From positions 165,536 through 229,535 of the forward strand of contig DAOPYQ010000001.1 in the NCBI GenBank assembly GCA_035352955.1: 64,000 nt of DNA, in the 5' to 3' direction. This DNA comes from Candidatus Omnitrophota bacterium (GTDB lineage: Bacteria > Omnitrophota > Omnitrophia > Omnitrophales > Aquincolibacteriaceae). The position numbers and the translations under genes are program-made. This document shows positions 1 through 64,000 of the stretch, in pieces (position 1 is the first letter of the stretch; the number at the start of each line of letters is the position of its first letter). Under the pieces are notes generated by a model. It was not told the DNA's origin, did not search any database, and saw nothing but the letters and a program-made list of their open reading frames with translations.

Positions 1-24
1 ATAACAAAAGATCGTTTTACCGGA

Positions 25-3000
25 ATGCCCATTGCCGTTGGTTGGGTAGTTCCGCAGATGACCGCCCTTCTCAACACCGAAACGCTCAGACGGGTTAGTC
101 CGGAAACGCGGGAGAGGTTTTGGGAATATCTTTTTCAAAGAGAGGTGCTGGGGAAGCCGATTCATCCCACGAACCACGGTCCTGCGCTGCGGGCGTTTCT
201 GTTAAGCGACGGGGTCAAAGCCTTGACGGTTGAAGAACTCGAAGCGATGTTCGGGATGTTCCTGTTCGAATATGTTAAAACCCCTTTCAACAAAAATCCG
301 GGGATCCGCGTAAGGGTTCCCGTCAGCCTGCCTGTTTTTTATTTTGCCGAGAAACTTTATGCCTCCCCGCAATGGAAATCGATGACCGATCCCTCTGCGA
401 GGTTGGCGATGATCCGGCTCGTAAACTCGGATCCTTTTGAGTTTGGTGTGGTGACCCCGACCGCCGGGGCTTTTCGTCCCGGTATGCGCGCCACGTGGGG
501 AGGAACGGTGGATTGGACGGTCCCCGCGCTATTCGAAAAAACGTTCGCGGTGCTGCGGCATGCGGCCCAGGAGCTTGACGGGTCGAAAGACCCCGGATCT
601 TTCGAGCAGATCTTCGGCCGATCGCGGCAAAAGATGAAACAGATCCTTGAACAGGTCAATGCCCGTCTGGAGCGTGGCGAAGCGCAGCCGGATGCCGGAT
701 CCGGTCCTCAGACCCCGAAGCCGGACAGCGAAGGGAAGTTGTGGGCGACTGCGCCGGAGGCGCAGAGCGCAGAGCGCAAAGCGCAACGCACAACGAAAAA
801 CGGAGATTCAACGTTCACCGTTGCGCGTGGTGCGTCGAACGCGGACGGAGTCCGCCGCGCCGAACTCCGGACCCAAGCGGGCCTTTTCAGCGAAGAGCAA
901 ACGTGGTTCAACACATTGTCATTCAAAAACCCGGGGGAGAAACAGGAACTTTTTGATTTGATGCTGTCTTTTTTAAGACATGGTGATTTTGTTTATGAGA
1001 ACCGTTATGGTCCGGACGCCGGCGATGTGGAGTATATCCGCGAGCGGGGTTTTTCCCTGCTGAAAGAGCTTTGGGATTCTCCTGGGTTTCAGCGGTTGCA
1101 GACGGCTGAAGAGCGCAGGTCGGTTCTTGGCAGCTTGAAAAACCAACTATTTCAAACGGATTCTTCTACCTTTGCTTCTCCCGTTTCTCTTCCGTTTTTT
1201 CACGCGTTCCTGAGCGAGCAGGCCCTCGGTAAAATGACGGAACCGCAAGACCGGCAGAAAGCGTTGATGTTTTTCGCGCGGTTTTCGGAGAGCCTCGCGC
1301 GCGAATCGGACGGTTTTCTGGCGCTCCTTGAAGGAAGGGGTAACCCGCAGATCTGGAATTCTCCCGAGAAGGAAAAACTCTGGGCAATGATTCAAAAGAT
1401 CATAGTTGCCGATGGGAAGAGGTATCCCGATTTTTTTCCTTCGAAAGCCTTTTCAGCGCTCCAGGATGTGTTGGGAGGCGAAGGGTTCCGGAGACTTACG
1501 GAACCTGCGGAACGAGAAAAGGTTTGGAAGATTCTCAGTACCATTCCGGGGTACGCTGGATGGGAACCCGAGGAAGGCTTGGGTATGTTTAGCAAGCTGA
1601 TCAACGGGCCGGGATTCGCCCGGATTACGGACCCTTCCGAGAGGATGGAACTGTTCCCCATGTTTTTTGAGTTGCTCAATATGCTAAAAAAGACGCGCTC
1701 CCAATATTTTTCAAATGGAAACGTGATCAGCCTTTTCGGCGAATTGCTGGGCGGTAATGGATTTGCCGGAAAGGCGGGGGCGGCCGATCGGAAAGCGGTC
1801 CTTGAGATCGCCCGGCTGTTATTGATGAGGCAAGAGGCAGGAGCTTTTGAGATGTTTAGAAAGTTCTTGGACGTTGTGGACGCGACAGGCGGATCCCAGG
1901 AGTTTTCGGAAGTTCTGGCGGATTTCTTGAAACGATCAGAGAGCGCGGATGGTGACGCGGTAAAAACCCTATTGGCGGAAGAAGCGGTTCAACGACTTGT
2001 CCTGCCGGCGGAGCAGGTGAATGCCCGCCTGACGCGCGGGGAAGTGCAGGCGGTTCCCGGTTTCCGGCCGCCGGTTTCAGGGGAAAAGGAAGGGAAGTTG
2101 TGGTTTGGAACGGCGAAGCCGGAGGACGGAAAACGGATGACGGATGGCGTAAAGCCCGGTTTTTCGCCATCCGACATCCTTCATCCTTCTTCCAAAGGTG
2201 ACGGACGGCTAAAGACAAAGGGTTTTTCGACATCCGACATCCGTTCTCCGCAATCCGTAAGCAAAGGCGGCGAACGGGCGGAGGTCCGGGCCGCGGGAAA
2301 AACTTCGGAGTTTGCGCCGCTGCGGCCGGTGGATCTCGGACGGTATGAATGGTTCCGGCAGATCGCGGGACCTGCCCGGAAAAAAGAAGTGACCGAAATT
2401 GTTCAATCGGTCCATGCCGCGATCCGGCAATATATCAGCGTTCGAGAGCAAGAGCCTGCCTTGCAGGTTTTTGAAAAAATGCTCGGCAACGAGATGTTCG
2501 AAAAGGGCCTGAACGCTGGCGAGCGGATCCTGGCCTTGGAGGCGGCCCAAAAGATCTTGTCAAACAGCGGCGCCCACGAAAACCGGGCGTTCCGGACCTG
2601 GATATTATTGATCGACAGCCGTGAATTTGCGGGGCTTGTGTATCCGGGCGAACGGAGGCGGGTGTGTTTGATCGCCGGTGAGATTCCGCAATATGCGAAA
2701 CACAACAGCCTGTTCACTCTGGAAGGTTTTTGGGATCTGCTCTCGTCAGGATCGACCGAGAAATTGGGCCGCGCGGAACGGTTCTGGATGCTTGAGACCG
2801 CGCGCGCGATCATCAAAAATGTTGAGATCAACCGGAGCGCGATCCTCTCCGAATACCGGAAGCTCCTTGAAAGTCCCGGCTTTGTCCAGCCGCTGGATGC
2901 TGTCGGAGAGCAAGGCTTACTCGCGTCTCATTTGGCTCCCGCGGAACAGCTTAAAATTTTACAGATCGTTCAGACGATCCCTGCCGTTGCCAAGGAACAC

Positions 3001-6000
3001 ACCCCAGAGTTTTTGGGAGAACTCAGAAGCTTTCTGGCCAGCGAGGGGTTTACCCAGATCACGGCTCCGGTTGAACGGGAAGCGGCGCTTGGGATCGTCC
3101 GGAGGGTCCTGAAATATGTCAAAAGTGATTTTGGCCGGGCGATCGAACTCGTTTGGGCCATATTAGGCAGCGAGGAATTTCGGAACCTTTCGGATCCCGA
3201 CGTGCGCCTGAGCTTTTTGGAGATCGTGGACCGGATCTTTCAGTGGGCGGGAGTCGAACGGATGAATGATTTGTGGTCGCTTAAAGAGTCGTTGGCTGCG
3301 GCCAAGTCTTCCGATTTCACCCGGATCCTGAAAGAATTTTCTGAAAAGACCCAAGGAGTGACCGGCGCAATGGCCCGTGCGCGGACGGCACAGGAGGTTT
3401 TTGAAGCAATGCTTCGGATGGCGCCGCAGGTGCAGGCCAGGGAATCTCGCGGGGAACCGCAGGACGTGCAACGCGTCGCGAACGGTGCGCAACGGGGAGT
3501 GGAAGGGAAATTGTGGTTTGGAACGGCGAAGCCGGAGGACGGAAAACGGATGACGGATGGCGTAAAGCCCGGTTTTTCGCCATCCGACATCCTTCATCCT
3601 TCTTCCAAAGGTGACGGACGGCTAAAGACAAAGGATTTTTCGACATCCGACATCCGGCATCCGCAATCCGTAAACGAAGATGGCCGCCGCGCTGAATTAC
3701 GGGAAGAACAGCTGACGGACATGGAACTGAACTGGTTCAACTCTCTCACGTTCCGGAACGGGGAGGAACGACTGGCGTTGTTAGAGGCGCTCGAAACGCT
3801 GGTCCGGCAATCCGGGTATTCTTACGGAAGTTTTTCTTGGGGGAATCCTTCCTGGATCGAAGGAATGAGCGGTTCCTCCACGGATCCCGACGAGATCAAT
3901 GTTCCGATCCTGGATATCCTCAAAAGTTTTTGGGGTTCGCCCGGCTTTGCGGTCCTTTCTGAACCGAAAGAGAGGATCCGAAGTCTCAGGATCGTTAAGA
4001 CGATCCTCACGTTTGTCGGGATGGCGGACTCAGGGGATGCGCTTAACAGGTTTGCCGGAATCCTGGATTCAAGAGGGTTCCAGTCGGTCAAGGACCCGGA
4101 TCTCCGGGAGGCTCTTTTCACCGCGGTGGAAACCCTGTCCGGTGAAACCCGGGGACCGCTTCATCGGGTCCTGGAATTGATGGAACGCTCCTCTTTCGAA
4201 GCGCTCGAAAAGCGCGTGAAGTTGACCCTTATTCCGTTTTTCTCTGTAATGGTTTTCAATGAGATTCCGCTCTCGGTCCAGTATCCTTTTTTCAAAGAAA
4301 AATTTGAAAAATTTTTCCCGGCATTCGCGGATCTTGCCGGTCCGTCCCGGCGGCGCTTAATCGAGGACCGCAAAGAGTTCGTCCGCCAGTTCTTTGCGTC
4401 TCCGGCGATCTCCGAACAGGTCTCTCCGGTGGATTTGAGCCTGGTGTTCTGTTCTCCCGCCTCTGGGGAGGATTTTTTCAGGAGGTTTTGTGAGATCCTG
4501 TCCAGGATCCCTACTGGAATTTCCGGTAGTGATCTCGCACCGTGGGTGCAGGAAGCCGTGAGGATGTTTGACCGGATCCGTTCCCAACTTTCCGCCCGGG
4601 AATCTCGCGGGGAACCGCAGGACGTGCAACGCACAGCGAACGGCGCGCAACGAGCAGTGGAAGGGAAGCTGTGGTTTGAAAAGGCAAAGCCGGAAGACGG
4701 TAGACGGATGACGGATGGAGACAAAGCCGGTTCTTCGCCATCCGCCATCCGTTCTCCGCAATCCGTAAACGAGGATGGCAGTCGCGCAGAGCGCAAAGCG
4801 CAACGCACAACGAAAAACGGAGATTCAACGTTGACCGTTGCGCGTGGTACGTCGAACGCGCCGCAAAGCGGCAGCCGCGCCGCACTAAATCCTGTCGATT
4901 TAGTACGGCTTCGGCAGAACCCCGGTGGTTCTGTCCGAGCCGAGTTGCGGGCGACGGCGGCGGAGTGGCAGGAAGCATACGAAGCCGTGAACGAGTTCGG
5001 GGCGTTGCTGAAATGGAAAGGTGATTACGCCGATCTCAGCGGCGCTCACGGCGATCGGCCTCTCCTGATGGTGCCGAATAACCGCGAACGTCGGATCGAC
5101 TTGATCGATCTCAAAACCCTCCGCGAAAAAACGATTCACGGACGGCCGGTCTCTGAATGGACCGGGAGGGCCGTGAACGATCAGAAGCTTTCGCCGGACA
5201 ACCGCTGGTTCTTTGGTCGCGAAGTGAACGCGATCTCGCATCTTGTGGATCTCGAGAATGGCGCGGATTTTCGGGATGCCGGAGGACGGACGATCACGGA
5301 GATTGTCGACTCCCGGTATGACGCCTACGTGTGGTTCTCGGGCGACAGCAGCATGCTCTTTGTTCTGCAGGGGCCGTTGCAAGTCCTGGAACTTAAAAAG
5401 CCGGACCATCCCCGGGCCTCCGTAGAAAAAATCCGCGAAGCGTTCGGCAACGATGTGAACAATATGGCATTCTCCGACGACGGAACGCTGGCGGCGGTCC
5501 AGTACTCCTATGATAGCAGGATCGAATTGGTCGATCTTGTCCGTGGCGAAAAGGTCCTTGGCCCGGACGGAAAACCCTGGAAAAAGAAAGCGACGAAATA
5601 TACGCAGCTGGAGCCTTTTAAATTCCTGCCGGGCACGCACATTTTCTGGACCCGCGGGTATGAAGGGAACGCTGTGGCCCATGATCCTTACGGCGAAGCG
5701 GATAAACTTTCTCCCGCCCGTCCGCTTTCGGAATTGATCCCGGAATATGCGGACCATCTCCAGATTTCTCCGGACAAAAAGCGGTTGTTTGTGATCAATT
5801 GTCCCGGAAGAAAAATAGGGCTGTCCGACGATACGGAAAACGAGGGCTTCTGGTATGACCTCAAGACGGGGAAGGAGATCTTGATCGGGGGCGAGCCTTT
5901 TTCGAAGAAGCTCGGCAAAGGGTTTACCAGAGCGGAGCTTTCACGCGATGAAAGCTTCCTTTGGGTTTTCCGTTCGATGGAAGATGCGCAACTTCTGGAT

Positions 6001-9000
6001 ACTGTTACCTGGAAGGACCGGACGATCAACGGTGTTAAGTGGGCGGATCTTATCACCCTCCACAACCCCATGTTTCTCGAGGGCGGCCGATTGTTCCTTT
6101 GTCCTGCGGGCAGCGGAATGGGGATGCGGGTCCTGGATCCGGCGAAATTCGAAAAAAATCCTGTTTTCAGGAAATTTATCGAACGTGGAAAACTCGCGGT
6201 TAGAACTTCGATGAAGTTTATTGATGTCTTTGGTTCTCTGGCCGCTGCCGGGACGATCCGGAACGGAACCGAGCTTAGGACTGCCGCGCGATTTCTGATC
6301 GCGATCCGCCATTTTGGAGAATGGTCTGAAAAGCTGAATAATTTTATCCGGGAAGCGGCTCATTCGGAGAATTCTGGCGAAAAGTTCACGGAACTTTGGC
6401 GGGAAATGATACAAGCCGCTGCTGCGGCATCGTGGGATCGTGACCGGATCACGGTGCTTGCGAACCAGTTGATAGAGCGTCTTGAGCGGATCGAAGAACA
6501 ACAAGCAGCCCGTGAGACGCGGGGGGAGCCGCAGACCGCGCAACGCACAGTCAACGGTGCGCAACGGGGAGAGGAAGGGAAGTTGTGGTTTGAAACGGCA
6601 AAGCCGGAAGACGGTAGACGGATGATGGATGGCGTAAAGCCTGGTTTTTCGACATCCGACATTCGTCCTCCGCAATCCGTAAGCGAAGATGGCAGCCGCG
6701 CTGAATTGCGCGGGACGGCCGGTCAGGAGATCTTGGATCCGCAAAGTTTTGATTCGATCCTGGAATTTATCCGGGCCGAGCCTTCCGAGGTTGTGAGGGG
6801 CCGGCGGGCGGAAAGGATGTTCGCGGCTTTTCTGAGCGCGCATCCGAAGGAGGTTAATGAAACAAATCTCGGAAAATTATACCGCGCGATCGAGCCGATT
6901 TGCGGCGAGGCGATCGGGTACGGGATCGCGCTTTTCGAATCGCTTGCCAGGACCTCGGAGTCGGCCCGCGCGAGTTTTAGTGCCGGGAATCTCGAAATTC
7001 TGATCGACCGTTTTCTGGCGACGCCGCCCCGATCGAGTGCCCGTGCTTATTTTCAGGGCATGGTGGCTCGATTTTGGGTGGCCCATCCCGAGGTTTTTGA
7101 CAAGACCGTCGCCGGTTCTCTGATCGAAAAGATCGATCTGGCGCCCACCGAGGGGCGCGATACGTTTCTCAGGTTTTTGGAATATTTTGACCGGCAGGAC
7201 GGTAACGTCTTCGATCCGGAAACGCTCGGTTTGTTCCTCCGAAAATTCGAGAGGGATATGGTCCGGGCGCCGATTGCCAAAAGGTCTTCCATGGATATGG
7301 GTTTATTGAGTGATGTTATCGAAAAGCTTACCTCCAAGACGCAGGTTCTTGATCCCGGGCTTTTCCGGACATACACGGCTCTCGCAAGCATGACGTCCAT
7401 GCCCGGGGGTTACGGTTATGACCGGTATGCCGAAACGCTCGGGGATTTTTTTAGAAAATATTACGGTCTTCAACTCGACAAAGATGTCCTGCATGTGCTG
7501 AGCAGGAGGATCTGGGGACTGGTTTTAGGGGAAAGGACCCAGGGGAAGAAAGGCGAGTTGATCTATTCGTGTCCGTTCCTTGCTTCCTGGGAACAGAATC
7601 TGAGCGCCCTGGCGGAGATCTTTCGGCCGGTGTCCGGGCAGGACCATCTTCCGCAAACGACCGTGGACGTTCTCGAAAAGAGCCTCGTTCTGCTCAGCGA
7701 GCAGGTCGGGGCCCGTCAGACGCGGGGGGAGCCGCAAGCCGCGCAACGCACAGCCAACGGTGCGCAACGGGGAGAGGAAGGGAAGTTGTGGTTTGAAACG
7801 GCAAAGACGGAGGACGGTAGACGGATGACGGATGGCGTAAAGCCTGGTTTTTCGACATCCGCCATCCGTCATCCATTATCCTCCGCCGAAGGCGACGGCC
7901 GAGCCGAGCTGCGCGCGACGGCGGGGGAGTGGACGAAAGCGTTTGAAACGATGCGCGAATTCGGAGCGCTTCTCAAATGGAACGGGAACACCCTGGATCT
8001 TTCAGGAGTTCATTCGAAAAATCCTCTCTTGATGATCATTAATGAGGCCCGGGGCTGGGTGAAGTTGATCGATCTTAAAACGCTGCGCGAGAAGACCGCA
8101 AAGGGGCGGCCGGTTTCCGAATGGATCGGGTGGACGGCTGACGATAGAAAGCTTTCTCCGGATAATCGCTGGTTTTTCTGGCGTGACGCGAGCGGTCTCA
8201 TTCATCTTTTGGATCTTGAGCGTGGCGAAGATTTCAGGGATCCCCAAGGCCGAACGATCGAGAAGATTTCGCCTTCTTCGAAAACGATCATACGAGTCTG
8301 GTTTTCCAGTGACAGTAAAAGTCTCTTTTTTCAGGATGTCTTAGGGCGTTGTTCGATCCTGGAGCTGACGAAATCTAAAATCCCCCGCGTGACGAAAGAA
8401 AAGATCCAGAAGCTGATAGATGCCGGGATCCTCGATTGGGCGTTATCCGATGACGGGACACTGCTTGCCGTGGATCGTGTGTTTCCAGGGAGTGGAAGCG
8501 GGCTCGAACTCATCGATCTTGTCCGGGGAGAAAAGGTTCTAAATGCGGATGGAAGCCTCTGGCGGAAGAGCCTGCCGGATCGCACGTCTCTTGTAAAGTT
8601 TAAGTTTCTTCCGGGAACGCGCATTTTCTGGGCGCGTACTTACGAAGGAAATGCCCAGATCTACGATCCGTTCGGGGAAGCGGCGGTCCTTTCTCCCGCG
8701 GTTCCTCTGGAGGCCTTGATCTCTAAATGCGCCAGCGAGGTTGTTCTCTCTCCGGATAAAAAGCGGTTGTTCGTGATCAATAATCCGGGGGACGGGCAGG
8801 GGGGGATCGATTATCGTAGGAGCGAAGGTTTTTGGTATGACCTCGTGACCGGTCAAGAGGTTATGGTTAAGGGCGAGCCTTTTTCAAAAAAGCTGGGAAA
8901 AGGGTTCGTTAGGGCGACTTTTTCTCCGGATCAGAGCTCTTTGTGGATTTTGTCGTGGGGGAGGGGGGGCACTTTTGGACTTCTGGATCCGCTGACCTGG

Positions 9001-12000
9001 GAGGACCGGAAGATCAACGGTGTAGAGGTCGGTCGCTTGTTGCCGCATGACGTTCCTGAGTTTCTTGGAGAGGGGCGTGTGCTTATTCATACCAGCGGGA
9101 TCGAAAGAAGATTCCGTATACTTGTTCCCGAGAAGATCGAAGGCGACCCTGTTTTGAAGAAGGTGGTGGGGCGCGGGAAATTCGCGCCGGAGGTTTCGAT
9201 GGCAATTCTGGAGAGCCTCGGTTTTCTGACGATGGTGGGTGCGGTACAAAACGGCGCTGAACTTCAAACCGCTCTGGAGTTCCTGACCGCGATACACAAT
9301 TTTATGGAATGGTACAAGCGCTTGGGTGTCTTCATCCAGAAGTTCGATTTTTCCGAAGATCTTAGCGGAAGATTTTCGGCGCTCTGGCACGAAACGATGT
9401 TCGATGCTGCCGGGGTCGCTGGAGATCGTGACCGGATCACGGTGCTTGCGAACCGGCTGATGGATCGTTTTCAGCAGATCGAAAAACAGCAAGTGGCTCG
9501 TGAAATTCGCGGCCAGCCGCAGGACGCGCAACGTGGAACGGACACCCCACGGGGGCTGGGCAAAGAGCGCCCTGACGTGCAACGGGGAGAGGAAGGGAAG
9601 TTGTGGTTTGAAACGGCAAAGCCGGAGGCGCAGAGCGCAGAGCGCAAAGCGCAACGCACAACGAAAAACGGAGATTCAACGTTGACCGTTGCGCGTGGCA
9701 CGTCGAGCGCGCCGCAAAGCGGCGCCCGCGCCGAACTCCGGGCAAAAGAACAGAAAGAAAAGGCGCCCTTTCTGCCGTCGCTGAAATCCATTGAGAAAAA
9801 ACTTAAAAAAGATCCAGGCTACGCCACGGAAAAGAATTTCGAACCGTTTCGGAGGGTTTTGAATGGAGAGGATAAAGAATTCCAAAAAACCTTAGCCTAT
9901 ATGTGCAAGTACGCCTTTCCTGTAGCGTCGTTTTTTTTCTACTATGGGCTGGTTGGCATTGGTTATTTTCTTTTAGCAGTTTTCTTTGTTCTTTTTGGCG
10001 ATCTGACGCTTCTTAACAGCTTGGACAGAGGAGTGATGCCGTATTTACTATTTCTGACTTGGCCGAGTTTTGTTCTAGGTGGGGGAATAGCGTATTTCTT
10101 TGATGAGGTTCGAATAAATGTCCAGCGTATGGCCGCGGCATTTCGGGCCCTTTCTATTTTTTTGAAATACAATGCGTTCTTTTCGCGTCCTGAGTTTGAG
10201 ATGCTAGCTTGGGGAAGAATTATTTCTAAAAAAGTTTTGGAGCATAATGTCTGGGAACGTCTCCCCGAATCTCAAAAGCATCTTTTGCAAAAACTCGCTT
10301 TTGGAGTTTTAAATCAGATGTACCAGTGGGGGTTTTCGGAAAAGCTCGCTGATAAATTTGCGCGGGATGTTAGCGATTTTACGTCTAAATATCCCAATAG
10401 CCGCGAAGACATCATCGCTATTCTGACACAAGCCTCGCAACGATACCACGCCGGCGCAAAAGAGGCCGAAATCGTCGCGTTTGTTTCTGAAAGACTTAAA
10501 AAAATCGAGGAGCAGAAAAGAGCCCGTGAGGCGCGGGGGGAACCGCAGGACGCGCAACGCGCGACGGACAACGTACAACGATCGTCCGAAGGGAAGTTGT
10601 GGTTTGAAACGGAAAAACCGGAGGCGCAGAGCGCAAAGCGCAACGCGCAACGCACAACGAAAAACGGAGATGCAACGTTGACCGTTGCGCGTGGTACGTT
10701 GAGCGCGCCGCAAAGCGACGCCCGCGCTGAAAAGCGGGAACGGAATTTTGACTGGTTCTGGAAAATGCCGCATGGGGCGGAGAAGACCCAGACGTGGCAG
10801 CTCGTCAAAAACATTCTCGGGGTTTTAAAGAAACAAAGGACCTCGGACGGGGAAAGGGATCTGGATGCTCTAAAGGATTTTCTGGTTTCGAAGGAGTTTG
10901 TTGGTCTGGCGGCCGGTGACAGGGTGAGGCTCCTGGCGCTTTTAGGGCGGTTTGCAGGAAAAGCCGAATGGATCGCGGTTCAACACCTGCAATTTTTATT
11001 TCGCGGTGAAGTCCAGGCGATCATGGATCCTGTCGAGAGGGCAAAGCTTTTTGAAGTGGTTGATGTGTTCGCCGGAAATTTGCAGCAGTTCGGATGGGAA
11101 TTCGCGTCCTGCAACTGGTTCCTTTATCAAATGAGGCTGTTTTCCGGTAAAAAAGATCCTCTGGTACAAGCGCGGGTGTGGGAGATCGCAAAAACGATCG
11201 CGGCCCGAAGAGAGGGTGACAGCCGGTGGGCTATTTCCGCGTTCGGCCTTTTTCTTAATTCGGAGAAATTTTCAAAGATCCTGGATCCTGGCGAGCGGCT
11301 AAAGGTATTGGAGATCGCCGCGGCGATCGCGCACTACTCTAAGGATATGACCGAAAGCGCGCAGGACGAGGACGGTGAATCGTATCTTCGGTGGGCCGGA
11401 TTTGACGGATTGCAGTCCTTGCTGGTCGCCCCGGGGTTTGTGAAGATCGAAGATCCTGCCTTGAGGATGAGCGCTCTCGAGATCGCAAAGATCCTTGCGA
11501 CGCGGCCCCAGTGGAACGAGGGCGGATTTTTGGGGGAATTCCTGCAATGTCTCGAAGAAGCCTCCGGCTCCCCGGAGTTTCCCGGCGTGTGGAAGGATTT
11601 TTCGAGGGATTTTGGCCAGGCCGTGACTGAAGAAGCGAAACGGGCCGCGGCAGAAACCGCTTATCAGACCCTCGTGCATCTTGCGATCCAGGCCAAAGCC
11701 CGTGAAGTGCGCGGCCAGGCGCAAATTGCGCAACGCGCAACGCACACCCCGCGGGGGTTGGACACAGAGCGCCCTGACGCACAACGAGAAGTGGAAGGGA
11801 AGTTGTGGTTTGAAACGGCAAAACCGGAGGACGGATCCCACGGGACTGCTTCGCCGAAACGGATGACGGATGGCGTAAAGCCCGGTTTTTCGAAATCCGC
11901 CATCCGCCATCCATTATTCTCCGCCGAAGGCGGCGCCCGAGCTGAATTACGCGCGACGGAAGCCGTGCCCGCGAAAACGTGGCGCGAGAAGATCGCGTCG

Positions 12001-13926
12001 AAGGTTCGGGAGACATTGATCGAACGGTGCACTTTTGATCGGCTTATCCGGAAGATCGAAAAAGATCCACGTAAGGCGACCCGCACCCGGCTCAAGCCGG
12101 TCCTCCGTGAACTTGGAGATCCGGGCTGGCTGTCCCAACGTTTGCTCGGCATCCATGACGTTTTTGCGCTTGTCTTCAACTTTCCGTTCTTCGGGATAGC
12201 GTATCTCCTGTCAGTCATCAATTTTGTGGCGGCCTTGCTTTTCGTTCCAAAGTTACTGATCGGTCTGGTTTTGCTCGGTATCGACCGGCTCCTGGAGCTC
12301 GGCGGCAAGGTCTTTTCGTCGGTGGCGTTTTTCCATTCCAAATATTCCGACTGGCTGGAGGTTCTCAATGATGCGGAAGACGGCGACACAGTCGATGGAT
12401 TTTTTACCTGGCTTGAGGCCCTTTGTAACCGGAGAACGACCGATACAGGTTGGATCGTGGAAATTGCCCGGAGACGCTCCATTTCCGCGCTCAAAGCCTT
12501 GAAAGTGTTCGTTCACGCCAATCCCGCGCTGGATCCGGAAGAATTCATGGGAGTTTTGGCGGAGATTTTGGCCCAGCCCGATCTGACCCGCGATCGTCGC
12601 CAGGTTCTTTGCGAGGTTTTGGTCGATTTCTACCGCATCGATGTTCCGCCGGAGGTGCTCGAGGAGATCCTTCTGTCGGCGCAGTCCACTTGGCGGGGAC
12701 AGTATCGTTCGTGGACGCCAATGGAAAAAACGAGGAACATGACAACGCTTCTGGATTTCCTGCGGCGGTTCGGGAGAGATATTCCGGGATTTGAGGCAAA
12801 GCCCTTAGACCAAAGGCTTCTCGTGATCGAGGCGTTCAAAAAAGATTTTGAACAGCTGATGGCGCAGTTCGGCGCGCGGCAAACGCGCGGGGAACCACAA
12901 ACCGTGCAACGCGCAACGGATAACGTACAACGATCGACGGAAGGGAAGTTATGGCTTGAAACGGAAAAACCGGAGGACGGAAAACGGATGACGGATGGAG
13001 TAAAACCTGGTTTTTCGCCATCCGCCATCCGCCATCCATTATCCTCCGCCGAAGGCGGCGACCGCGCCGAACTGCGCATCGTGACGGCTGAGCAGTCAGG
13101 GATCGCGGAGGAAGCGGTATCGGTCATTCTGACCCCCGGCAGGGTCCGTATTGAAAAACTCGGGAAATTGGCGGAGTCGATCGAACGAACGGTCCATGCG
13201 ATGACGCTCGACCGGTTTGCGGAGGCTTTGCGCGCGGCGGCGGTGAAGCGCCTTTCGATGATCGGGAGAAATGCGCCGCTTTTTTCAGCCCCGAAAGTGG
13301 ACGCGACGCTCGCGGAGAAAGCCGTCCGTTATTTTATGGATCAATTCAAGAAGGTGGATTCCAAGGGAGGTTTTGCCGTGGCGTTCGATTCCGAGGCGGA
13401 CCGGGCCCTTGAAGAGGCGCTCTTCCAAATGAGAGACCGGATCGGGCTGGCGATCTTTCCCAAAGAGTTGGTCAAACGGCTCAGCCCCAAGACACTTCGC
13501 GGCGTTCCTTATAAGGTTGTCCATGGTTTTCGGAGGATGAGACTGCCGCTTTCGGTGGAGAACAGCGGCGCGGTACCCGTGATAGGTGGCAAGGCGCGGG
13601 TTTCCCGAGAGGAAGACGGGGAGATCTTCAGCGTTCTTATGGAGGCGTCCGATGTGGAAGGAGAACCGTTCCTTGAAGTGGTGGAGAAGGTCGTCCAGAT
13701 CCTGAGCGGGCTTGTGGCTGCCGGGCAGGTCAAAAAAGCGGGTGAGTTGAAAGATCTTCAAAAGGCGGAGGAGATCAAGGCGGCTCTTCTCAAAAAGCTT
13801 TTCGAGGACCAGGGCGCTTCAGGGGTCATTGCTATCCGGGGCGGCAAGATCTTTGTGGACCGGGCGCTTCTGAGGGATTTTCTGACCCAGTACCTGGCGG
13901 CGAAGGTAATTGGGCAGGCGGCATAA
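25..13926 (+). CDS. Giant multidomain protein of 4633 aa, 5' end possibly off-window. It carries helical repeats, two beta-propeller-like blocks, two multi-TM blocks and ten conserved linker modules
   Basis: One stop-free frame of 13.9 kb. Frame 1 has no stop between position 1 and the ATG at 25. The antisense frames are broken into short ORFs. The product contains recognisable blade-like motifs (SPDNRWFF, SDDGTLAAV, SPDKKRLFVIN) and two hydrophobic helix clusters. No named family is recognised. Confidence 0.8.
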   Translation: MPIAVGWVVPQMTALLNTETLRRVSPETRERFWEYLFQREVLGKPIHPTNHGPALRAFLLSDGVKALTVEELEAMFGMFLFEYVKTPFNKNPGIRVRVPVSLPVFYFAEKLYASPQWKSMTDPSARLAMIRLVNSDPFEFGVVTPTAGAFRPGMRATWGGTVDWTVPALFEKTFAVLRHAAQELDGSKDPGSFEQIFGRSRQKMKQILEQVNARLERGEAQPDAGSGPQTPKPDSEGKLWATAPEAQSAERKAQRTTKNGDSTFTVARGASNADGVRRAELRTQAGLFSEEQTWFNTLSFKNPGEKQELFDLMLSFLRHGDFVYENRYGPDAGDVEYIRERGFSLLKELWDSPGFQRLQTAEERRSVLGSLKNQLFQTDSSTFASPVSLPFFHAFLSEQALGKMTEPQDRQKALMFFARFSESLARESDGFLALLEGRGNPQIWNSPEKEKLWAMIQKIIVADGKRYPDFFPSKAFSALQDVLGGEGFRRLTEPAEREKVWKILSTIPGYAGWEPEEGLGMFSKLINGPGFARITDPSERMELFPMFFELLNMLKKTRSQYFSNGNVISLFGELLGGNGFAGKAGAADRKAVLEIARLLLMRQEAGAFEMFRKFLDVVDATGGSQEFSEVLADFLKRSESADGDAVKTLLAEEAVQRLVLPAEQVNARLTRGEVQAVPGFRPPVSGEKEGKLWFGTAKPEDGKRMTDGVKPGFSPSDILHPSSKGDGRLKTKGFSTSDIRSPQSVSKGGERAEVRAAGKTSEFAPLRPVDLGRYEWFRQIAGPARKKEVTEIVQSVHAAIRQYISVREQEPALQVFEKMLGNEMFEKGLNAGERILALEAAQKILSNSGAHENRAFRTWILLIDSREFAGLVYPGERRRVCLIAGEIPQYAKHNSLFTLEGFWDLLSSGSTEKLGRAERFWMLETARAIIKNVEINRSAILSEYRKLLESPGFVQPLDAVGEQGLLASHLAPAEQLKILQIVQTIPAVAKEHTPEFLGELRSFLASEGFTQITAPVEREAALGIVRRVLKYVKSDFGRAIELVWAILGSEEFRNLSDPDVRLSFLEIVDRIFQWAGVERMNDLWSLKESLAAAKSSDFTRILKEFSEKTQGVTGAMARARTAQEVFEAMLRMAPQVQARESRGEPQDVQRVANGAQRGVEGKLWFGTAKPEDGKRMTDGVKPGFSPSDILHPSSKGDGRLKTKDFSTSDIRHPQSVNEDGRRAELREEQLTDMELNWFNSLTFRNGEERLALLEALETLVRQSGYSYGSFSWGNPSWIEGMSGSSTDPDEINVPILDILKSFWGSPGFAVLSEPKERIRSLRIVKTILTFVGMADSGDALNRFAGILDSRGFQSVKDPDLREALFTAVETLSGETRGPLHRVLELMERSSFEALEKRVKLTLIPFFSVMVFNEIPLSVQYPFFKEKFEKFFPAFADLAGPSRRRLIEDRKEFVRQFFASPAISEQVSPVDLSLVFCSPASGEDFFRRFCEILSRIPTGISGSDLAPWVQEAVRMFDRIRSQLSARESRGEPQDVQRTANGAQRAVEGKLWFEKAKPEDGRRMTDGDKAGSSPSAIRSPQSVNEDGSRAERKAQRTTKNGDSTLTVARGTSNAPQSGSRAALNPVDLVRLRQNPGGSVRAELRATAAEWQEAYEAVNEFGALLKWKGDYADLSGAHGDRPLLMVPNNRERRIDLIDLKTLREKTIHGRPVSEWTGRAVNDQKLSPDNRWFFGREVNAISHLVDLENGADFRDAGGRTITEIVDSRYDAYVWFSGDSSMLFVLQGPLQVLELKKPDHPRASVEKIREAFGNDVNNMAFSDDGTLAAVQYSYDSRIELVDLVRGEKVLGPDGKPWKKKATKYTQLEPFKFLPGTHIFWTRGYEGNAVAHDPYGEADKLSPARPLSELIPEYADHLQISPDKKRLFVINCPGRKIGLSDDTENEGFWYDLKTGKEILIGGEPFSKKLGKGFTRAELSRDESFLWVFRSMEDAQLLDTVTWKDRTINGVKWADLITLHNPMFLEGGRLFLCPAGSGMGMRVLDPAKFEKNPVFRKFIERGKLAVRTSMKFIDVFGSLAAAGTIRNGTELRTAARFLIAIRHFGEWSEKLNNFIREAAHSENSGEKFTELWREMIQAAAAASWDRDRITVLANQLIERLERIEEQQAARETRGEPQTAQRTVNGAQRGEEGKLWFETAKPEDGRRMMDGVKPGFSTSDIRPPQSVSEDGSRAELRGTAGQEILDPQSFDSILEFIRAEPSEVVRGRRAERMFAAFLSAHPKEVNETNLGKLYRAIEPICGEAIGYGIALFESLARTSESARASFSAGNLEILIDRFLATPPRSSARAYFQGMVARFWVAHPEVFDKTVAGSLIEKIDLAPTEGRDTFLRFLEYFDRQDGNVFDPETLGLFLRKFERDMVRAPIAKRSSMDMGLLSDVIEKLTSKTQVLDPGLFRTYTALASMTSMPGGYGYDRYAETLGDFFRKYYGLQLDKDVLHVLSRRIWGLVLGERTQGKKGELIYSCPFLASWEQNLSALAEIFRPVSGQDHLPQTTVDVLEKSLVLLSEQVGARQTRGEPQAAQRTANGAQRGEEGKLWFETAKTEDGRRMTDGVKPGFSTSAIRHPLSSAEGDGRAELRATAGEWTKAFETMREFGALLKWNGNTLDLSGVHSKNPLLMIINEARGWVKLIDLKTLREKTAKGRPVSEWIGWTADDRKLSPDNRWFFWRDASGLIHLLDLERGEDFRDPQGRTIEKISPSSKTIIRVWFSSDSKSLFFQDVLGRCSILELTKSKIPRVTKEKIQKLIDAGILDWALSDDGTLLAVDRVFPGSGSGLELIDLVRGEKVLNADGSLWRKSLPDRTSLVKFKFLPGTRIFWARTYEGNAQIYDPFGEAAVLSPAVPLEALISKCASEVVLSPDKKRLFVINNPGDGQGGIDYRRSEGFWYDLVTGQEVMVKGEPFSKKLGKGFVRATFSPDQSSLWILSWGRGGTFGLLDPLTWEDRKINGVEVGRLLPHDVPEFLGEGRVLIHTSGIERRFRILVPEKIEGDPVLKKVVGRGKFAPEVSMAILESLGFLTMVGAVQNGAELQTALEFLTAIHNFMEWYKRLGVFIQKFDFSEDLSGRFSALWHETMFDAAGVAGDRDRITVLANRLMDRFQQIEKQQVAREIRGQPQDAQRGTDTPRGLGKERPDVQRGEEGKLWFETAKPEAQSAERKAQRTTKNGDSTLTVARGTSSAPQSGARAELRAKEQKEKAPFLPSLKSIEKKLKKDPGYATEKNFEPFRRVLNGEDKEFQKTLAYMCKYAFPVASFFFYYGLVGIGYFLLAVFFVLFGDLTLLNSLDRGVMPYLLFLTWPSFVLGGGIAYFFDEVRINVQRMAAAFRALSIFLKYNAFFSRPEFEMLAWGRIISKKVLEHNVWERLPESQKHLLQKLAFGVLNQMYQWGFSEKLADKFARDVSDFTSKYPNSREDIIAILTQASQRYHAGAKEAEIVAFVSERLKKIEEQKRAREARGEPQDAQRATDNVQRSSEGKLWFETEKPEAQSAKRNAQRTTKNGDATLTVARGTLSAPQSDARAEKRERNFDWFWKMPHGAEKTQTWQLVKNILGVLKKQRTSDGERDLDALKDFLVSKEFVGLAAGDRVRLLALLGRFAGKAEWIAVQHLQFLFRGEVQAIMDPVERAKLFEVVDVFAGNLQQFGWEFASCNWFLYQMRLFSGKKDPLVQARVWEIAKTIAARREGDSRWAISAFGLFLNSEKFSKILDPGERLKVLEIAAAIAHYSKDMTESAQDEDGESYLRWAGFDGLQSLLVAPGFVKIEDPALRMSALEIAKILATRPQWNEGGFLGEFLQCLEEASGSPEFPGVWKDFSRDFGQAVTEEAKRAAAETAYQTLVHLAIQAKAREVRGQAQIAQRATHTPRGLDTERPDAQREVEGKLWFETAKPEDGSHGTASPKRMTDGVKPGFSKSAIRHPLFSAEGGARAELRATEAVPAKTWREKIASKVRETLIERCTFDRLIRKIEKDPRKATRTRLKPVLRELGDPGWLSQRLLGIHDVFALVFNFPFFGIAYLLSVINFVAALLFVPKLLIGLVLLGIDRLLELGGKVFSSVAFFHSKYSDWLEVLNDAEDGDTVDGFFTWLEALCNRRTTDTGWIVEIARRRSISALKALKVFVHANPALDPEEFMGVLAEILAQPDLTRDRRQVLCEVLVDFYRIDVPPEVLEEILLSAQSTWRGQYRSWTPMEKTRNMTTLLDFLRRFGRDIPGFEAKPLDQRLLVIEAFKKDFEQLMAQFGARQTRGEPQTVQRATDNVQRSTEGKLWLETEKPEDGKRMTDGVKPGFSPSAIRHPLSSAEGGDRAELRIVTAEQSGIAEEAVSVILTPGRVRIEKLGKLAESIERTVHAMTLDRFAEALRAAAVKRLSMIGRNAPLFSAPKVDATLAEKAVRYFMDQFKKVDSKGGFAVAFDSEADRALEEALFQMRDRIGLAIFPKELVKRLSPKTLRGVPYKVVHGFRRMRLPLSVENSGAVPVIGGKARVSREEDGEIFSVLMEASDVEGEPFLEVVEKVVQILSGLVAAGQVKKAGELKDLQKAEEIKAALLKKLFEDQGASGVIAIRGGKIFVDRALLRDFLTQYLAAKVIGQAA
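655..885 (+). repeat. Linker module 1, type B (..EGKLW..AQSAERKAQRTTKNGDSTFTVARG..RAELR), with GCGCAACG..CGTTGCGCG hairpin
   Basis: Near-identical nucleotide block shared with modules 4, 7 and 8 and with the intergenic elements near 17.6 and 18.7 kb. Confidence 0.85.
2017..2297 (+). repeat. Linker module 2, type A (EGKLWFGTAKPEDGKRMTDGVKPGFSPSDI..), with internal tandem duplication of the PGFSxSDIxxP unit
   Basis: Near-identical to module 3 at the DNA level. Contains the hairpin acggatgacggatggcg..cgccatccgacatcc. Confidence 0.85.
3433..3705 (+). repeat. Linker module 3, type A with internal duplication
   Basis: RGEPQDVQRVANGAQRGVEGKLWFGTAKPEDGKRMTDGVKPGFSPS.. Hairpin stem of 14/15 bp at about 3547-3595. 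Confidence 0.85.
4592..4890 (+). repeat. Linker module 4, composite type A plus type B
   Basis: RGEPQDVQRTANGAQRAVEGKLWFEKAKPEDGRRMTDG.. followed by AERKAQRTTKNGDSTLTVARG. The type B hairpin cgcaacgcacaacg..cgttgaccgttgcg lies at about 4786-4850. Confidence 0.85.
6506..6712 (+). repeat. Linker module 5, type A
   Basis: RGEPQTAQRTVNGAQRGEEGKLWFETAKPEDGRRMMDGVKPGFSTSDIRPPQSVSEDGSRAELR. Confidence 0.85.
7710..7915 (+). repeat. Linker module 6, type A
   Basis: RGEPQAAQRTANGAQRGEEGKLWFETAKTEDGRRMTDGVKPGFSTSAIRHP..RAELR. The hairpin has a perfect 13-bp stem (ggatgacggatgg/ccatccgtcatcc). Confidence 0.85.
9494..9742 (+). repeat. Linker module 7, type B with extra insert (GTDTPRGLGKERPDVQR)
   Basis: ..EGKLWFETAKPEAQSAERKAQRTTKNGDSTLTVARGTSSAPQSGARAELR. 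Confidence 0.85.
10520..10738 (+). repeat. Linker module 8, type B
   Basis: RGEPQDAQRATDNVQRSSEGKLWFETEKPEAQSAKRNAQRTTKNGDATLTVARG.. Confidence 0.85.
11698..11955 (+). repeat. Linker module 9, type A with insert
   Basis: ..EVEGKLWFETAKPEDGSHGTASPKRMTDGVKPGFSKSAIRHP..RAELR. Confidence 0.85.
12870..13078 (+). repeat. Linker module 10, type A
   Basis: RGEPQTVQRATDNVQRSTEGKLWLETEKPEDGKRMTDGVKPGFSPSAIRHP..RAELR. Confidence 0.85.
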
Positions 13927-13977
13927 GGTCTGAAAATCTCAAGTTTCAGGTCTTAAAATCGGACATTTATCCCTTCA

Positions 13978-14005
13978 TTGACACGTCCTTCCTTATCAAT
14001 ATAAT
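13978..14005 (+). promoter_or_regulatory. Near-consensus sigma70 promoter, TTGACA-16nt-TATAAT
   Basis: ttgaca at 13978-13983 and tataat at 14000-14005, about 60 nt upstream of the CDS at 14067. Confidence 0.6.
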
Positions 14006-14066
14006 AACAACCTCTTTTGTTTCAGATGTTTACGACAATTCTTGTCCCCAAAGGGTCGAGGTCTCT

Positions 14067-15245
14067 ATGGAAAACGGGCGGAAGAGCGGTTTTTTTATTT
14101 TTTTTATAGCTTTTCTAATGGCTTTCAGTGTGGTTGCTCTCGCTGAAGAGGCCGATGAGACGACTCCAGATGATCTTGAGGACCAGTATCGCGAGGAACC
14201 GGTACCGGCTTCCCAGGAAGTGACGCTGGCCGGAACTGAGACGCCGGTAACGCCGTCGCCCGCGCCAGTCAAGCCGCCGGTGTCAGAACCGGTGGTTGCA
14301 GCTACGGCGCCTGTGGTTTCCCAACCGGAAGCACAAGCTCCGGTAGCGAGTTCTGAGGGAACTTCTGAAAAACAAGCCCCGGGAGTGAGCCCCGAGGCAG
14401 CGGCTCAAGAACAAGCTCTTAACGCGGTAGAAGCGGCGGCACCGGTTGCGCCGGCCGCAGCGGTTGCTGAAAAAACAGTCGCGGTTGCGCCGGTTAAGGC
14501 CCCGGCGGTCGCTGCACCGGTCCAGACTCCCGCGCTGCCTTCAGGGCTCGTGGAGATCGGCGGGTATAAATATCCGGTTTACATGTTCGTTCCGCGGGAA
14601 TATCAGGCGGACCGGACGTATTCCATGATCATGGTTGCTCCGGCAAAAGATGTCACGGCGCAGGACCAGATCGAATACTTGAGCAAGTTGGCGTCGCGGC
14701 GGAATGTTTTTATCCTTGCGCCCTACGTTCTTTGGCCCAAGTCGGGAACGGTTCCGTACACGCTTGACGAATGGCTTTTGTCGGTGAAGAACGACGTTCT
14801 TCAGAGGTATCCGATCAACAAGAAACGTGTTTTTCTTCTCGGGAAGGATTCGGGGGCGGAGTACGCGGCTTATCTCGCGACGAAATACCCCGCGGAATTT
14901 TCGGGAGTCGCCCTTTTGGGTCAGGCGTGGGACGGAACTTTCGCGCCGCTGGTGCATCCGCAGTCGGGCGCGGCCAATCAGATGCCTTTTTATATTGCCC
15001 TGAAAGAGGGATCGGACGCGAAGGCCCGGAACCAGCAGTGGCTCGATAAGTTCCAGAAGGACGGTTATTCGCTTCATCTGGTCGAGTATCAGAAGGACGA
15101 AGACCTGACGCCCGTTGATTTTAAACAGTCGGTCCTGGATTGGCTCGAATCGTCCAGCGACAATTGGGCCAGCGTGCAGGCCAAAGACCGGCAGGGATGG
15201 AAGGGCAAGCTCAAAACCGGCGTGAAGAATTTCTTCGCGGTCTAA
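14067..15245 (+). CDS. Secreted or membrane-anchored protein. N-terminal signal/TM, Ala/Pro/Val-rich linker, C-terminal alpha/beta-hydrolase-like (esterase-like) domain
   Basis: N-terminal hydrophobic segment FFIFFIAFLMAFSVVALA. Low-complexity PVxP/APV tract of about 130 aa. C-terminal region with LLGKDSGAEYAAYL and an alpha/beta-like arrangement. The GxSxG motif is not canonical. Confidence 0.4.
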   Translation: MENGRKSGFFIFFIAFLMAFSVVALAEEADETTPDDLEDQYREEPVPASQEVTLAGTETPVTPSPAPVKPPVSEPVVAATAPVVSQPEAQAPVASSEGTSEKQAPGVSPEAAAQEQALNAVEAAAPVAPAAAVAEKTVAVAPVKAPAVAAPVQTPALPSGLVEIGGYKYPVYMFVPREYQADRTYSMIMVAPAKDVTAQDQIEYLSKLASRRNVFILAPYVLWPKSGTVPYTLDEWLLSVKNDVLQRYPINKKRVFLLGKDSGAEYAAYLATKYPAEFSGVALLGQAWDGTFAPLVHPQSGAANQMPFYIALKEGSDAKARNQQWLDKFQKDGYSLHLVEYQKDEDLTPVDFKQSVLDWLESSSDNWASVQAKDRQGWKGKLKTGVKNFFAV

Positions 15246-15269
15246 TCCTTTCTCAAAGAAAGAACTCTC

Positions 15270-16955
15270 ATGAAGCTTACAGGCGCACAGATCCTTATCA
15301 AGTGTCTTGAAAAAGAAGGTGTCCGGCACGTGTTCGGGCTCCCGGGCGGGGTCATTTTGCCCACCTACGATGTGCTGTACGATTCAAAACTTAAGCTTAT
15401 CCTGACCAAGCACGAGCAGGGAGCGACGCACATGGCGGACGGTTATGCGCGCGCGACGGGAAAACCCGGAGTTTGCATCGTGACTTCCGGTCCGGCGGCG
15501 ACGAATACCGTCACAGGGCTGGCGACGGCGCATATGGATTGCATCCCGATGGTTTGCATTACGGGGCAGGTTGTGACGCACGCGATCGGTTCCGACGCGT
15601 TCCAGGAAGTGGATATTGTCGGGATCACGCGGCCGATCACGAAACACAATTTTCTGATCAAAGACGTTAAAGAGATCGCGAGGATCGTGCGCGAAGCGTT
15701 TTATATCGCCACGACCGGGAAGCCCGGACCGGTGCTTATTGATTTCCCGGTCGACGTAAGCCGCGCGATGGCCGAATTTGTATGGCCTAAGGAAGTCTCG
15801 ATCCGTAGTTATCAGCCCGGGATCGAACATCCGGAAGCGGCGGCTCAGATCGGGCTTGCGGCGGAACTGATCCACGCGAGCAAGAAGCCGGTGCTTTATG
15901 TCGGCGGCGGCGCGATCATCTCCGGCGCGGAAAAAGAAGTTCTCGCGTTCGTGGAAAAGACCGGGATCCCGGTCACGACGACGATCCTCGGGCTGGGGGT
16001 GTTCCCCGAAACGCATCCTTTGTCATTACATATGCTCGGGATGCACGGGACGCATTACGCGAATTATTCGGTCCAGAACGCCGACGTATTGATCGGAATG
16101 GGCGCGCGTTTTGATGACCGTGTGACGGGCAATATTGCGAAGTTCGCGCCGCACGCCAAGATCATTCATATCGACATCGATCCGGCGGCGATCTCGAAAA
16201 CCGTGCGCGTTCATGTGCCGGTGGTTTGTGACGTGAAGGCGGCCCTTGCGAAGTTGAGCCCGCTGGTCGGGAACAAACGCCCGGAGATACAGCCCTGGCT
16301 TGATCAGATCGCGGAATGGAAAAAGAAGTTTCCGATGAAATATAAAACGTCGGGTTCGAAGATCCATCCGGCCTATGTGATCGAGCAGATCGGAGAGGTG
16401 ACTCGGCATCAGGCGGTCATGGTGACGGGTGTGGGCCAGCACCAGATGTGGACGGCGCAATGGTACAAGTTCATCCGGCCGCGAACGATGTTGACTTCAG
16501 GCGGTCTTGGGACGATGGGCTATGGTCTGCCCGCGGCGATCGGCGCTCAACTCGGCATGCCGGAAGAGACGGTGGTTTGCATCGACGGGGACGGATCGTT
16601 CCAGATGACGATGCCGGAGCTTGCGACCGCGGCATTCAATAAAGTCCCGATCAAGGTTTTTCTTCTCGATAACGGTTACTATGGCATGGTCCGCCAGTGG
16701 CAGCAGCTTTTTTACAAACAGCGCTATTCGGGTTCCGTGATCGGGCCGACGAATCCTGATTTCATGAAGCTTGTCGGCGCGTACGGGATCCTGGGGATCC
16801 GGATCAAAGAGAAAAAAGAAGTCGTGCCGGCGATCAAGAAGGCCCTCGCGCACCGCGGGCCTGTCGTGGTCCAGTGTTTGGTTGCCCGCGAAGAGAATGT
16901 GTATCCTATGGTCGCGGCCGGTAACGCGCTCGATCAGATTATGGACATGGCCTAA
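15270..16955 (+). CDS. ilvB: Acetolactate synthase large subunit
   Basis: TPP-enzyme motifs such as GGVILPTYD, FQEVDIVGITRPITKH and GTMGYGLPAAIGA. 561 aa. Confidence 0.95.
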   Translation: MKLTGAQILIKCLEKEGVRHVFGLPGGVILPTYDVLYDSKLKLILTKHEQGATHMADGYARATGKPGVCIVTSGPAATNTVTGLATAHMDCIPMVCITGQVVTHAIGSDAFQEVDIVGITRPITKHNFLIKDVKEIARIVREAFYIATTGKPGPVLIDFPVDVSRAMAEFVWPKEVSIRSYQPGIEHPEAAAQIGLAAELIHASKKPVLYVGGGAIISGAEKEVLAFVEKTGIPVTTTILGLGVFPETHPLSLHMLGMHGTHYANYSVQNADVLIGMGARFDDRVTGNIAKFAPHAKIIHIDIDPAAISKTVRVHVPVVCDVKAALAKLSPLVGNKRPEIQPWLDQIAEWKKKFPMKYKTSGSKIHPAYVIEQIGEVTRHQAVMVTGVGQHQMWTAQWYKFIRPRTMLTSGGLGTMGYGLPAAIGAQLGMPEETVVCIDGDGSFQMTMPELATAAFNKVPIKVFLLDNGYYGMVRQWQQLFYKQRYSGSVIGPTNPDFMKLVGAYGILGIRIKEKKEVVPAIKKALAHRGPVVVQCLVAREENVYPMVAAGNALDQIMDMA

Positions 16956-17011
16956 AAGACAGCTGCCGGGGGCGGGGGTCCGCCGCAGGCTCAAAAAGTG
17001 AGGAAAAATTC

Positions 17012-17563
17012 ATGAAACATACGATCGCCGTTCTGGTGGAAAATCATTTTGGTGTTTTGGCGCGCGTGGCCGGGCTTTTTTCCGCGCGCGGGTTCAATAT
17101 CGACAGTCTCGCGGTCGGTGAAACGCAGGATCCTGAGATCTCCCGCATGACCGTGATCGCTAAGGGGGACGATCGTGTCGTCGATCAGATCATGAAACAG
17201 CTGAACAAGCTGGTGGACGTGATCAGCGTTAAAGATCTCACGGACGGGGATGTGATCGATCGTGAGCTCGTGCTGATCAAGATCGGCGCGAACGCGACGA
17301 ACCGCAATGACATCATGCATGTCGTGAACACGTTCCGGGCGAAGATCGTGGATGTCAGTCCCGAGTCGATGACGATCGAAGTGACCGGGAGCGAGGGGAA
17401 GATCGACGCGATGCTCGAGCTGTTGAGGCCCTTTGATCTCCGGGAAGTGGTCAGGACCGGACAGATTGCGATGGCGCGCCGTACCGAGATCGCGATGCCC
17501 TCTAAAAAATGCGCCAGAAAACCGGCGGTCTCGAAAACAAAGAAAGCTTCAAAGAAGAAATAA
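17012..17563 (+). CDS. ilvN: Acetolactate synthase small (regulatory) subunit with Lys-rich C-terminal tail
   Basis: ACT domain MKHTIAVLVENHFGVLARVAGLFSARGFNIDSLAVG. Immediately downstream of ilvB. Confidence 0.9.
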   Translation: MKHTIAVLVENHFGVLARVAGLFSARGFNIDSLAVGETQDPEISRMTVIAKGDDRVVDQIMKQLNKLVDVISVKDLTDGDVIDRELVLIKIGANATNRNDIMHVVNTFRAKIVDVSPESMTIEVTGSEGKIDAMLELLRPFDLREVVRTGQIAMARRTEIAMPSKKCARKPAVSKTKKASKKK

Positions 17564-17570
17564 TAAAAAT

Positions 17571-17645
17571 CAGCTCAACGCGCAAGGCGCGACGCTCAAC
17601 GAAGAAATTTTACGTTGCGCGTTGACCGTTGTGCGTTGCGCGAAA
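17571..17645. repeat. Intergenic copy of the palindromic GCGCAACG/CGTTGCGCG element (ilvN-ilvC spacer)
   Basis: caacgcgcaaggcgcgacgctcaacgaagaaattttacgttgcgcgttgaccgttgtgcgttgcgcg. Shares cgcaacgcacaacgg (here in reverse complement) and cgttgaccgttg with the type B modules of the giant ORF. Confidence 0.75.
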
Positions 17646-17662
17646 AATGAAAGGAAAAGAAA

Positions 17663-18661
17663 ATGGCGGTCAAAATTTATTACGATAAAGATGCAGATCT
17701 GAATTTGCTCAAGGGCAAGAAGGTTGCTATTATCGGTTACGGGATTCAAGGCCGCGGGCAGGGGCTCAATCTCCGCGACTCCGGTGTGAATGTGCTTGTT
17801 TCCGAGCTCCAAGGGACGCCGAATTATGAGCAGGCCGTCAAGGATGGTTTTAAGCCCGTGCCGGCGGCGGAAGCGGCGCAGCAGGCGGATATTGTTCAGA
17901 TCCTGACCCAGGACCATCTCCAGGCAGAGATCTATGAAAAATTCATCGCTCCGAACATGAAGGCCGGGAAATCGCTCTGTTTCTCCCACGGTTTCAACAT
18001 CCATTTCGGGTACATCAAGCCCGCGCCGGAGATCGATGTGTTCATGGTCGCGCCGAAGGGCCCGGGGTCGCTCGTCCGCTCCCAATTTACGGAAGGCGGC
18101 GGCGTACCGTGTCTCGTGGCGGTCCAGCAGAACCCGAGCGGGAAAGCGCTCCAGATCGGTTTGGCGTATGCCAAGGCGATCGGCGGAACGCGCGCTGGTG
18201 TCATTGAAACCACGTTCAAGGAAGAGACCGAGACGGATCTTTTCGGCGAACAAGCGGTCCTTTGCGGCGGCCTGAGCGATTTGATTACCGCGGGGTTTGA
18301 TACGCTGGTGGAAGCCGGATACCAGCCGGAGATGGCGTACTTTGAATGTCTCCATGAAGTGAAGCTGATCGTGGACGCGATGTTCGTGCACGGGATCGCC
18401 GGGATGTATCGCCGCGTGTCCGATACCGCCGAATACGGTGGTTATAGCCGCGGGCCGCGCCTGATCACGAAAGAGACCCGCAAAGAAATGAAAAAGATTC
18501 TCGGAGAGGTCCAGTCCGGGAAGTTCGCGAAGGAATGGATGGAAGAGAACCGGCAGGGCCGCCCGAATTTCAAGAAGTTCCGCGAAAAATGCGACAAGCA
18601 TTTGATAGAGGAAGTCGGCGCCCGTTTGCGCAAGATGATGGAATTCATTAACAAAAAGTAA
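17663..18661 (+). CDS. ilvC: Ketol-acid reductoisomerase (class I)
   Basis: [41 protein letters not shown]. 332 aa. Good RBS aaaggaaaag upstream. Confidence 0.95.
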
Positions 18662-18664
18662 ACC

Positions 18665-18732
18665 GCTCGACGCGCAGAGCGCAACGATCAACGAGGCGAT
18701 TTTACGTTATGCGTTGACTGTTGCGCGTTGCA
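18665..18732. repeat. Intergenic copy of the palindromic element (ilvC-leuA spacer)
   Basis: gacgcgcagagcgcaacgatcaacgaggcgattttacgttatgcgttgactgttgcgcgttgcacc. The gcgcagagcgcaacg and gttgac(c/t)gttgcgcg segments are identical to those in the giant-ORF modules. Confidence 0.75.
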
Positions 18733-18747
18733 CCGGGTCCAAAGGCT

Positions 18748-20295
18748 ATGAAAAAACCGAGAAAGATATTCATATTCGATACCACGCTCCGCGACGGTGA
18801 ACAATCGCCGGGAGCGTCGCTTACGCCGGACGAGAAGTTGAAGGTCGCCCGGCAGCTCGAGCGGCTGAATGTTGATGTCATTGAGGCCGGATTCCCCGCG
18901 TCTTCCGCGGGGGAGATGAAGGCGGTTCGGATGATCTCGGAAACCGTGCGTAGACCGGTGATCTGCGGCCTGTCGCGGATGATCCCGTGCGATATCGATG
19001 CGTGCCGCGAGGCTCTGGAGAGCGCGGCGCGTAAGCGGCTTCATGTTTTTCTCGCTACGTCGCAGATTCACCGCGAGTTCAAGCTTAAGAAGGACAAGAA
19101 AGAGATCCTCGCGATGGCGGTGCGGAGCATCCGATCCGCTACAAAAGATTTCAAACAGATCGAGTTTTCACCGGAGGACGCTTCCCGGACCGAGCGCGCT
19201 TTCCTGACCCAAATCGTGAGCGCCGCGATCGATGCCGGGGCTACTTCGATCAATATTCCGGACACGGTCGGTTATGCGATCCCGGAAGAATTCGGCAACC
19301 TCATCCGGTTTTTGGTCAAAAAGAACCCGCAGCTCGGGAAGAAAGTGGTGTTGTCCGTTCATTGCCACAACGACCTGGGGCTTGCGAGCGCGAATTCTAT
19401 GGCGGCGGTGCTCGCGGGCGCCAATCAGATCGAATGCACGGTGAACGGGATCGGGGAGCGCGCGGGGAACGCCTCGCTTGAGGAACTCGTGATGGCGATC
19501 GATACGCGCAAGGATTTCGTGGATTGTTATACGGATATCAAACAATCCGAAATCACGAAAACATCGCGCCTGGTATCTCATTTGACCGGCATGGTTGTTC
19601 AACCGAACAAAGCCATCGTAGGTCGGAATGCATTCTGGCACGCCTCCGGGATCCATCAGGACGGCGTTCTCAAGAAACGGCAGACGTACGAGATTATGGA
19701 CCCCAAGCGAGTCGGACTTTCCGGGAATCACCTCATGCTCGGAAAACTTTCCGGCAAGCACGCGTTCGCCGTGAGGGTGAGGAAACTCGGCTTCTGTCTG
19801 GCCGAAAAAGAACTCGACCAGGCGTTTTCCCGCTTTAAGACGCTGGCGGATAAGAAAAAATATATCTTTGACGAGGACCTTGAAGCGATCCTGCAGGATG
19901 AGATCGCGAAGATCCATGAAACGTGGAAGCTTGCGTCGATGAAAGTCGTTTCCGAAACCGGGAAGCAGCCTTTTGCCGAGATGCGTCTGTCCTACGAGGG
20001 CGAGACGAAGGAAGCTTCGTCGACGGGCGACGGGCCGGTCGATGCCTGCTACAAAGCGATCGAAAAGATCGTGCATTCGCAGGCGCAACTTGTGCACTAT
20101 GGGCTGCAGTCCGTGACGGGCGGCAAGGATGCTTTGGGCGAAGTGGTGGTGAAACTCGAGATCGATGGCAAGGAAGTGACCGGTCGCGGGACGAGCACCG
20201 ACATCATCGAGGCCAGCGTGCGCGCATATCTTTTTGCCCTGAACAAGGTTTCGTCGAACCCTCACCGGGCTTCGAGCCCTTCGTCTGCGGTGTGA
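18748..20295 (+). CDS. leuA: 2-isopropylmalate synthase
   Basis: IFDTTLRDGEQSPGASLT, HCHNDLGLA and a LeuA-type C-terminal regulatory domain. An alternative TTG start at 18721 lies inside the repeat element. Confidence 0.9.
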   Translation: MKKPRKIFIFDTTLRDGEQSPGASLTPDEKLKVARQLERLNVDVIEAGFPASSAGEMKAVRMISETVRRPVICGLSRMIPCDIDACREALESAARKRLHVFLATSQIHREFKLKKDKKEILAMAVRSIRSATKDFKQIEFSPEDASRTERAFLTQIVSAAIDAGATSINIPDTVGYAIPEEFGNLIRFLVKKNPQLGKKVVLSVHCHNDLGLASANSMAAVLAGANQIECTVNGIGERAGNASLEELVMAIDTRKDFVDCYTDIKQSEITKTSRLVSHLTGMVVQPNKAIVGRNAFWHASGIHQDGVLKKRQTYEIMDPKRVGLSGNHLMLGKLSGKHAFAVRVRKLGFCLAEKELDQAFSRFKTLADKKKYIFDEDLEAILQDEIAKIHETWKLASMKVVSETGKQPFAEMRLSYEGETKEASSTGDGPVDACYKAIEKIVHSQAQLVHYGLQSVTGGKDALGEVVVKLEIDGKEVTGRGTSTDIIEASVRAYLFALNKVSSNPHRASSPSSAV

Positions 20296-21173
20296 AAAAA
20301 GCCCGAAGCTTCCAGCTGTTCGGCATTTTCGGTCACCCGCTCTCTCACACACTTTCTCCGGCTATGCATGAGGCCGCTTTTCGTTCTCTCGGGATCGATG
20401 CCAATTACATTGTGATGGATCTGATGCCGCAGCCTTTCAAAAAGCTGATGGGCCGGGCTTCCTCGTTGGTTCTCTCCGGGTTCAATGTGACCGTTCCCTA
20501 TAAGGAAACGGTGATCCGGTATCTGGATAAGGTGCGGCCCGAGGCAAAAGCGATCGGCGCGGTGAATACCGTTTACCGGCGCGGTAACCGGTGGGAGGGC
20601 GCGAACACCGACATGGAAGGTTTTTTGATGGCGCTCAAGCAGGATGGGAAGTTCCACCCGGCGGGAAAGAAAGCGGTCGTCCTTGGTGCCGGAGGCGCGG
20701 CCAGGGCGGTGGTGTACGGTCTTTCACGGGAGCGGGTCCGAGAAGTGATGATCGCGGATTGTTTCCCTGAGAAAGCCCGGAAGATCGTCCGGGACATGAA
20801 AAAGATCTTTCCGCGTGTGCACTATTACGCCGTTCCGGCCGGAACGGCCGCCGTCAAGGATGCTATTCAGACGGCCGATATTGTTATGAACGCAACGCCG
20901 CTGGGTTTGAAAGCCTCGGACTCCCGGGTAGTCCCGGAATCGTGGATCCCTCGGGCCAAAGGCGACGCCATGTTTTTTATGGATCTTATCTACAACCCGG
21001 CCATGACGCCTTTTTTGAAAGAGGCGAAGCGGAAGGGACACAGAACGCTGAATGGGCTCGGCATGCTTCTTTATCAGGGGGCTCGGGCGCTTGAACTTTG
21101 GACGGGGCGGAGGGCGCCGGTGCCGGTGATGCGCCGGGCGCTCCTTGGGGCTTTGAAAGGGCAGGGGAAATAA
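20292..21173 (+). CDS. aroE: Shikimate dehydrogenase
   Basis: FQLFGIFGHPLSHTLSPAMHEAAF and GAGGAARAVVYGL. The ORF-track N-terminus (from 19923) is read-through overlapping leuA. A plausible GTG start at 20292 overlaps the leuA stop (GTGA). Confidence 0.8.
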   Translation: MKKARSFQLFGIFGHPLSHTLSPAMHEAAFRSLGIDANYIVMDLMPQPFKKLMGRASSLVLSGFNVTVPYKETVIRYLDKVRPEAKAIGAVNTVYRRGNRWEGANTDMEGFLMALKQDGKFHPAGKKAVVLGAGGAARAVVYGLSRERVREVMIADCFPEKARKIVRDMKKIFPRVHYYAVPAGTAAVKDAIQTADIVMNATPLGLKASDSRVVPESWIPRAKGDAMFFMDLIYNPAMTPFLKEAKRKGHRTLNGLGMLLYQGARALELWTGRRAPVPVMRRALLGALKGQGK

Positions 21174-21183
21174 TTTGGAGGCA

Positions 21184-21963
21184 ATGGGATCCTGGTTCAT
21201 TTTCGCGCTCGGGGCGATCGTCGGGAGCTTCCTGAACGTTTGCATCTACCGGATGCCGCGGGATCTTTCGATCGTGTTGCCGGGATCGTTCTGTACGAAT
21301 TGCAAAACGCCGATCCCGTGGTATGAGAACATCCCTCTGCTTAGTTATCTGTTGCTTCGGGGGAGATGTCCCCGGTGCAAGACGTCGTTCAGCGTCCGCT
21401 ATTTTATCGTCGAGTTGACGAGCGCGCTTGTCTGGTGGTTTTTGTGGCAGAAAGCCGGCTTGTCGGTGCAGTTTGCCGCGAGCGTTTTCTTTTTTTCGAC
21501 GCTGATCGTGACGATCGTCGCGGATTTTGAGACGGGGCTGATTCCGGACGCGATCACGGTCCCCGGGATGGTTGCGGGACTTGCGTTCAGCGTGATCGGT
21601 TTCGGGAATTTTCCGGAAACGTTTTGGGCCTGGAGGCTTCTGGAGTCAGGGCTCGGGCTTTTGGCGGGCGGCGGGGTCCTGTTCTTGACGGGATGGATCG
21701 GCAAGCTGGCATTCCGTAAGGACAGCATGGGGGGCGGAGACATCAAGCTGCTCGCGATGATGGGTGCTTTTTTGGGCGTGACAAAAGTTATGCTGGTTTT
21801 TTTGCTCGCGCCGTTTCCGGCGCTGCCGCTGGCGCTTTGGCAGCGGTTCGTGAACAAACAAGAGACGATCCCTTTCGGGCCGTTCCTGGCGTTGGCCGGG
21901 GCGCTGCTTTTTGTGCGAGGGGATGACGTCCTGAATTTTTTAGCCAAATTATACGGGGTGTAA
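21184..21963 (+). CDS. pilD: Type IV prepilin leader peptidase (A24 family)
   Basis: N-terminal CxxC..CxxC zinc motif (CTNCKT..CPRCKT), GGGDIKLLAMMGAFLG, multi-TM. The ATG at 21184 has RBS ggagg. A TTG at 21175 is an alternative start. Confidence 0.85.
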   Translation: MGSWFIFALGAIVGSFLNVCIYRMPRDLSIVLPGSFCTNCKTPIPWYENIPLLSYLLLRGRCPRCKTSFSVRYFIVELTSALVWWFLWQKAGLSVQFAASVFFFSTLIVTIVADFETGLIPDAITVPGMVAGLAFSVIGFGNFPETFWAWRLLESGLGLLAGGGVLFLTGWIGKLAFRKDSMGGGDIKLLAMMGAFLGVTKVMLVFLLAPFPALPLALWQRFVNKQETIPFGPFLALAGALLFVRGDDVLNFLAKLYGV

Positions 21964-21964
21964 C

Positions 21965-23083
21965 ATGCTGAAAATGATCACGACCGGAGAGTCCCACGGC
22001 CGCCACATGGCGGCGATCTTGGAAGGTTTCCCGAGCGGGCTTGTGATGGACCTGGATTTCATCAACGGCGAACTGCGCCGCCGGCAGTCCGGGCACGGCC
22101 GCGGGGGCAGGCAGAAGATCGAGTCCGATTGCGTCGAGATCATCGGCGGGGTGATCAAAAAGGTCACGACCGGTGCGCCTCTGGGATTTCTTCTTACCAA
22201 TAAGGATTCTTCGATCGACGAGATGCCGGAGCTTTTCAGACCGCGTCCGGGGCATGCCGATCTTGCTGGGGCTCTGAAATACGACCAGGGGATCCGTCCG
22301 ATCCTCGAACGTTCAAGCGCGCGTGAAACGGTGATGCGCGTTGCGACGGGTGCGGCGTGCAAACTTTTCCTCAAAAAATTCGGCATCGAGATCGCGGCCC
22401 ATGTCACGCGAATCGGCGGGATTCTGCTCCCGGCGGAAACGATCAGCGTCGAAGAGATCCGAAAGGGTACTAAAGGTTCGCCGGTCAACTGTGTCTGTGA
22501 AAAAACCGGGAAGGCTATGGTTCAGGCCATTGACCGTGCCCGAAAAACGGGGGATTCGCTCGGAGGACAGTATGAGGTCCTGGCGACGGGGATTCCTGCC
22601 GGGTTAGGTTCCCATGTTCACCATGAACGCAAACTCGATGCCCGGCTGGCGATGATCCTGATGAGCCAGCAGTCCGTGAAGGCGGTCGAGGTCGGGGACG
22701 GGATCGCGCTTGGCAGTGTGCCGGGTTCCGCGGCGCATGACGAGATTTTTTACAGCAAAACGCGGGGTTATTTTCACAAGACGAATCACGCCGGCGGTAT
22801 TGAGGGCGGGATGACGAACGGCGCCGATCTGGTTTTGCGTGTGACGATGAAGCCGATCGCGACGCTTGCGAAACCGCTCGCTTCGGTGAATATGAAGAAC
22901 CACCGCAGCGAAAAAGCGGATTTTGAGCGGAGCGATGTTTGCGCGGTTCCGGCGGGAAGCGTGATCGGGGAAGCGCTTGTGGCTTACACTCTGACGGATG
23001 CTTTCCTCGAGAAATTCGGCGGCGATTCGATCGGGGACATCCGCCGTAATTACGACGGGTATTTGAAACGCATCCGCGGTTGA
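21965..23083 (+). CDS. aroC: Chorismate synthase
   Basis: MLKMITTGESHGRHMAAILEGFPSGL. 372 aa. Confidence 0.95.
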   Translation: MLKMITTGESHGRHMAAILEGFPSGLVMDLDFINGELRRRQSGHGRGGRQKIESDCVEIIGGVIKKVTTGAPLGFLLTNKDSSIDEMPELFRPRPGHADLAGALKYDQGIRPILERSSARETVMRVATGAACKLFLKKFGIEIAAHVTRIGGILLPAETISVEEIRKGTKGSPVNCVCEKTGKAMVQAIDRARKTGDSLGGQYEVLATGIPAGLGSHVHHERKLDARLAMILMSQQSVKAVEVGDGIALGSVPGSAAHDEIFYSKTRGYFHKTNHAGGIEGGMTNGADLVLRVTMKPIATLAKPLASVNMKNHRSEKADFERSDVCAVPAGSVIGEALVAYTLTDAFLEKFGGDSIGDIRRNYDGYLKRIRG

Positions 23084-23104
23084 TGCCCTGGATCCGAAAA
23101 AAAC

Positions 23105-23626
23105 ATGAATGACGCTACTGAGAATATCTATCTGATCGGGATGATGGGGTCCGGGAAAAGCGCGACAGGGAAGGTTCTCGCGCCGATGCTCGATTATTTT
23201 TTTGTGGATCTTGATACCGAAATCGAAAAGCAGGAAAAACGAACGATCCCCGAGATCTTTTCCGGATCGGGCGAAGCTTATTTCCGGGACGTTGAATCGG
23301 CTGTGTTGGAACGTTGTTCTAAACTGCATGATCACGTGTTCGCGACGGGCGGCGGTATCGTGCTTCGCGAGGAAAACGTCCGGCGCATGAAAAAGACCGG
23401 AAAGGTCGTGCTGCTTAAAGGATCGGTCGAAACTTTATGGCAGCGGATCCGGTATTCGCAGGACCGGCCGCTTCTCAACAGGCCGGATCCTTTGGGAACG
23501 ATCCGGCAGATCCTTGCGGATCGCGAAGTTTTTTATGAAAAGGCGTGTCATTTTTCAGTCCCGACGGACGGCAAGATCCCGGACGATGTGGCGCAGGAAA
23601 TTTTTGAGATCTTAAAGGCGGAGTGA
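23105..23626 (+). CDS. aroK: Shikimate kinase
   Basis: P-loop IYLIGMMGSGKSATGKVLA. 173 aa. Overlaps the aroB start (ATGA). Confidence 0.9.
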   Translation: MNDATENIYLIGMMGSGKSATGKVLAPMLDYFFVDLDTEIEKQEKRTIPEIFSGSGEAYFRDVESAVLERCSKLHDHVFATGGGIVLREENVRRMKKTGKVVLLKGSVETLWQRIRYSQDRPLLNRPDPLGTIRQILADREVFYEKACHFSVPTDGKIPDDVAQEIFEILKAE

Positions 23627-24723
23627 TGAAAACGATTCCGGTCAGAAGTCTTAAAGGGAACTACAACATCCTTGTCGGGAGAGGCTTGCTTGGCCGGGCC
23701 GGAGCGCTTGTGGCGGGCCTTTTCGCTCCGGGCGCGAGGATTATGATCGTTTCGCAAAAAAATCTCGCCGCCTATGTAAAAAAAGTTGCCACGTCGCTTT
23801 CCCAAAAAGGATTTACCGTCCAAACGCACACGCTTCCCGACGGGGAGGTCGCGAAGTCGGGGCCGGAGCTTTTCCGGCTTTGCCACACGTTGCTTGCTCA
23901 GGGGTTCGAGCGCAAGGACGGGATCGTCGTGGTCGGTGGCGGGGTCGTGAGCGACCTTGCCGGGTTCGCCGCGGCGGTTTATCTTCGCGGGATCCGGTAT
24001 GTAAATATTGCGACGACGCTTCTTGCGCAGGTCGACAGCTCGATCGGCGGGAAGACAGCGATCGACCTCAAGGAAGGGAAAAATCTGCTGGGCGCGTTTT
24101 GGCCGCCCGCGCTTGTGATCTCGGATGTGGAAGTGCTCAAATCGCTTCCCGTGCGTGAGCTCTCCGCGTCGCTTGGCGAGGCAGTGAAGTACGGGATGAT
24201 CCGCAGCCCACAGCTGTTCAATTTTCTCGTGAAGAACAGCGCGAAGATCCTTCGAAAGGACCTCGGAGTTCTCGAAAAGATCGTGGTTGTTTCCGCCGGG
24301 ATCAAGGCCGGGGTCGTCAGCCGCGACGAATTCGAGACAAAAGGGGAGCGGATGATCCTCAATTACGGGCATACGTTCGCCCACGGGATCGAAGGCGCGA
24401 GCGCTTATCAAAAGATCGTTCACGGCGAGGCCGTTGCCATCGGGATGATGATGGCCGCGCAGCTTGCCGGGGAACTCGGGCTTTGTCCCCGGGACCTGGT
24501 CTGGAAACAAATGCGGCTGATCCTGTCCCTGAAACTTCCGGTTTCTATCAAGAATCTCAACCTTTCTGCCGCAGCCATCATAAAAGCCATGATGCGGGAC
24601 AAGAAGAAAACCGGAGGCAGTCTTCGCTTTATCCTTCCTCGCCGTATCGGTCAAGTGACGGCTGAAAAAAACATCTCTCTCAAGCTTGCCGAAAAGATCC
24701 TTCGCCACGCCGGCGCAAAATAA
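23623..24723 (+). CDS. aroB: 3-dehydroquinate synthase
   Basis: GGGVVSDLAGFAAAVYLRGIRYVNIATTLLAQVDSSIGGKTAID and NYGHTFAH. Confidence 0.9.
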   Translation: MMKTIPVRSLKGNYNILVGRGLLGRAGALVAGLFAPGARIMIVSQKNLAAYVKKVATSLSQKGFTVQTHTLPDGEVAKSGPELFRLCHTLLAQGFERKDGIVVVGGGVVSDLAGFAAAVYLRGIRYVNIATTLLAQVDSSIGGKTAIDLKEGKNLLGAFWPPALVISDVEVLKSLPVRELSASLGEAVKYGMIRSPQLFNFLVKNSAKILRKDLGVLEKIVVVSAGIKAGVVSRDEFETKGERMILNYGHTFAHGIEGASAYQKIVHGEAVAIGMMMAAQLAGELGLCPRDLVWKQMRLILSLKLPVSIKNLNLSAAAIIKAMMRDKKKTGGSLRFILPRRIGQVTAEKNISLKLAEKILRHAGAK

Positions 24724-24825
24724 TCCTCCATAAAGTCATCTTGGGCGAAATGATAGGCTGTCTAATAGTTGCTTTTAAATAAATTTAATATTGATAAAAA
24801 AGAAATATCATGATAAGCTTTTCTC

Positions 24826-25242
24826 ATGGAAAACGAATTATTTTGGTCAGCCATTGAGGTGATAATAGAATCGATCCTTTTCTTGCGCGGTCAGCGGGTC
24901 ATGTTGGGCGCAGATTTGGCCCGTCTTTACGGCGTTTCAACAAAAAAACTGAAAAAGCAGATGCGGAGGAACCTTCCTTATGTCTTTCCGGGGCAAGGTG
25001 TTGCGATACCCTCCAGTGTCTTGAAAAGCAAACGAATCATTTCAATGAATATTCGGATGATGCGGGCATTTGTCCGATTTAGGGAGTTCCGTCTAACGCG
25101 CAAAAATCTCGCGCGAAAATTCGAGAAGCTGGAGCGGAAGTTCAAAAAGTATGAAGATGAGATTCATATGATCTTTGATGCGATCCGGCAACTCATGAAG
25201 CCGCCGGAGAGCCTTTGTCGCACGATCGGGTTTCAAACATGA
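24826..25242 (+). CDS. ORF6N-like (antirepressor-like DNA-binding) domain protein
   Basis: LRGQRVMLGADLARLYGVSTKKLKKQMRRNLPYVFP matches the conserved core of ORF6N/KilA-N-like domains. Preceded by an AT-rich islet. Overlaps the dprA start. Confidence 0.55.
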   Translation: MENELFWSAIEVIIESILFLRGQRVMLGADLARLYGVSTKKLKKQMRRNLPYVFPGQGVAIPSSVLKSKRIISMNIRMMRAFVRFREFRLTRKNLARKFEKLERKFKKYEDEIHMIFDAIRQLMKPPESLCRTIGFQT

Positions 25243-26510
25243 CGGATGCCAATGAAAAAGAACTTATTGCATTCCTTGTGTTGAACCGGCTTGGGATCGA
25301 AGGCCGGCGCAGGACCGTTGCGTTGCTTGCGGAAGGCAAGACGGCTTATGAAACTTTTGAGCAGATCGCGGCTGAGGATCTTTTCCGGAAAGATCTTGAG
25401 GGATCGTTGGATCCGGCCAAAGAACTTGAAAGTTGCCGGCAGAAAGGCATCGGGCTTCTTTGTTATTCGGATCCGGATTATCCGGGTTCCCTGAAGGAAA
25501 TCCCCGATCCTCCGCTCCTTCTATATAGAAAAGGCGTGATCATAGAGTCTGACCGGAACGCCCTTGCGATCGTCGGAACGCGTCATCCGAGTTTTTACGG
25601 ACGGACGCAGGCCCAGAGGTTTAGTCAGGATCTCGCGGGAAAAGGACTTACGATCGTTTCGGGGCTCGCGCGCGGGATCGATCAGGTCGCGCATGAGGCG
25701 GCGCTTAAGGTTTCGCATGGGAGGACGATCGCCGTGATGGGGTGCGGACTCGATGTGGTTTATCCCAAAGAGAGCGCGGGACTTTGTGAAAGGATCGCGG
25801 ACCGTGGCGCGGTCCTGAGCGAATACCCGCTCGGGACACCGCCTTTGCCGGAGAACTTCCCGCGCAGGAACCGTATCCTTTCCGGGTTGTCGTACGCGAC
25901 ATTGGTCGTTGAGGCTCATTCGCGGAGCGGGTCGATCATTACCGCACATCAGGCGCTTGAGCAAGGGCGCGAGGTTTTCGCGCTGCCGGGACCGGTGGAC
26001 CAGCTGACTTCGCACGGGACTCATCAGCTTATCAAGGAAGGAGCGTGTCTCGTGGAGTCTCCGGAGGATATCTTCGATGCGTTGGCGCCGCGGCTAAAGA
26101 CGGAAAATAATTTCAGCCTCACGCCTCCGGCCGACGTTGTTCTCGTCGACGGCGTTAAAAATCTTGTTCTCAGATTTTTTGGGGCTTCGAAAAAAAACGA
26201 GCCCCGGGATAGTTTCGCCGGAAAAATTTCGTCTATTCCTGAACCGGGAGAACAGGGGGTTCCGTTGCCGGTTGAAATCTCTGCGGTTTTGGCTAACGGA
26301 GGCTCATCGCCTCGTGAGGAACAGGATATTCCCATAAGCGAAGACGCTAAAACCGTGGAGGAGATTCTTAGAGAAGAAGGTCCTCTTGCCCAGGAAGAGA
26401 TCCTCGAATTCACAGGTCTTGAGCCGTCCCGGCTTCCCGGGATACTGCTTCAACTCGAGCTTGCCGGGAAGGTTCGAAGATCGCCCGGGGGTACATACAA
26501 TCCCAGGTGA
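25239..26510 (+). CDS. dprA: DNA processing protein DprA/Smf with extended C-terminal region
   Basis: GTRHPSFYGRTQAQRF..GLARGIDQVAHEAALK..AVMGCGLDVVYPKE. An ATGA overlap with the upstream gene supports the start at 25239. Confidence 0.9.
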   Translation: MTDANEKELIAFLVLNRLGIEGRRRTVALLAEGKTAYETFEQIAAEDLFRKDLEGSLDPAKELESCRQKGIGLLCYSDPDYPGSLKEIPDPPLLLYRKGVIIESDRNALAIVGTRHPSFYGRTQAQRFSQDLAGKGLTIVSGLARGIDQVAHEAALKVSHGRTIAVMGCGLDVVYPKESAGLCERIADRGAVLSEYPLGTPPLPENFPRRNRILSGLSYATLVVEAHSRSGSIITAHQALEQGREVFALPGPVDQLTSHGTHQLIKEGACLVESPEDIFDALAPRLKTENNFSLTPPADVVLVDGVKNLVLRFFGASKKNEPRDSFAGKISSIPEPGEQGVPLPVEISAVLANGGSSPREEQDIPISEDAKTVEEILREEGPLAQEEILEFTGLEPSRLPGILLQLELAGKVRRSPGGTYNPR

Positions 26511-26584
26511 TAGCGCTCTGTTTTTAGCTCAAGCTCCAGTTCGAAAAGCCGTTACTAGTAGAACCTCGTTACAAGAGAAAACTT

Positions 26585-26613
26585 TTGACACAACGCGGTT
26601 TGGGAGCTAGCAT
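26585..26613 (+). promoter_or_regulatory. Putative sigma70 promoter TTGACA-17-TAGCAT
   Basis: ttgaca at 26585-26590 and tagcat at 26608-26613. RBS aaggag at 26656-26661 precedes the ATG at 26669. Confidence 0.35.
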
Positions 26614-26668
26614 TTCCAAAGGTTTCGCATTTTTTAGAGGCAGTTTTTTTAACGAAAGGAGTCAAAGT

Positions 26669-27058
26669 ATGGATGGATTGGTGCCAGCAAGTAAGGGGAA
26701 GCGTTTCGCCGCCGGTTTGATTGACCTAGTCGTGATCCCTATTGTTCTCGGAGTGGTTATCGGTCTGGCCCTCTTGGCTGCGCCGGAGATCGTCCGCAGC
26801 GTGGTCCTCGTGATCGTTAATATCGCTTGGTTGGTGTTCCGTGATGCGGTTTATTCTCCGGGCCGAGCCATGATCAAAGTGAAACTCGTCAGTTTGACCG
26901 GGGAAAAGGTTACGATTCTCCAGGCGATTATTCGGAACGTTCTTCTGATCGTTCCCTTCGTGCTTGTGATAGGGTACATTCTTGAGATCGTCATGCTTTT
27001 GGTCAAGGGGCACCGGTTGGAAGATACTTGGGCCAAGACGCAGGTTGTGGAAGCTTAA
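26669..27058 (+). CDS. RDD-family small membrane protein
   Basis: KRFAAGLIDLVVIPIVLGVVIGL plus further TM helices. Strong RBS. Confidence 0.5.
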   Translation: MDGLVPASKGKRFAAGLIDLVVIPIVLGVVIGLALLAAPEIVRSVVLVIVNIAWLVFRDAVYSPGRAMIKVKLVSLTGEKVTILQAIIRNVLLIVPFVLVIGYILEIVMLLVKGHRLEDTWAKTQVVEA

Positions 27059-27086
27059 GAAATCGTTTTGTAAGGTTAGGAAAAAA

Positions 27087-27122
27087 GGGACAGGTTGCTT
27101 ATTGCGCCTGTCCTTTTTTTAT
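27087..27122. terminator. Rho-independent terminator (bidirectional-looking)
   Basis: aaaaaagggacagg..loop..cctgtccttttttt. GC stem flanked by an A-run and a T-run. Confidence 0.8.
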
Positions 27123-27239
27123 TTGCGAGTTTCCAGAGCCCAATGTTTAGTTCGGCCCAAAAAGTGACGATAACAGGGTGGCGCTGAAACATCCCGGAAT
27201 AAAATTCTCGATGCGGCCTGGGTGGGGGAACAAAGATTT

Positions 27240-27629
27240 ATGAAAAAGAGAAAAAAGAAAACGTTGAAGAAGGAAAAAAAGGAAGCGGGAAGTCTCAAAG
27301 ACGTCCTGTCCATCTACTCCAAAATAGCAGACCTTAAGAAAGAAGTCGGCCAGTTGTCCGACGCTCGCTCCGGTTCTGAAGAGCGTTTGACGGATCTCGA
27401 GGTCCACATTAATCTTCTAACCCGTTTATTGACAACGCTTTGTGTCGAGAAGTTTGGAATTCGCGTTGCGACTTTGAAACGTCTTGTTAAACGGATCGAG
27501 AAAGAAGCGGTTCGTGATTCCCAGATCATGGAACTCGAATCCCTTTACAATTTGTCCCACGTGCCTTCCAAAAAACCGCAGTCTTCCCAGCCGAAAGTCA
27601 AAGGCGATCCCTGGGAAAAGATCTCCTAA
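27240..27629 (+). CDS. Hypothetical Lys-rich coiled-coil protein
   Basis: MKKRKKKTLKKEKKE.. RBS gggga upstream of the ATG at 27240. A GTG at 27222 is an alternative start. Confidence 0.35.
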   Translation: MKKRKKKTLKKEKKEAGSLKDVLSIYSKIADLKKEVGQLSDARSGSEERLTDLEVHINLLTRLLTTLCVEKFGIRVATLKRLVKRIEKEAVRDSQIMELESLYNLSHVPSKKPQSSQPKVKGDPWEKIS

Positions 27630-27672
27630 ACCGTTTAAGAGTAAAGGTTTATCAGCGTCCGATAAACTTTGC

Positions 27673-27701
27673 GTTTACAATCCCTCTGATTTTGTTTAAA
27701 A
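27673..27701 (+). promoter_or_regulatory. Putative promoter TTTACA-17-TAAAAT upstream of topA
   Basis: Read directly from the sequence. topA RBS aaggag at 27771-27776. Confidence 0.35.
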
Positions 27702-27782
27702 TTCCCCTTCTTTCTTAATCCGGCGTCTGACTTTACGCGGTTGCCGTGAGAAGAAACGTTATCATGAATACAAGGAGTTGTT

Positions 27783-29912
27783 GTGACTAAACCGAAGAAA
27801 GTCCGCAAAGCCCCCAAAACCCAAGCGAGGGATTGTCCGGCGAAGAACCTGGTGATCGTCGAGTCGCCTGCCAAAGCCAAAACGATCAATAAATTCCTCG
27901 GAAAGGATTTTCTGGTCGAAGCCTCGATGGGGCATGTCCGCGATCTTCCCAAAAGCCGGATGGGGGTTGATCTTGAGCATGATTTTGCGCCGGAGTACAT
28001 CATTATCCGGAAGGCCTCCAAGAACGTCAAACACCTCAAAAAGATGGCCGAAGGCGCGAGCGCCGTTTATGTCGCAAGCGATCCTGACCGTGAAGGGGAA
28101 GCGATCAGCTGGCATCTCGCCCACATTTTTCACGAAGCGGACAGCGAGAAAAAAGTTCATCGTGTTGAATTCCATGAGATCACCAAGGACGCCGTTCTTA
28201 AGGCGTTCCAACACCCGCGCGCCATTGACGTGCATCTCGTCGACGCCCAGCAGGCGCGACGGATCCTTGATCGCGTGGTCGGCTATCAACTAAGCCCGCT
28301 TCTCTGGAAGAACGTCGGACGGGGGCTGAGCGCCGGGCGCGTGCAGTCAGTCGCGCTCCGTTTTGTCGTCGATCGTGAACGCGAGATCCGCAAATTCGTT
28401 CCGCTGGAATACTGGACCCTCGATGCGCGGTTGTCGGTCGCCGAAGGCCCCGAGGCGGAAAAAATCTTCCTTTCACGGCTTGTGCGGATCAACAAAGAAA
28501 AACCGGAACTAAAAAGCGGCGAAGAGACGGAACGGATCAAGCAGGAGCTCGGGCAACTTCCTTTCCGGATTACAGCGATCGAAAAGACCGAAAAACGCCG
28601 CCGTCCTCAGGCGCCGTATACGACGAGTAAGCTTCAGCAGGAAGCCTATAGCCGTATCGGTTTTTCTGCGGCGAACACCATGCGTATCGCCCAGCGTCTT
28701 TATGAAGGCGTGGAGCTTGGCGAGGAAGGCAGCGTGGGTCTCATTACGTATATGCGTACGGATTCCGTCAATATCGCCACGTCAGCCCAGAAGGAAGCGG
28801 CCGAGTATATCCGCGGACAATTCGGGAAAGAGTATTTTCCGGAAGAACCGCCTGTTTACAAGTCACGCAAGGGCGCCCAGGAAGCTCACGAAGCGATCCG
28901 TCCGACCTCGGTGCTTCGCACGCCGGATTCGGTCAGAAATTTCCTGGAACCCGACGTGCTAAAACTTTATGAGCTTATCTGGAGAAAATTCCTCGCATCC
29001 CAGATGGTTCCCGCCATCGACGAGCACATTGTTATTTCCATTCAGGCCGGAGAGCCCTATGGATTCCGGACCACCGGGAAGCGGAATATTTTCCCGGGGT
29101 TTACCGCGGCATTCGGGGAGATCCGGACGGAAGTGGACAAGGATAATTCCAAGGAAAGCGAAGAAGAGGCGCCAGAGGTCGAGGAACTTCCCGATCTTAA
29201 AGAAGGCCAGATCCTTAAACTTCACGAGATCGTGGGGGAACAGCATTTCACGAAACCTCCCCCGCGTTTTAACGATGCGAGCCTTATTCGGACGCTGGAA
29301 GAACAGGGGATCGGACGGCCGAGCACTTACGCGCCGACGATCTCCACGATCCTGGATCGCAATTACGCGGAGCGCAAAGGCGGCGCGCTGATGCCGACTG
29401 AACTCGGTGAAACGGTCATTGATATTCTGGTCCAGCATTTCCCGAAGATCCTCGAGACGGAATTTACCGCGTTGATGGAAGAGGAACTCGACGAGATCGA
29501 GGAGGGAAAACTGCCGTGGGTGAAAGTGTTGAAGGATTTTTACGGGCCGTTCGGTGAACTTCTCGAAAAGGCGAAGACCGAGATGAAAAGCGTGAAACCC
29601 GAGCCGATTCCTACGGAATACAAATGTGACCTGTGTGGGAAACAGTTGATGATTAAGTTCGGACGTTTCGGAAAATTTCTGGCGTGCTCTGGTTTTCCCG
29701 ATTGCAAATACACCCGGTCGCTTCCCACCGGGTTTTTCTGCCCGGAGCCGGGGTGCGGCGGCGAATTGGTGAAACGGCGCGGCAAGGGGCGCCGCTCCTT
29801 TTACGGTTGCTCCAATTATCCCAAGTGTACCCATGTTGAGAACGCTCTCCCAAAAAAAGAGGGTGAGGCCGGAGCGTCCGGCGACGGCAACAGCGCCTCC
29901 GATGCTCCATGA
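27783..29912 (+). CDS. topA: DNA topoisomerase I
   Basis: Toprim LVIVESPAKAKTINKFLGKDF and C-terminal C4 zinc ribbons. 709 aa. GTG start. Confidence 0.95.
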   Translation: MTKPKKVRKAPKTQARDCPAKNLVIVESPAKAKTINKFLGKDFLVEASMGHVRDLPKSRMGVDLEHDFAPEYIIIRKASKNVKHLKKMAEGASAVYVASDPDREGEAISWHLAHIFHEADSEKKVHRVEFHEITKDAVLKAFQHPRAIDVHLVDAQQARRILDRVVGYQLSPLLWKNVGRGLSAGRVQSVALRFVVDREREIRKFVPLEYWTLDARLSVAEGPEAEKIFLSRLVRINKEKPELKSGEETERIKQELGQLPFRITAIEKTEKRRRPQAPYTTSKLQQEAYSRIGFSAANTMRIAQRLYEGVELGEEGSVGLITYMRTDSVNIATSAQKEAAEYIRGQFGKEYFPEEPPVYKSRKGAQEAHEAIRPTSVLRTPDSVRNFLEPDVLKLYELIWRKFLASQMVPAIDEHIVISIQAGEPYGFRTTGKRNIFPGFTAAFGEIRTEVDKDNSKESEEEAPEVEELPDLKEGQILKLHEIVGEQHFTKPPPRFNDASLIRTLEEQGIGRPSTYAPTISTILDRNYAERKGGALMPTELGETVIDILVQHFPKILETEFTALMEEELDEIEEGKLPWVKVLKDFYGPFGELLEKAKTEMKSVKPEPIPTEYKCDLCGKQLMIKFGRFGKFLACSGFPDCKYTRSLPTGFFCPEPGCGGELVKRRGKGRRSFYGCSNYPKCTHVENALPKKEGEAGASGDGNSASDAP

Positions 29913-30793
29913 GCACGGCTGAACGGGTCGAAAGCTTTCTCGGGTTTCTGACGACCGAGAAAGGCGCTTCCGACCATACGGTCAAAAACTACGGGATCGA
30001 TCTCCGGGAATTCAAAAAATTCCTAGCGGAAAAAGATCTGAAGGAATTGACGTACCTGGATATCCGCGCCTTTCTTGCATTCTTGAAAACACGCGAATAC
30101 AGTAAGAGTTCCATCTCCCGGAAGCTGGCGTGCCTCCGTTCGTTCTTCAAATATCTCGCTCGCGAGAATATCCTGACACAGAATCCCGCGGCCGGGATCG
30201 CAACGCCGAAGAAGGAAAAGCGGCTCCCCTGTTTTTTGAATCCCGATGAGATCACCAAGCTTCTTGAGGCGCCCTCCCAACACTGCTGGGAAGAAAAACG
30301 GGACAAGTCGATCCTAGAAATGCTCTACAGCTCCGGCATCCGCGTCAGCGAACTGGTCGGGCTGAACCATGACGATCTTGATTTTTTCGGAGGACTCGTG
30401 CGGGTCCGCGGCAAAGGGAAAAAGGAACGTATTGTGCCAGTGGGACAGGTGGCGCTTCGTTGTCTCAAGGATTATTTGGATCACAAAGCGCCGAAGGAGA
30501 TCCTGAATGCGGTCAAGAAACCCCTTTTTGTGAGCCGGCTCGGAGGCCGTCTGACGGATCGTAGCATTCGGCGGATGATCCTGAAGTACGTGAAGCGGAC
30601 CGGTCTCGGCAAAGAGGTTTCGCCGCACACGTTGCGGCACTCTTTTGCGACGCATATGCTGGATCGCGGTGCGGACCTCCGGAGTGTTCAGGAGCTTCTC
30701 GGGCACGCGAATCTTTCGACGACGCAGATCTACACGCATGTGACGACGCAGAGGCTGAAAGACGCCTACGCAACGGCGCATCCGAGGGCGTGA
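29909..30793 (+). CDS. Tyrosine site-specific recombinase XerC/XerD family
   Basis: RHSFATHMLDRGADLRSVQELLGHANLSTTQIYTHV. Overlaps the topA stop (ATGA). Confidence 0.9.
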   Translation: MSTAERVESFLGFLTTEKGASDHTVKNYGIDLREFKKFLAEKDLKELTYLDIRAFLAFLKTREYSKSSISRKLACLRSFFKYLARENILTQNPAAGIATPKKEKRLPCFLNPDEITKLLEAPSQHCWEEKRDKSILEMLYSSGIRVSELVGLNHDDLDFFGGLVRVRGKGKKERIVPVGQVALRCLKDYLDHKAPKEILNAVKKPLFVSRLGGRLTDRSIRRMILKYVKRTGLGKEVSPHTLRHSFATHMLDRGADLRSVQELLGHANLSTTQIYTHVTTQRLKDAYATAHPRA

Positions 30794-30804
30794 GGAAAAC
30801 TCAA

Positions 30805-30820
30805 ATTTCAAATTTGAAAT
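30805..30820. promoter_or_regulatory. Perfect 16-bp palindrome atttcaaatttgaaat upstream of waaA
   Basis: Seen directly in the sequence. Candidate operator. Confidence 0.3.
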
Positions 30821-30836
30821 CGAAGGCAACTCAATC

Positions 30837-32156
30837 GTGTTGACGCTATTTTTATACAACTTGGCATTCCTGATCTTCGGGATCTTCTATTTGCCGGTTT
30901 TTCTCATGAAACTTCGCCAGGCCGAAGATCCCGGAGTGCTTTGGCGCGAACGGCTCGGGATTTTTCCGGAAGGGCTGGCGGAAAAGTTTCGGGGGAAGAA
31001 GACGGTTTGGCTCCATGCCGTAAGCGTCGGGGAAGTCATGGCGGTCGAGAAATTCATTGCGGAGTGGCGGGACGCTGCGCCCGAATACGATCTGGTGCTT
31101 ACGACCGTGACACCGACCGGGCAAAAGATCGCCCAAAAGTTCGCGAGCGAGAAGGTCCATGTCTGCTATTTTCCGTTCGACCTGACGTTTGTCGTCCGCC
31201 GTTTTTTTGAAACGTTTAGGCCCGCGTGCCTTTTGCTGGTCGAGACCGAGATCTGGCCGAACCTTTTGATGGAAGCAAAACGCCGGAATGTCCCAACCGG
31301 CATTATCAACGCCCGGCTTTCCCCGCGGTCGTTCAAACGGTACCAAAGATTTTCTTGGCTTTTTCGGCCTCTCTGGGGAGCGCTAGATTTTGTTCTGGCC
31401 CAGGGGAGGGAAGATGCGGAACGTTTTCAGGCTCTCGGGATACTGAAAGAATCGGTCCGGGACATGGGGAACATGAAATTCGATTGGGCCGAATGGACGG
31501 AAGCTGGAACGGAGTATGCGGAAGAGCTCCGGAAGACCTGGGGCTTTGCGCCGGAAGACCTCGTGTGGATCTGCGGCAGCACGCATCCCGGAGAGGAAAT
31601 AATTCTTGCGGAGGTTTACGCGGGATTACGGCAAAAATTTACGGGGCTTAAAATGATCCTGGCCCCGCGGCATATCGAACGATCAGGGTCTCTTTTAAAA
31701 ATTTTCGAACAGCAAAAAGCGAGAACGGTCCTGTCAACCCGGCGGAAGGAGGGAAGTACGTTTGACGTTCTCATTCTGGACCAGCTCGGTATTTTGAGGA
31801 ATCTTTACCAGATCGCGGATCTCGTGTTCATGGGCGGGAGTCTGATCCCTCACGGGGGCCAGAATCCGATCGAGCCCGCGCGTTTTCAAAAAGCGATTCT
31901 CCATGGATCGCATGTTTTTAATTTCAACCAGATCTACCAACAGCTCGACCATGGCGGAGGTGCTCTCAAGGTCACGGCCCCGGACGAATTGTCGTCCGCG
32001 GCGGCGGGACTTCTTGCGGAACCGGGCACGCGTCAGGGGATGGGGCGAAAAGCTCACGAGATCATCAACCGTTTACGGGGCGCCAGCAAACGTCAGGCCG
32101 GATGGGTTTTGACGTTTCTTGCGGGACGGCGCTCCCAAGCACCTGATTTACATTAA
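30837..32156 (+). CDS. waaA: 3-deoxy-D-manno-octulosonic acid (Kdo) transferase
   Basis: N-terminal TM, WLHAVSVGEVMAVEKFI, GT30 architecture. 439 aa. Confidence 0.85.
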   Translation: MLTLFLYNLAFLIFGIFYLPVFLMKLRQAEDPGVLWRERLGIFPEGLAEKFRGKKTVWLHAVSVGEVMAVEKFIAEWRDAAPEYDLVLTTVTPTGQKIAQKFASEKVHVCYFPFDLTFVVRRFFETFRPACLLLVETEIWPNLLMEAKRRNVPTGIINARLSPRSFKRYQRFSWLFRPLWGALDFVLAQGREDAERFQALGILKESVRDMGNMKFDWAEWTEAGTEYAEELRKTWGFAPEDLVWICGSTHPGEEIILAEVYAGLRQKFTGLKMILAPRHIERSGSLLKIFEQQKARTVLSTRRKEGSTFDVLILDQLGILRNLYQIADLVFMGGSLIPHGGQNPIEPARFQKAILHGSHVFNFNQIYQQLDHGGGALKVTAPDELSSAAAGLLAEPGTRQGMGRKAHEIINRLRGASKRQAGWVLTFLAGRRSQAPDLH

Positions 32157-32182
32157 TTGATGGAAAATCAGGACAGAAAGGA

Positions 32183-33241
32183 ATGCGACGAATGGACAGT
32201 TTTAAGAATTATTTCCGTCTTCTGGCGGAGGACAAACCCAATGATTTGCGCAGCGCATTTTTTTATCCGCTTCTTACGGTCGCTTCATGGTTCTATGGGG
32301 CCGGCGTAAAGGTTTTCCGGTCGCTTTATGAAACGAAGGTCCTGCCCCGCAAGCGGCTTCCGTTCCCGGTTGTCAGTGTCGGGAATCTGACGTGGGGCGG
32401 CACTGGTAAAACACCGTTCGTGGAATTCCTTGCCCGCAAGATCTCCGCGCATCGCAAGGTCCCCCTTGTTCTTACGAGGGGCTACAGTCATGACGAGGTC
32501 GAAGAGCTTCAGCAGCATTTGCCCGCTGCGATCATCGGCGTCGGCAAAGACCGTGCGAAGGTCGCCGAAAAGGTCCGCCAGGCCCACAAACATGTCGACA
32601 TCGCGGTTTTGGACGACGGATTGCAGCATGTCGCGCTCGACCGTGACGCGGACATCATTGTGGTCAATTCCCTGAATCCTTTCGGGAACGAACAAATGAT
32701 CCCGCGGGGGATCCTGCGCGAGCCGCTGTCGGTGCTGAAACGGGCGACGGTCATCGTGTTGACGCATGTAAACCTCGTGAAGGAAGAAGAACTGAAGAAG
32801 CTCAAGGAGAAAGTCGCGCGTCTCGCTCCGAACGCCCAGGTCGTCGAAACGCTCATGGAGCCGTTGTTCCTTTACCGTGCGAAGAACAAGTCCCGGATCT
32901 CGATCGAGAAAATGGCGGGGAAGCGCGTGACGACCTTTGCGGCCGTCGGGACACCCCGGTCATTTCAGCTGGTGCTGCAGCGCTCGCATATCAAGACCGT
33001 GCGGAATTTCGAATTCCTCGATCACCACGATTACACGGCGCCGGAACTCGGGAAGATCAAGGAGATTGCCCACGCGGCCAATTCCGAAGAGATCGTGACC
33101 ACCGAAAAAGATTTTTACCGGTCGCGGGAACTTATCACGCAGGCGTTGAACCCGCTGGTGCTGGCCGCGCGCCTCAGGATCGTTTCCGGAGAAGAGGTGC
33201 TGACGGACCGGCTGTTCCGTTTGTTGGGGGTCAAACATTGA
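32183..33241 (+). CDS. lpxK: Tetraacyldisaccharide 4'-kinase
   Basis: VVSVGNLTWGGTGKTP P-loop. Confidence 0.85.
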   Translation: MRRMDSFKNYFRLLAEDKPNDLRSAFFYPLLTVASWFYGAGVKVFRSLYETKVLPRKRLPFPVVSVGNLTWGGTGKTPFVEFLARKISAHRKVPLVLTRGYSHDEVEELQQHLPAAIIGVGKDRAKVAEKVRQAHKHVDIAVLDDGLQHVALDRDADIIVVNSLNPFGNEQMIPRGILREPLSVLKRATVIVLTHVNLVKEEELKKLKEKVARLAPNAQVVETLMEPLFLYRAKNKSRISIEKMAGKRVTTFAAVGTPRSFQLVLQRSHIKTVRNFEFLDHHDYTAPELGKIKEIAHAANSEEIVTTEKDFYRSRELITQALNPLVLAARLRIVSGEEVLTDRLFRLLGVKH

Positions 33242-35190
33242 TGGAAGATCTGAAGGACAGGATCGCCTGCGGGATCGTTTGGGCGCTCATTTTCTTTTTT
33301 GAGCGTATTCCACTTTCCTGGGGGCTCCGGATCGGGGACCTGGCAGGCCGGCTTGTTTTTTATTTTTCTCCGAGGCGGCGCGTTGCTTATATCAATCTGA
33401 AGGCCGCGCTGGGGGAACAGCTTTCGGCGAAAGAACGGTGGAAGGCCGCGCGCGATCATTTTGGTCACGGGGGCCAGTCGATGGTCGAGGTCATGCGTTT
33501 TCGCAAGATGACGCCCGAACACATTGCCAAGAATATCGTGTTTCACGGTCGGGAGCGTCTTGACGGCGTCATCAAGTCAGGGCACGGCGGTGTTTTTATT
33601 ACGGCGCATTTCGGGAACTGGGAGCTGTTGCAGGTTGTCTCGGGACTTATCGGAACCCCGATCCATGTTCTGGCCCGCGACCAAAAATTCCCGCGTCTTA
33701 ACGAACTTCTGAATAAACTCCGCGAAAGCCACGGCTCTGTCGCGATCAGCCGGGGCGCGGGAGTTCGTTCCTTGATCCGTGCGCTTCGGGATAAGAAAAT
33801 GATCGGGGTTCTCGGGGATCAGTCCGCGGGAAAAACCGAGGGTGTGCTTCTTCCTTTCTTTGAAAGGCGGACGACGGTTCCGACGGGTGCGTTTGAGTTG
33901 GCGCAGCGGACGGAGGCGTTGATCTTGCCGTGTTTCATGGTGCGTTCGGGAGGGATGAAGCATGAGATCCATATCGGGGAGGTTCTTTCGGACGATCCCT
34001 CGCTTGAACCGGCGGCTCGCACCGGGTTTCAGGTTCGTCAATATCTCAAGGTTTTGGAGGATTTCATCCGTCGTTTCCCGAACCAGTGGCTTTGGGAGAA
34101 TAAACGGTGGAAATACAGTTGGGACCGCAAGGTCGTGATCCTTTCTGACGGGAAACCGGGGCATTTCAAACAATCTGAAGTGGTCGCCGAACTTCTGAAG
34201 AATTTTAAGGAATTCCACGGTCGTCCGGGTCTCGAGTTCGCGGTCGAAAGGATCCCGGTCGAATACCGTTCCGAGTGGCACCGGAAGATTTTTTTCTTTC
34301 TCGCGTTCCTGATGCGTCCCTGGATCCAGGGACGGCTGGCATGGTTGCGGCCCTTTTTCAAGGAGGCGACGCAAAAAGCCATTGAGAAAGTGAGCGCGGA
34401 TGTGATCATTGCGGCGGGTTCCGGGTTGGCGCCCCTCCAGATGTGTCTTGCCGCGGAGACTGGGGCGAAAAAACTTGTCATTATGAAGCCGCCGTTCCCT
34501 TATTCCCTGACTCATTACGATCTTGCGATCGTTCCCGCACATGATGGAGGAAAAGTCCCGTCGCGGACGTTCCGCTGCGTGATCATGCCGAGCGGTTACC
34601 AGACCTACGATCGTTCGGGGGATGTGCGTCAGCTGAAACTCAAACTTGCGGATGAACCGCGCGCAAAAATGGCGATTTTTATCGGCGGGGCGACCCACGA
34701 TTATGATCTGACCGTTTCGGATATGGAAAAACTTTGCACGACCCTGAAACGGATTTCTTCGCGGTGCGGGGATTATATGATCACCACGTCCCGGAGAACG
34801 CCGGCCCACAGCGAGCGTTTTCTCAAAAGTGCGCTGATGCAGCATCCGGCATGCCGCCTTCTTGTGATCGCGAATGAAGACAATCCTTCTTACGCGGCCG
34901 GCGGGATGATGGGGGTTGCGGATCTCTTGATCGTGACGGAAGACAGTCTGGCGATGATCTCGGAGGCGGTCGGGACCGGCAAACGCGTGATCGTTCTTCG
35001 GATGGGGCAAGGCCAGCTTCCCGCGAAACACTATCGTTTCCACAAGATCCTCGAAGAGCGCGGGCTTGTGACCCTGTGCGGTTTTGAAGATCTCGAAAAA
35101 CACATTTTGGATCTTTTGAAAAAACCCGCGTTTCCGGTCGTTCAGCGGGAAAGGAACGCGCTGATGGCGCGGCTCGGAGAATTCGTATGA
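33238..35190 (+). CDS. Fusion protein. N-terminal lipid A biosynthesis (Kdo)2-lipid IVA acyltransferase (LpxL/HtrB family) plus a C-terminal ELM1/DUF1022-like domain
   Basis: N-terminal FITAHFGNWELL (HX4D-type acyltransferase region). The C-terminal half of about 350 aa resembles the ELM1-like putative glycosyltransferase family. Confidence 0.6.
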   Translation: MMEDLKDRIACGIVWALIFFFERIPLSWGLRIGDLAGRLVFYFSPRRRVAYINLKAALGEQLSAKERWKAARDHFGHGGQSMVEVMRFRKMTPEHIAKNIVFHGRERLDGVIKSGHGGVFITAHFGNWELLQVVSGLIGTPIHVLARDQKFPRLNELLNKLRESHGSVAISRGAGVRSLIRALRDKKMIGVLGDQSAGKTEGVLLPFFERRTTVPTGAFELAQRTEALILPCFMVRSGGMKHEIHIGEVLSDDPSLEPAARTGFQVRQYLKVLEDFIRRFPNQWLWENKRWKYSWDRKVVILSDGKPGHFKQSEVVAELLKNFKEFHGRPGLEFAVERIPVEYRSEWHRKIFFFLAFLMRPWIQGRLAWLRPFFKEATQKAIEKVSADVIIAAGSGLAPLQMCLAAETGAKKLVIMKPPFPYSLTHYDLAIVPAHDGGKVPSRTFRCVIMPSGYQTYDRSGDVRQLKLKLADEPRAKMAIFIGGATHDYDLTVSDMEKLCTTLKRISSRCGDYMITTSRRTPAHSERFLKSALMQHPACRLLVIANEDNPSYAAGGMMGVADLLIVTEDSLAMISEAVGTGKRVIVLRMGQGQLPAKHYRFHKILEERGLVTLCGFEDLEKHILDLLKKPAFPVVQRERNALMARLGEFV

Positions 35191-37283
35191 AGGTCCTTCA
35201 GCTTCTTCCGGCGTTGGAGCTTGGCGGGACGGAGCGCGGGGTCGTGGATCTCGCGAAGGCCATGAAAAAGGAAGGTCATGAGACGGTCGTGATCTCTTCC
35301 GGCGGAGCGCTTGTCGCGGAACTGCAGCGGACGGGGATCCCGCATTACGGGCTTCCGGTGCACCAAAAATCCATCGCGGGACTTTTTTTGGTGGATGAGA
35401 TCGTGAAGATCATCGAGCGCGAACGGGTGGATGTGATTCACGCTCGGAGCCGTGTGCCGGGCTGGCTGGGCTGGCTCGCGTCGCGCAAAACCGGCGTTCC
35501 GTTCATGACGACGTGTCACGGAAACTATAAAGTTCATCCGATGAGTTTTGTGATGGGATGGGGCAAGAGGGTGATCGTGGCGTCGCATGCGATCGGTCGG
35601 CGCATGATCGACGAGTTCGGGGTCCCTCCGGACCGTATCCGGTTGATCCCGCGAGGGGTCGATCTTTCGCAGTTTCCCTTCTCTCAAGAGCGGTTCGAAA
35701 AAAAACAGGACTTATTGCGCGTGCTGCTGATCGGGCGGTTTTCCCCGAACAAAGGGCAGGTGGAATTTTTGAAGGCCGTGCATCTTTTGAGGAGCCGGCT
35801 TACGCACTTCGAGGCTCTGATCGTCGGGTCCGAAGGCCGTAACCGGCACCGCTACACCGATCTTATGAAAAAGACCGTGCACCAGTTCGGGCTGGAGTCT
35901 TGTGTGAAGATCCTTCCGCCGACGCGTGATGTGGCGGGACTTTTGGCCGGTGCCGATCTGCTCGTGCTTCCATCGCTTCTTCCGGAACCCTTTGGCCGTG
36001 TGATTATCGAGGCCGGGGCGGTCGGAATTCCCGTGGCCGCGACCTGGCTGGGCGGCGTTCTGGATATCATTGATCATAACGAGAACGGTCTTCTGTTTCC
36101 GCCGCGGAATATCCCGGTCATGGCGGAGGTGATGCACGAACTTTTAACCGATCGTGAGAAAGCGAAGACCTTTGCCGTGAGATTGCGCAGGAAGGTCGAG
36201 GAGAAATTCAACCTGAATCAGATGGTCCGGAAGACCCTTGAAGTTTATCGCGAGGTTCGTAAAAAACGGAAGATCCTCGTTATCAAACTGGGCGCGATGG
36301 GGGATTTGATCCTCGTGGTGCCGAGTTTGAGGATGCTCCGTGAGCGGTTTCCGGATGCCTCGATCACGCTTTTGGTGGACAAAAAACTTGCCCCGATCGT
36401 TTCGGCGTGTCCCTATTTTGATGACATGATTCTTGTCGACCGGAAAAAGCTCTCGAACCTGTTCTATCTTTTTAAAACCGCGAGGCGTGTCCGTCAGGAA
36501 GGTTTCGATATCTCCATCGATCTTCACAATAACAAGTGGACACATCTTCTCGCGTATCTCGGCGGGGCGGTCCAGCGGTTCGGTTTTGCGCGGGGGCAGT
36601 GGGGCTTTCTTTTGAACCGCCCGGACAAGACCTTCGCGACGGGCGACACTCCGCTCCGGCACCAGTTCCGGATCCTGTCGAAGGCGGGCGTCCAGAAATT
36701 CGAGGACACGCTGGAGCTTTGGCCGCGGCCGGAAGACGTGGAGCGGATGAGCCGTAGGATCGAGATGCTTGGGGTGAAGGAGGGTACGCGGTTCATCGGA
36801 TTTGTGATGGGATCGAGCCCCAATTGGCCGAGCAAGCGTTGGCCGGCCGGACATTTTCTTGAATTGGCAAAAAAACTTTTTAAGAAATACGATGCGCGGA
36901 TCATTTTGATCGGGTCTCCGGATGAGGCGCCGCTCGGGGAGCCTTTCCATGCTTTGGGAACGAAAAAGGTCCTGGATATCATCGGGAAAACCTCTCTGGC
37001 GGAACTTCCCGCGATCTTTGAGAGACTTCATCTGGTCGTGTCCGGGGATACGGCGCCGCTTCATGTCGCGGCAGCGATGAATGTCCCGACGGTGGCCCTT
37101 TTCGGTCCGACAGATCCGAAACGTCATTTGCCGCCCGGGAAAAAGATCGATGCATTGTCGCATCATCTGGCCTGCCAGCCTTGCTACGATGGAATTTGCA
37201 AGGCCAAGGATCCGCTCGCTTGTCTCCAACATATTTCTGTGGAGGAGGTTTTCGAGCATTGCCAAAGGTTGATCGCGTCATGA
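35187..37283 (+). CDS. Fusion protein: GT4 glycosyltransferase (N-terminal) plus GT9 heptosyltransferase (C-terminal)
   Basis: GT4 EPFGRVIIEAGAVGIPVAAT. GT9 ILVIKLGAMGDLILVVPSL and GDTAPLHVAAAMNVPTVALFGPTDP. Confidence 0.8.
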   Translation: MKVLQLLPALELGGTERGVVDLAKAMKKEGHETVVISSGGALVAELQRTGIPHYGLPVHQKSIAGLFLVDEIVKIIERERVDVIHARSRVPGWLGWLASRKTGVPFMTTCHGNYKVHPMSFVMGWGKRVIVASHAIGRRMIDEFGVPPDRIRLIPRGVDLSQFPFSQERFEKKQDLLRVLLIGRFSPNKGQVEFLKAVHLLRSRLTHFEALIVGSEGRNRHRYTDLMKKTVHQFGLESCVKILPPTRDVAGLLAGADLLVLPSLLPEPFGRVIIEAGAVGIPVAATWLGGVLDIIDHNENGLLFPPRNIPVMAEVMHELLTDREKAKTFAVRLRRKVEEKFNLNQMVRKTLEVYREVRKKRKILVIKLGAMGDLILVVPSLRMLRERFPDASITLLVDKKLAPIVSACPYFDDMILVDRKKLSNLFYLFKTARRVRQEGFDISIDLHNNKWTHLLAYLGGAVQRFGFARGQWGFLLNRPDKTFATGDTPLRHQFRILSKAGVQKFEDTLELWPRPEDVERMSRRIEMLGVKEGTRFIGFVMGSSPNWPSKRWPAGHFLELAKKLFKKYDARIILIGSPDEAPLGEPFHALGTKKVLDIIGKTSLAELPAIFERLHLVVSGDTAPLHVAAAMNVPTVALFGPTDPKRHLPPGKKIDALSHHLACQPCYDGICKAKDPLACLQHISVEEVFEHCQRLIAS

Positions 37284-38305
37284 AGATCATCGTTGTAATG
37301 AAGAACTGGTTAGGCGACCTGCTTTTTCAGATGCCGGCGCTTGATCTGATCTTGAAACGTTACCCGAACGCGAAGATCACGTGCGTTGCGCCGGAGCGGT
37401 GCCGTGAGATTCTCGAAGCGCATCCCGCTGTTTCGGGTTTTATCAGTCTCGACGAAAAAAGCACCCACCGCTCGTGGCTTTCACGGGTGAAATTCCTCTG
37501 GGAGCTGCAAAAGGCGGGGCCCTGGGACGAGGGATATCTTTTTCACCGTTCCCGGAGCCGCGCGCTGTGGTTGCTTTTTGCCGGGGTGCAGAAGAGGATC
37601 GGTTACGGCCGGGGGCGGGGGATGTTGCTCACGAAAGCAGTTCCCGAACCGGAGCAGCCGATGCATCAACTCGATTATTTTTTAAATCTGATGGAGAAGG
37701 CCGGATATTCGCTTCCCGAAGAACGGTCTTATCGCTTTTATTACAAAAACGAGGACGTTGCACATGCGCTCCGGGTCCTCCGGGAGCACGGGATCGAAAA
37801 GGGTGCGCGCTATTTCTGTTTTCATCTCGGGGCGAACTGGGAGCCGAAGCGCTGGCCTCCGGAGCACTTTGCGATATTGGCGGAGATGCTTTATGATAAG
37901 TGGCATTTGCCGCTGGTCGTGACCGGTTCGATTAACGACGAGCCGATTCTCGAAGCGTTTATGAAAGGGGTTCGCCGGGCCAAGATCGTTCCGCTGGTCG
38001 GGAAGACGGCGCTGCGTGTTTCGGCGGTTATTTATAAATATGCGGCATGCCTTGTGACGGGAGATTCCGGGCCGATGCATATCGCATCGGGGGTCGGCGC
38101 GCCGCTCGCGGCCCTTTTCGGTCCCACGGATCCGAAGCTCACGGGTCCACGGGGGACGGGTGATAGTACGGTGATTCAATACGTCCCCGAAGGTTATCAG
38201 GTGCCGTGGTACGGTGATTTACCGGTCGCGGGCTGGTTGTCTCACATCAAGCCCGAAGAAGTTTTCGCGGCGGTGGAAAGGATTTTGAGAAGCCATGGAT
38301 CGTGA
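37280..38305 (+). CDS. GT9 family (ADP-heptose:LPS) heptosyltransferase paralogue 1
   Basis: MKIIVVMKNWLGDLLFQMPAL, GDSGPMHIASGVGAPLAALFGPTDP. ATGA overlap. Confidence 0.8.
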   Translation: MKIIVVMKNWLGDLLFQMPALDLILKRYPNAKITCVAPERCREILEAHPAVSGFISLDEKSTHRSWLSRVKFLWELQKAGPWDEGYLFHRSRSRALWLLFAGVQKRIGYGRGRGMLLTKAVPEPEQPMHQLDYFLNLMEKAGYSLPEERSYRFYYKNEDVAHALRVLREHGIEKGARYFCFHLGANWEPKRWPPEHFAILAEMLYDKWHLPLVVTGSINDEPILEAFMKGVRRAKIVPLVGKTALRVSAVIYKYAACLVTGDSGPMHIASGVGAPLAALFGPTDPKLTGPRGTGDSTVIQYVPEGYQVPWYGDLPVAGWLSHIKPEEVFAAVERILRSHGS

Positions 38306-39275
38306 TCCGAAGAATATCCTGGTTGTGACGCTCAGCAATATCGGCGATGTGATTCTCACGACGCCCGTGATGATGGCGTTGCTGGAAAGGTTCCCGCAGG
38401 CAAAGATCACGGTGGTGGTGGGGCCGCGGGCGCAGGGGATCCTCCAGAGAAGCTCCGCGCTTCACAGAGTCGTGATCTATGACAAAAAGGCGGCGCTTTT
38501 TTTAAAGCTGATGTTTATTCTGGAGCTCCGGGGCGAGAAGTACGATTGGGTGGTGGATTTGCGCAACACGGCGATCCCGTTTCTGGTTTCGTGCAAAAAA
38601 AGGAGCCCTCTTTTTCGGAAATTCACCCAAGTCAATATGCGCGAACGCCATCTGGAAGTGCTTGGGATGACCGGGCTGAAACCTTCTAGACCGCCGGCTC
38701 CTTTTCAGTTTTTCAACGAGGTGGATGAGATCTTCGCCTTGAGGGCGCTTGATGCCATTGGGGTTCAGGAGATCAACGACTGGATCCTGATCGCCGCCGG
38801 AGCCGCTAGCGCGCGTAAGCGTTGGCCGGCCGAAAAGTTCCGTGATCTGGTCAAACGTCTTCATGAAAAGACCGGTAAAAAGATCCTGCTGGTTGGAGCC
38901 CTGAGTGAAAGACCCGTTGCGGAATATATCGCGGTTGAAGTTCCCGGCGCTGTGAAGATCCTGTGCGGGGACCTGACGCTTGCCGAAACGGCGGCGCTTG
39001 TTTCGAAGGCGTCCTTGCTCGTTGCCAACGATAGCGCGCTCATGCATCTTGGCTATGAACTCGGGACCCCGACGGTCGGTATTTTCGGTCCGACGAATCA
39101 CGACAAATACGGTCATACCGGTCCGAAATTTCGCATTGCACGCGCAGATGCCGCCCAGTGCAAGTGTAACTCGCATACGTTGCCTTACGCCAAACGCTCC
39201 TGCTTTCACGGCCTCTCCGTGGACCGGGTTTTCCAACTCTCGATGGAGCTTCTCAATGGAACGCAAGTTTCCTGA
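38295..39275 (+). CDS. GT9 family heptosyltransferase paralogue 2
   Basis: ILVVTLSNIGDVILTTPVM, NDSALMHLGYELGTPTVGIFGPTN. Confidence 0.8.
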   Translation: MDRDPKNILVVTLSNIGDVILTTPVMMALLERFPQAKITVVVGPRAQGILQRSSALHRVVIYDKKAALFLKLMFILELRGEKYDWVVDLRNTAIPFLVSCKKRSPLFRKFTQVNMRERHLEVLGMTGLKPSRPPAPFQFFNEVDEIFALRALDAIGVQEINDWILIAAGAASARKRWPAEKFRDLVKRLHEKTGKKILLVGALSERPVAEYIAVEVPGAVKILCGDLTLAETAALVSKASLLVANDSALMHLGYELGTPTVGIFGPTNHDKYGHTGPKFRIARADAAQCKCNSHTLPYAKRSCFHGLSVDRVFQLSMELLNGTQVS

Positions 39276-40320
39276 AGTTCCGAGGATCCTTGTAACCCGC
39301 ACGGACCGGATCGGCGATCTGGTCCTGACGACCCCGGTTTTTCGGGCGATCCGCAGTAAATTTCCCAAGGCCCATCTTGCCGCGCTTGTTTTCCTGGAGC
39401 ATCGCGAGATCGTGGAAGGGAATCCCGATCTTGACGAGGTGATCCTTTATGACAAGAGGGGCGCCGAGAAAAATCTCTGGGGGCAGTGGAAATTCGCCCG
39501 GAGGCTCCGGAAGAAAAAATTTGATATGGTGATCCATTGCCACGGCACCAACCGGATGCATCTTGCCGGATGGCTCGCGGGAATCCCGGTACGGATCGGT
39601 TATGCGCGACGTGCCCCGTGGGCACTGACGCAGGTCCATCCCTACAACAAGAAAGAAGGTAAAAAGCAAGAAGCAGAATATCTTTTTGACCTGTTGAAGC
39701 CTCTCGGAATCGTCCCGCCCCCCAAAGTGATCCCTTTTTTCCCGGTGACCGACCGAGTCGAACGTTCGCTCGAAAACCTCCTCGCATTCCATAAAGTTCC
39801 CGGGGACAAGCCGTGGATCGTTCTTAGTCCTTCGGCGAGCGATGCAACTAAAATGTGGCCGGCCGTCCGGTTTGGGGAACTTGCGACAAGGATCCACTGC
39901 GGGCATTCTTGTGTTTTTATCGCGGTCGGAAAAAGAGAGGACCGAGTGATTATCGAAACCCTGAAGCGGCACACGCAGGCGCCTGTTTTTGATCTGAGCG
40001 GGCGTCTCAGCCTCGGGATGCTTGGAGCGCTTCTCAAGAGATCTGCGCTGCTTGTTTCAAATGATTCGGGGCCGGTTCATATCGCCACAGCGGTCGGTGC
40101 GCCGGTGGTATCCATTTTTGGAAGATACGAGCCCGGGCTCGGACCGGAACGTTGGCGGCCGTTGGGGAGCAGGGTGCGTGTGGTAGCGAAGGACGTTTCC
40201 GGGATCCCCGAAACCGAGCGCAAATTCACTTATATCGACGATATCGCGGTCGAAGATGTGTTTTGCGCGGTTCGCGATCTTTTCACGAACCCGGTTCGCG
40301 AAGACGGTAGGGCCTTATGA
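39256..40320 (+). CDS. GT9 family heptosyltransferase paralogue 3
   Basis: ILVTRTDRIGDLVLTTPVFRAI, NDSGPVHIATAVGAPVVSIFG. Confidence 0.8.
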   Translation: MERKFPEVPRILVTRTDRIGDLVLTTPVFRAIRSKFPKAHLAALVFLEHREIVEGNPDLDEVILYDKRGAEKNLWGQWKFARRLRKKKFDMVIHCHGTNRMHLAGWLAGIPVRIGYARRAPWALTQVHPYNKKEGKKQEAEYLFDLLKPLGIVPPPKVIPFFPVTDRVERSLENLLAFHKVPGDKPWIVLSPSASDATKMWPAVRFGELATRIHCGHSCVFIAVGKREDRVIIETLKRHTQAPVFDLSGRLSLGMLGALLKRSALLVSNDSGPVHIATAVGAPVVSIFGRYEPGLGPERWRPLGSRVRVVAKDVSGIPETERKFTYIDDIAVEDVFCAVRDLFTNPVREDGRAL

Positions 40321-41402
40321 GAACGCTCCGCAGAGTGTTGATCGTGCATCCCTACGGGATCGGAGACCTTCTTTTTGTGACGCCGGTCCTGCGGGCGCTG
40401 AGGCTTCTCCCGACGGTCGAGACGGTGGATCTGCTTCTCGGCTCACGGACGCGCGAAGTCGTGGAAAATAATCCGCACATCAATTCTATTTTCGTCGTAG
40501 ACAAAGACAAAGCCCACCGGCAGACGTGGTTCCAGAATCTCAAGGAGAATCTGGAGCTCGGGCGAAAACTACGGGCTAAACATTACGATCTGATGCTGGA
40601 TTTTTCGTTGCGGCGGGAGAACGCGTTCTTTGCGCAATTTTTCTTTGGGATCCCGAAACGTGCCGGCTTCGCATACAAAAAAAGGGCGACGTTCCACAAC
40701 ATCCGCACCCCGCTTCCCGAAGGGTTCTGGAAAAAACATGCCGTGGACTTCTACTGCGATCTTGCGGAAGCGGCCGGAATCCCTGTGGAAGACCGGTTCC
40801 TGGAATATTATCCGCCTGCGGATACGGTCGTTCTTGGGAAAACGATTTTCGAAAAGACCCGGATCTTACCGGAACCTTTTCTGGCGGTCAGTCCCGGGGG
40901 AGGGGATTCCTGGGGGAAAGAGGCGGACTTTAAAAGGTGGCCTGTGAAGTATTTTGCCGAGCTTATCCTCCGGATCAAAAAAGAGCGCGGGATCAGCGGG
41001 GTAGCGATCCTGGGAAGCCGGTCCGAACGCGCGTTGTGTGAGGAATTGCAGGGGGCGGTCGGCGCGCCTTCGGTTGTGTTGGCGGGAGAGACGACCCTCG
41101 CGGAGACGGCGATGATCCTGAAAAAGGCCAAACTTTTTATCGGAAATGACGGGGGGCTGGTTCATTTGGCGCATGCGTTGAGGGTCCCTCTCGTTGCGTT
41201 TTACGGGCCCGTGCCGCCTGAGGTGTACGGTCCCTTCCCGGCGTCTTCCGTCGCCGTAGCAGTTTTTAAGAAAGGGCTCGAATGCCGTCCGTGCTATTAC
41301 AAATTCCGTTACAATAAAGATTGTCCGACGATCGCCTGTCTGAAGGACCTTTCGCCGGATGAAGTGATGCGCTCTATCGGGGGGAGCTATGGCCAAGCGT
41401 AA
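40317..41402 (+). CDS. GT9 family heptosyltransferase paralogue 4
   Basis: VLIVHPYGIGDLLFVTPVLRAL, NDGGLVHLAHALRVPLVAFYGP. Confidence 0.8.
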   Translation: MRTLRRVLIVHPYGIGDLLFVTPVLRALRLLPTVETVDLLLGSRTREVVENNPHINSIFVVDKDKAHRQTWFQNLKENLELGRKLRAKHYDLMLDFSLRRENAFFAQFFFGIPKRAGFAYKKRATFHNIRTPLPEGFWKKHAVDFYCDLAEAAGIPVEDRFLEYYPPADTVVLGKTIFEKTRILPEPFLAVSPGGGDSWGKEADFKRWPVKYFAELILRIKKERGISGVAILGSRSERALCEELQGAVGAPSVVLAGETTLAETAMILKKAKLFIGNDGGLVHLAHALRVPLVAFYGPVPPEVYGPFPASSVAVAVFKKGLECRPCYYKFRYNKDCPTIACLKDLSPDEVMRSIGGSYGQA

Positions 41403-42156
41403 GATCATCGAGATCGACCGGGAAAAGTGCAACGGTTGTGGTTTGTGTACCACGGCCTGCGCGGAAGGGGCGCTGGTGCTTGATCAGGAGAAGAAAGCGG
41501 TGCTTGCGAAAGAGATCTTTTGTGACGGGATGGGGGCGTGCCTTGATGTTTGTCCGACTGGAGCTTTGAAGATCGTTGAGAAAGAAAGCCAGGGTTATGA
41601 TCCGAAAGCCGCGTACGAACACGTTCTGAAGACGCAGGGTGCGGATGCCGCAAAAAAAGTTCACGGAGCGGCGCAACTTCATGCCCCGGCTCCTCACGCG
41701 CACGGTTTCGGAGGATGTCCCGGATCGATGGCTCGCGAGTTTAAACGCCCGGCGTCCCCATCGGCGGAAAATCCCGCGGGGTTCGTTCAATCGGAGTTAA
41801 GCCAGTGGCCGATCCAGCTTCATCTCATTTCGCCCGTGGCGCCTTATTTTAAGGAGTGCGATCTTTTGATCGCTGCCGATTGTACCGCTTTCACGCTGGG
41901 AAGCTTTCACCGGGACCTTCTGAAGGGGAAGCGCCTGGTTATCGCGTGTCCGAAACTTGATGAAACCTCGGAATACGTTGAGAAGATCGCGGAGTTGCTG
42001 AAGCACAATACGGTCTATTCATTGACGGTCGTGATCATGGAGGTTCCGTGCTGCTCAGGGCTTATGAGGATCGTCCAAGAAGCGGTAGAATTGTCGAGGA
42101 CGCACCTTCCGGTCAAGCGGGTCGTGATCGGATTGGACGGAAACATTCGGAATTGA
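41389..42156 (+). CDS. 4Fe-4S dicluster domain protein with Cys-rich C-terminal domain
   Basis: CNGCGLCTTAC and CDGMGACLDVCP ferredoxin motifs. C-terminal CPKLD..VPCCSGL. Confidence 0.6.
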   Translation: MAKRKIIEIDREKCNGCGLCTTACAEGALVLDQEKKAVLAKEIFCDGMGACLDVCPTGALKIVEKESQGYDPKAAYEHVLKTQGADAAKKVHGAAQLHAPAPHAHGFGGCPGSMAREFKRPASPSAENPAGFVQSELSQWPIQLHLISPVAPYFKECDLLIAADCTAFTLGSFHRDLLKGKRLVIACPKLDETSEYVEKIAELLKHNTVYSLTVVIMEVPCCSGLMRIVQEAVELSRTHLPVKRVVIGLDGNIRN

Positions 42157-42161
42157 AAAAC

Positions 42162-42962
42162 ATGAAAAGAATATTTTTATTTATTTTGGTCTTTGGCCTG
42201 TACCTCTCGCCGGTTCCCGCAAGGGAGGAGAGCGAAAAGATTTTTCCGGCTTCCGAAAAACCTGCCGGGAAGATCTTTCTTGGAGAAAAGATAACATACC
42301 AGATCAGTTACCTCGGTATCCCGGTGGGCGAGGCCGTGATGGAGGTCAAAGAGATCGCCAAGATCAAGGAGCGCAACGCTTATCATGTGGTAGTTACCGC
42401 GCGTTCGGCCCCGATTCTTGAATGGATTTATCCGGTTATGGACGAGCATCACACTTATATCGATACCGAACGTTTTCATTCGCTCCGCTACGAAAAAAAG
42501 ATCAACGAGGGGAACTATCACACCCATGAGCTCATGGAATACGACCAGGAGAAACATCTCGGGGAGTTTTATTCCTACAAGGACAAAAGCCGCAAAGAAA
42601 TGATTATTCCCCCCAATGTCCAGGACCAGATCTCCTGCGGTTACTGGTTCCGGCTTCAGGATGTGAAACCGAAAACCAAGCTCACGATGCCCGTGAATGC
42701 GGACGAAAAGAACTGGGACCTTGATGCCGTGACGTACGGTGTCAAACAAAAGAAGATCGACGGCGTGGGGGTCTTTCAGGCGATCGAGGTTGAACCCGTT
42801 TTGATGTTTGAAGGGTTTTTCATGAGACGCGGCAAGATCCGCGGTTGGATGAGCATGGATGAGCGTCGCATTCCGCTCGTCATGAAGGTCAACGTTCCCG
42901 TGCTTGGCAGTGTCAAAGCCGTTCTGACTCAATACGAACCCGGACAGGAATCTACGAATTAA
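42162..42962 (+). CDS. DUF3108-like secreted protein
   Basis: Signal peptide MKRIFLFILVFGLYLSPVPA. YQISYLGIPVGEAVMEV is typical of DUF3108. Confidence 0.45.
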   Translation: MKRIFLFILVFGLYLSPVPAREESEKIFPASEKPAGKIFLGEKITYQISYLGIPVGEAVMEVKEIAKIKERNAYHVVVTARSAPILEWIYPVMDEHHTYIDTERFHSLRYEKKINEGNYHTHELMEYDQEKHLGEFYSYKDKSRKEMIIPPNVQDQISCGYWFRLQDVKPKTKLTMPVNADEKNWDLDAVTYGVKQKKIDGVGVFQAIEVEPVLMFEGFFMRRGKIRGWMSMDERRIPLVMKVNVPVLGSVKAVLTQYEPGQESTN

Positions 42963-42991
42963 TTGCAAGTGGTTCCGTTTTTCTCTATAAT
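42963..42991 (+). promoter_or_regulatory. Putative sigma70 promoter TTGCAA-17-TATAAT
   Basis: Followed by RBS aaggagg and the ATG at 43018. Confidence 0.5.
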
Positions 42992-43017
42992 CCGCGTTTT
43001 TCAAGGAGGAAAGATCC

Positions 43018-43296
43018 ATGCCGACTTATGAATACGAATGCGGGGCGTGTGGCCACCGGTTTGAGAAGTTCCAATCGATGACCGAGAAGCCGCTCAAACA
43101 ATGTCCTGAATGCGGGAAAAACAAGATCCAGCGGATCATTCACGGCGGAGCGGGGGTTCTTTTTAAAGGAAGCGGTTTTTATCAGACCGACTACCGCTCC
43201 AAGGGCTATAAAGAATCAGCCAGGAAGGATAAGGTCCCATCCCCTGCGGCGCCTTGTTCCGGTGATTGTTCCTCCTGCCCGTCGGCGAAGAAATAG
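43018..43296 (+). CDS. FmdB-family zinc-ribbon regulatory protein
   Basis: MPTYEYECGACGHRFEKFQSMTEKPLKQCPECG. Confidence 0.8.
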   Translation: MPTYEYECGACGHRFEKFQSMTEKPLKQCPECGKNKIQRIIHGGAGVLFKGSGFYQTDYRSKGYKESARKDKVPSPAAPCSGDCSSCPSAKK

Positions 43297-43370
43297 ACGC
43301 GCCGGCTTATCCCGAAGGAAAATCCATTCTAACCTGTTAATTTTCAATGGGTTATAGCCGTTTCCTTTCG

Positions 43371-43399
43371 TTGACACCCTCAGGGATGGATGCTATCAT
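43371..43399 (+). promoter_or_regulatory. Putative sigma70 promoter TTGACA-17-TATCAT
   Basis: 30 nt upstream of the ATG at 43429. Confidence 0.5.
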
Positions 43400-43428
43400 A
43401 CCCCCTTCTTGAAAAGGCCTAACCCTCT

Positions 43429-44435
43429 ATGAAAAATACCCTTACAGCATCCGAAAAAAGACATTTTCTTGAAATCGTGGAAGGTTTCAAGGATGCCCAT
43501 ATCCTGGTGATTGGGGATTTCATCCTCGACCAGTTCGTGTGGGGGAGCGTCTCCCGCATTTCTCCTGAAGCTCCGGTTCCGGTCGTAGACGTCAAACGCG
43601 AATCCTTTATGCCGGGCGGTTCTCTGAACGTTGCCCATAACATCCGTTCTCTTAAGGGGGTGTCGTACCCCTGCGGAGTGGTAGGCCGTGATCTTTACGG
43701 GCGCATGCTTGTCAAAACTATGCGGCGGCAGGGGATTGAGACCGGCGGGATCATTTATGACGCGACTCGGCCGACGACTTTAAAGACTCGCGTGATCGCG
43801 CATTCTCAGCAGATGGTCCGGTTTGACCGTGAAAAGACCGAAGATATTTCCCGCGCCGATTTGAACAAGATCCTTAAGTTCGTCAAACAGCAGATCAAGG
43901 ATATCGATGTCGTGATCCTCGAGGATTACGGAAAAGGTGTCATGCAGCCTTTTCTTCTCCGGGAAGTCGTAAAACTTGCGCACCGGAACCGGAAACCGGT
44001 CCTCGTTGATCCGAAGGAAAAACACTTTGATTATTATCGCGGAGTGACCTGCATTACGCCGAACCGCAAGGAAGCCTACGGCGGTTATGAGCGGATCATC
44101 GGGCCGTGGCGTGAAACGCCGGTTCTTGAGCAGGTCGGGTGGCGGCTTATGAAAAAATTGAACCTCGAGTCCGTGTTGATCACCTTGGGCGAGGACGGGA
44201 TGGCTCTTTTCGAGAAAAACAAAAAGATCACCCGCATTCCGACCGCGGCTCGTGAGGTTTATGATGTGTCCGGAGCGGGAGACACGGTGATCGCGACGTT
44301 GGCGCTCGCGCTTGCGGCGGGCGCAAAAATGAGGGAAGCGGCCAAGATCTCGAATCTCGCGGCAGGTATCGTGGTCGGAAAACTTGGCACCGCGACGGTT
44401 ACCCCGGAAGAGTTGAAGGACGCCGTCAGGAAAGC

Positions 44436-44439
<4 letters not shown>
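43429..44439 (+). CDS. hldE: D-glycero-beta-D-manno-heptose 7-phosphate kinase (HldE domain I, PfkB family)
   Basis: ILVIGDFILDQFVWGSVSRISPEAPVPVV and GAGDTVIATLALALAAG. Confidence 0.8.
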
Positions 44440-47720
<3,281 letters not shown>

Positions 47721-47724
47721 GATC

Positions 47725-48696
47725 ATGAAACATTTTGGTATCAGTCAACTCGCAAAAGAGATCTTTAGCATCGAAGCTCTCGCGATCTCGAGGCTTCGCT
47801 TCAAGGTCGGCAAAGATTTTGAAAAAGCGGTTCAATGGCTCGCGGAGTGCAAGGGGCGTGTGATCCTGACGGGCATGGGGAAGCCGGGTTTTATCGCGCG
47901 GAAGATCGCGGCGACGATGGCCTCCACGGGAACGCCGAGCCTCTACCTGCATCCTGCGGAAGCGGTCCACGGTGATTTTGGTGTCGTGACGTCTAAAGAT
48001 ATCGTGATCGCTATCTCGCAGAGCGGGGAGAGCGAAGAGATCGTCCGGTTGCTTCCTTTGATCAAACGGAAGGGAGTCCCTCTTATTGCGTTGACCAGCC
48101 TTCCGAAGTCTTCGCTCGGTCGGAATGCGGATATTGTGCTGGACCTCGGGGTCCGGCGTGAGGCGTGTCCGTTGAATCTTGCTCCTTCGGCGTCCACGAC
48201 GGCCTCACTCGCGATGGGGGATGCCCTTGCACTTTGTCTTCTTAAAAAACGGGGATTTCGTTCCGAGGATTTCGCGGAGCTTCATCCCGCAGGCAGCTTG
48301 GGCCGGAGGCTCTTGCGGGTCAAAGATATCATGCGTACGGGCAAGGCCAATCCTCTGGTGAGACTTAAAACGACCGTCAGGCAGGCGCTGCTCAAGATTA
48401 CGTCTTCAAGGGCCGGGGGTTGCACGTTGGTGGATCCGAAGGGGAAACTGCTCGGTGTTTTTACAGACGGGGATCTTCGGCGTCATTTACGGACCCAAGG
48501 GGAAAAGATCCTGAACCATGCTGTGGAAAAACTGGCGACGCTCAAGCCCCGGTTCATTCATCGGGACAAGCTTGCGGAGGAGGCCTTTCATATCATGGAA
48601 TCGCTCCGAATCGACGAACTGCCCGTTGTGGACGATCAAGGACGCGTGGTGGGGCTCCTGGACGTTCAGGACCTGATGCGGGCGGGCAGGGCTTAG
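47725..48696 (+). CDS. kdsD: Arabinose-5-phosphate isomerase (SIS plus tandem CBS)
   Basis: GRVILTGMGKPGFIARKIAATMASTGTPS.. Confidence 0.9.
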   Translation: MKHFGISQLAKEIFSIEALAISRLRFKVGKDFEKAVQWLAECKGRVILTGMGKPGFIARKIAATMASTGTPSLYLHPAEAVHGDFGVVTSKDIVIAISQSGESEEIVRLLPLIKRKGVPLIALTSLPKSSLGRNADIVLDLGVRREACPLNLAPSASTTASLAMGDALALCLLKKRGFRSEDFAELHPAGSLGRRLLRVKDIMRTGKANPLVRLKTTVRQALLKITSSRAGGCTLVDPKGKLLGVFTDGDLRRHLRTQGEKILNHAVEKLATLKPRFIHRDKLAEEAFHIMESLRIDELPVVDDQGRVVGLLDVQDLMRAGRA

Positions 48697-48704
48697 CCCG
48701 TCGC

Positions 48705-49643
48705 ATGGCCAAACGCCGGTTGTATCGTTATCCGCTTTATCTGCTGGCGCGGTTGGCGACGCTTCCCTTCTATGTTTTGCCGAGGAGTTGGTCGCTTGCG
48801 TTGGCCAGAATGATCGGGTTTCTTGGATATCGGTTTGTGACGGTTCAGCGGAACAAAATTCTTGAGAATCTAAGGTTCGCGTACGGAGAATCGAAAAGCC
48901 AGGACGAGCTTTCGGCGATCGGCCAGAATGTAATGGGGCATATGCTTCAGACTGCGGTGGATTTCTTTTTGTTCGCCGGTCTCTCCCGGAATAAAGCGGC
49001 GTCATTTGTTGAGACAGGGGACGCCTATTCTGTCTGCAAAGATATTTTGCAGGAAGGAAAGGGACTGATTATAATGACTGCCCACATGGGGAACTGGGAG
49101 CTCTTGGCGGGCATTTTTGGACTCCAGGGGTTTCGGGGAGGCGTGGTCGGTCGCCGGATTTATTATGAGCCTTACAATCGGTGGATCGTAGGGTTGCGGC
49201 GGTCCGTTGGGGTTGAGACGATTTATCAGGATGAGGCGGTCCGGAAGATACATGCGCATTTGAAGGCCGGCGAGATCGTTGGACTTTTGCCGGACCAGGA
49301 CATGGACCGGGTCCGCGGCATTTTCGTAAATTTTTTTGGAAAACCGGCTTATACTTCAATTGCTCCGGTAAAGTTTGCGATGGCTTCAAAGACGCCGTTG
49401 TTGCCAGCGTTTATGATCCGTCTCCCGGGAGATCGGTACAAACTGGTTTTGGGCAAGCTCATTTGCCCGGAAATAGGGACGGATCGGAGCGCATCGATTC
49501 GCAAATACACCGAAGCGTGGATGCAGAGTTTTGAAGAAATTATCCGGCAGTATCCGGACCAGTGGGCTTGGATGCATAACCGCTGGAAGACAACCCCGGA
49601 AAAACTGGGGCTGAAACTTGAGGAGGCAGTGGTCCGTTCATGA
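48705..49643 (+). CDS. Lipid A biosynthesis lauroyl/myristoyl acyltransferase (LpxL/HtrB family)
   Basis: IIMTAHMGNWELLAG. The N-terminal extension in the ORF track is read-through from the kdsD overlap. Confidence 0.8.
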   Translation: MAKRRLYRYPLYLLARLATLPFYVLPRSWSLALARMIGFLGYRFVTVQRNKILENLRFAYGESKSQDELSAIGQNVMGHMLQTAVDFFLFAGLSRNKAASFVETGDAYSVCKDILQEGKGLIIMTAHMGNWELLAGIFGLQGFRGGVVGRRIYYEPYNRWIVGLRRSVGVETIYQDEAVRKIHAHLKAGEIVGLLPDQDMDRVRGIFVNFFGKPAYTSIAPVKFAMASKTPLLPAFMIRLPGDRYKLVLGKLICPEIGTDRSASIRKYTEAWMQSFEEIIRQYPDQWAWMHNRWKTTPEKLGLKLEEAVVRS

Positions 49644-50524
49644 TTAGACGTACGCTTATTACCTTTGCGGCGCTGGTTGTTTTTTATGTGCTTTTTGTCC
49701 AGATCCAGGTAGTCATCACCCGTCAGAGCAGGGCCAAACGCGTTGCGGACAAAACCGAAGTGAAACCAGCGCACAAGGTATATGCTTTCTCCTTTACCAA
49801 GTATACGCCGGAAGGCCAGAAAGAGATCGAGATCGAAGGGGATTCCGCGGATATCCTGACCAACACCGTCCAGCTTATGAACGTTATGGCCAAGGCCTAT
49901 GCCGAAGAAGTTCCCGTGACCGTGACGGCGGATAAAGGCGAATACGATAAAAAGCAGAATAAGATCCACATCGAACAAAATGTTGTGGCGACGACCGAGG
50001 ACGGAACGCGGCTTGTGACCGAGCAAATGGACATGCGGCCGACGGAGCACATCATCGAAAATGACGTCCAGACCCAGGTCAAAAAGGATAATATCAATGT
50101 CGAGGGAATGGGAGCGCGGGCGGACACGCAGCTGAAGAAAGTAAAGTTTAAAAAGAATGTGACGGTTATTGTTCAGAATCCCGAGGATCAAAAAACGGGT
50201 CCTACGACGATTACCTGTGACGGACCGCTCGTGATCGATTACGACAAGAACATCGCGCACTTCAAAGACAATGTTGTGGCCCAGGACAGCCGAGGCAAGT
50301 TGATGGCGGATACGATGGACGTTTACTACAACCGCGTGAGCCGCAAGGTTTCCAAGATCGTGGCTGCCGGTAACGTTGTTATCGAGAATCCGGACGGGAA
50401 TAAAACCTACAGTGACAGCGTGATCTATCTTGCGGATGAAGGACGCATCATCCTGGGCGGAGATACGGAAGCGCTTTATTTTGGCGGCGAAGGGTCGAAG
50501 GATCTCGGAAAAGGAGTGCTCTGA
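49640..50524 (+). CDS. LptC/LptA-like (OstA-like fold) LPS transport periplasmic protein
   Basis: N-terminal TM MIRRTLITFAALVVFYVLF. Position immediately upstream of lptB. Beta-rich repetitive sequence. Confidence 0.55.
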   Translation: MIRRTLITFAALVVFYVLFVQIQVVITRQSRAKRVADKTEVKPAHKVYAFSFTKYTPEGQKEIEIEGDSADILTNTVQLMNVMAKAYAEEVPVTVTADKGEYDKKQNKIHIEQNVVATTEDGTRLVTEQMDMRPTEHIIENDVQTQVKKDNINVEGMGARADTQLKKVKFKKNVTVIVQNPEDQKTGPTTITCDGPLVIDYDKNIAHFKDNVVAQDSRGKLMADTMDVYYNRVSRKVSKIVAAGNVVIENPDGNKTYSDSVIYLADEGRIILGGDTEALYFGGEGSKDLGKGVL

Positions 50525-50525
50525 T

Positions 50526-51251
50526 ATGAATTTGCTTGAAACGAAGCAGCTGACAAAAAGTTATAAAGGACGCCGGGTCGTCAACGGGGTCAATATTCAT
50601 ATTTCCCGGGGCGAGATCGTGGGTCTTTTGGGACCGAACGGCGCCGGAAAGACCACCAGTTTTTATATGGTCGTGGGGGTTATCCGCCCCGAATCCGGCC
50701 AGATCTTTTTCCGCGGAGAAGACGTCACGTTCCTTCCGATGTTCCAGCGGGCTCGTCTTGGGATCGGCTATCTTTCCCAGGAGCCTTCCGTTTTCCGAAA
50801 GCTGACAGTCGAGGAAAACATTATGGCGATCCTCGAAACCCTCGAGATCTCCCAGGAAGAGCGGGATCGTCGCTTGAAGCGGTTGTTGAACGATCTCGAC
50901 ATTGCGTATCTGGCTAAGAACAAGGCTTACACGCTTTCGGGCGGTGAACGGCGGCGTCTTGAGATCACGCGTGCGCTTGTCACGAATCCTTCGCTTATTC
51001 TTCTGGACGAGCCTTTTAGCGGGGTGGATCCGATCGCTGTTTTTGAAGTGCAGAAGATCCTCCAGAAACTCAAGGCGCAGGGCCTCAGCATCCTGCTCAC
51101 CGATCACAGCGTTCGCGAAACGCTTTCTATTACCGACCGTTCGTACCTGCTTTACGACGGCAAGGTGGAAGTGTCGGGAACTTCGGAGTTCCTCGCGTCC
51201 GATTCAAAGGCGAGGGAAATGTACCTCGGAGAAAGGTTTACTTTAGCGTAA
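50526..51251 (+). CDS. lptB: LPS export ABC transporter ATP-binding protein
   Basis: GLLGPNGAGKTT, LSGGERRRLEITRAL, ILLDEPF. Confidence 0.9.
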   Translation: MNLLETKQLTKSYKGRRVVNGVNIHISRGEIVGLLGPNGAGKTTSFYMVVGVIRPESGQIFFRGEDVTFLPMFQRARLGIGYLSQEPSVFRKLTVEENIMAILETLEISQEERDRRLKRLLNDLDIAYLAKNKAYTLSGGERRRLEITRALVTNPSLILLDEPFSGVDPIAVFEVQKILQKLKAQGLSILLTDHSVRETLSITDRSYLLYDGKVEVSGTSEFLASDSKAREMYLGERFTLA

Positions 51252-51304
51252 GGCATGACCATTCCGGTCGTTTATTTATCGAGATCATCAAGAAGGGGGT
51301 TGTT

Positions 51305-51856
51305 GTGGATATCCGTTTTACGGGACAAAATCTGAAGATCACCGAAGGTATGAAGGCGCACCTTGAAGAGAGGCTTCCCAAGTTCGAAAAATACGCGCCG
51401 AGGATCATTGAGGCCCATATTTTCCTGAAAAAGGAAAAATATGTCTATGAAGCTGAGATTACGTTGTTGGCCAAGAATTTGCGGGCTTTCGGGAAAGGGA
51501 GCGCGAAGGAAAATGTTTTCGTGGCAATGGACGAGGCCTATGAACGGGTCGAGAAGCAGCTGAAGAAGTTTCGGGCAAAGGCGAAAGATCATCACAAGAA
51601 GACCGGCAAAGATTCTGTCCGGGTGGCGAAAGCTCTCGGATTGGTCGAGACGGAAGCCGTTCTCGCGGGCGACCGTCCCAAGGTCGTTCGTTCTCCCGAT
51701 TTTGCGCCGAAACCGATGTCGGTCGAGGAAGCGAGCCTTCAGCTGGAGATATCACCGGAAACTTTCGTCGTTTTTCTTAATCAGAACACGGATGCCGTCA
51801 ACGTGATCTATAAACGCAAAGATGGCAATCACGGGCTCATCGAGCCGCGATTCTAG
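51305..51856 (+). CDS. hpf: Ribosome hibernation promoting factor (long form)
   Basis: MDIRFTGQNLKITEGMKAHLEERLPKFEKYAPRIIEAHIFL. GTG start with RBS aggggg. Confidence 0.85.
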   Translation: MDIRFTGQNLKITEGMKAHLEERLPKFEKYAPRIIEAHIFLKKEKYVYEAEITLLAKNLRAFGKGSAKENVFVAMDEAYERVEKQLKKFRAKAKDHHKKTGKDSVRVAKALGLVETEAVLAGDRPKVVRSPDFAPKPMSVEEASLQLEISPETFVVFLNQNTDAVNVIYKRKDGNHGLIEPRF

Positions 51857-51890
51857 TTTCGAACCTTATCAATCAGGAGGAGCCTCACCC

Positions 51891-52355
51891 ATGAAGATCA
51901 CCGATTTTCTTAGCCTGAAAGGCATCAAGATAGAAATGGAAGCAGTGGACAAGGAGGGCGCGCTCAAGGAGCTCGTCGATATCCTCGCGGAAGTGAAGGA
52001 CGTCGGCGATAAAAAAAGTATCCTTCGCGCGCTGGTCGAGCGTGAAAATCTCGGTTCTACGGGTATTGGACAGGGGATCGCGATCCCGCACGGGAAGACC
52101 GATAAGGTCGACGGTCTTGTTTCAGTGCTTGGTATCAGCCGCAAGGGCGTAAATTTTGAAGCCCTCGATGGTGAGCCGGTCTATATTTTCTTTCTTCTGG
52201 TTGCCCCGAAAGATACCGCCGGCCCGCATTTGAAGGCCCTCGCGCAAATCTCCCGGCTTCTCCGCGACACCTATTTTTGCGAACTTTTGAGGCGTTGCAA
52301 AACCTCGAAGGATGTTTTCGATCTGATCACGAAGGAAGAAAATCGTAAGGCCTGA
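51891..52355 (+). CDS. ptsN: PTS IIA-Ntr
   Basis: GIAIPHGKTDKVDGL. RBS aggagg. Confidence 0.85.
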   Translation: MKITDFLSLKGIKIEMEAVDKEGALKELVDILAEVKDVGDKKSILRALVERENLGSTGIGQGIAIPHGKTDKVDGLVSVLGISRKGVNFEALDGEPVYIFFLLVAPKDTAGPHLKALAQISRLLRDTYFCELLRRCKTSKDVFDLITKEENRKA

Positions 52356-52380
52356 TCCGGGCTTCGCGAAACAACTTCCC

Positions 52381-53640
52381 ATGCAATTCTATAAGTGGTT
52401 CTACCCGGGGATCGGTATCAAGCGATGGATCATTCTCTGCATTGTGGGGCTGAGCCTGATTGTCGTGGTGGCCCTTCTGACCGTCAAGACCATTTCCAAG
52501 GATAGCGTTCTCCTCGCGTCTTTCGCTACGGCGATCCTGATCTTCGGGATCTTTCTCATTTACACTTCGATCAAGAACATGGTTCGCATTTTTGTGCGTG
52601 CGCTCATGCCGCTTCATTCGGAAGGCCCACTGGTGGATATCGTTTATCACAAACGGCAGATTGAGTCTCTTTTGCGTGGGCCGCGTGTGGTGGCGATCGG
52701 TGGCGGTACGGGGTTGAGCACCATGCTTTCCGGGATCAAGCTTTTTACGAGCAATATTACGGCGATCGTGACGGTGACCGATACGGGGGGGAGCTCCGGC
52801 CGGTTGCGTGATGAAATGGACATTCTGCCGCCGGGGGATATCCGGAACTGTCTTGTGGCACTGGCGGATGCCGGGCCGTTGATCCGGGATCTTTTCCAAT
52901 ATCGTTTTGAATTGGGAGAAGGGTTAAAAGGACATAGCTTCGGCAATCTTTTTATTACCGCGCTTTCAATGGTCACCGGCGATTTTGAAAAAGCGATCGC
53001 CGAGTCCAGCAAGGTGCTTGCAATCCGCGGCCGTGTGTTGCCCTCTACGCTCGAAAAGGTAACGCTGGTCGGTGAATTTATGGACGGGACCTCGCGCGAA
53101 GGGGAAACCAATATCACGGACGCTGCGAAGCCGCTGCGGAATATCCGCCTCCGCCCCGAGGAGTGTCGGGCCTGCCAGGAAGCGATTGATGCGATCGCGA
53201 TCGCGGATCTGATCATTATGGGGCCGGGAAGTCTTTACACCAGCATTCTTCCCAACCTTTTGATCAAGGATATCCGGGACGCCGTTCTCCACTCGGACGC
53301 TTTCAAGGTCTATATTTGTAACGCCATGACGCAACCCGGCGAAACGACCGGGATGAGCGCTTGGGACCATTTGAACGTACTTCTCGATCACACGGACCCG
53401 AGGATCGTCGATGCCTGTTTCGTGAATACGTCCCAAATTCCCGAGGAGGTTCTTAGCCGCTACCAGGAGACGGGATCAGTTCCGGTGAAGCTGGATCTCG
53501 ACAAGATCCGGGACAAGGGCTACCAGGTCATGAAGGGCGATGTGCTTAAAGTGGACGGGCAGATTCGTCACGATGCCGAACGGATCGTTAAATCGATCCT
53601 CGACCATTACGCAAAAAATTCAAAGAAGATCAAGGGCTGA
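52381..53640 (+). CDS. YvcK/CofD-like gluconeogenesis factor with N-terminal two-helix membrane extension
   Basis: VVAIGGGTGLSTMLSGIK. The N-terminal extension of about 95 aa contains WIILCIVGLSLIVVVALLTV and LLASFATAILIFGIFLIYTSI. Confidence 0.8.
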   Translation: MQFYKWFYPGIGIKRWIILCIVGLSLIVVVALLTVKTISKDSVLLASFATAILIFGIFLIYTSIKNMVRIFVRALMPLHSEGPLVDIVYHKRQIESLLRGPRVVAIGGGTGLSTMLSGIKLFTSNITAIVTVTDTGGSSGRLRDEMDILPPGDIRNCLVALADAGPLIRDLFQYRFELGEGLKGHSFGNLFITALSMVTGDFEKAIAESSKVLAIRGRVLPSTLEKVTLVGEFMDGTSREGETNITDAAKPLRNIRLRPEECRACQEAIDAIAIADLIIMGPGSLYTSILPNLLIKDIRDAVLHSDAFKVYICNAMTQPGETTGMSAWDHLNVLLDHTDPRIVDACFVNTSQIPEEVLSRYQETGSVPVKLDLDKIRDKGYQVMKGDVLKVDGQIRHDAERIVKSILDHYAKNSKKIKG

Positions 53641-53645
53641 AGATC

Positions 53646-53942
53646 ATGTCCCCTAAACGGCAAAAAGCGGGAACTCATAAAGTGGAACGGAATTTTGTGA
53701 TCTCGAACAAGCTGGGGTTGCATGCCCGGCCTGCGGCCCTTTTTGTCCAGACCGCGAACCGTTTTGACGCGTTGGTGGAGATTTCCAAAGAAGAACTTCA
53801 GGTGGACGGCAAATCGATCATGGGGATCATGACCCTGGCGGCCGAGATGGGGTCGTCGATCGTGATCCGGACCAGCGGCAAAGATGCCGAAGCGGCTATG
53901 GAAGCTTTGGCGAAACTCATCGAATCCAATTTTGGAGAATAG
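53646..53942 (+). CDS. ptsH: Phosphocarrier protein HPr
   Basis: NKLGLHARPAALFVQTA. Confidence 0.9.
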   Translation: MSPKRQKAGTHKVERNFVISNKLGLHARPAALFVQTANRFDALVEISKEELQVDGKSIMGIMTLAAEMGSSIVIRTSGKDAEAAMEALAKLIESNFGE

Positions 53943-53945
53943 GTC

Positions 53946-55694
53946 ATGAAACAGCTCAGAGGCATCGGCGTTTCTCCCGGGATCGCGAGCGGGAAAGTAT
54001 TCGTTCTTCACAGCGGGGAATCTTTCAACCTGCCCAAGCGCTCGGTTGAGCCGGAGCAGCTTTCTAATGAGATTGCCCGTTTTGAGGAAGCTCTCACGCG
54101 GACCCGCACCGAGATTCTCGGCATCCGCCGGAAACTTTCCGACCAGATCGGGAGGGAAAGTTCCGATATTTTTACGGCGCATCTGCTGATTCTTGAAGAC
54201 CGAACTCTGATCGAAGATGTGATCGAGGTCATCAAGAACGAAAAGGTCGGTGCGGAGTATGCGTTTACAACGGTGATTCAGCGGTATTTTCAGGCTTTTT
54301 CGCAGATCAACGATGAGTATCTCAAGGAGCGTATCTCGGATGTCCGCGATGTCGGCCGGCGGCTTCTCGGCAATCTTTGCGGCGAGGAAAAGAGACGCCT
54401 GGAGAAGTTCACGGGAAAGGTGATCATTGTTTCCCACGATCTGTCTCCTTCGGATACCGCGTCTCTGGATAAGACCAAGGTGCTTGCCTTTGTAACCGAG
54501 ATCGGCGGGCCGACTTCCCACACGGCCATTTTGGGGCGTTCGCTCGAGATCCCGGCGATTGTCGGGATCGAGAAGATCATTAATGAGGTCCAGAACGGCG
54601 ATTCGATCATCGTGGACGGGACGCACGGCATCGTTCACGTCGACCCCGATCCGACGACTATCGAGGCGTTCCATTCGGAAGAGCACCGTTTTATCCAGCA
54701 AACGGGGGAGCTTGATAAATTGCGCGCGCTGCCCGCGGAGACGCCTGACGGAAGGCGTATTACTCTCGCGGCAAATATCGAGTTCCATCATGAAGTTCCG
54801 TCAGTGATCTCTCACGGAGGGGGAGGCGTCGGCCTCTACCGTACGGAATATTTTTATATGAACCGTCCCACGTTGCCGAGCGAGCAGGAGCAATATGAGG
54901 CCTATCGGAAGGTGGCGGAGTCGATGCGCCCGCATTCAGTGATCATCCGGACACTGGATCTCGGGGGCGATAAGTTCGCTTCTACGCTTGAAATCCCCCA
55001 TGAGATGAACCCGTATCTAGGTTGGCGTGCGATCCGTTTTTGTCTGACGCGTACAGACATTTTCAAGACGCAACTGAGGGCCATTCTCCGGGCTAGCGCG
55101 CACGGAGATCTCAAGATCATGTACCCGCTCATTTCCAGTGTTTATGAGATCCGTGCGGCACGGGAAATCCTGAACCAAGCGAAAGCGGAGTTGGAGAAAG
55201 AAGGCCTCGCGTTCACCCGGGATATCAAGGTCGGGGCCATGATCGAGATCCCTTCGGCGGCGCTGGCGAGCGATATTTTGGCACGGGAAGTGGACTTCTT
55301 TTCGATCGGGACCAATGACCTGATCCAATATGTTCTGGCGATCGATCGGATGAACGAAAAGATCGCTTACCTCTATGAGCCGACTCATCCGGCGATCGTC
55401 CGGTTGATCGATCTCGTTGTTCAGAACGGGCACAAACATAATATCTGGGTTGGAAGCTGCGGCGAGATCTCCGCAGACCCCGCGGGGGTTCTTTTGCTTT
55501 TGGGACTCGGGATCGACGAGATCAGTGCGAGTCCGGTTGTGCTTCCCAAGATCAAGCAGGTGATCCGATCCATCCGTTATTCCGAGGCGCAGGAGATTGC
55601 CCGGAAGGCCCTGACTTTTCAGACCGGCAAGGAGATCCACGATTTTCTGACGGCGAAGCTGAAGATTTTTTGCAAGGAACTGCTTGATGAGTGA
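53946..55694 (+). CDS. ptsI: PTS enzyme I (PEP-protein phosphotransferase)
   Basis: GGPTSHTAILGRSLEIPAIVG and a PEP-utilising TIM barrel. Confidence 0.95.
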   Translation: MKQLRGIGVSPGIASGKVFVLHSGESFNLPKRSVEPEQLSNEIARFEEALTRTRTEILGIRRKLSDQIGRESSDIFTAHLLILEDRTLIEDVIEVIKNEKVGAEYAFTTVIQRYFQAFSQINDEYLKERISDVRDVGRRLLGNLCGEEKRRLEKFTGKVIIVSHDLSPSDTASLDKTKVLAFVTEIGGPTSHTAILGRSLEIPAIVGIEKIINEVQNGDSIIVDGTHGIVHVDPDPTTIEAFHSEEHRFIQQTGELDKLRALPAETPDGRRITLAANIEFHHEVPSVISHGGGGVGLYRTEYFYMNRPTLPSEQEQYEAYRKVAESMRPHSVIIRTLDLGGDKFASTLEIPHEMNPYLGWRAIRFCLTRTDIFKTQLRAILRASAHGDLKIMYPLISSVYEIRAAREILNQAKAELEKEGLAFTRDIKVGAMIEIPSAALASDILAREVDFFSIGTNDLIQYVLAIDRMNEKIAYLYEPTHPAIVRLIDLVVQNGHKHNIWVGSCGEISADPAGVLLLLGLGIDEISASPVVLPKIKQVIRSIRYSEAQEIARKALTFQTGKEIHDFLTAKLKIFCKELLDE

Positions 55695-56670
55695 GATGGA
55701 AAAATATTTAAAAGATCTCAGCGGCCAGATCACCCTGGCCCGCGAAATCGCCGACGGGACGATGTTGCCGTCCTCGTTTAGCCGTCCGGAGAAGGTCCTT
55801 TTTTGCGGGATGGGGGGGTCGGCCATTAGCGGGGACATTCTCGGGACGATCGCGCAAAGCCGCTCGCGCATTCATTGGACCGTGAACCGGACTGCGAGGC
55901 TTCCGGAATGGGTCGATTCCAGGACGCTTGTGATCCTTTCCAGTTATTCCGGCAACACCCAGGAGGTCGAGTCAGTTTTTCGGCAGGCTGTTGCCCGTAA
56001 GGCGTCCTTTTTCATTGTGACTGCCGGGGGTCGTCTTGCAGAGGCGGCTCTCAGAAAAAAAATCCCGTTTTTCAGGTTGCCGCAGGGCTATCCGCCGCGT
56101 TGTGCGATCGGGTATGGAACGTTTGCATTGTTGTTCCTCTTTATACGGTACAAGTGGTTTTCGGTCTCCTCGAAGGAGATCGATGAAGTGATTCGCATGA
56201 CACGGAAATTCCCGGTTCCGGTCGCCAAGCTTCTTGCGAAGAAGCTGTTTCAGAAGAGCGTTCACATTTACGGGGGAGGGTTGATGCAGCCCGTGGCGAT
56301 GCGCTGGCGGACTCAGTTTGCCGAGAACGCGAAAACGCTTGCGTCCTGGGAGGCGATTCCTGAGATGTTCCATCATGAGGTGGAGGGATGGCTGTTCCCG
56401 AGTTTTCAGGTCCGCCGTTCCGTCGCGTTGTTCCTTACGGATAAGAATGAGCCGGACTGGATCCGCAAGAAAAAGAGGGTTGCCATGGACGCTATCCGGG
56501 AACAGGGGGCCGAGGTCGTTGAAGTCCTGGCCAAGGGCACCGGCGGTCTCGCGAGGATTTTTTCCACGATCCTTCTTGGGGATTGGACGAGCTATGAACT
56601 CGCGAAACTGAACCGGGTGGATCCTCTTTCGATCTGTGTGATCGACAGGATCAAGAAGGCTGTGAGGTAA
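55687..56670 (+). CDS. Bifunctional phosphoglucose/phosphomannose isomerase (SIS domain)
   Basis: Tandem SIS with GMGGSAISGDILG. Confidence 0.65.
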   Translation: MSEMEKYLKDLSGQITLAREIADGTMLPSSFSRPEKVLFCGMGGSAISGDILGTIAQSRSRIHWTVNRTARLPEWVDSRTLVILSSYSGNTQEVESVFRQAVARKASFFIVTAGGRLAEAALRKKIPFFRLPQGYPPRCAIGYGTFALLFLFIRYKWFSVSSKEIDEVIRMTRKFPVPVAKLLAKKLFQKSVHIYGGGLMQPVAMRWRTQFAENAKTLASWEAIPEMFHHEVEGWLFPSFQVRRSVALFLTDKNEPDWIRKKKRVAMDAIREQGAEVVEVLAKGTGGLARIFSTILLGDWTSYELAKLNRVDPLSICVIDRIKKAVR

Positions 56671-56675
56671 CGGAT

Positions 56676-57431
56676 ATGAAAGTCATTGTTCTTTGCGCGG
56701 GGTACGCGACGCGCCTTCATCCTTTGACGGAAAACCAGCCGAAGCCGCTTCTCCCCGTCGGGAAGAAACCCATTCTCGAATGGATCCTTGAAAGGGTCGA
56801 AAAGGTTAAGGGGGTCGACGGCGTTTATCTTGTCAGTAACCAGAAATTTGCCGGGCATTTTGAAGTTTGGGCGAAAACGGCGAAAACTCCCTGGCCTGTC
56901 GAGGTCGTCAACGATTGCACGACGAGCAATGAGACGCGCCTTGGAGCGATCGGGGATCTGGCCTATGTGATCCGGACCCGGAGGCTGGAGCCCTCTGATC
57001 TCATGGTCATTGCGGGAGACAATTTCTTCGATTTTGATCTTGTCGCGTTCACGGACTTTGGAAAGCAGAAGAGGCCGAATGGGATCATCGCGGTGTATGA
57101 CGTGGGGGATAAGGAACTTGCGAAACGTTACGGGCTCGTCCGGACGGCGCCTGACGGCAAAATCCTGGAATTTCAGGAAAAGCCGCCCGAGCCACTGACC
57201 ACCCTCGCGTCGAGCGGAATTTATTGGCTTCCCAAGGAAATCTGGGGTCTCCTTGACAGGTATATTTCGAGCGGGCATAATACCGACCAACCCGGCCATT
57301 ATATGCGGTGGTTAGCCGAGACTTCAGGGCTGTACGCCTTCCCTTTGACGGGGAAGTGGTTGGATATCGGCGACCTCGCTTCTTACCAGAAAGCGAACGA
57401 TCTTGTCAATTCAAACAAAATAAAGGAGTAA
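56676..57431 (+). CDS. Sugar-1-phosphate nucleotidyltransferase
   Basis: [37 protein letters not shown]. Confidence 0.8.
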
Positions 57432-57438
57432 CACGAAC

Positions 57439-58626
57439 ATGAAAAAAGGGCACTATTTTTTTACTTCGGAATCTGTTTCTGAAGGACATCCGGACAAGCT
57501 TTGCGATCAGGTTTCTGATGCGATCCTGGACGCCTATCTGGCCGGTGACCCGGCGTCGCGTGTGGCTTGCGAGTGTCTTGCCACGACCGATCGCTTGACC
57601 ATTGCCGGTGAAATTACGAGCAAAACCAAGGTTGATGCCGAGAAGATCGCGCGTCATACGATCAAGAAGATCGGTTATGTGGATCCGAAGATCGGCTTTG
57701 ACTACAAAACCTGCAAGATCGACATCGCTCTCCATACCCAGTCGCCGGACATCGCGATGGGCGTGGATACGGGCGGCGCCGGTGACCAGGGCATGATGTT
57801 CGGATACGCGACCGATGAGACGAAAGAGCTTATGCCGCTTCCGATCATGCTCGCGCACAAACTGGTCCGTTATTTGACCGCGGCCCGTAAGTCCGGCAAG
57901 ATCAAATATCTGCGGCCGGATTCCAAAAGTCAGGTCACGGTCGAGTATGACAATGAAAAACCGGTGCGTGTGGATGCTGTGGTCCTCAGCTCCCAGCATG
58001 ACGGGGATGTCCAACTTTCGACCATCCAGAAAGATCTTACGGAAAAAGTGATCAAAAAGGTCATTCCGGCGAATCTGATGGACAAGAACACAAAGATTTT
58101 TATCAACCCTACGGGACGTTTCGAAGTAGGGGGGCCGCATGGGGATACCGGTCTGACCGGCCGCAAGATCATCGTTGATACCTACGGGGGCATGGGCCGT
58201 CACGGCGGCGGCGCGTTTAGCGGTAAGGATCCCTCCAAGGTGGACCGTTCGGCGGCTTATTTCGCGCGCTATGTGGCGAAAAATATCGTGGCGGCGGGTC
58301 TTGCCGGCAGCTGCGAGATCCAGGTTTCTTATGCGATCGGCGTGGCACAGCCTGTTTCTATCCGCGTGGATACGTTCGGGACAAACAAGGTCAGCGAAGA
58401 GGCGATCTCAGAAGCCGTAGCGAAGGTATTCGATTTCACCCCGCGCGGGATCATCCGCACATTGGACCTCCGCCGTCCGATTTACAATATGACCGCCGCT
58501 TACGGTCACTTCGGCCGCAGCGAAGCCGGTTTTTCCTGGGAAAAGACGGACAAGGTCGAAGCGCTTCGCAAGGCGCTGAAGCTCAAGGGGGGCTGTGCCT
58601 GTTCCAAGGTAGGGGCGGCATGCTAA
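57439..58626 (+). CDS. metK: S-adenosylmethionine synthetase
   Basis: [47 protein letters not shown] aaggag. Confidence 0.95.
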
Positions 58627-58649
58627 CGATTGAAAAAAAGGCGAAAACC

Positions 58650-60071
58650 ATGAAAAAAACAGCGTCAAAATCCGGACAAGATTTCAAGGTTGCTGATCTT
58701 TCGTTGGCTGATTGGGGCCGTAAAGAGATCGAAATGGCCGAGAAGGAAATGCCCGGGTTGATGGCGACCCGCAAGAAGTACGGGCCGCAAAAGCCGCTCA
58801 AGGGTAAGCGGATCATGGGCAGTCTTCACATGACGATCCAGACTGCCGTTCTGATCGAGACGTTGGTCGAACTCGGAGCCGATGTCCGCTGGTGTTCCTG
58901 CAATATTTTCTCGACGCAGGATCATGCTGCTGCGGCCATTGCGGCGCGGGGTATTCCCGTTTTTGCGTGGAAGGGGGAGAACCTTGAGGAATACTGGTGG
59001 TGCACGCTCAGGGCACTCACGTTCCCAGGCGGTAAAGGGCCGAACCTCATCGTCGATGATGGCGGAGACGCGACGCTCATGATCCATTTGGGTTATGACG
59101 CCGAGAAGAACCCCAAACTTCTCGATAAGAAAGTCGAGACGCAGGACGAGATCGAGCTTTTTAAACTCTTAAAGAGCGTTCTCAAGGCCGAGCCGAAGAA
59201 ATGGCACGGGGTCGTGAAGGAATGGGAAGGTGTTTCGGAAGAGACCACGACTGGGGTCCATCGTCTCTATAAAATGCAGGAAGAAGGAAAGCTGTTGGTC
59301 CCCGCCATCAACGTGAACGATTCGGTCACGAAATCAAAATTTGATAACCTCTACGGTTGTCGTGAATCCCTTGTGGACGGTATCAAACGCGCGACGGACG
59401 TGATGATCGCGGGCAAGGTCGCCGTGATCCTCGGCTACGGGGACGTCGGCAAAGGAAGCGCTCAGTCCATGGCTGAATTAAAGGCGCGGGTCATTGTGAC
59501 GGAGATCGATCCGATCTGCGCACTTCAGGCAACGATGGCCGGATTTCAGGTCGCGAGGATTGAGGATGTTCTCGATATCGCCGACATTTTTGTGACGACG
59601 ACGGGGAACATCGATGTGATCACCGCCGAGCATATGTCCAAGATGAAAGACGAGGCGATCGTTTGCAATATCGGGCATTTTGACAATGAGATCCAGGTCG
59701 CCAAGCTTGAGAAGTGGCCCGGGATCAAGAAGATCAATATCAAGCCGCAGGTCGACAAGTATGTTTTCCCGGACGGGCATTCGATCATCCTGCTCGCAGA
59801 AGGCCGTCTTGTGAATTTGGGTTGCGCTACGGGGCATCCGAGCTTTGTGATGTCGAATTCTTTCACGAACCAGACGCTCGCACAGATCGACCTGGTCCTG
59901 AATCCGAAGAAGCCCGGCGTTTATCGTCTCGAGAAGAAACTCGACGAGGAAGTCGCGCGGCTCCATCTGGAAAAGCTCGGCGCCAAGCTTACCCGGCTGA
60001 CGAAGAAACAGTCGGAGTATCTCGATGTTCCGTTCGATGGCCCTTATAAGCCCGAGCACTACAAGTACTAA
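58650..60071 (+). CDS. ahcY: Adenosylhomocysteinase
   Basis: [20 protein letters not shown] site and the conserved [11 protein letters not shown]. Confidence 0.95.
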
Positions 60072-60092
60072 CGAACACTGATCTAACCGCAA

Positions 60093-60147
60093 GGACAGCC
60101 CCCGTATTTTCTTGTGAAAGCAAGAGGCGGGGGCTGTCCCTTTTTCT
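60093..60147 (+). terminator. Rho-independent terminator
   Basis: gacagcccccg..loop..cgggggctgtc followed by ctttttct. Confidence 0.8.
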
Positions 60148-60150
60148 CCG

Positions 60151-60792
60151 ATGATGAACGAGCTTTTGAAGGCGAATGTTTTTACGGGGCATCCGGGCTG
60201 GCAGGCGATCGCCTATCGGGGAGAGATTGCGTCCAAGCGGCTCCGGTTCGAAGTGACCGATGAGACTGGGCCGCGGCCGCTTTATTTTGCGGCGGTCATT
60301 TCCCGGGAAGAAAAACTTGCTTGGCAGTCCTTTCAGGATCTTTGGGATCACACTGTAGGCATCGCTCAGGCCGGGGTGCAGGGGTTCTTCGGGCTCGATC
60401 TGTTGAGTCTCGATCTCCTGACCGGGATCCGGAATTTTAATGCTCATGATTACAGCCGGCTTTTGATCAATCATGCGCGCGATTTAGATGCGGAGAAAAA
60501 ACCGCTGATTCGTTACGGTCAGACCTTCGCGGTTCTGCAGAAACGGGCTCCCGCAGATTGGGGGAGGATCGAGGTAAAGACCCATGTAGAGATCGTGGAT
60601 CCGGAGAAGGTACGGCTTGAGACTTTTCTCAAGAAATTGTTCCGCGAAGGCGGGAGTGATCCGCGCGCAGTTTGTCTGGCGCATGACCTCAGCTTGAATC
60701 CGGTCTGGGATCTCAATGTTCCTGTTGTGATCCCGTGTGAGGCTTATGGGTTCCATGCATCTGTTAAGACGGCGCGAAAACTTTCGAGCTGA
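60151..60792 (+). CDS. Hypothetical protein
   Basis: 213-aa ORF with no recognised motif. Sits between a terminator and rnd. Confidence 0.35.
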   Translation: MMNELLKANVFTGHPGWQAIAYRGEIASKRLRFEVTDETGPRPLYFAAVISREEKLAWQSFQDLWDHTVGIAQAGVQGFFGLDLLSLDLLTGIRNFNAHDYSRLLINHARDLDAEKKPLIRYGQTFAVLQKRAPADWGRIEVKTHVEIVDPEKVRLETFLKKLFREGGSDPRAVCLAHDLSLNPVWDLNVPVVIPCEAYGFHASVKTARKLSS

Positions 60793-60854
60793 AATACGTG
60801 GCCACGGGGGCAGGAGCATGTCGTTCCGCGAATGTTCCGTAGTATAATGAGTTT

Positions 60855-62051
60855 ATGAAAGAGACGATGAATTCAAAAATTGGTTCAGGATATACGTATG
60901 TGGATAGTGCGGAGGCCCTTACTCGCGTGATCGAGGCGTTGGAGGAGATTTCCCGGGTTGGGCTCGATACGGAGGCGGATAGTCTGCACCATTATTTTGA
61001 GAAGGTGTGCCTGATCCAGTTGAGTTTTTTGGGAATGAACTATGTGATCGACCCGCTCGCCGGTTTTTCGCTCGACGGGTTTCTAGAAGTGCTATCCCTC
61101 AAGGAATTGATCCTGCAGGGCGCGGATTATGACCTCCGTATGCTGAAAAAATCTTTTGGGTTTCGTCCGAAAGCTCCTGTTTTTGATACGATGCTCGCGG
61201 CTCAGGTTCTCGGTTATGAAAAAATAGGGCTAGCGGCACTGGCCGAAAAGTACTGCGGGGTCGCCCTTTCGAAATCGGGCCAAAAATCAGACTGGGCGCG
61301 GCGGCCCCTGTCTGCCAAGCAGTTAGATTATGCCGCGGACGACACGAAATATCTGGAAACGATCGCCGATGCCATGGCGGCAGGCCTTCGGGAACTGAAC
61401 AGGGTCGATTGGCACCGGGAATGCTGCGAACGAGCGGTCGAGGTCTCGGGGATCCTCGAGCAAAGCGACCCGGACGAGGCATGGCGCATTAAAGGGTCCT
61501 CGAAGCTGGCGCCGAAGACGCTCGCTTTTGTCCGGGAACTTTGGAAATGGCGGGACGCGGAGGCGCGAGCGAAGGACCGGCCGCCTTTTATGATCCTGCA
61601 AAACGAAAATGTGATCGAACTTGCCGAGTGGGGCGCGGGACATCCGCAGGAACCGCTTCAGGGGGGGCCTGCTTTTATGAAGAGGATCTCGGGGGAAAGG
61701 CTTGCCCGGTTGGAAAACGCGATCCGGACCGCAGAAAATCTTCCCCCTTCCGAATGGCCCGTGTCTCCCAAGAGGGTGAGAACTTCGCAGCCGTTCCCCT
61801 TGCCGGAGAAGGTGGAGAAATTACTCGCGGCATGCAAGATTATCGCCGCGGAGTACAAAATCGAAGCTTGTTTTCTGGCCTCCCGTGCCGCAGTGACGAA
61901 CATTGTCCGGTACCAGGCCCGGTCGGTCGAGAGTGTGATCGAGGCGAGCGGGATGATGCGATGGCAGGCGGGGCTCATTTTGCCGGCGGTGAAAGCCGTT
62001 TTAGGCGAAAGTCCCGAGAATTTTAATGACCGTTCTCTTTTGCAAACATAA
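60855..62051 (+). CDS. rnd: Ribonuclease D (DEDDy 3'-5' exonuclease plus HRDC)
   Basis: VGLDTEADSLHHYFEKVCLIQLSF and YAADDTKYL. Confidence 0.85.
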   Translation: MKETMNSKIGSGYTYVDSAEALTRVIEALEEISRVGLDTEADSLHHYFEKVCLIQLSFLGMNYVIDPLAGFSLDGFLEVLSLKELILQGADYDLRMLKKSFGFRPKAPVFDTMLAAQVLGYEKIGLAALAEKYCGVALSKSGQKSDWARRPLSAKQLDYAADDTKYLETIADAMAAGLRELNRVDWHRECCERAVEVSGILEQSDPDEAWRIKGSSKLAPKTLAFVRELWKWRDAEARAKDRPPFMILQNENVIELAEWGAGHPQEPLQGGPAFMKRISGERLARLENAIRTAENLPPSEWPVSPKRVRTSQPFPLPEKVEKLLAACKIIAAEYKIEACFLASRAAVTNIVRYQARSVESVIEASGMMRWQAGLILPAVKAVLGESPENFNDRSLLQT

Positions 62052-62063
62052 GGATTATCTATC

Positions 62064-63686
62064 ATGATCTCCGCCAACGGCGTGACGCTTCAATTCGGCA
62101 AACGGGTCCTTTTTGAGAACGTGAACATCATGTTCACGCCGGGGAACTGCTATGGTTTGATCGGGGCCAACGGGTCCGGGAAATCCACGTTTCTGAAGAT
62201 CCTTTCCGGCGAGATCGAATCTAACGCGGGCTCCGTGGCGGTAGGGAAGAACGAGCGCATTTCGACCCTTAAACAGGACCAGTTTGCTTTTGACGAATTT
62301 CCCGTGCTCCGGACCGTGATCATGGGTCACAAAAAGCTCTACGATATCATCCGCGAAAAAGAAGAGATTTATGCAAAACCCGATTTTTCGGACGCGGACG
62401 GTTTGCGCGTTGCGGATCTCGAGCATGAGTTCAACGAGATGCACGGCTGGGACGCGGAAGCCGAGGCGGCCAAACTCTTGAGCGATCTCGGTATTCCGGA
62501 TAAATTGCACGAAACTCCGATGAAGCAGCTTGAGTCCGGGCAAAAGGTGCGTGTTCTTTTGGCGCAGGCGCTTTTCGGGAACCCCGACGTCCTGCTTCTC
62601 GACGAACCGACGAACCATCTGGACGTCGAGACCTGCCTCTGGCTTGAGGATTTCCTTTATGATTTCAAGAATACTGCGATCGTGGTGTCCCACGATCGTC
62701 ATTTCCTGGACCGGGTCTGCACGCACATTGCGGACATTGATTTCGGGAAGATCCAGCTTTACACGGGGAATTATTCGTTCTGGTATGAGTCCAGCCAACT
62801 GGCTATGCGGCAGAAGTCCGAATCCAACAAGAATATCGAAGATAAGCGCAAGGAGCTCCAGGCGTTCATTGCGCGGTTTTCGGCCAACGCCTCCAAATCG
62901 CGCCAGGCGACGTCCCGGAAAAAGCTGCTCGAAAAATTGACCCTGGAAGATATCCGTCCGTCTTCGCGGAGGTATCCGAACGTGCTGTTCAAACCGGAGC
63001 GGGAGGCGGGGAATGATCTGCTTGAGATCGAGGGGCTTACGAAGTCGGTCGACGGCGAACTCATGTTCAAGAGTCTCGACCTCCGCGTGGATAAGGGCGA
63101 CAAGATCGCGTTCATTGGGTCGCAGGATCGCGTGAAAAGCACGCTCTTCCAGGTTTTGATGGGAGAACTCGCGCCGGACCAAGGGGCTTTCAAGTGGGGT
63201 GTTTCCACGGTCCGCGCCTATTTTCCGAGAGAAAACCGGAAATATTTTGAAACCGATTTGGATCTGGTCGACTGGCTGCGCCAGTTCTCAAAAGAAAAAG
63301 ACGAGAATTTTGTTCGCGGGTTTCTGGGGAGGATGCTCTTTTCCGGAGAAGAGTCGCTAAAAAAAGCTTCGGTCCTTTCGGGCGGCGAGCGGGTGCGTTG
63401 CATGCTCTCACGCATGATGCTTGTCGGCGCGAATGTGCTGATCATGGACGAACCGACCAACCATCTGGACCTCGAGTCCATTACTGCGCTCAACCAGGGG
63501 CTGGAAAGATTCCCCGGGACGATTCTTTTCACATCCCACGATCATCAGTTCGTTCAGACCGTTGCGAATCGGATCATCGAGCTTACGCCGCTCGGAATGA
63601 TCGAGCGGAGGGGCACCACGCTCGACGAATACCTGACGGACCCCGAGCTTAAAGCGAAACGGGCGGCCCTTTACCCCCATGGCTGA
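62064..63686 (+). CDS. ABC-F family ATPase (EttA/Uup-like, two ABC domains, no TM)
   Basis: Two Walker A motifs (GANGSGKST, GSQDRVKST) and two signature motifs (LSGGERVR). Confidence 0.9.
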   Translation: MISANGVTLQFGKRVLFENVNIMFTPGNCYGLIGANGSGKSTFLKILSGEIESNAGSVAVGKNERISTLKQDQFAFDEFPVLRTVIMGHKKLYDIIREKEEIYAKPDFSDADGLRVADLEHEFNEMHGWDAEAEAAKLLSDLGIPDKLHETPMKQLESGQKVRVLLAQALFGNPDVLLLDEPTNHLDVETCLWLEDFLYDFKNTAIVVSHDRHFLDRVCTHIADIDFGKIQLYTGNYSFWYESSQLAMRQKSESNKNIEDKRKELQAFIARFSANASKSRQATSRKKLLEKLTLEDIRPSSRRYPNVLFKPEREAGNDLLEIEGLTKSVDGELMFKSLDLRVDKGDKIAFIGSQDRVKSTLFQVLMGELAPDQGAFKWGVSTVRAYFPRENRKYFETDLDLVDWLRQFSKEKDENFVRGFLGRMLFSGEESLKKASVLSGGERVRCMLSRMMLVGANVLIMDEPTNHLDLESITALNQGLERFPGTILFTSHDHQFVQTVANRIIELTPLGMIERRGTTLDEYLTDPELKAKRAALYPHG

Positions 63687-63891
63687 GACTTCCTTTATTC
63701 TTCAAGGCGAATTCATCGAACTCAACAAGCTGCTCAAGGTCTGCGGGCTTTGCGAAAGCGGGGGCATGGCCAAGCAGGCGATTGCCCAGGGCTGTGTGAA
63801 AGTGGACGGGCAGATTGAGCTACGGAAGGCCTTCAAAGTCCGGCAAGGCATGCGTGTCGAATATGCCGGTCACACGATTGTTGTCGGATAG
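63679..63891 (+). CDS. S4-domain RNA-binding protein (YaaA/Hsp15-like)
   Basis: 70 aa. GMAKQAIAQGCVKVDGQIELRKAFKVRQGMRV. Confidence 0.7.
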   Translation: MAETSFILQGEFIELNKLLKVCGLCESGGMAKQAIAQGCVKVDGQIELRKAFKVRQGMRVEYAGHTIVVG

Positions 63892-63903
63892 CTAAAACTG
63901 AAA

Positions 63904-63950
63904 AGGGGTAGGGTCTGTTCTCGGAAGAAAAGACCCTGCCCCTTTTTTAT
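63904..63950 (+). terminator. Rho-independent terminator
   Basis: ggggtagggtct..loop..agaccctgcccc then tttttt. Confidence 0.85.
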
Positions 63951-64000
63951 TTGAGGATTCGGGTGAGGAAGAAGCTTGGGAAAACGCCCATGGCGATGAC

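Follow-up and report, generated by a model that had tools for sequence, protein, structure and literature searches.

The bacterial phylum Omnitrophota is known for giant genes (bioRxiv 10.1101/2023.11.21.568195; 10.64898/2026.06.07.730766), the products of which are treated in published work as intact and membrane-associated; their cleavage has been speculated upon, with the points of cleavage stated to be unknown (10.1101/2023.11.21.568195). Whether such proteins act whole, as chains in the megadalton range, or in pieces is a recognised puzzle, and published work says that the missing cleavage points stand in the way even of structure prediction. MARTX toxins (multifunctional autoprocessing repeats-in-toxin) are giant precursors whose ends are constant and whose effectors, lined up in between, vary; an in-cis protease cuts the linkers between modules, and one of the effectors, RRSP, is a site-specific endopeptidase of the TIKI family (PMC6254334). 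In flavivirus and picornavirus polyproteins, gene-sized modules of unrelated fold are strung together in one ORF. At the level of nucleic acid, REP elements and Rickettsia palindromic elements are short imperfect palindromes that occur both between genes and in frame, adding peptide in regions that tolerate it. When placed between cistrons, REP elements classically stabilise the upstream mRNA.

Here we describe a giant gene of Omnitrophota that occupies the first 13.9 kb of the 64,000-nucleotide stretch of DNA analysed (the window). Translation of frame 1 from nt 1 to 13926 yields 4,641 sense codons and a terminal stop (13924–13926), with zero internal stops; its earliest ATG starts at nt 25 and, because there is no in-frame stop upstream of it, the ORF runs off the 5′ edge of the window. 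The original prediction, which had recognised an ORF open at this edge and possibly longer, is borne out: nucleotides 4067–25245 match locus L001 base for base (NCBI GCA_035403665.1, contig DAONFQ010000001.1, a Candidatus Omnitrophota MAG). The annotation there gives the gene 9,104 aa on the complement strand, at about 52,707–80,021 and next to HNX67974.1, which puts its start ~13.4 kb beyond the 5′ edge of the window. The window ORF is thereby confirmed as the 3′ half of a real giant gene, encoding the C-terminal half of a protein of 9,104 aa, from a phylum that fits the earlier remark that giants of this kind are reported in uncultivated lineages. Our analysis covers the C-terminal 4,641 codons, the N-terminal 4,463 aa lying outside the window. 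That the sequence is coding is indicated by a dN/dS of 0.28 between two propeller-like paralogues (modules 4 and 6, below), with third-position differences in excess. The neighbouring genes are housekeeping in nature (ilv, leu, aro and LPS genes), and four of the neighbouring proteins match NCBI entries named Candidatus Omnitrophota bacterium exactly. A collapse of several genes during assembly, raised in the original prediction, is unlikely in view of the ten in-frame junctions, the architecture of the relatives and the recurring flanks. The features of the locus, all on the + strand, are as follows.

1–13926, +: giant ORF, 3′ 4,641 codons plus stop, from translation (9,104 aa in the public record)
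1–660, +: module 0, end of a helical module that starts upstream of the window
661–870, +: linker 1 (70 aa), flavour-B heptad hairpin at ~774–833
871–2022, +: module 1, helical repeats with F..ITDP.ER motif
2023–2289, +: linker 2 (89 aa), flavour-A hairpin at 2121–2193 and an additional 3′-arm-like copy
2290–3435, +: module 2, helical repeats
3436–3702, +: linker 3 (89 aa), flavour-A hairpin at 3534–3606 and an additional 3′-arm-like copy
3703–4593, +: module 3, helical
4594–4950, +: linker 4 (119 aa), flavour-A hairpin at 4704–4752, flavour-B at 4798–4843, small hairpins at 4861–4950
4951–6507, +: module 4, WD40-like beta-propeller and helical tail
6508–6711, +: linker 5 (68 aa), flavour-A hairpin at ~6617–6668
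6712–7710, +: module 5, its paralogy within the window limited to the shared module tail and linker
7711–7914, +: linker 6 (68 aa), flavour-A hairpin at 7809–7881, including a perfect 15-bp stem
7915–9495, +: module 6, WD40-like beta-propeller, paralogue of module 4 (51% identity)
9496–9741, +: linker 7 (82 aa), flavour-B hairpin at 9644–9699
9742–10521, +: module 7, membrane module with hydrophobic cluster at nt 9922–10029
10522–10737, +: linker 8 (72 aa), flavour-B hairpin at 10624–10711
10738–11697, +: module 8, helical repeats of the family of modules 1 and 2
11698–11952, +: linker 9 (85 aa), flavour-A hairpin at 11858–11915
11953–12873, +: module 9, membrane module with hydrophobic cluster at nt 12142–12297, matching the penultimate module of relative P0001
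12874–13077, +: linker 10 (68 aa), flavour-A hairpin at 12979–13044
13078–13923, +: C-terminal ~285-aa signature domain, helical bundle plus alpha/beta, ending ...GQAA
17579–17642, +: heptad-type hairpin of the flavour-B kind in the ilvN–ilvC intergenic spacer
18672–18727, +: heptad-type hairpin in the ilvC–leuA intergenic spacer

Working along the chain, we see that the protein encoded in the window consists of 11 modules separated by 10 homologous linkers of 68–119 aa; the ‘beads-on-a-string’ layout proposed in the original prediction, whose account of the beads also stands up well. The recurring motif it had noted in the helical repeats takes the form F..(I/L)(T/S)(D/E)P.ER...L (nt 1087–1762, 2497–3238, 3946 and 10897–11269), and the modules that carry it are paralogues of one another. 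Its two divergent propeller-like blocks, each of ~520 aa (4951–6507 and 7915–9495), are 51% identical (E = 3e-175), and a profile built from them matches WD40 propellers in the PDB (PkwA at 6.5e-8; G-beta, WDR61 and RACK1). Both of the hydrophobic clusters are present (aa 3308–3343 and 4048–4099), and the last ~285 aa, described as a unique C-terminal domain, have no paralogue within the window protein. Pfam and NCBIfam scans of all window modules likewise agree with the reported lack of RTX, cadherin or Big-domain similarity: nothing reaches the cut-off, the matches being sub-threshold noise (WD40 at 0.095, NucS_C and an ATP-synthase b match).

It is the C-terminal domain that ties the protein to others. 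When 1.84 billion representatives were searched exhaustively with HMMER, only 31 matches were returned, nearly all of them to the last ~285 aa, a domain that forms the very C-terminal end of proteins as long as 7,743 aa; the window copy is 58% identical to the tail of P0001 and 21–52% identical to those of 23 others, and a C-terminus of the form -[AS]-A is conserved. A relative encoded on locus L003 reaches 11,941 aa. The named relatives are assigned to Omnitrophota or Omnitrophica, and relatives from other samples share the architecture. Their cargo includes receiver, GNAT, histidine-phosphatase, ABC1-kinase, M48 and ARMT1-like modules, as well as HATPase and phosphatase. The window protein is, then, a member of a small family of modular giants, with a constant ~285-aa C-terminal domain and variable cargo delimited by the pentapeptide R[SA]ExR. 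That the ‘unique’ domain is a family signature had escaped the first reading, which our data support as being incomplete, not wrong.

Turning to the ‘string’, the ten linkers share three motifs in fixed order: AR..RG[EQ].Q (AR..RGEPQ), EGKLW and R-A-E-x-R (RAE.R). Disorder-promoting residues make up 74% of the linkers and hydrophobic residues 15%, against 55% and 35% for the modules; as DNA, the linker copies are 60–92% identical to each other. The last of the three motifs, in the form R-[SA]-E-x-R, delimits the modules in all of the relatives found and stands before every module; A-R-x-x-R-G, a second conserved Arg-rich motif, closes each module in the sub-lineage of the window. R[SA]ExR occurs 10 times in the giant ORF (4,641 aa) and not once in the 15,703 aa of the other 42 ORFs of the window. 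Amongst the relatives, the relaxed pattern R[SAN]E.[RH] is found 17 times in P0001, the closest of them, against 0.9 in shuffled sequence, with 16 against 0.6 in P0025, 13 against 0.3 in P0028 and 10 against 0.5 in P0004. Its placement is regular: in complete or near-complete relatives the first copy directly follows the N-terminal domain, and in nearly all such members the last copy lies ~255–306 aa from the C-terminus (exceptions are P0011, at 368 aa, and P0028, at 454 aa). P0011 provides a clear example of the bracketing of a module, its receiver domain (1940–2048) lying between RSESR at 1917 and RSESR at 2068. Across 103 instances the motif is a strict 5-mer with unconstrained flanks. Neither the repeated, conserved nature of the string nor the pentapeptide common to the whole family was noted in the first reading.

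The codons used for the pentapeptide vary: within the copies of RAELR in the window, Leu is encoded by CTC, TTA, TTG and CTG, and Arg by CGC, CGG and CGA, whilst in the P0001 gene Ser is drawn from both TCN (6) and AGY (11), and Arg from both CGN and AGR. As the residues are kept through synonymous changes, the signal is one that acts at the level of the peptide; it is also retained in distant relatives that have neither the long linker nor hairpins. The central linker motif, ‘GAAGGGAAGTTGTGG’, behaves differently: its third codon positions do not vary, and its Leu is encoded by TTG in 8 of 10 copies here and in 14 of 16 in L003, against a frequency of 17% in neighbouring ORFs. This invariance points to either an extra constraint at the nucleotide level or a recent homogenisation, and is unexplained by the polyprotein model developed below. 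A scan of GTDB genomes with the linker alignment found no relative, the pattern used being a hairpin-encoded peptide. Four other roles for the linkers were rejected: a 2A-like ‘NPG’ skip, as the sequence is present in linker 4 only; internal initiation at SD-like GGAG...TTG/GTG, for which the spacing is wrong; a dnaX-like frameshift cassette, because the stop that follows ‘GTTTGA’ in the −1 frame has not been kept in L003; and inteins, excluded by the shortness and disorder of the linkers.

At the opposite end of the protein, a constant domain of ~600–700 aa with a signal anchor opens the full-length relatives (P0001, P0007, P0011, P0017, P0019, P0022 and P0030); D90-x-H92, E120 and H474-x-E476 are invariant across its seven sequences. 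The spacing of 28 residues between His and Glu is the same as that of Bcr135 (H85/E113) and RRSP (H3902/E3930), and the core of the domain has a putative resemblance to those of the TIKI, TraB and erythromycin-esterase hydrolases. Relative to the TIKI/TraB/PrgY/erythromycin-esterase/ChaN superfamily, the domain differs in that a helical insertion of ~290 aa splits the core and in that the first acidic residue is Asp, not Glu; sequence-profile and Foldseek comparisons lent no support to the assignment. By analogy with P0001 and the others, we infer that the window’s own protein would start with such a domain. To our knowledge, no TIKI-family protease has specificity for R[SA]ExR. A downstream gene of 392 aa was also considered as the protease and set aside, having a weak esterase-like match only and not being conserved beside P0001.

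The linkers carry a further feature that was missed by the first reading, namely hairpins in the nucleic acid. Their stems are built from 7-nt units with one mismatch per unit, and fall into several unrelated sequence families. A period-7 tandem signal is seen in 11 regions, all of them within linkers, with none for periods 5, 6, 8 or 9. Folding z-scores for linker windows average −1.34 with 18% below −3, against −0.15 and 2.3% for modules; in the flavour-A regions, 6 of 7 folds score between −2.7 and −4.1 and that of linker 9 scores −1.1. Searches of Rfam on both strands gave only sub-threshold, miRNA-like matches, which flag the palindromes, and we know of no described hairpin family with this 7-nt-unit geometry. 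Most copies in the window are in frame within the ORF and two are intergenic; as these two lie in ilv–leu spacers, the hairpins look REP-like, riding in frame through the giant gene. No RAYT or transposase partner (IS200/IS605-like Y1) was found among the window ORFs scanned.

The reading of these data that we favour, at a probability of roughly 40%, is that the giant product is a polyprotein precursor, cut at its junction motifs, whose disposable spacers harbour REP-like hairpins in frame; both the cleavage and the identity of the protease we infer. R-[S/A]-E-x-R would serve as the recognition or cleavage site of a site-specific endopeptidase, the candidate for which is the family’s own N-terminal TIKI-like domain, and the stretch of 68–119 aa between A-R-x-x-R-G and the pentapeptide would be excised as a disordered spacer. 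Such a spacer would be disposable and, for that reason, could act as a safe harbour for hairpins of 7-nt units, simply read through in frame. Unlikely, when taken as a whole, is a more far-reaching version in which R-[S/A]-E-x-R is the sought-after processing site of a class of Omnitrophota giants, bacterial polyproteins that would cut themselves, by way of the N-terminal TIKI-like endopeptidase, into tens of proteins, with spacers dual-coded for undescribed 7-nt hairpins that act on a 27-kb mRNA (in stability, processing or ribosome pacing). The junction motif shows where one module gives way to the next, offers a way to divide such proteins in silico and makes cleavage a directly testable hypothesis with a candidate protease; confirmation would establish a polyprotein system on a bacterial chromosome, in which cargo can be exchanged while the ends stay constant.

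The junction motif could instead be a structural cap or docking site: in an AF2 model of the C-terminal domain (pLDDT 83), RAELR is positioned at the start of the first helix, if at low confidence (pLDDT ~51). A reading that is possible, but on the unlikely side, is that of an uncleaved, membrane-anchored scaffold which keeps its modules together, as has been proposed for other giant proteins of Omnitrophota; at the borders between modules, R[SA]ExR and AR..RG would then act as structural caps, as hinges or in docking. The membrane modules within the chain and the signal-anchor-like N-termini of the relatives suit such a membrane-tethered array, as does the published treatment of Omnitrophota giants as intact. 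Less easily accommodated are the strictness of the 5-mer and the freedom of its flanks across unrelated folds and distant relatives, a pattern typical of the recognition site of a trans-acting factor and not of a fold-specific cap; nor would a scaffold account readily for two Arg-rich motifs that bracket a disordered, highly variable and insertion-tolerant spacer.

A role for the hairpins in their own right, at the level of RNA, is compatible with the polyprotein reading, and we regard it as doubtful. They might protect a 27-kb mRNA from 3′-exonucleases, mark it for processing, or pause the ribosome once per module to aid co-translational folding. Consistent with this, structure is enriched in linkers only, and in the P0001 gene several unrelated heptad-hairpin families occupy the same two linker slots, so that the slots recur in two genomes; the 3′ slot lies ~35–45 codons past the end of the preceding module, which would roughly correspond to the length of the ribosomal exit tunnel. 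Their presence between cistrons of the ilv–leu operon, the classical setting for mRNA stabilisation by REPs, points the same way. Saying this, one heptad hairpin of the P0001 gene sits in a loop of the conserved N-terminal domain and looks like an opportunistic insertion, and the flavour-A alignment shows only weak covariation, at 3 of 13 pairs and with slippage of register, which heptad repeats permit. The more distant relatives L006 and L004 have the same linker motifs but lack heptad hairpins, which are therefore secondary and dispensable for the family.

Improbable, in our view, is an origin of the entire linker as a selfish repeat akin to MITEs or to the palindromic elements of Rickettsia, one that spread by insertion or duplication and whose motifs would reflect only recent common ancestry and gene conversion. 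The DNA identity between copies and the synonymous invariance of the central motif would be expected of such an element, hairpin units have been duplicated or combined inside linkers 2, 3 and 4, and in-frame palindromic insertions have a precedent in Rickettsia; but the terminal motifs vary synonymously with their residues fixed (Ser TCN to AGY and back, Arg CGN to AGR and back), and at the linker-free junctions of distant relatives that we examined R[SA]ExR is still there. Finally, that the ORF is an artefact of assembly or annotation, with separate genes or collapsed repeats fused into one frame, is barely credible: repeats of 200–300 nt with 60–92% identity could mislead short-read assemblers, and Logan contig L002 begins at ~window nt 13032, within linker 10, but one frame continues without a stop across ten junctions (chance ~3^-10), the modules have no start context of their own, identical flanking genes are found on 10 contigs of up to 0.2–1 Mb, and the same architecture recurs where sample and assembly are independent (P0001 from JGI, L006, P0004, P0025 from NCBI). 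In-frame heptad hairpins would also explain the fragmentation of such genes in short-read assemblies.

Returning to the polyprotein reading and to the systems with which we began, the window gene has much in common with the giants, among them Archaeovorins and multi-enzyme and repeat-scaffold proteins, surveyed by West-Roberts et al. (2023) and Nielsen & Lui (2026): it is encoded by a member of Omnitrophota; its very long ORF has internal transmembrane helices, with hydrophobic helices at the N-termini of its relatives; and its modules are WD40 and helical repeats, with receiver, GNAT, HATPase and phosphatase in the relatives. At 9,104 aa, however, it falls below the survey thresholds of 10 kaa (10,000 aa in Nielsen & Lui 2026) and 30 kaa, and the junction pentapeptide, constant terminal domains, linkers and hairpins go unmentioned in that literature (10.1101/2023.11.21.568195; 10.64898/2026.06.07.730766). 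Unlike the Archaeovorin/dockerin-type giants (West-Roberts 2023), the 11 window modules have no dockerin, TSP3, SecA_DEAD, C39 or S8 match in Pfam. The hairpins share with REP and Rickettsia palindromic elements their imperfect palindromy and their mixed intergenic and in-frame locations, and differ in having stems of 7-nt units drawn from several unrelated sequence families. Read through in frame, they add a new case to those in which repeat elements have invaded a coding sequence. Viral polyproteins provide an analogy only, the window gene lying on a cellular chromosome amid housekeeping neighbours, with no viral protease fold found; the likeness is in the gene-sized modules of unrelated fold within one ORF, the short strict motif and the interspersed membrane modules. 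The window protein is not a MARTX toxin: its modules in the window are without RTX/glycine-rich repeats or a cysteine protease domain (Pfam, NCBIfam), the junction motif is another one, and cleavage here is a proposal; under that proposed mechanism it would nonetheless work in much the same manner, as a giant precursor in which modules that vary lie between ends that do not, and in which a protease carried in cis would cut the linkers between them.

Frame 1 of the + strand stays open from nt 1 of the window to the stop at 13924–13926 (4,641 sense codons), as was expected of a giant ORF running off the 5′ edge; nt 25 is merely its first ATG, and the frame continues upstream of it. A public record, reached by way of the 392-aa protein encoded just downstream, now supplies the missing extent: in GCA_035403665.1 (contig DAONFQ010000001.1, 167,553 bp) the product of the same gene is called as 9,104 aa, and window positions 4067–25245 are base-identical to the fetched locus of that contig. 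The C-terminal 51% of the gene thus lies in the window, and its start ~13.4 kb upstream. Four of the neighbouring proteins match NCBI entries assigned to Candidatus Omnitrophota bacterium exactly. The neighbours of the giant gene (ilvBNC, leuA, aroE, pilD, aroC, aroK, dprA, topA and a XerC-like recombinase) are those of an ordinary chromosome, and a long cluster for lipid A, Kdo and LPS core shows this member of the Omnitrophota to be a bacterium with an outer membrane.

Features of the window
1–13926, + strand: giant ORF, open at the 5′ edge
6574–6598, 7777–7801, 9592–9616, 10588–10612, 11794–11818: identical copies of the 25-mer GAAGGGAAGTTGTGGTTTGAAACGG
13978–14005: predicted sigma-70 promoter of perfect consensus (TTGACA, 16 nt, TATAAT; 12/12 matches), between the giant-ORF stop and the next gene
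14067–15245: 392-aa gene directly downstream of the giant ORF
30837–50524: lipid A/Kdo/LPS-core synthesis and transport cluster (WaaA, LpxK, two lipid A acyltransferases, at least five GT9 heptosyltransferase-like proteins, KdsB, an SIS/CBS protein (KdsD-like) and LptC/LptA)
63895–63952: strong hairpin with T-run, terminator-like, unrelated to the heptad hairpins described below

No intrinsic terminator was detected 3′ of the giant ORF. The 392-aa protein carries a weak esterase/alpha-beta-hydrolase-like signal (residues ~239–290) and has no close characterised relative; its gene is not kept beside the giant gene at L003, the locus of the closest relative.

Within the giant protein the string EGKLW is found ten times, each copy embedded in a linker of 68–119 aa that starts A-R-x-x-R-G-[EQ]-x-Q and ends R-A-E-x-R; the linkers are compositionally disordered (74% disorder-promoting, 15% hydrophobic residues) and mark off 11 modules of 220–527 aa.

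Modules of the giant protein
0–3 and 8: helical-repeat modules, carrying F..ITDP.ER
4 and 6: WD40-like propellers
5: singleton
7 and 9: small membrane modules
10: C-terminal domain

The original prediction was right as far as it was taken: its helical repeats with a GF..L.DP.ER-type motif, its two hydrophobic clusters and its two divergent propeller blocks all reappear here as modules. The propellers share 51% identity, and a profile of the two matches PkwA at 6.5e-8 along with many further WD40 structures; purifying selection acts on the modules at the protein level, dN/dS being 0.28 between these paralogues. The absence of RTX, cadherin or Big-domain adhesin matches also held, a Pfam and NCBIfam scan of all modules giving no model at its cut-off.

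An exhaustive HMMER search with aa 3508–4641 against 1.84 billion representative proteins found just 31 relatives (P0001–P0031), with lengths that include 7,743, 4,795, 4,362, 3,408, 3,231, 3,191, 2,730 and 2,618 aa; those named to taxon are Omnitrophota or Omnitrophica. In nearly all, the matching part is the last ~285 aa, a domain that always lies at the extreme C-terminus. Distant members carry enzymatic or regulatory cargo (Response_reg, GNAT, HATPase_c, His_Phos_1, ABC1, Peptidase_M48, ARMT1-like), in agreement with what Nielsen & Lui describe for ‘multi-enzyme’ giants of this phylum; giant ORFs in uncultivated lineages are of a kind already known. A metagenome scan added four loci, among them L006, with an ORF at least 3,622 aa long that has ten motifs and short AR..R-[ED]LW-RSE.R linkers. 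The gene for P0001, the closest relative, lies on L003 (JGI sample 3300077324, Ga0643591_000007), where positions 1–26232 hold two family giants in tandem on the same strand (11,941 aa, a 38-nt gap, then 7,743 aa), both with the same C-terminal domain and ending ...GQAA and ...KQSA. We regard the gene, and its membership of a family whose ends are constant and whose cargo varies, as established; that gene and family alike are real is highly probable.

The feature that unites these proteins is the pentapeptide R-[S/A]-E-x-R, which separates modules in the relatives and is identical with the motif closing every window linker. It occurs ten times in the giant ORF as against none in 15,703 aa of the window's 42 other ORFs, and far exceeds residue shuffles in P0001 (17 copies versus 0.9), P0025 (16 versus 0.6), P0028 (13 versus 0.3) and P0004 (10 versus 0.5). 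Over 103 instances, strictness is confined to the five positions, and the flanks are free. In complete or near-complete members the first copy directly follows the conserved N-terminal domain and the last lies, in nearly all, ~255–306 aa from the C-terminus (exceptions: P0011, 368 aa; P0028, 454 aa); in P0011, two copies exactly flank a Pfam receiver domain. In the window, the residues of A-R-x-x-R-G and R-A-E-L-R are fixed while synonymous codons vary (Arg as CGT, CGC, CGG or AGG; Leu as CTC, TTA, TTG or CTG), and the P0001 gene encodes the motif serine by both TCN (6) and AGY (11) and its arginines by both CGN and AGR, class switches that neither conservation of the DNA itself nor recent copying would readily explain. 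Conservation at the peptide level is established, and we put the probability that the motif is a functional peptide signal at about 0.8.

The linker centre behaves otherwise: GAAGGGAAGTTGTGG is almost invariant, unlike the synonymously varying ends, and for Leu it uses TTG in 8/10 copies in the window and 14/16 in L003, versus 17% in neighbouring ORFs. The 25-mer GAAGGGAAGTTGTGGTTTGAAACGG, identical in five linkers and with 1–2 mismatches in four more, is purine-rich and Shine-Dalgarno-like, its synonymous sites conserved in contrast to the linker ends.

The linker DNA also contains strong imperfect palindromes of two flavours: A, GGATGACGGATGGCG...CGCCATCCGTCATCC (peptide RMTDGVKPGFS.S.IRHP), and B, GCGCAACGCACAACG...CGTTGACCGTTGCGC (peptide AQRTTKNGDSTLTVARG). 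Both flavours occur in linker 4; an additional partial copy is present in linkers 2 and 3. Their arms are built of 7-nt units (‘heptads’), with stems of ~6 bp and one mismatch per unit. The presence of these in-frame hairpins is established: flavour A folds at z-scores of -2.7 to -4.1 in 6/7 cases (linker 9, -1.1), a sliding scan gives a mean z of -1.34 for linkers (18% below -3) versus -0.15 for modules (2.3%), and all 11 period-7 tandem signals in the window fall in linkers, periods 5, 6, 8 and 9 giving none. The flavour-A alignment shows weak formal covariation (3/13 pairs), owing to register slips. Of the hairpins with 22-nt arms across the 64 kb, five are in linkers, a sixth is in the ilvN-ilvC spacer and the last is the terminator-like element at the far end; the ilvC-leuA spacer holds a further heptad hairpin. 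The linker hairpins appear to belong to a REP-like population also present between cistrons. The 17 linkers of P0001 carry several unrelated heptad families in two slots, before and after GELW, some pairing across it, and a composite copy (GACCACA-type then CATCC-type units; L003:4624–4699, aa 542–566) sits in-frame in a loop of the N-terminal domain that is short in other members, which is evidence that heptad elements can insert into coding sequence. No period-7 signal was found in the more distant L006 and L004; the peptide linker therefore came first, and the hairpins are passengers confined to some lineages or an RNA feature that it gained later. An independent short-read contig (L002, Logan SRR5007244, 4,032 nt) starts at about window nt 13032, within the linker 10 hairpin, and suggests that genes of this kind fragment at their repeated linkers when assembled from short reads.

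The C-terminal domain, predicted earlier as distinct, is modelled well (pLDDT 83, 25-sequence alignment); the model combines a helical bundle with an alpha/beta unit, and nothing in the PDB resembles the domain convincingly in structure or sequence. Nearly all the P0001–P0031 C-termini, and that of the window protein (13921–13923), end -[A/S]-A (QAA, KAA, QSA, ASA, MSA), an ending that resembles tags for degradation or recognition at the C-terminus. In the N-terminal domain of the relatives, D90-x-H92, E120 and H474-x-E476 are invariant, and the His-to-Glu spacing of 28 residues equals that of Bcr135 and of RRSP, a MARTX-toxin endopeptidase of the TIKI family that cuts site-specifically (PMC6254334). 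As Foldseek and Pfam return nothing significant for this domain, we rate the TIKI-like assignment, which covers the relatives alone, as moderate; that it is itself the protease acting at the motif seems unlikely.

How might the signal be read? Since the 5-mer is strict, context-free and placed before every module, recognition by a single protein is the most economical account, most simply by a processing endopeptidase; were it to cut there, the giant product would be a polyprotein. The second Arg-rich motif, at the module end in this sub-lineage, would then point to excision of the whole spacer, which would explain its tolerance of arbitrary hairpin-encoded peptide. We hold such processing to be a tentative proposal, at somewhat less than even odds. 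The chief alternative is that the protein stays uncleaved as a tethered scaffold, the motif then being structural or used for docking; that the hairpins act at the RNA level would fit either. A purely selfish repeat spanning the whole linker is poorly supported, as is an assembly artefact.

That giants of the Omnitrophota are cleaved was raised as a speculation by West-Roberts et al., who stated that the cleavage points are unknown (10.1101/2023.11.21.568195); linkers, junction motifs and hairpins are unmentioned there and by Nielsen & Lui, and a literature text search for the motif strings gave nothing relevant. The junction motif, constant terminal domains and heptad hairpins reported here turn that open question into an experiment. 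Membership of the family in either the MARTX toxins or the viral polyproteins is excluded; in function, MARTX toxins are the closest analogue, together with viral polyproteins.

What the first reader, a model, noticed from the sequence alone, without database searches (positions are those of the whole stretch)
655..13078. Ten near-identical in-frame linker modules with strong nucleic-acid hairpins punctuate the giant ORF
Ten modules of 200-280 nt start at 655, 2017, 3433, 4592, 6506, 7710, 9494, 10520, 11698 and 12870. They are spaced 1.0-1.9 kb apart. They are conserved at the nucleotide level, whereas the domains between them are unrelated to each other. Each module encodes AR..RGEPQ..QR..NGAQRG.EGKLWFETAKPEDG... 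and ends in RAELR. There are two subtypes. Type A carries the hairpin acggatgacggatggcg / cgccatccgacatcc, which pairs 14-15 bp, and encodes RMTDGVKPGFSPS.IR.P. Type B carries gcgcaacgcacaacg..cgttgaccgttgcgcg and encodes AQSAERKAQRTTKNGDSTLTVARG. Module 4 carries both subtypes. Modules 2 and 3 carry an internal tandem duplication. Such nucleotide-level identity beside divergent flanks implies recent spread or gene conversion of a DNA element. A slowly evolving protein domain would not look like this. The closest known analogy is the Rickettsia palindromic elements, which insert in-frame into coding genes. Here all copies are inside one gene and at domain boundaries. Stable in-frame mRNA hairpins at every domain boundary could also pause ribosomes for domain-wise folding. 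The conserved peptides could equally be processing sites of a polyprotein. Both of these ideas are inference.
Basis: seen in the sequence. Interest (0 to 1): 0.9.

Follow-up and report, generated by a model that had tools for sequence, protein, structure and literature searches.

The report
Repeated linker in a giant gene
A giant gene of an uncultured Omnitrophota bacterium is punctuated by a roughly 70-residue floppy linker, repeated ten times in this window, that is translated, kept alike by copying between copies, and carries small palindromic inserts; it is probably not a mobile element, and nothing yet shows that its hairpins have a function.

Summary
The ten in-frame modules are real. 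They are not near-identical: the 5' parts share 51-89% nucleotide identity, and only two short palindromic cassettes (A, 47 nt; B, 54 nt) are 77-100% identical. The ORF is the 3' half of a 9104-aa gene in an Omnitrophota MAG.

The modules are translated and under purifying selection (pN below pS). AlphaFold2 gives them low confidence and no secondary structure. They are less diverged than the paralogous domains around them.

A profile search of 1.84 billion proteins found one homologue, a 7743-aa protein with 17 such modules. Every copy in each protein carries that protein's own fixed residues: GKLW/RAE.R here, ELW/RSE.R there. A strain variant of the homologue differs only by a short stretch identical to another module. 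This is concerted evolution by gene conversion within the gene.

No module copy lies elsewhere in the window or in the public collections searched. Both cassette types also occur in the homologue, so a recent RPE-like invasion is unlikely.

The hairpins are stable but no more so than others in the same ORF, and they show no compensatory changes. Each arm is an array of heptamers in inverted orientation, which remains unexplained. A role as polyprotein processing or docking sites is plausible but untested.

The parts
1..13926 (+). 3' half (4641 codons plus stop) of a giant gene. The source contigs call a 9104-aa product.
   Evidence: Frame 1 is open from base 1. The 9104-aa product is called on JGI Ga0116247_10000008 and on NCBI DAONFQ010000001.1. 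Assemblies from JGI, NCBI and Logan are identical to the window over the overlap. No Pfam family reaches its cut-off.
652..870 (+). Linker module M1, with a diverged 5' part and a type B cassette
2014..2289 (+). Linker module M2, type A cassette plus a partial duplication that adds a second 3' arm
3427..3702 (+). Linker module M3, type A cassette plus the same partial duplication
4585..4950 (+). Linker module M4, type A cassette followed by a type B cassette and an extra tail
6499..6711 (+). Linker module M5, type A
7702..7914 (+). Linker module M6, type A. The extended imperfect hairpin spans about 7808-7885.
9487..9741 (+). Linker module M7, type B, with a 30-nt insert in the 5' part that M9 shares
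10513..10737 (+). Linker module M8, type B
11689..11952 (+). Linker module M9, type A, with the 30-nt insert shared with M7 and a 21-nt insert before the cassette
12865..13077 (+). Linker module M10, type A
7822..7868 (+). Type A palindromic cassette, reference copy: CGGATGACGGATGGCG - 15-nt loop - CGACATCCGCCATCCG. Other copies lie at 2134-2180, 3547-3593, 4705-4751, 6619-6665, 11860-11906 and 12985-13031. The arms are arrays of the heptamer GACGGAT and its complement.
9642..9695 (+). Type B palindromic cassette, reference copy: GCGCAACGCACAACG - loop - CGTTGACCGTTGCGC. Other copies lie at 774-827, 4791-4844 and 10638-10691. The arms are arrays of the heptamers GCGCARA/GCGCAAC and their complement.
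4951..6498 (+). Domain P1, a beta-propeller-like segment paralogous to P2
   Evidence: 51% aa identity to 7915-9486, dS 1.44. It shares 23% identity with a segment of P0121 that matches Pfam WD40.
7915..9486 (+). Domain P2, paralogue of P1
9742..10512 (+). Domain T1, a hydrophobic segment that looks membrane-spanning by eye. It is a distant paralogue of T2.
   Evidence: 25% aa identity to 11953-12864. The sequence is shown.
11953..12864 (+). Domain T2. Its counterpart in the homologue is P0121 residues 7084-7286.
13078..13923 (+). C-terminal domain, the best-conserved part of the protein family
   Evidence: 58% identity to P0121 residues 7466-7743. It has no Pfam or PDB match. The AlphaFold2 single-sequence model is unusable at pLDDT 42.

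Best explanation
The modules are a translated inter-domain linker, probably intrinsically disordered, of an orphan family of giant Omnitrophota proteins. The family combines WD40-like propellers, helical-repeat segments and hydrophobic segments.

Each linker has three short conserved motifs:
- Q-x-x-A-R-x-x-R-G at the end of the preceding helix;
- G-[K/E]-L-W in the middle;
- R-[A/S]-E-x-R just before the next domain.
Between the last two motifs lies a variable slot that holds one of several alternative cassettes.

The copies within one gene stay alike through repeated short-tract gene conversion between linkers (concerted evolution), acting together with purifying selection on the peptide motifs. 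The cassettes are exchanged between linkers by the same process. That explains why a cassette can be almost identical in two linkers whose 5' parts have diverged to about 55-65% identity.

Cassettes A and B are palindromes built from inverted arrays of heptamers, so they fold as hairpins. On present evidence this reflects how they arose and spread, not a demonstrated RNA function.

Shown: translation-type constraint, concerted evolution, mosaicism, age, and restriction to this gene family.

Inferred: all linkers must present the same motifs because one trans-acting partner recognises them. The most likely partner is a processing protease that cuts the giant precursor at the R-[A/S]-E-x-R end; a docking partner is the alternative. 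This is also why homogenisation is tolerated or favoured.
For: Coding constraint:
- In the 5' part, pN is below pS for almost all pairs (pS 0.17-0.75, pN 0.09-0.45).
- Over whole modules, dN/dS is about 0.2-0.4 among type A copies.

Disorder: AlphaFold2 on a 10-row alignment gives pLDDT 56, pTM 0.11 and essentially no secondary structure.

Less diverged than neighbouring sequence:
- P1/P2 have dS 1.44 and 51% aa identity; T and H paralogues are 25-28% identical with saturated dS.
- Neighbouring modules M5/M6 have pS 0.17 in the 5' part.

Mosaicism:
- The 5' subtype with the 30-nt insert occurs with cassette B in M7 and with cassette A in M9.
- The TDNVQRS subtype occurs with B in M8 and with A in M10.
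- M1's 5' part is 51-62% identical to the others, yet its B cassette differs from M7's by 1 nt in 54.

Homologue:
- A module-profile search of 1.84 billion representatives found one protein, P0121 (E 2e-17, 14 stretches).
- It has 17 modules of the same layout.
- Its domains are 23-32% identical to ours and its C-terminal domain 58%.

Concerted evolution:
- GKLW and RAE.R occur in 10/10 copies here; [GEQK]ELW and RSE.R occur in 17/17 copies in P0121.
- Anchor-motif identity is 0.72 and 0.65 within each protein and 0.49 between them.

Ongoing conversion: P0217 differs from P0121 at 4 of 7743 residues. All four lie in module 9, and the variant string LWTVGAAAPRA is identical to module 4.

Age of the cassettes: A-like (RRMADGAKPAFTPSALLHP) and B-like (GQRTTKEKTLTVDRR) cassettes are present in P0121, alongside about five further cassette types.

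Processing idea: the literature proposes that Omnitrophota giant proteins are cleaved, and states that the cleavage points are unknown.
Against: - Conservation of the cassette stems at synonymous sites is higher than in the rest of the module. pS is 0.14 in stems against 0.33-0.53 elsewhere, and 2 of 9 stem codons show synonymous variation against 22 of 36 elsewhere, Fisher p 0.06.
- The two substitutions in the lower stem of hairpin A both keep a G-U pair. Together these hint at a nucleotide-level constraint that pure linker drift plus conversion does not require.
- Two unrelated cassettes at the same slot are both palindromes, which is unlikely by chance.
- The P0217 variant could be an assembly chimera between repeats rather than a real conversion tract.
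- No protease domain was found in the window part, or in the first 686 residues of P0121.
- The partner-recognition function is pure inference.
- Only two genomes carry the family, and DNA of the second could not be obtained.
Confidence: 0.7

Rival explanations
1. The hairpins are selected mRNA structures placed about 40-57 codons after each domain end. They slow the ribosome so that the finished domain clears the exit tunnel and folds. Alternatively they protect or process the 27-kb transcript. On this view the peptide they encode is secondary.
For: - Two unrelated sequences (A and B) occupy the same slot and both form stems of 15-16 pairs.
- Stems show fewer synonymous differences than the rest of the module.
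- Both lower-stem substitutions keep G-U pairs on the sense strand.
- In P0121's B-like cassette, Ala to Gly in the 5' arm and Ala to Asp in the 3' arm fall on paired codons, and they would allow the pairs to be kept (my mapping onto; DNA not seen).
- The cassette starts 40 codons after the module start in 6 of 7 type A copies.
Against: - Against synonymous resampling, module windows are no more structured than the rest of the ORF (p 0.69), and several non-module hairpins are as strong or stronger.
- Whole-module z averages only -1.3, against -0.4 for controls.
- No pair shows a compensatory change, and 7 of 20 pairs are broken in some copy.
- The Fisher test on synonymous variation gives p 0.06.
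- There is no Rfam match beyond weak generic hairpin hits on both strands.
- One P0121 module (residue 6711) has no cassette at all.
Confidence: 0.15
2. The modules, or just the cassettes, are copies of a selfish palindromic mobile element. Like Rickettsia palindromic elements or other intragenic MITEs, it would have inserted in frame and spread recently.
For: - The cassettes are palindromic and nearly identical in linkers that are otherwise diverged.
- M4 holds two cassettes, and M2/M3 hold a partial duplication.
- RPEs are about 150 bp and often lie in frame inside genes.
Against: - No copy lies in the other 50 kb of the window on either strand.
- No match was found in genome, metagenome or viral collections by peptide or DNA patterns. 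The source genome itself is not in those collections.
- Every copy is in one orientation and one frame, at a domain junction of one gene.
- Both cassette types and the whole module layout are present in a homologue whose domains are only 23-32% identical, so they are old.
- The 5' part evolves as coding sequence.
- No terminal inverted repeats or target duplications were seen around the cassettes. This was by eye, not a formal test.
Confidence: 0.07
3. The array is derived from an integron-like cassette array. The palindromes would be attC-like recombination sites, and the segments between them captured cassettes that later fused into one reading frame.
For: - Homogeneous palindromes spaced 1.0-1.9 kb apart between heterogeneous segments resemble chromosomal integron arrays (my own knowledge).
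- The type B arms GCGCAAC and GTTGCGC match 6 of 7 positions of the attC core consensus RYYYAAC / GTTRRRY (sequence; consensus from my own knowledge).
Against: - One uninterrupted frame runs over 4641 codons here and 9104 in the source, with no cassette-level starts or stops.
- The type A arms lack AAC/GTT.
- Several intervening segments are paralogues of each other.
- The palindrome is only 47-54 nt of a module of 213 nt or more, and the rest of the module is conserved as peptide.
Confidence: 0.02

Closest known systems
Concerted evolution of intragenic repeats by gene conversion, as in repeat-bearing bacterial surface proteins and in spider silk genes (PMC9779670 for silk; the bacterial examples are from my own knowledge)
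   Same: Copies inside one gene are more alike than the matching copies in another genome. Copies are mosaics. Short conversion tracts distinguish strains.
   Different: Here the homogenised unit is only the linker. The units between the linkers are heterogeneous domains of 300-600 residues that have diverged to 25-51% identity. The linker also has a slot filled by alternative palindromic cassettes.
Rickettsia palindromic elements and other intragenic MITEs (review PMC10969869)
   Same: A short palindromic sequence lies in frame within coding DNA and encodes a conserved peptide.
   Different: RPEs sit in many unrelated genes and between genes. These copies are all in one gene family, in one orientation, at domain junctions. 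They are shared with a distant homologue, and most of the module is not palindromic.
Giant proteins of Omnitrophota (bioRxiv 10.1101/2023.11.21.568195 and 10.64898/2026.06.07.730766)
   Same: The phylum matches. The protein is very long, with helical-repeat, WD-type and membrane-like segments and little annotation. Cleavage into several products has been proposed for such proteins.
   Different: At 9104 aa this protein is below the 30,000-aa class described in the first paper. No SecA-DEAD, C39 or S8 domain was found in the parts examined. A term search of both papers found no mention of 'linker' or 'hairpin'. The second paper reports that nucleotide tandem repeats have mostly dissolved in long Omnitrophota genes, whereas these dispersed linkers remain alike.
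Polyprotein junction sites of viruses (my own knowledge)
   Same: A short conserved motif recurs at every junction between unrelated domains of one long translation product.
   Different: Viral sites are a few residues long. Here the unit is 70-120 residues. No protease has been identified and no cleavage has been shown.

Membership tests
Intragenic repeats under concerted evolution (gene conversion) | Copies within a genome share derived states that differ from those of the homologous copies in another genome | tested here: met
   GKLW and RAE.R occur in 10/10 copies here. [GEQK]ELW and RSE.R occur in 17/17 copies in P0121. Anchor-motif identity is 0.72 and 0.65 within each protein and 0.49 between them.
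Intragenic repeats under concerted evolution (gene conversion) | Copies are mosaics whose segments have discordant relationships | tested here: met
   5' subtypes, cassette types and tail types are combined freely. M1 and M7 are 56% identical in the 5' part but differ at 1 of 54 nt in the cassette.
Intragenic repeats under concerted evolution (gene conversion) | Repeats are less diverged at synonymous sites than adjoining sequence duplicated with them | tested here: met
   P1/P2 have pS 0.64 (dS 1.44), and the T and H paralogues have pS 0.72-0.87. Module 5' parts mostly have pS 0.17-0.6, and stems 0.14.
Intragenic repeats under concerted evolution (gene conversion) | Conversion tracts are visible between closely related strains | tested here: inconclusive
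   P0217 and P0121 differ at 4 clustered residues in module 9, and the variant equals the module 4 sequence. A repeat-induced assembly chimera cannot be excluded.
Rickettsia palindromic elements / intragenic MITEs | Copies are dispersed in unrelated genes and intergenic DNA of the genome | tested here: not met
   There are no copies in the 50 kb of the window outside the gene, and none in the public collections searched. The rest of the source genome could not be searched.
Rickettsia palindromic elements / intragenic MITEs | Insertion polymorphism: homologues of the host gene lack the element | tested here: not met
   The only homologue carries 17 modules of the same layout between its domains, including both cassette types.
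Rickettsia palindromic elements / intragenic MITEs | The whole element is palindromic, or has terminal inverted repeats and target-site duplications | tested here: inconclusive
   Only 47-54 nt of each module (213-366 nt) is a clean palindrome. Whole-module folds have z of -1.8 and -3.6 against dinucleotide shuffles. No TIR or TSD was noticed in the alignment, and no formal search was made.
Structured cis-acting RNA element | The structure is more stable than the coding background allows | tested here: not met
   Z-scores of 60-nt windows against synonymous resampling do not differ between modules and the rest of the ORF (p 0.69). The hairpins lie within the 1-5% tail of the background.
Structured cis-acting RNA element | Base pairs are kept through compensatory changes | tested here: not met
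   Type A has 20 pairs. None has a change on both sides, 3 have one-sided changes that keep a pair, and 7 are broken in some copy. Type B copies are too alike to test.
Structured cis-acting RNA element | Match to a described RNA family | tested here: not met
   Only weak matches to microRNA precursor models were found, on both strands and far below the gathering scores.
Integron attC sites | Paired core sites RYYYAAC / GTTRRRY, and cassettes with their own reading frames | tested here: not met
   Type B matches 6 of 7 positions, and type A does not match. A single frame runs through all units.
Integron attC sites | Integron integrase next to the array | not testable with these tools
   The 5' end of the gene and its upstream region lie outside the window and could not be fetched.
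Polyprotein processing sites | The same short motif at every domain junction | tested here: met
   Q..AR..RG, G[KE]LW and R[AS]E.R are present in all 27 modules of the two proteins.
Polyprotein processing sites | A cognate protease and demonstrated cleavage | not testable with these tools
   No peptidase family matched in the window part or in P0121 residues 1-686. The remaining parts of both proteins were not scanned. No proteomic data are available.
Omnitrophota giant proteins of the 'Archaeovorin' type (West-Roberts et al. 2023) | Omnitrophota origin; at least 30,000 aa; many membrane helices; HEAT repeats; divergent SecA-DEAD domain | tested here: inconclusive
   Origin is met: the closest ilvB loci are Omnitrophota MAGs at 82% identity. 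The length is 9104 aa. No HEAT or SecA Pfam match was found in the window half. The 5' half was not seen.

The most novel reading that the evidence does not exclude
The linkers may be dual-coded. Besides the peptide motifs, the heptamer-array palindromes would be selected nucleic-acid structures placed a fixed distance (about 40 codons) after each domain. They could act as translation pause or processing marks on a 27-kb mRNA. Alternatively they could act as hot spots that drive conversion and domain shuffling. Either way, different cassette sequences would be interchangeable because only the hairpin matters.
Probability: 0.15. Interest if true: 0.8.

Novelty: new variant of a known kind. Interest (0 to 1): 0.5.

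Why it matters
Giant bacterial genes, especially in Omnitrophota, are almost unannotated. Published work proposes that their products are cut into pieces but could not say where.

A conserved linker that marks every domain boundary of a 9104-aa orphan protein and of its only known relative gives three practical things:
- a way to split such proteins into folding units for structure prediction;
- a concrete set of candidate cleavage or docking sites to look for in metaproteomes;
- a clear example of concerted evolution acting on linkers while the domains between them diverge freely.

The inverted heptamer arrays inside coding sequence are unexplained. If nucleotide-level selection on them were shown, they would be a rare case of overlapping peptide and nucleic-acid constraints repeated along one gene.

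Tried and rejected
Searches for relatives that found nothing:
- The search for homologous proteins with the 4633-aa translation gave no hit.
- Peptide-pattern scans with the module alignment found nothing in genome contigs or metagenome contigs.
- Two-arm DNA patterns for cassette A found nothing in metagenome or viral contigs, and for cassette B nothing in viral contigs.
- The source contigs are evidently not in those collections, so these negatives say little about the source genome.

Attempts to reach the 5' half of the gene:
- I used synteny (enolase-divIC-p392-ilvB) in relatives, an enolase homologue search and five contig look-ups.
- All returned relatives without this gene.
- One relative (L094) has an unrelated giant gene upstream of enolase.

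Attempts to reach the DNA of P0121:
- I searched for p392 homologues, matched contig lengths and made one look-up. This failed.
- P0121 is too long for the look-up of encoding contigs.

Other dead ends:
- Scoring 'hairpin potential' from peptide sequence alone recovered hairpin A only weakly (p 0.027) and missed hairpin B (p 0.91), so I dropped it.
- The AlphaFold2 model of the C-terminal domain without an alignment was unusable (pLDDT 42), so no fold search was run.
- PDB sequence search of that domain found nothing.

Ideas considered from the sequence and set aside:
- Internal translation starts (a GGAGG-like run about 10 nt before the ATG of RMTDG, or before the TTG of EGKLW). The Shine-Dalgarno-like run and the TTG are not kept in all copies.
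- A -1 frameshift site in the GGTTTTT loop. The frame does not fit.
- CsrA-type GGA motifs in the arms. These are speculative and untested.
- A diversity-generating retroelement. No reverse transcriptase appeared among the ten downstream genes scanned. Adenine-specific differences between copies were not tested.
Full report
**What is there.**
- The window opens inside a gene. Frame 1 is open from base 1 to the stop at 13924-13926.
- The same DNA, identical base for base, lies on a 396-kb JGI contig, a 167-kb NCBI MAG contig and a Logan contig. On the JGI and NCBI contigs the product is called at 9104 aa.
- Downstream are ordinary chromosomal genes: ilvB, ilvC, leuA, aroE, a prepilin peptidase, aroC, aroB, dprA and topA.
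- The closest ilvB loci in a species-level genome collection are Omnitrophota MAGs at 82% protein identity.
- In five related loci the neighbourhood reads enolase - divIC - a 330-490-aa protein - ilvB, with no giant gene. None of the fetched related loci encodes anything similar to the giant protein.

**Check of the observation.**
- Ten modules are present at the stated places. Their core motifs recur far beyond chance.
- All are in frame and all lie on the + strand. No copy lies in the other 50 kb of the window.
- Type A hairpins are in M2-M6, M9 and M10. Type B are in M1, M7 and M8. M4 has both, and M2/M3 carry a partial duplication that adds a second 3' arm.
  - The modules are not near-identical. 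Their 5' parts are 51-89% identical.
  - The segments between modules are not all unrelated. P1/P2 are 51% identical, and the T and H segments are distant paralogues.
  - The hairpins are stable but not outstanding (see below).

**The modules are translated sequence under selection.**
- Among type A modules, whole-module dS is 0.26-1.04 and dN 0.13-0.35.
- In the shared 5' part, pS is 0.17-0.75 and pN 0.09-0.45.
- This is the pattern of a moderately constrained peptide, not of a DNA element indifferent to the frame.
- The peptide is rich in R, E, G, Q, A, K, P, T and S. AlphaFold2 with the ten copies as alignment gives pLDDT 56 and no secondary structure. This fits a disordered linker.

**The modules evolve in concert.**
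- They are less diverged than the paralogous domains beside them.
- They are mosaics:
  - The 5' subtype with a 30-nt insert is joined to cassette B in M7 and to cassette A in M9.
  - The TDNVQRS subtype is joined to B in M8 and to A in M10.
  - M1 has the most diverged 5' part, yet its B cassette is one base away from that of M7.
- The strongest evidence came from outside the window. A profile of the module, searched against 1.84 billion representative proteins, found exactly one protein, P0121. It is 7743 aa long and has 14 matching stretches.
- P0121 is full length, with an N-terminal hydrophobic segment. By pattern it holds 17 modules of the same layout.
- Its domains are only 23-32% identical to those here, and its C-terminal domain 58%. 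One of its propeller segments matches Pfam WD40.
- Every copy here has GKLW and RAE.R. Every copy there has ELW (never GKLW) and RSE.R.
- Fixed differences shared by all copies in each genome cannot arise by independent divergence of old paralogues. They require homogenisation.
- A second sequence, P0217, is the same protein from other contigs. It differs at four residues only, all within eight positions of module 9, and the variant string is identical to module 4. That is a conversion tract of about 25-35 nt or more, unless it is an assembly chimera.

**The elements are old and private to this gene family.**
- P0121 has cassettes clearly homologous to A (RRMADGAKPAFTPSALLHP against RRMTDGVKPGFSPSAIRHP) and to B (GQRTTKEKTLTVDRR against AQRTTKNGDSTLTVARG).
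- It has about five further cassette types, and one module with none.
- The 5' subtype with the insert is also shared between the two proteins.
- The system of a linker with alternative cassettes therefore predates the split of two lineages whose domains have diverged to 23-32% identity.
- Taken with the absence of copies elsewhere, this argues against a recently spreading RPE-like element (RPE features from PMC10969869).

**The hairpins.**
- Cassette A has two 16-nt arms with one central mismatch and a 15-nt loop that can add five more pairs.
- Cassette B has arms of 8 + 5 pairs around a 2-nt internal loop.
- Tandem Repeats Finder shows that almost all period-7 arrays in the 14 kb lie in the modules. 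They are GACGGAT x3-4 and CATCCGC x2.3-3.1 in A, and GCGCAGA / GCGCAAC x3.7-4.1 in B.
- Each hairpin is therefore a pair of heptamer arrays in inverted orientation.
- Stability: 60-nt windows over the cassettes fold at -26 to -31 kcal/mol. Modules supply 16 of the 30 most stable windows.
- Once the encoded peptide is held fixed and codons are resampled, module windows are not more structured than the rest of the ORF (p 0.69), and several non-module hairpins score lower. Whole-module z averages -1.3, against -0.4 for controls.
- Covariation: none of the 20 pairs of hairpin A changes on both sides. Three change on one side and keep a pair. Seven are broken in some copy, mostly at the top of the stem.
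- Hints in favour of a constraint:
  - Stems have fewer synonymous differences than the rest of the module (pS 0.14 against 0.33-0.53; Fisher p 0.06).
  - The two lower-stem substitutions keep G-U pairs on the sense strand.
  - In P0121 the B-like cassette has Ala to Gly and Ala to Asp at codons that pair with each other, which would allow the pairs to be kept. This last point is mapped from protein only.
- Rfam gives nothing beyond weak generic hairpin hits on both strands.
- My reading is that a selected structure is possible but not shown. Near-identity through conversion explains most of what is seen.

**Function.**
- Three motifs are common to all 27 modules of the two proteins: Q..AR..RG, G[KE]LW and R[AS]E.R.
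- These motifs, their species-wide co-variation and the disordered context are what one expects if a single partner must recognise every linker.
- The published proposal that Omnitrophota giant proteins are cleaved, with unknown cleavage points, makes a processing site the most attractive candidate.
- However, no peptidase was found in the parts scanned and nothing here tests cleavage.
- A term search of the two papers on Omnitrophota giant genes found neither 'linker' nor 'hairpin'.

**Verdict.**
- The feature is a translated, probably disordered inter-domain linker of an orphan giant-protein family. It is homogenised by gene conversion within the gene, and it has a slot for alternative palindromic cassettes built from inverted heptamer arrays.
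- It is a new variant of a known kind, namely concerted evolution of intragenic repeats. It is not a mobile element, and it is not yet a demonstrated RNA signal.
- Interest is moderate. It rises if the DNA of the second gene shows compensated stems, or if proteomics shows cleavage at the linkers.

Noticed in passing
window 13927-15245: The ORF after the giant gene is listed as 14067-15245 (392 aa). N-terminal residues of its homologues in L006 and L007 align to window 13965-14159, so its true start may lie about 100 nt upstream, only about 40 nt after the giant gene's stop. Only the C-terminal 234 residues are well conserved (about 61-65% in L006, L007 and L014). Some sources name homologues 'pimeloyl-ACP methyl ester carboxylesterase'.
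   Followed up: partly
L006, L007, L086, L093, L097 (loci of related Omnitrophota): Relatives with 51-82% ilvB identity have enolase - divIC - the homologue of the 392-aa protein - ilvB, with no giant gene in between. The 27-kb gene is therefore lineage-specific at this site, or has moved. What lies upstream of it in the source genome could not be seen.
   Followed up: partly
L094 1-9196 and L096 1-4653: Another Omnitrophota relative carries an unrelated very long gene (at least 3337 aa, running off the contig) just upstream of enolase. It has no similarity to the giant protein studied here.
   Followed up: partly
L090, L091, L092: Three independent assemblies of one relative all end within a few hundred bases after divIC. 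L091 shows the start of a new ORF with a signal-peptide-like N-terminus (MGKRWMLALLILGISLFMTLGVAVYA...). Assemblies may break here because a repetitive long gene follows.
   Followed up: no
window 1-64000: GC skew is positive in every 2-kb bin, and nearly all long ORFs are on the + strand. The whole window appears to lie on one replichore with genes co-oriented with replication.
   Followed up: no
window 7021-7080, 7216-7275, 3931-3990, 5926-5985: Several hairpins outside the modules are as stable as the cassette hairpins or more so, relative to synonymous resampling (z of -3.4 to -4.1). They are single-copy and were not examined further.
   Followed up: no
window 9520-9552 and 11722-11754: The 30-nt insert shared by M7 and M9 (encoding TPRGL..ERPD) contains its own small palindromes (CCCCGCGGGG, GGGC..GCCC). 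It is also present, as peptide, in module 7 of the homologue P0121.
   Followed up: partly

Follow-up and report, generated by a model that had tools for sequence, protein, structure and literature searches.

The ilvN-ilvC and ilvC-leuA spacers of one Omnitrophota operon carry closely similar palindromes, which raises the question whether these are signals of the operon itself or copies of a repeat that is found elsewhere as well. In the window (the whole 64-kb stretch of DNA analyzed), we consider it about 75% probable that the imperfect palindromes of the two spacers, about 70 nt long and with modular heptamer arms, are copies of a dispersed non-coding repeat that was inserted or expanded between these cistrons in a lineage-specific manner. 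The coordinates of all features are given in Table 1.

Table 1. Elements, genes and signals in the 64-kb window; bit scores refer to the profile built from external copies.
Feature	Position	Strand	Description	Score
CAACG-family element, copy 1	17573..17642	+	ilvN-ilvC spacer	64.8 bits, E 2e-19
Copy 1, left arm	17574-17601		CTCAACG CGCAAGG CGCGACG CTCAACG	
Copy 1, loop	17602-17612		aagaaatttta	
Copy 1, right arm	17613-17640		CGTTGCG CGTTGAC CGTTGTG CGTTGCG	
CAACG-family element, copy 2	18665..18733	+	ilvC-leuA spacer	48.6 bits, E 2e-14
Copy 2, left arm	18666-18693		CTCGACG CGCAGAG CGCAACG ATCAACG	
Copy 2, loop	18694-18704		aggcgatttta	
Copy 2, right arm	18705-18732		CGTTATG CGTTGAC TGTTGCG CGTTGCA	
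Giant ORF, 4633 aa	25..13926	+	helical-repeat, propeller-like and membrane modules	
Type B copy, full length	767..840	+	linker 1, in frame; peptide AQSAERKAQRTTKNGDSTFTVARGAS	41.6 bits
Type B copy, full length	4783..4857	+	linker 4, in frame	44.9 bits
Type B copy, full length	9635..9709	+	linker 7, in frame	44.9 bits
Type B copy, full length	10630..10705	+	linker 8, in frame	51.3 bits
Half element	10551..10585	+	one-arm CAACG heptamer array, linker 8	20.9 bits
Similar half copy	12902-12936			19.1 bits
Similar half copy	11725-11746			9.7 bits
Type A hairpin	2121..2193	+	like architecture, other heptamer core (NNACGGA / TCCGNNN)	
Further type A copies	3534-3606, 7809-7881, 11858-11915, 12970-13046		all in frame, giant ORF	
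Promoter, consensus sigma-70-like	13978-14005		upstream of ORF 14067-15245; promoter scan	
Host operon genes	15270..20295	+	Pfam results; synteny in relatives	
ilvB	15270-16955	+		
ilvN	17012-17563	+		
ilvC	17663-18661	+		
leuA	18748-20295	+		

Palindromes inside the ilv-leu operon

Copy 1 lies 9 nt past the stop codon of ilvN and ends 20 nt short of the ATG of ilvC, while copy 2 lies 3 nt past the stop codon of ilvC and ends 14 nt short of the leuA ATG. The two form a 72-nt direct repeat (17568-17639 and 18660-18731) with 81% identity. Each is composed of about four tandem heptamers (C-D-CAACG), an A/T-rich loop of 11 nt and about four inverted heptamers (CGTTG-NN). The imperfect palindrome of about 70 nt that the preliminary description had reported for both spacers is therefore present: the arms of copy 1 (17579-17601 and 17620-17642) are 83% complementary and those of copy 2 (18674-18693 and 18712-18731) 80%, with 18 nt in between in both cases. 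As RNA, copy 1 folds with -36.9 kcal/mol (z = -3.9 against dinucleotide shuffles) and copy 2 with -34.5 kcal/mol (z = -2.9).

The short strings by which the elements had first been recognized were generally present. Exact matches to attttacgtt occur window-wide only in the two spacers, and gttgacYgttgYgcgttgc was found with up to three mismatches at 20 places compared to 0.03 expected, 16 of them in the giant ORF and four being the spacer arms. The string GCGCAACG occurs 25 times in the window (4.2 expected). gcgcagagcgcaacg had been assigned to both spacers, but it is restricted to the second, the first having gcgcaaggcgcgacg instead. A TTG at 18721, proposed as an alternative start of leuA, is indeed in frame and inside the element; however, the ATG at 18748 is to be preferred, as it yields a LeuA of 515 aa and the LeuA proteins of relatives have 514-515 aa.

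Given the location in a branched-chain amino-acid operon and the strong hairpins, the elements might serve as intrinsic terminators of the ilv-leu operon, or as a conserved leader or attenuator that responds to amino acids. We regard this as highly improbable. The orthologous ilv spacers of nine related Omnitrophota genomes, whose IlvC is 82-92% identical, contained no full copy, so the element is not kept there as a conserved leader would be. These spacers are mostly short (1-42 nt; ilvN-ilvC 28-42 nt in seven relatives, ilvC-leuA 1-24 nt in six), and some of them hold different heptamer-hairpin families. Rfam searches, of the complete window with the gathering threshold and of the 1.2-kb region with E values up to 10, returned nothing relevant; hence neither the orthologous conservation nor the described RNA family expected of a leader, riboswitch or T-box was found. 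The G+C-rich stem with an immediate T-run that characterizes an intrinsic terminator is not seen in either element: past the stems the sequence reads gaaaaatgaaagg and ccgggtccaaagg, neither of which is a T-run, and the terminator scan placed no terminator-like site on the + strand at either element. For these two reasons the idea that the intergenic copies act as partial terminators is not supported. Furthermore, both elements are internal to an operon (ORF392-ilvBNC-leuA-aro) that has a single consensus promoter upstream of its first ORF, and the same family also stands between unrelated genes elsewhere. The sense RNA is more stable than the antisense RNA in just 11 of 28 copies, which is no bias, and since it folds no better there is no specific pointer to a role at the RNA level.

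One repeat family in spacers and in a giant reading frame

A family profile was derived from 16 copies, all of them on metagenome contigs unrelated to each other, and from no sequence of the window. Searched with this profile, the window gave exactly six full-length matches (E 1e-12 to 1e-19), two of them in the ilv spacers and four in the giant ORF, where they coincide with its type B segments; ten block-shuffled windows gave no match. The type B segments, which cover model positions of approximately 4-77, correspond to the sites that had been cited from the type B modules, and all four proved to be real and full length. By this profile, the similarity between the type B cores and the intergenic copies extends over the full length of the element, well beyond a shared octamer.

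In the giant ORF, the modules are connected through ten linkers, each approximately 90 aa long, which bear the hairpins; a peptide such as AQSAERKAQRTTK would span a linker in the translation. The ORF has no Pfam match, and homologues of the protein were not detected at E values up to 1e-5. An exhaustive HMMER search with one linker gave as its sole, weak match (E 1e-4) an unrelated GPDGNLWFTE propeller repeat, which we rejected. The four type B copies are mutually 95-97% identical and yet differ in unit number; for instance, the left arm of the copy at 10630 is one heptamer longer than that of the copy at 4783. The latter follows immediately behind a type A hairpin, with GGCAGY-CGCGC on either side. 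The type A core is also found outside the window, on contig L212, whose aroF-tyrA spacer contains it and whose giant ORF includes it in frame. The CAACG family is one among several heptamer-hairpin families of the clade.

Arrays with a lag of 7 nt are confined to two settings in the window, 25 being located in the giant ORF and three between genes, compared to none in ordinary coding sequence and none in shuffles. A hairpin is present at all ten module junctions of the giant ORF, and at the DNA level the linkers are much closer to each other than the paralogous modules they connect. L211, L212 and L214 have giant ORFs that are orthologous, and in these, arrays lie in segments that cannot be aligned and exactly at the points where homology ends. 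It is conceivable, though we hold it doubtful, that heptamer hairpins are material for building and remodelling the giant genes of Omnitrophota, stop-free elements that usually lie between cistrons becoming translated linkers of once separate genes or shuffled modules, and their shared sequence providing recombination junctions for module swaps. The junction hairpins, the likeness of the linkers, the arrays at homology ends and the absence from ordinary genes favor such a role.

Outside the window, at least 14 further metagenome contigs carry the family between unrelated flanks, and at least one of these contigs (L148) is from the same Omnitrophota clade; at least five copies occupy unrelated sites on SESH01070063.1. 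These external copies are 75-86% identical to the spacer and type B copies over 60-79 nt. Where full length, they share the unit number, the loop (A-rich, followed by a T-run before CGTTG) and the termini tcaGCTCAACG...TTGCGCGaaa; in most copies the loop is A/T-rich and roughly 10-20 nt long. Approximately 15 of the 20 intergenic copies begin 0-17 nt past a stop codon and one is placed between divergent genes. The neighboring genes (ilv, aro, fabF/lpxA, thyA, giant ORFs) serve unrelated functions. Viral contigs scanned with the hairpin pattern gave no match.

Three further in-frame copies were detected beyond the window, in an L099 ORF with PAS, histidine kinase and receiver domains and in an L178 ORF with UDP-glucose dehydrogenase domains. 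The giant ORFs of L099, L178 and the window are mutually unrelated, and the peptides that the element encodes vary from one host ORF to another. Survival of the element in frame is plausible because 37-52% of the reading frames of intergenic copies are free of stops. Two proposals of the preliminary description are supported by these copies. The unrelated flanks on at least 14 further contigs and the full-length profile matches agree with a single dispersed REP-like or MITE-like palindromic family, and this family occurs both as untranslated hairpins, as in the ilv spacers, and as translated in-frame inserts, as in the window giant ORF and the two further unrelated giant ORFs.

Heptamer units and the origin of the arms

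A sequence logo of 190 units showed that positions 3-7 (CAACG) are 91-99% conserved and that variation is mostly found at positions 1-2. The core pairs are 90-100% Watson-Crick. At position 2, in contrast, only 8 of 78 mirrored units pair (28.3 +/- 4.1 expected), and overall stem pairing in 20 copies (77.8%) is below that of all 500 column shuffles. The stem is consequently a series of conserved 5-bp helices with a mismatch at every seventh base, oftener than by chance. No covariation was observed in the stems; the trend is the opposite. Since complementarity at the variable position is avoided, perfect pairing is not the conserved trait. Copies differ mainly in which heptamer variant fills each slot, the core being unchanging, which resembles constraint or a shuffling of units more than neutral decay of transposed copies.

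A nearly invariant CAACG core beside two positions that are free to vary, together with pairing that is avoided rather than selected, would suit functional sites, at which both arms present CAACG every 7 nt to a sequence-specific protein that binds DNA or RNA. The elements would then be kept for regulation, for example post-transcriptional regulation of the neighboring cistrons, and not as selfish DNA. In several relatives free of the element, native CAACG motifs are found just 5' of the ilvC ribosome-binding site, which is in line with such a role. Nevertheless, we deem this explanation unlikely. Close relatives either have no element at the same sites or have elements with quite different cores, and therefore one reader protein cannot explain the class. 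Moreover, the adjacent genes have no function in common, and copies within ORFs are poorly suited to an operator-like role.

Alternatively, the elements could have originated in place, a CAACG seed having been expanded by slippage and inverted duplication, so that the similarity between loci would be convergent and no transposition involved. At exactly the site of copy 1, L203 has a mini hairpin of one to two units (CGCGCAGCG-gatttaaa-CGTTGCGCG), and single CAACG motifs stand there in L001, L205 and L206. Metagenome contigs frequently contain plain (GCGCAAC)n microsatellites; they made up most of the 117 loci retrieved with our first metagenome pattern, GCGCARNGCGCAACGNNCAACG, which was too permissive, the hairpin architecture being present in only about 16 of these loci. 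Likewise, the variable unit number of the otherwise nearly identical type B copies and the formation of one architecture from several unrelated cores would be expected of local expansion. However, convergence accounts poorly for unrelated contigs that share unit number, loop character and terminal motifs at 75-86% identity, or for many unrelated sites on one contig, such as those on SESH01070063.1. The distribution in close relatives is, in addition, patchy and all or none, and the fabF-lpxA and aroF-tyrA spacers of L148, L211 and L212 display the same turnover of families. An origin in place is accordingly improbable in our view, and we return to the dispersed repeat as the preferred reading.

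Relation to known repeats and meaning for Omnitrophota

The element is a variant of the REP-, MITE- and RPE-like palindromic repeats that was previously undescribed in Omnitrophota. Like REP, BIME and REPIN sequences, it is a short, dispersed, imperfect palindrome that is plausibly transcribed as an RNA hairpin, is mostly located just 3' of coding regions between co-directional or convergent genes, and is patchy in related genomes, with several families per clade and occasional intragenic copies (PMC3733652). The defining mark of a REP is a tetranucleotide, GTAG or CGTC, that is conserved beyond the stem on one side (PMC3733652). In our set, GTAG, CGTC or their complements were found within about 10 nt of the ends in only 3 of 21 copies, neither ilv copy among them. 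REP stems measure 5-13 bp with a loop of 2-20 nt, whereas the arms here are about 28 nt long, with four 7-nt modules, periodic mismatches and a loop of 10-20 nt, and thus exceed the short stem of a REP. REPs also accumulate scattered substitutions instead of swapping heptamer variants, and they are associated with RAYT proteins, Y1 transposases of the IS200/IS605 type whose genes are flanked by the repeats.

No transposase or RAYT is encoded among the approximately 45 genes of the window, in which the only recombinase is XerC/D-like and 11 kb away. A target-site duplication was not apparent either, as the flanks have no consistent direct repeat; copy 1 is bordered by AAAAAT and the type B copy at 4783-4857 by GGCAGY-CGCGC, but the corresponding empty sites of relatives have diverged too far for a comparison. 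The absence of a mobilizing enzyme from the window, of an evident target duplication and of a conserved tag counts against the mobile-repeat explanation, as do the slot-wise variation around an unchanging core and the lack of a folding bias toward the sense strand.

Rickettsia palindromic elements (RPEs) likewise form palindromic families that are intergenic as well as in frame within genes, where they add a peptide (PMC10969869). The CAACG family does both, with four in-frame copies in the window and three in L099 and L178, their translation being read from the sequence alone. RPEs differ in being about 150 bp long with a conserved peptide per family and a CGTC end, none of which is a feature of the heptamer-modular elements of about 70 nt. 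Furthermore, RPEs invade ordinary metabolic genes, while the present elements are, in the sequences analyzed, restricted to spacers and giant ORFs, in another phylum. MITEs (Correia/NEMIS, ERIC, BOX, RUP) are similar in being small and non-autonomous with inverted-repeat arms, in presence/absence polymorphism, in co-transcription with neighbors and in forming in-frame fusions (PMC10969869). Terminal inverted repeats are evident here from the complementarity of the arms (80-83% in the ilv copies, 77.8% of cells pairing in 20 copies), and presence or absence at orthologous sites from the ilv spacers of nine relatives and from fabF-lpxA and aroF-tyrA. In contrast to MITEs, however, the elements consist almost purely of inverted arms, which are internally repetitive, and have no visible target-site duplication and no known parent insertion sequence.

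Heptamers are also the units of cyanobacterial STRR sequences. TAACTGA heptanucleotide repeats, intergenic in Beggiatoaceae, Cyanobacteria and Bacteroidetes, resemble our elements in their 7-nt unit, in 2-6 units in tandem, in intergenic location and in patchy phylogenetic spread (PMC4679880). Repeats of the TAACTGA and STRR type are direct and mostly found just upstream of start codons, whereas here direct and inverted arrays together form a hairpin just past stop codons and inside ORFs; the elements are therefore not direct heptamer repeats of this type. Integron attC sites have 7-bp cores of the form RYYYAAC/GTTRRRY, a consensus that the heptamer variants GCTCAAC/GTTGAGC fit. We rejected this assignment, because the elements reside in conserved operons and ORFs, have four units per arm and are accompanied by neither an adjacent integrase nor a cassette array. 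CRISPR was likewise rejected, a regular repeat-spacer array being absent. The two papers on Omnitrophota giant genes make no mention of hairpins, palindromes or heptamers, and a literature search for the heptamer strings gave no occurrence.

If the elements are dispersed repeats, they may have spread in the manner of selfish DNA, some enzyme recognizing a single-stranded hairpin intermediate, possibly assisted by slippage of the heptamers. The position 3-9 nt past the upstream stop codon leaves the downstream ribosome-binding site free, and in giant ORFs the element lies in frame at permissive linker positions, where it would be read through as a disordered-looking peptide. Within the operon mRNA it would be co-transcribed as a stem of about 28 bp. 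Its effect there would be REP-like at most, as a barrier to 3'-to-5' exonucleases or as a site for a double-strand RNase, which could uncouple the stability or translation of adjacent cistrons. The element would act neither as a terminator nor as an amino-acid sensor.

Small palindromic repeats have been well studied in Proteobacteria and Rickettsia, and none had been described for Omnitrophota. Several properties of the present family are unusual. Its arms consist of 7-nt units, in each of which a core of 5 nt is invariant, and a mismatch is retained at every seventh position; families replace one another at the same sites past stop codons, between genomes whose housekeeping proteins are 82-96% identical; and copies occupy spacers or lie in frame within giant ORFs, not in ordinary genes. 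This restricted location links selfish-looking DNA to the question of how genes that run to thousands or tens of thousands of codons come to be assembled and tolerated, and the family provides concrete sequences to look for in the 176 complete Omnitrophota genomes.

The repeat in the ilv-leu operon

Pfam upheld the preliminary assignment of the ilvB, ilvN, ilvC and leuA genes, which follow a 392-aa ORF (see table). The ilvN-ilvC and ilvC-leuA spacers (99 and 86 nt) share a 72-nt direct repeat (81% identity), an imperfect palindrome in each copy. Both copies consist of four tandem heptamers, an 11-nt loop with ATTTTA at its end, and four inverted heptamers. The left arm of copy 1 reads CTCAACG CGCAAGG CGCGACG CTCAACG and the right arm CGTTGCG CGTTGAC CGTTGTG CGTTGCG. 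Copy 1 begins 9 nt past the stop codon of ilvN, copy 2 only 3 nt past that of ilvC. Predicted RNA folding energies are -36.9 kcal/mol (z = -3.9) and -34.5 kcal/mol (z = -2.9), respectively, and the purine-rich ribosome-binding site downstream of each copy stays unpaired.

Neither copy is followed by a T-run, and nothing supports the suggestion that they are partial terminators. Canonical terminators do exist in this genome, as indicated by the hairpin after the ABC-F-type ATPase gene, and are unlike the ilv elements in appearance. Being internal to the operon and lacking a terminator, the element is almost certainly co-transcribed in the ilv-leu mRNA, where a stem of ~28 bp can form.

Features of the window and of compared loci (L-numbers, other fetched loci or contigs)
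Locus	Feature	Position	Remark
Window	Giant ORF	25-13926	4633 aa
Window	Type B segments (CAACG family) in giant ORF	767-840, 4783-4857, 9635-9709, 10630-10705	
Window	Type A hairpins in giant ORF	2121-2193, 3534-3606, 7809-7881, 11858-11915, 12970-13046	In frame
Window	Perfect TTGACA-16 nt-TATAAT, sigma-70-type consensus	13978-14005	Between giant ORF stop codon and 392-aa ORF; likely operon start
Window	ilvB	15270-16955	Pfam
Window	ilvN	17012-17563	Pfam
Window	Copy 1	17573-17642	ilvN-ilvC spacer
Window	ilvC	17663-18661	Pfam
Window	Copy 2	18665-18733	ilvC-leuA spacer
Window	leuA	18748-20295	Pfam
Window	XerC/D-like recombinase gene	29909-30793	
Window	Heptamer-periodic palindrome aggaaaactcaaatttcaaatttgaaatcgaa	30793-30824	Fills spacer right after recombinase stop codon
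Window	Hairpin, 30-nt arms, then T-run	63892-63955	After ABC-F-type ATPase gene; looks like an ordinary intrinsic terminator
L002	Unrelated perfect palindrome cgtaggggcaattcatgaattgcccctacg	7000-7045	ilvC-leuA spacer, Omnitrophica RIFCSPLOWO2_12_FULL_44_17
L198	Other hairpin families	3869-3951, 15322-15424, 5560-5662	
L203	Other hairpin family	10999-11119	
L211	Other hairpin families	4425-4536, 7193-7227, 7677-7723	
L211	Giant ORF next to lpxA	5852-	
L212	Giant ORF next to lpxA	14427-	
L212	Type A core in giant ORF	16163-16243	In-frame hairpins
L214	Giant ORF next to lpxA	14204-	

Copies inside giant ORFs

The preliminary description had placed the same repeat in the type B segments of the giant ORF. 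These four segments are mutually 95-97% identical and have the architecture of the spacer copies, with arrays (GCGCAGA GCGCAAA GCGCAAC GCACAAC G on the left; CGTTGAC CGTTGCG CGTGGTA CGTCGAA on the right) either side of a 16-nt loop. Pairwise BLAST between spacer copies and type B segments returned only 13-24-nt pieces, and the relationship was therefore tested on external sequences. Of 117 contigs returned by a metagenome scan, most have plain (GCGCAAC)n microsatellites and ~16 have the hairpin architecture. Searched with a profile made from 16 external copies only, with no window sequence, the 64-kb window gave exactly six matches of full length, namely the two spacers (64.8 bits for copy 1, 48.6 bits for copy 2) and all four type B segments (41.6-51.3 bits; model positions ~4-77; E 3e-12 to 3e-15). 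Three further half copies lie inside giant-ORF linkers, and ten block-shuffled windows gave zero matches. Some external copies are closer to type B than to a spacer copy, that of L127 matching 10638-10710 at 82% identity across 77 nt. Thus, the similarity extends beyond a shared octamer, and spacers and type B segments carry the same repeat.

The giant ORF contains ten near-identical linkers of ~90 aa joining unrelated modules. Their common frame runs from ...ARExRGEPQ..QR..EGKLWFETAKPE through a hairpin to ..RAELR. The slot for the hairpin is filled by type A (NNACGGA/TCCGNNN heptamers; predicted translation PEDGRRMTDGVKPGFSxSxIRHP) or by type B, and linker 4 holds both. The modules look like real protein, judged by a recurring xxGFxxLxxPxER helical repeat, membrane segments and two paralogous pairs (50% and 26% identical); at the nucleotide level the linker core is conserved much above them. 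Searches with the 4633-aa product gave no match in Pfam and, among 5.8 billion proteins, no homologue. A lag-7 periodicity detector reported 25 arrays in the giant ORF and three in spacers, and none in ~48 kb of ordinary coding sequence of the window or in shuffles. Apart from the ilv spacers, the palindrome after the recombinase gene is the only array that lies outside the giant ORF.

In-frame copies also occur elsewhere. The L099 giant ORF (>3570 aa; PAS, HisKA, HATPase and receiver domains) carries two, and that of L178 (3552 aa; two UDP-glucose dehydrogenase units and a receiver domain) carries one, with another just downstream; both loci were found via the element itself and are unusable for estimating its frequency. 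The two ORFs resemble neither each other nor that of the window. The family is thus both intergenic and in frame within ORFs, as proposed, and its in-ORF copies would be translated, as read from the sequence. Stop-free reading frames make up 37-52% in intergenic copies, which allows a copy to persist in frame.

The giant ORFs of L211 and L212, which had been fetched for other reasons, likewise contain arrays of several families; that of L214 has none. These three lpxA-adjacent ORFs are orthologous over the N-terminal ~600 aa (50-54% identity) and unrelated beyond, and in L211 and L212 the break falls at heptamer arrays. Besides this breakpoint, the arrays occupy non-alignable, indel-rich segments of the ORFs, and the family found at a given position differs from one ORF to another.

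Distribution and structure of the family

At least 14 further contigs carry full-length copies, in many cases more than one (three on L146; two each on L183, L148, L178, L099, L126 and L124). All these carriers are metagenome contigs and share only the element with the window. Proteins named Candidatus Omnitrophota/Omnitrophica match the S1 protein of L148 at 80-87% identity, among them that of ADurb.Bin277, a MAG whose IlvC is 89% identical to that of the window. By our own ORF calls on the metagenome loci, about 15 of 20 intergenic copies start 0-17 nt past a stop codon, between co-directional or convergent genes; neighbors include aroF/tyrA, fabF/lpxA, thyA and a menaquinone gene.

A logo of 190 heptamers gives C(73%) D(G 48, T 30, A 19%) C A A C G, conservation at positions 3-7 being 91-99%; the commonest are CGCAACG (65), CTCAACG (28), CACAACG (26) and GTCAACG (17). 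The rival reading, in which a heptamer-reading protein binds the arrays, is given a lower probability. Mirror symmetry of the arms breaks down at the variable positions: a Watson-Crick pair at position 2 is present in 8 of 78 mirrored units, against a permutation expectation of 28.3 +/- 4.1, G.A (21), T.C (19), A.C (10) and G.T (9) being the commonest juxtapositions. In a 20-copy alignment, core columns are paired in 90-100% of copies, and overall pairing (77.8%) is below all 500 column shuffles (80.9 +/- 0.8). The hairpin is a chain of invariant 5-bp helices with retained mismatches between them. Sense RNA folds better than antisense in only 11 of 28 copies, so the palindrome is a property of the DNA and not demonstrably of the RNA.

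The window comes from an Omnitrophota bacterium; its IlvC shares 90% identity with the IlvC of a Candidatus Omnitrophica MAG and 92% with those of the closest metagenome relatives. Orthologous spacers were compared in nine related, fully syntenic ilv loci (IlvC 82-92% identical to that of the window). The ilvN-ilvC spacer measures 28-42 nt in seven, 59 nt in L203 and 62 nt in L198, where it holds a small unrelated hairpin; the length in the window is found nowhere else in the set. The ilvC-leuA spacer measures 1-24 nt in six, 72 nt in L210 and ~100-119 nt in L198 and L203, which carry a different family (core GGGACT/AGTCCC). The ilvB-ilvN spacer holds a hairpin of AGTGAT/ATCACT heptamers in L198 and L208, and yet another family in L205. 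The profile search found no full CAACG-family copy in the nine loci, which rules out the alternative of a conserved ilv leader; the data likewise contain no support for amino-acid sensing. The empty or differently filled spacers make the ilv spacers hot spots for hairpin families. L203 has a one-to-two-unit mini hairpin, CGCGCAGCG-gatttaaa-CGTTGCGCG, between ilvN and ilvC. Together with the common (GCGCAAC)n microsatellites, it argues for some contribution of slippage from short CAACG seeds, although copies arising in place by this route are considered less probable than a dispersed repeat. Metagenome contigs of many different habitats (L081-L197; e.g. L090, L100, L113, L168, L193) commonly contain such plain tandem arrays, and also mixed ones (GCGGAAC, CCGGAAC). 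They often lie at gene boundaries, the one in L168 immediately upstream of an S19-like start.

The carrier L148 was compared with L211 (S1 protein 96% identical) and L212 (87%), and the same empty-or-replaced pattern was observed. In the fabF-lpxA spacer, the CAACG element of L148 is replaced by a GTAAGGC/GCCGTAC hairpin in L211, and by a single CGTTG arm and an AAGATCA family in L212. In the aroF-tyrA spacer, L148 has the CAACG element and L212 a GGATGA/CATCCG hairpin, whose core is that of type A. The families with AGTGAT/ATCACT, GGGACT/AGTCCC and GTAAGGC/GCCGTAC cores in close relatives occupy giant ORFs and the spacers that follow stop codons, as does the CAACG family. The 7-nt modular hairpin, with several cores in the same kinds of places, is therefore a class of elements and not a single family.

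Relation to known repeats and proposed mechanism

STRR units are heptamers. TAACTGA/STRR repeats share the 7-nt unit but form direct arrays near start codons (PMC4679880). The CAACG element resembles REP/BIME elements in where it sits, in its patchy occurrence, in having several families and in its intragenic copies (PMC3733652); however, it lacks the REP tag and its stem is much longer and modular. In-frame translation, here predicted, recalls the Rickettsia palindromic elements (PMC10969869). No target duplication is evident, and a search of the window revealed no transposase. Elements of this kind are not mentioned in the papers on Omnitrophota giant genes, and the heptamer strings do not occur in the searchable literature.

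The CAACG family is a dispersed, lineage-variable palindromic repeat family, whose preferred sites are the first bases past a stop codon and permissive linker positions in giant ORFs. It may propagate as selfish DNA via a hairpin intermediate, with heptamer slippage altering the unit number, and the retained mismatches may guard the palindrome against deletion or define a recognition structure. If the element has an effect in the ilv-leu mRNA, it is most likely a REP-like one, in which the stem would impede 3' exonucleases or serve as a target of a double-strand-specific RNase. It would also interfere with ribosomes terminating 3-9 nt upstream, by analogy with the REPs of E. coli, which lie close to stop codons.
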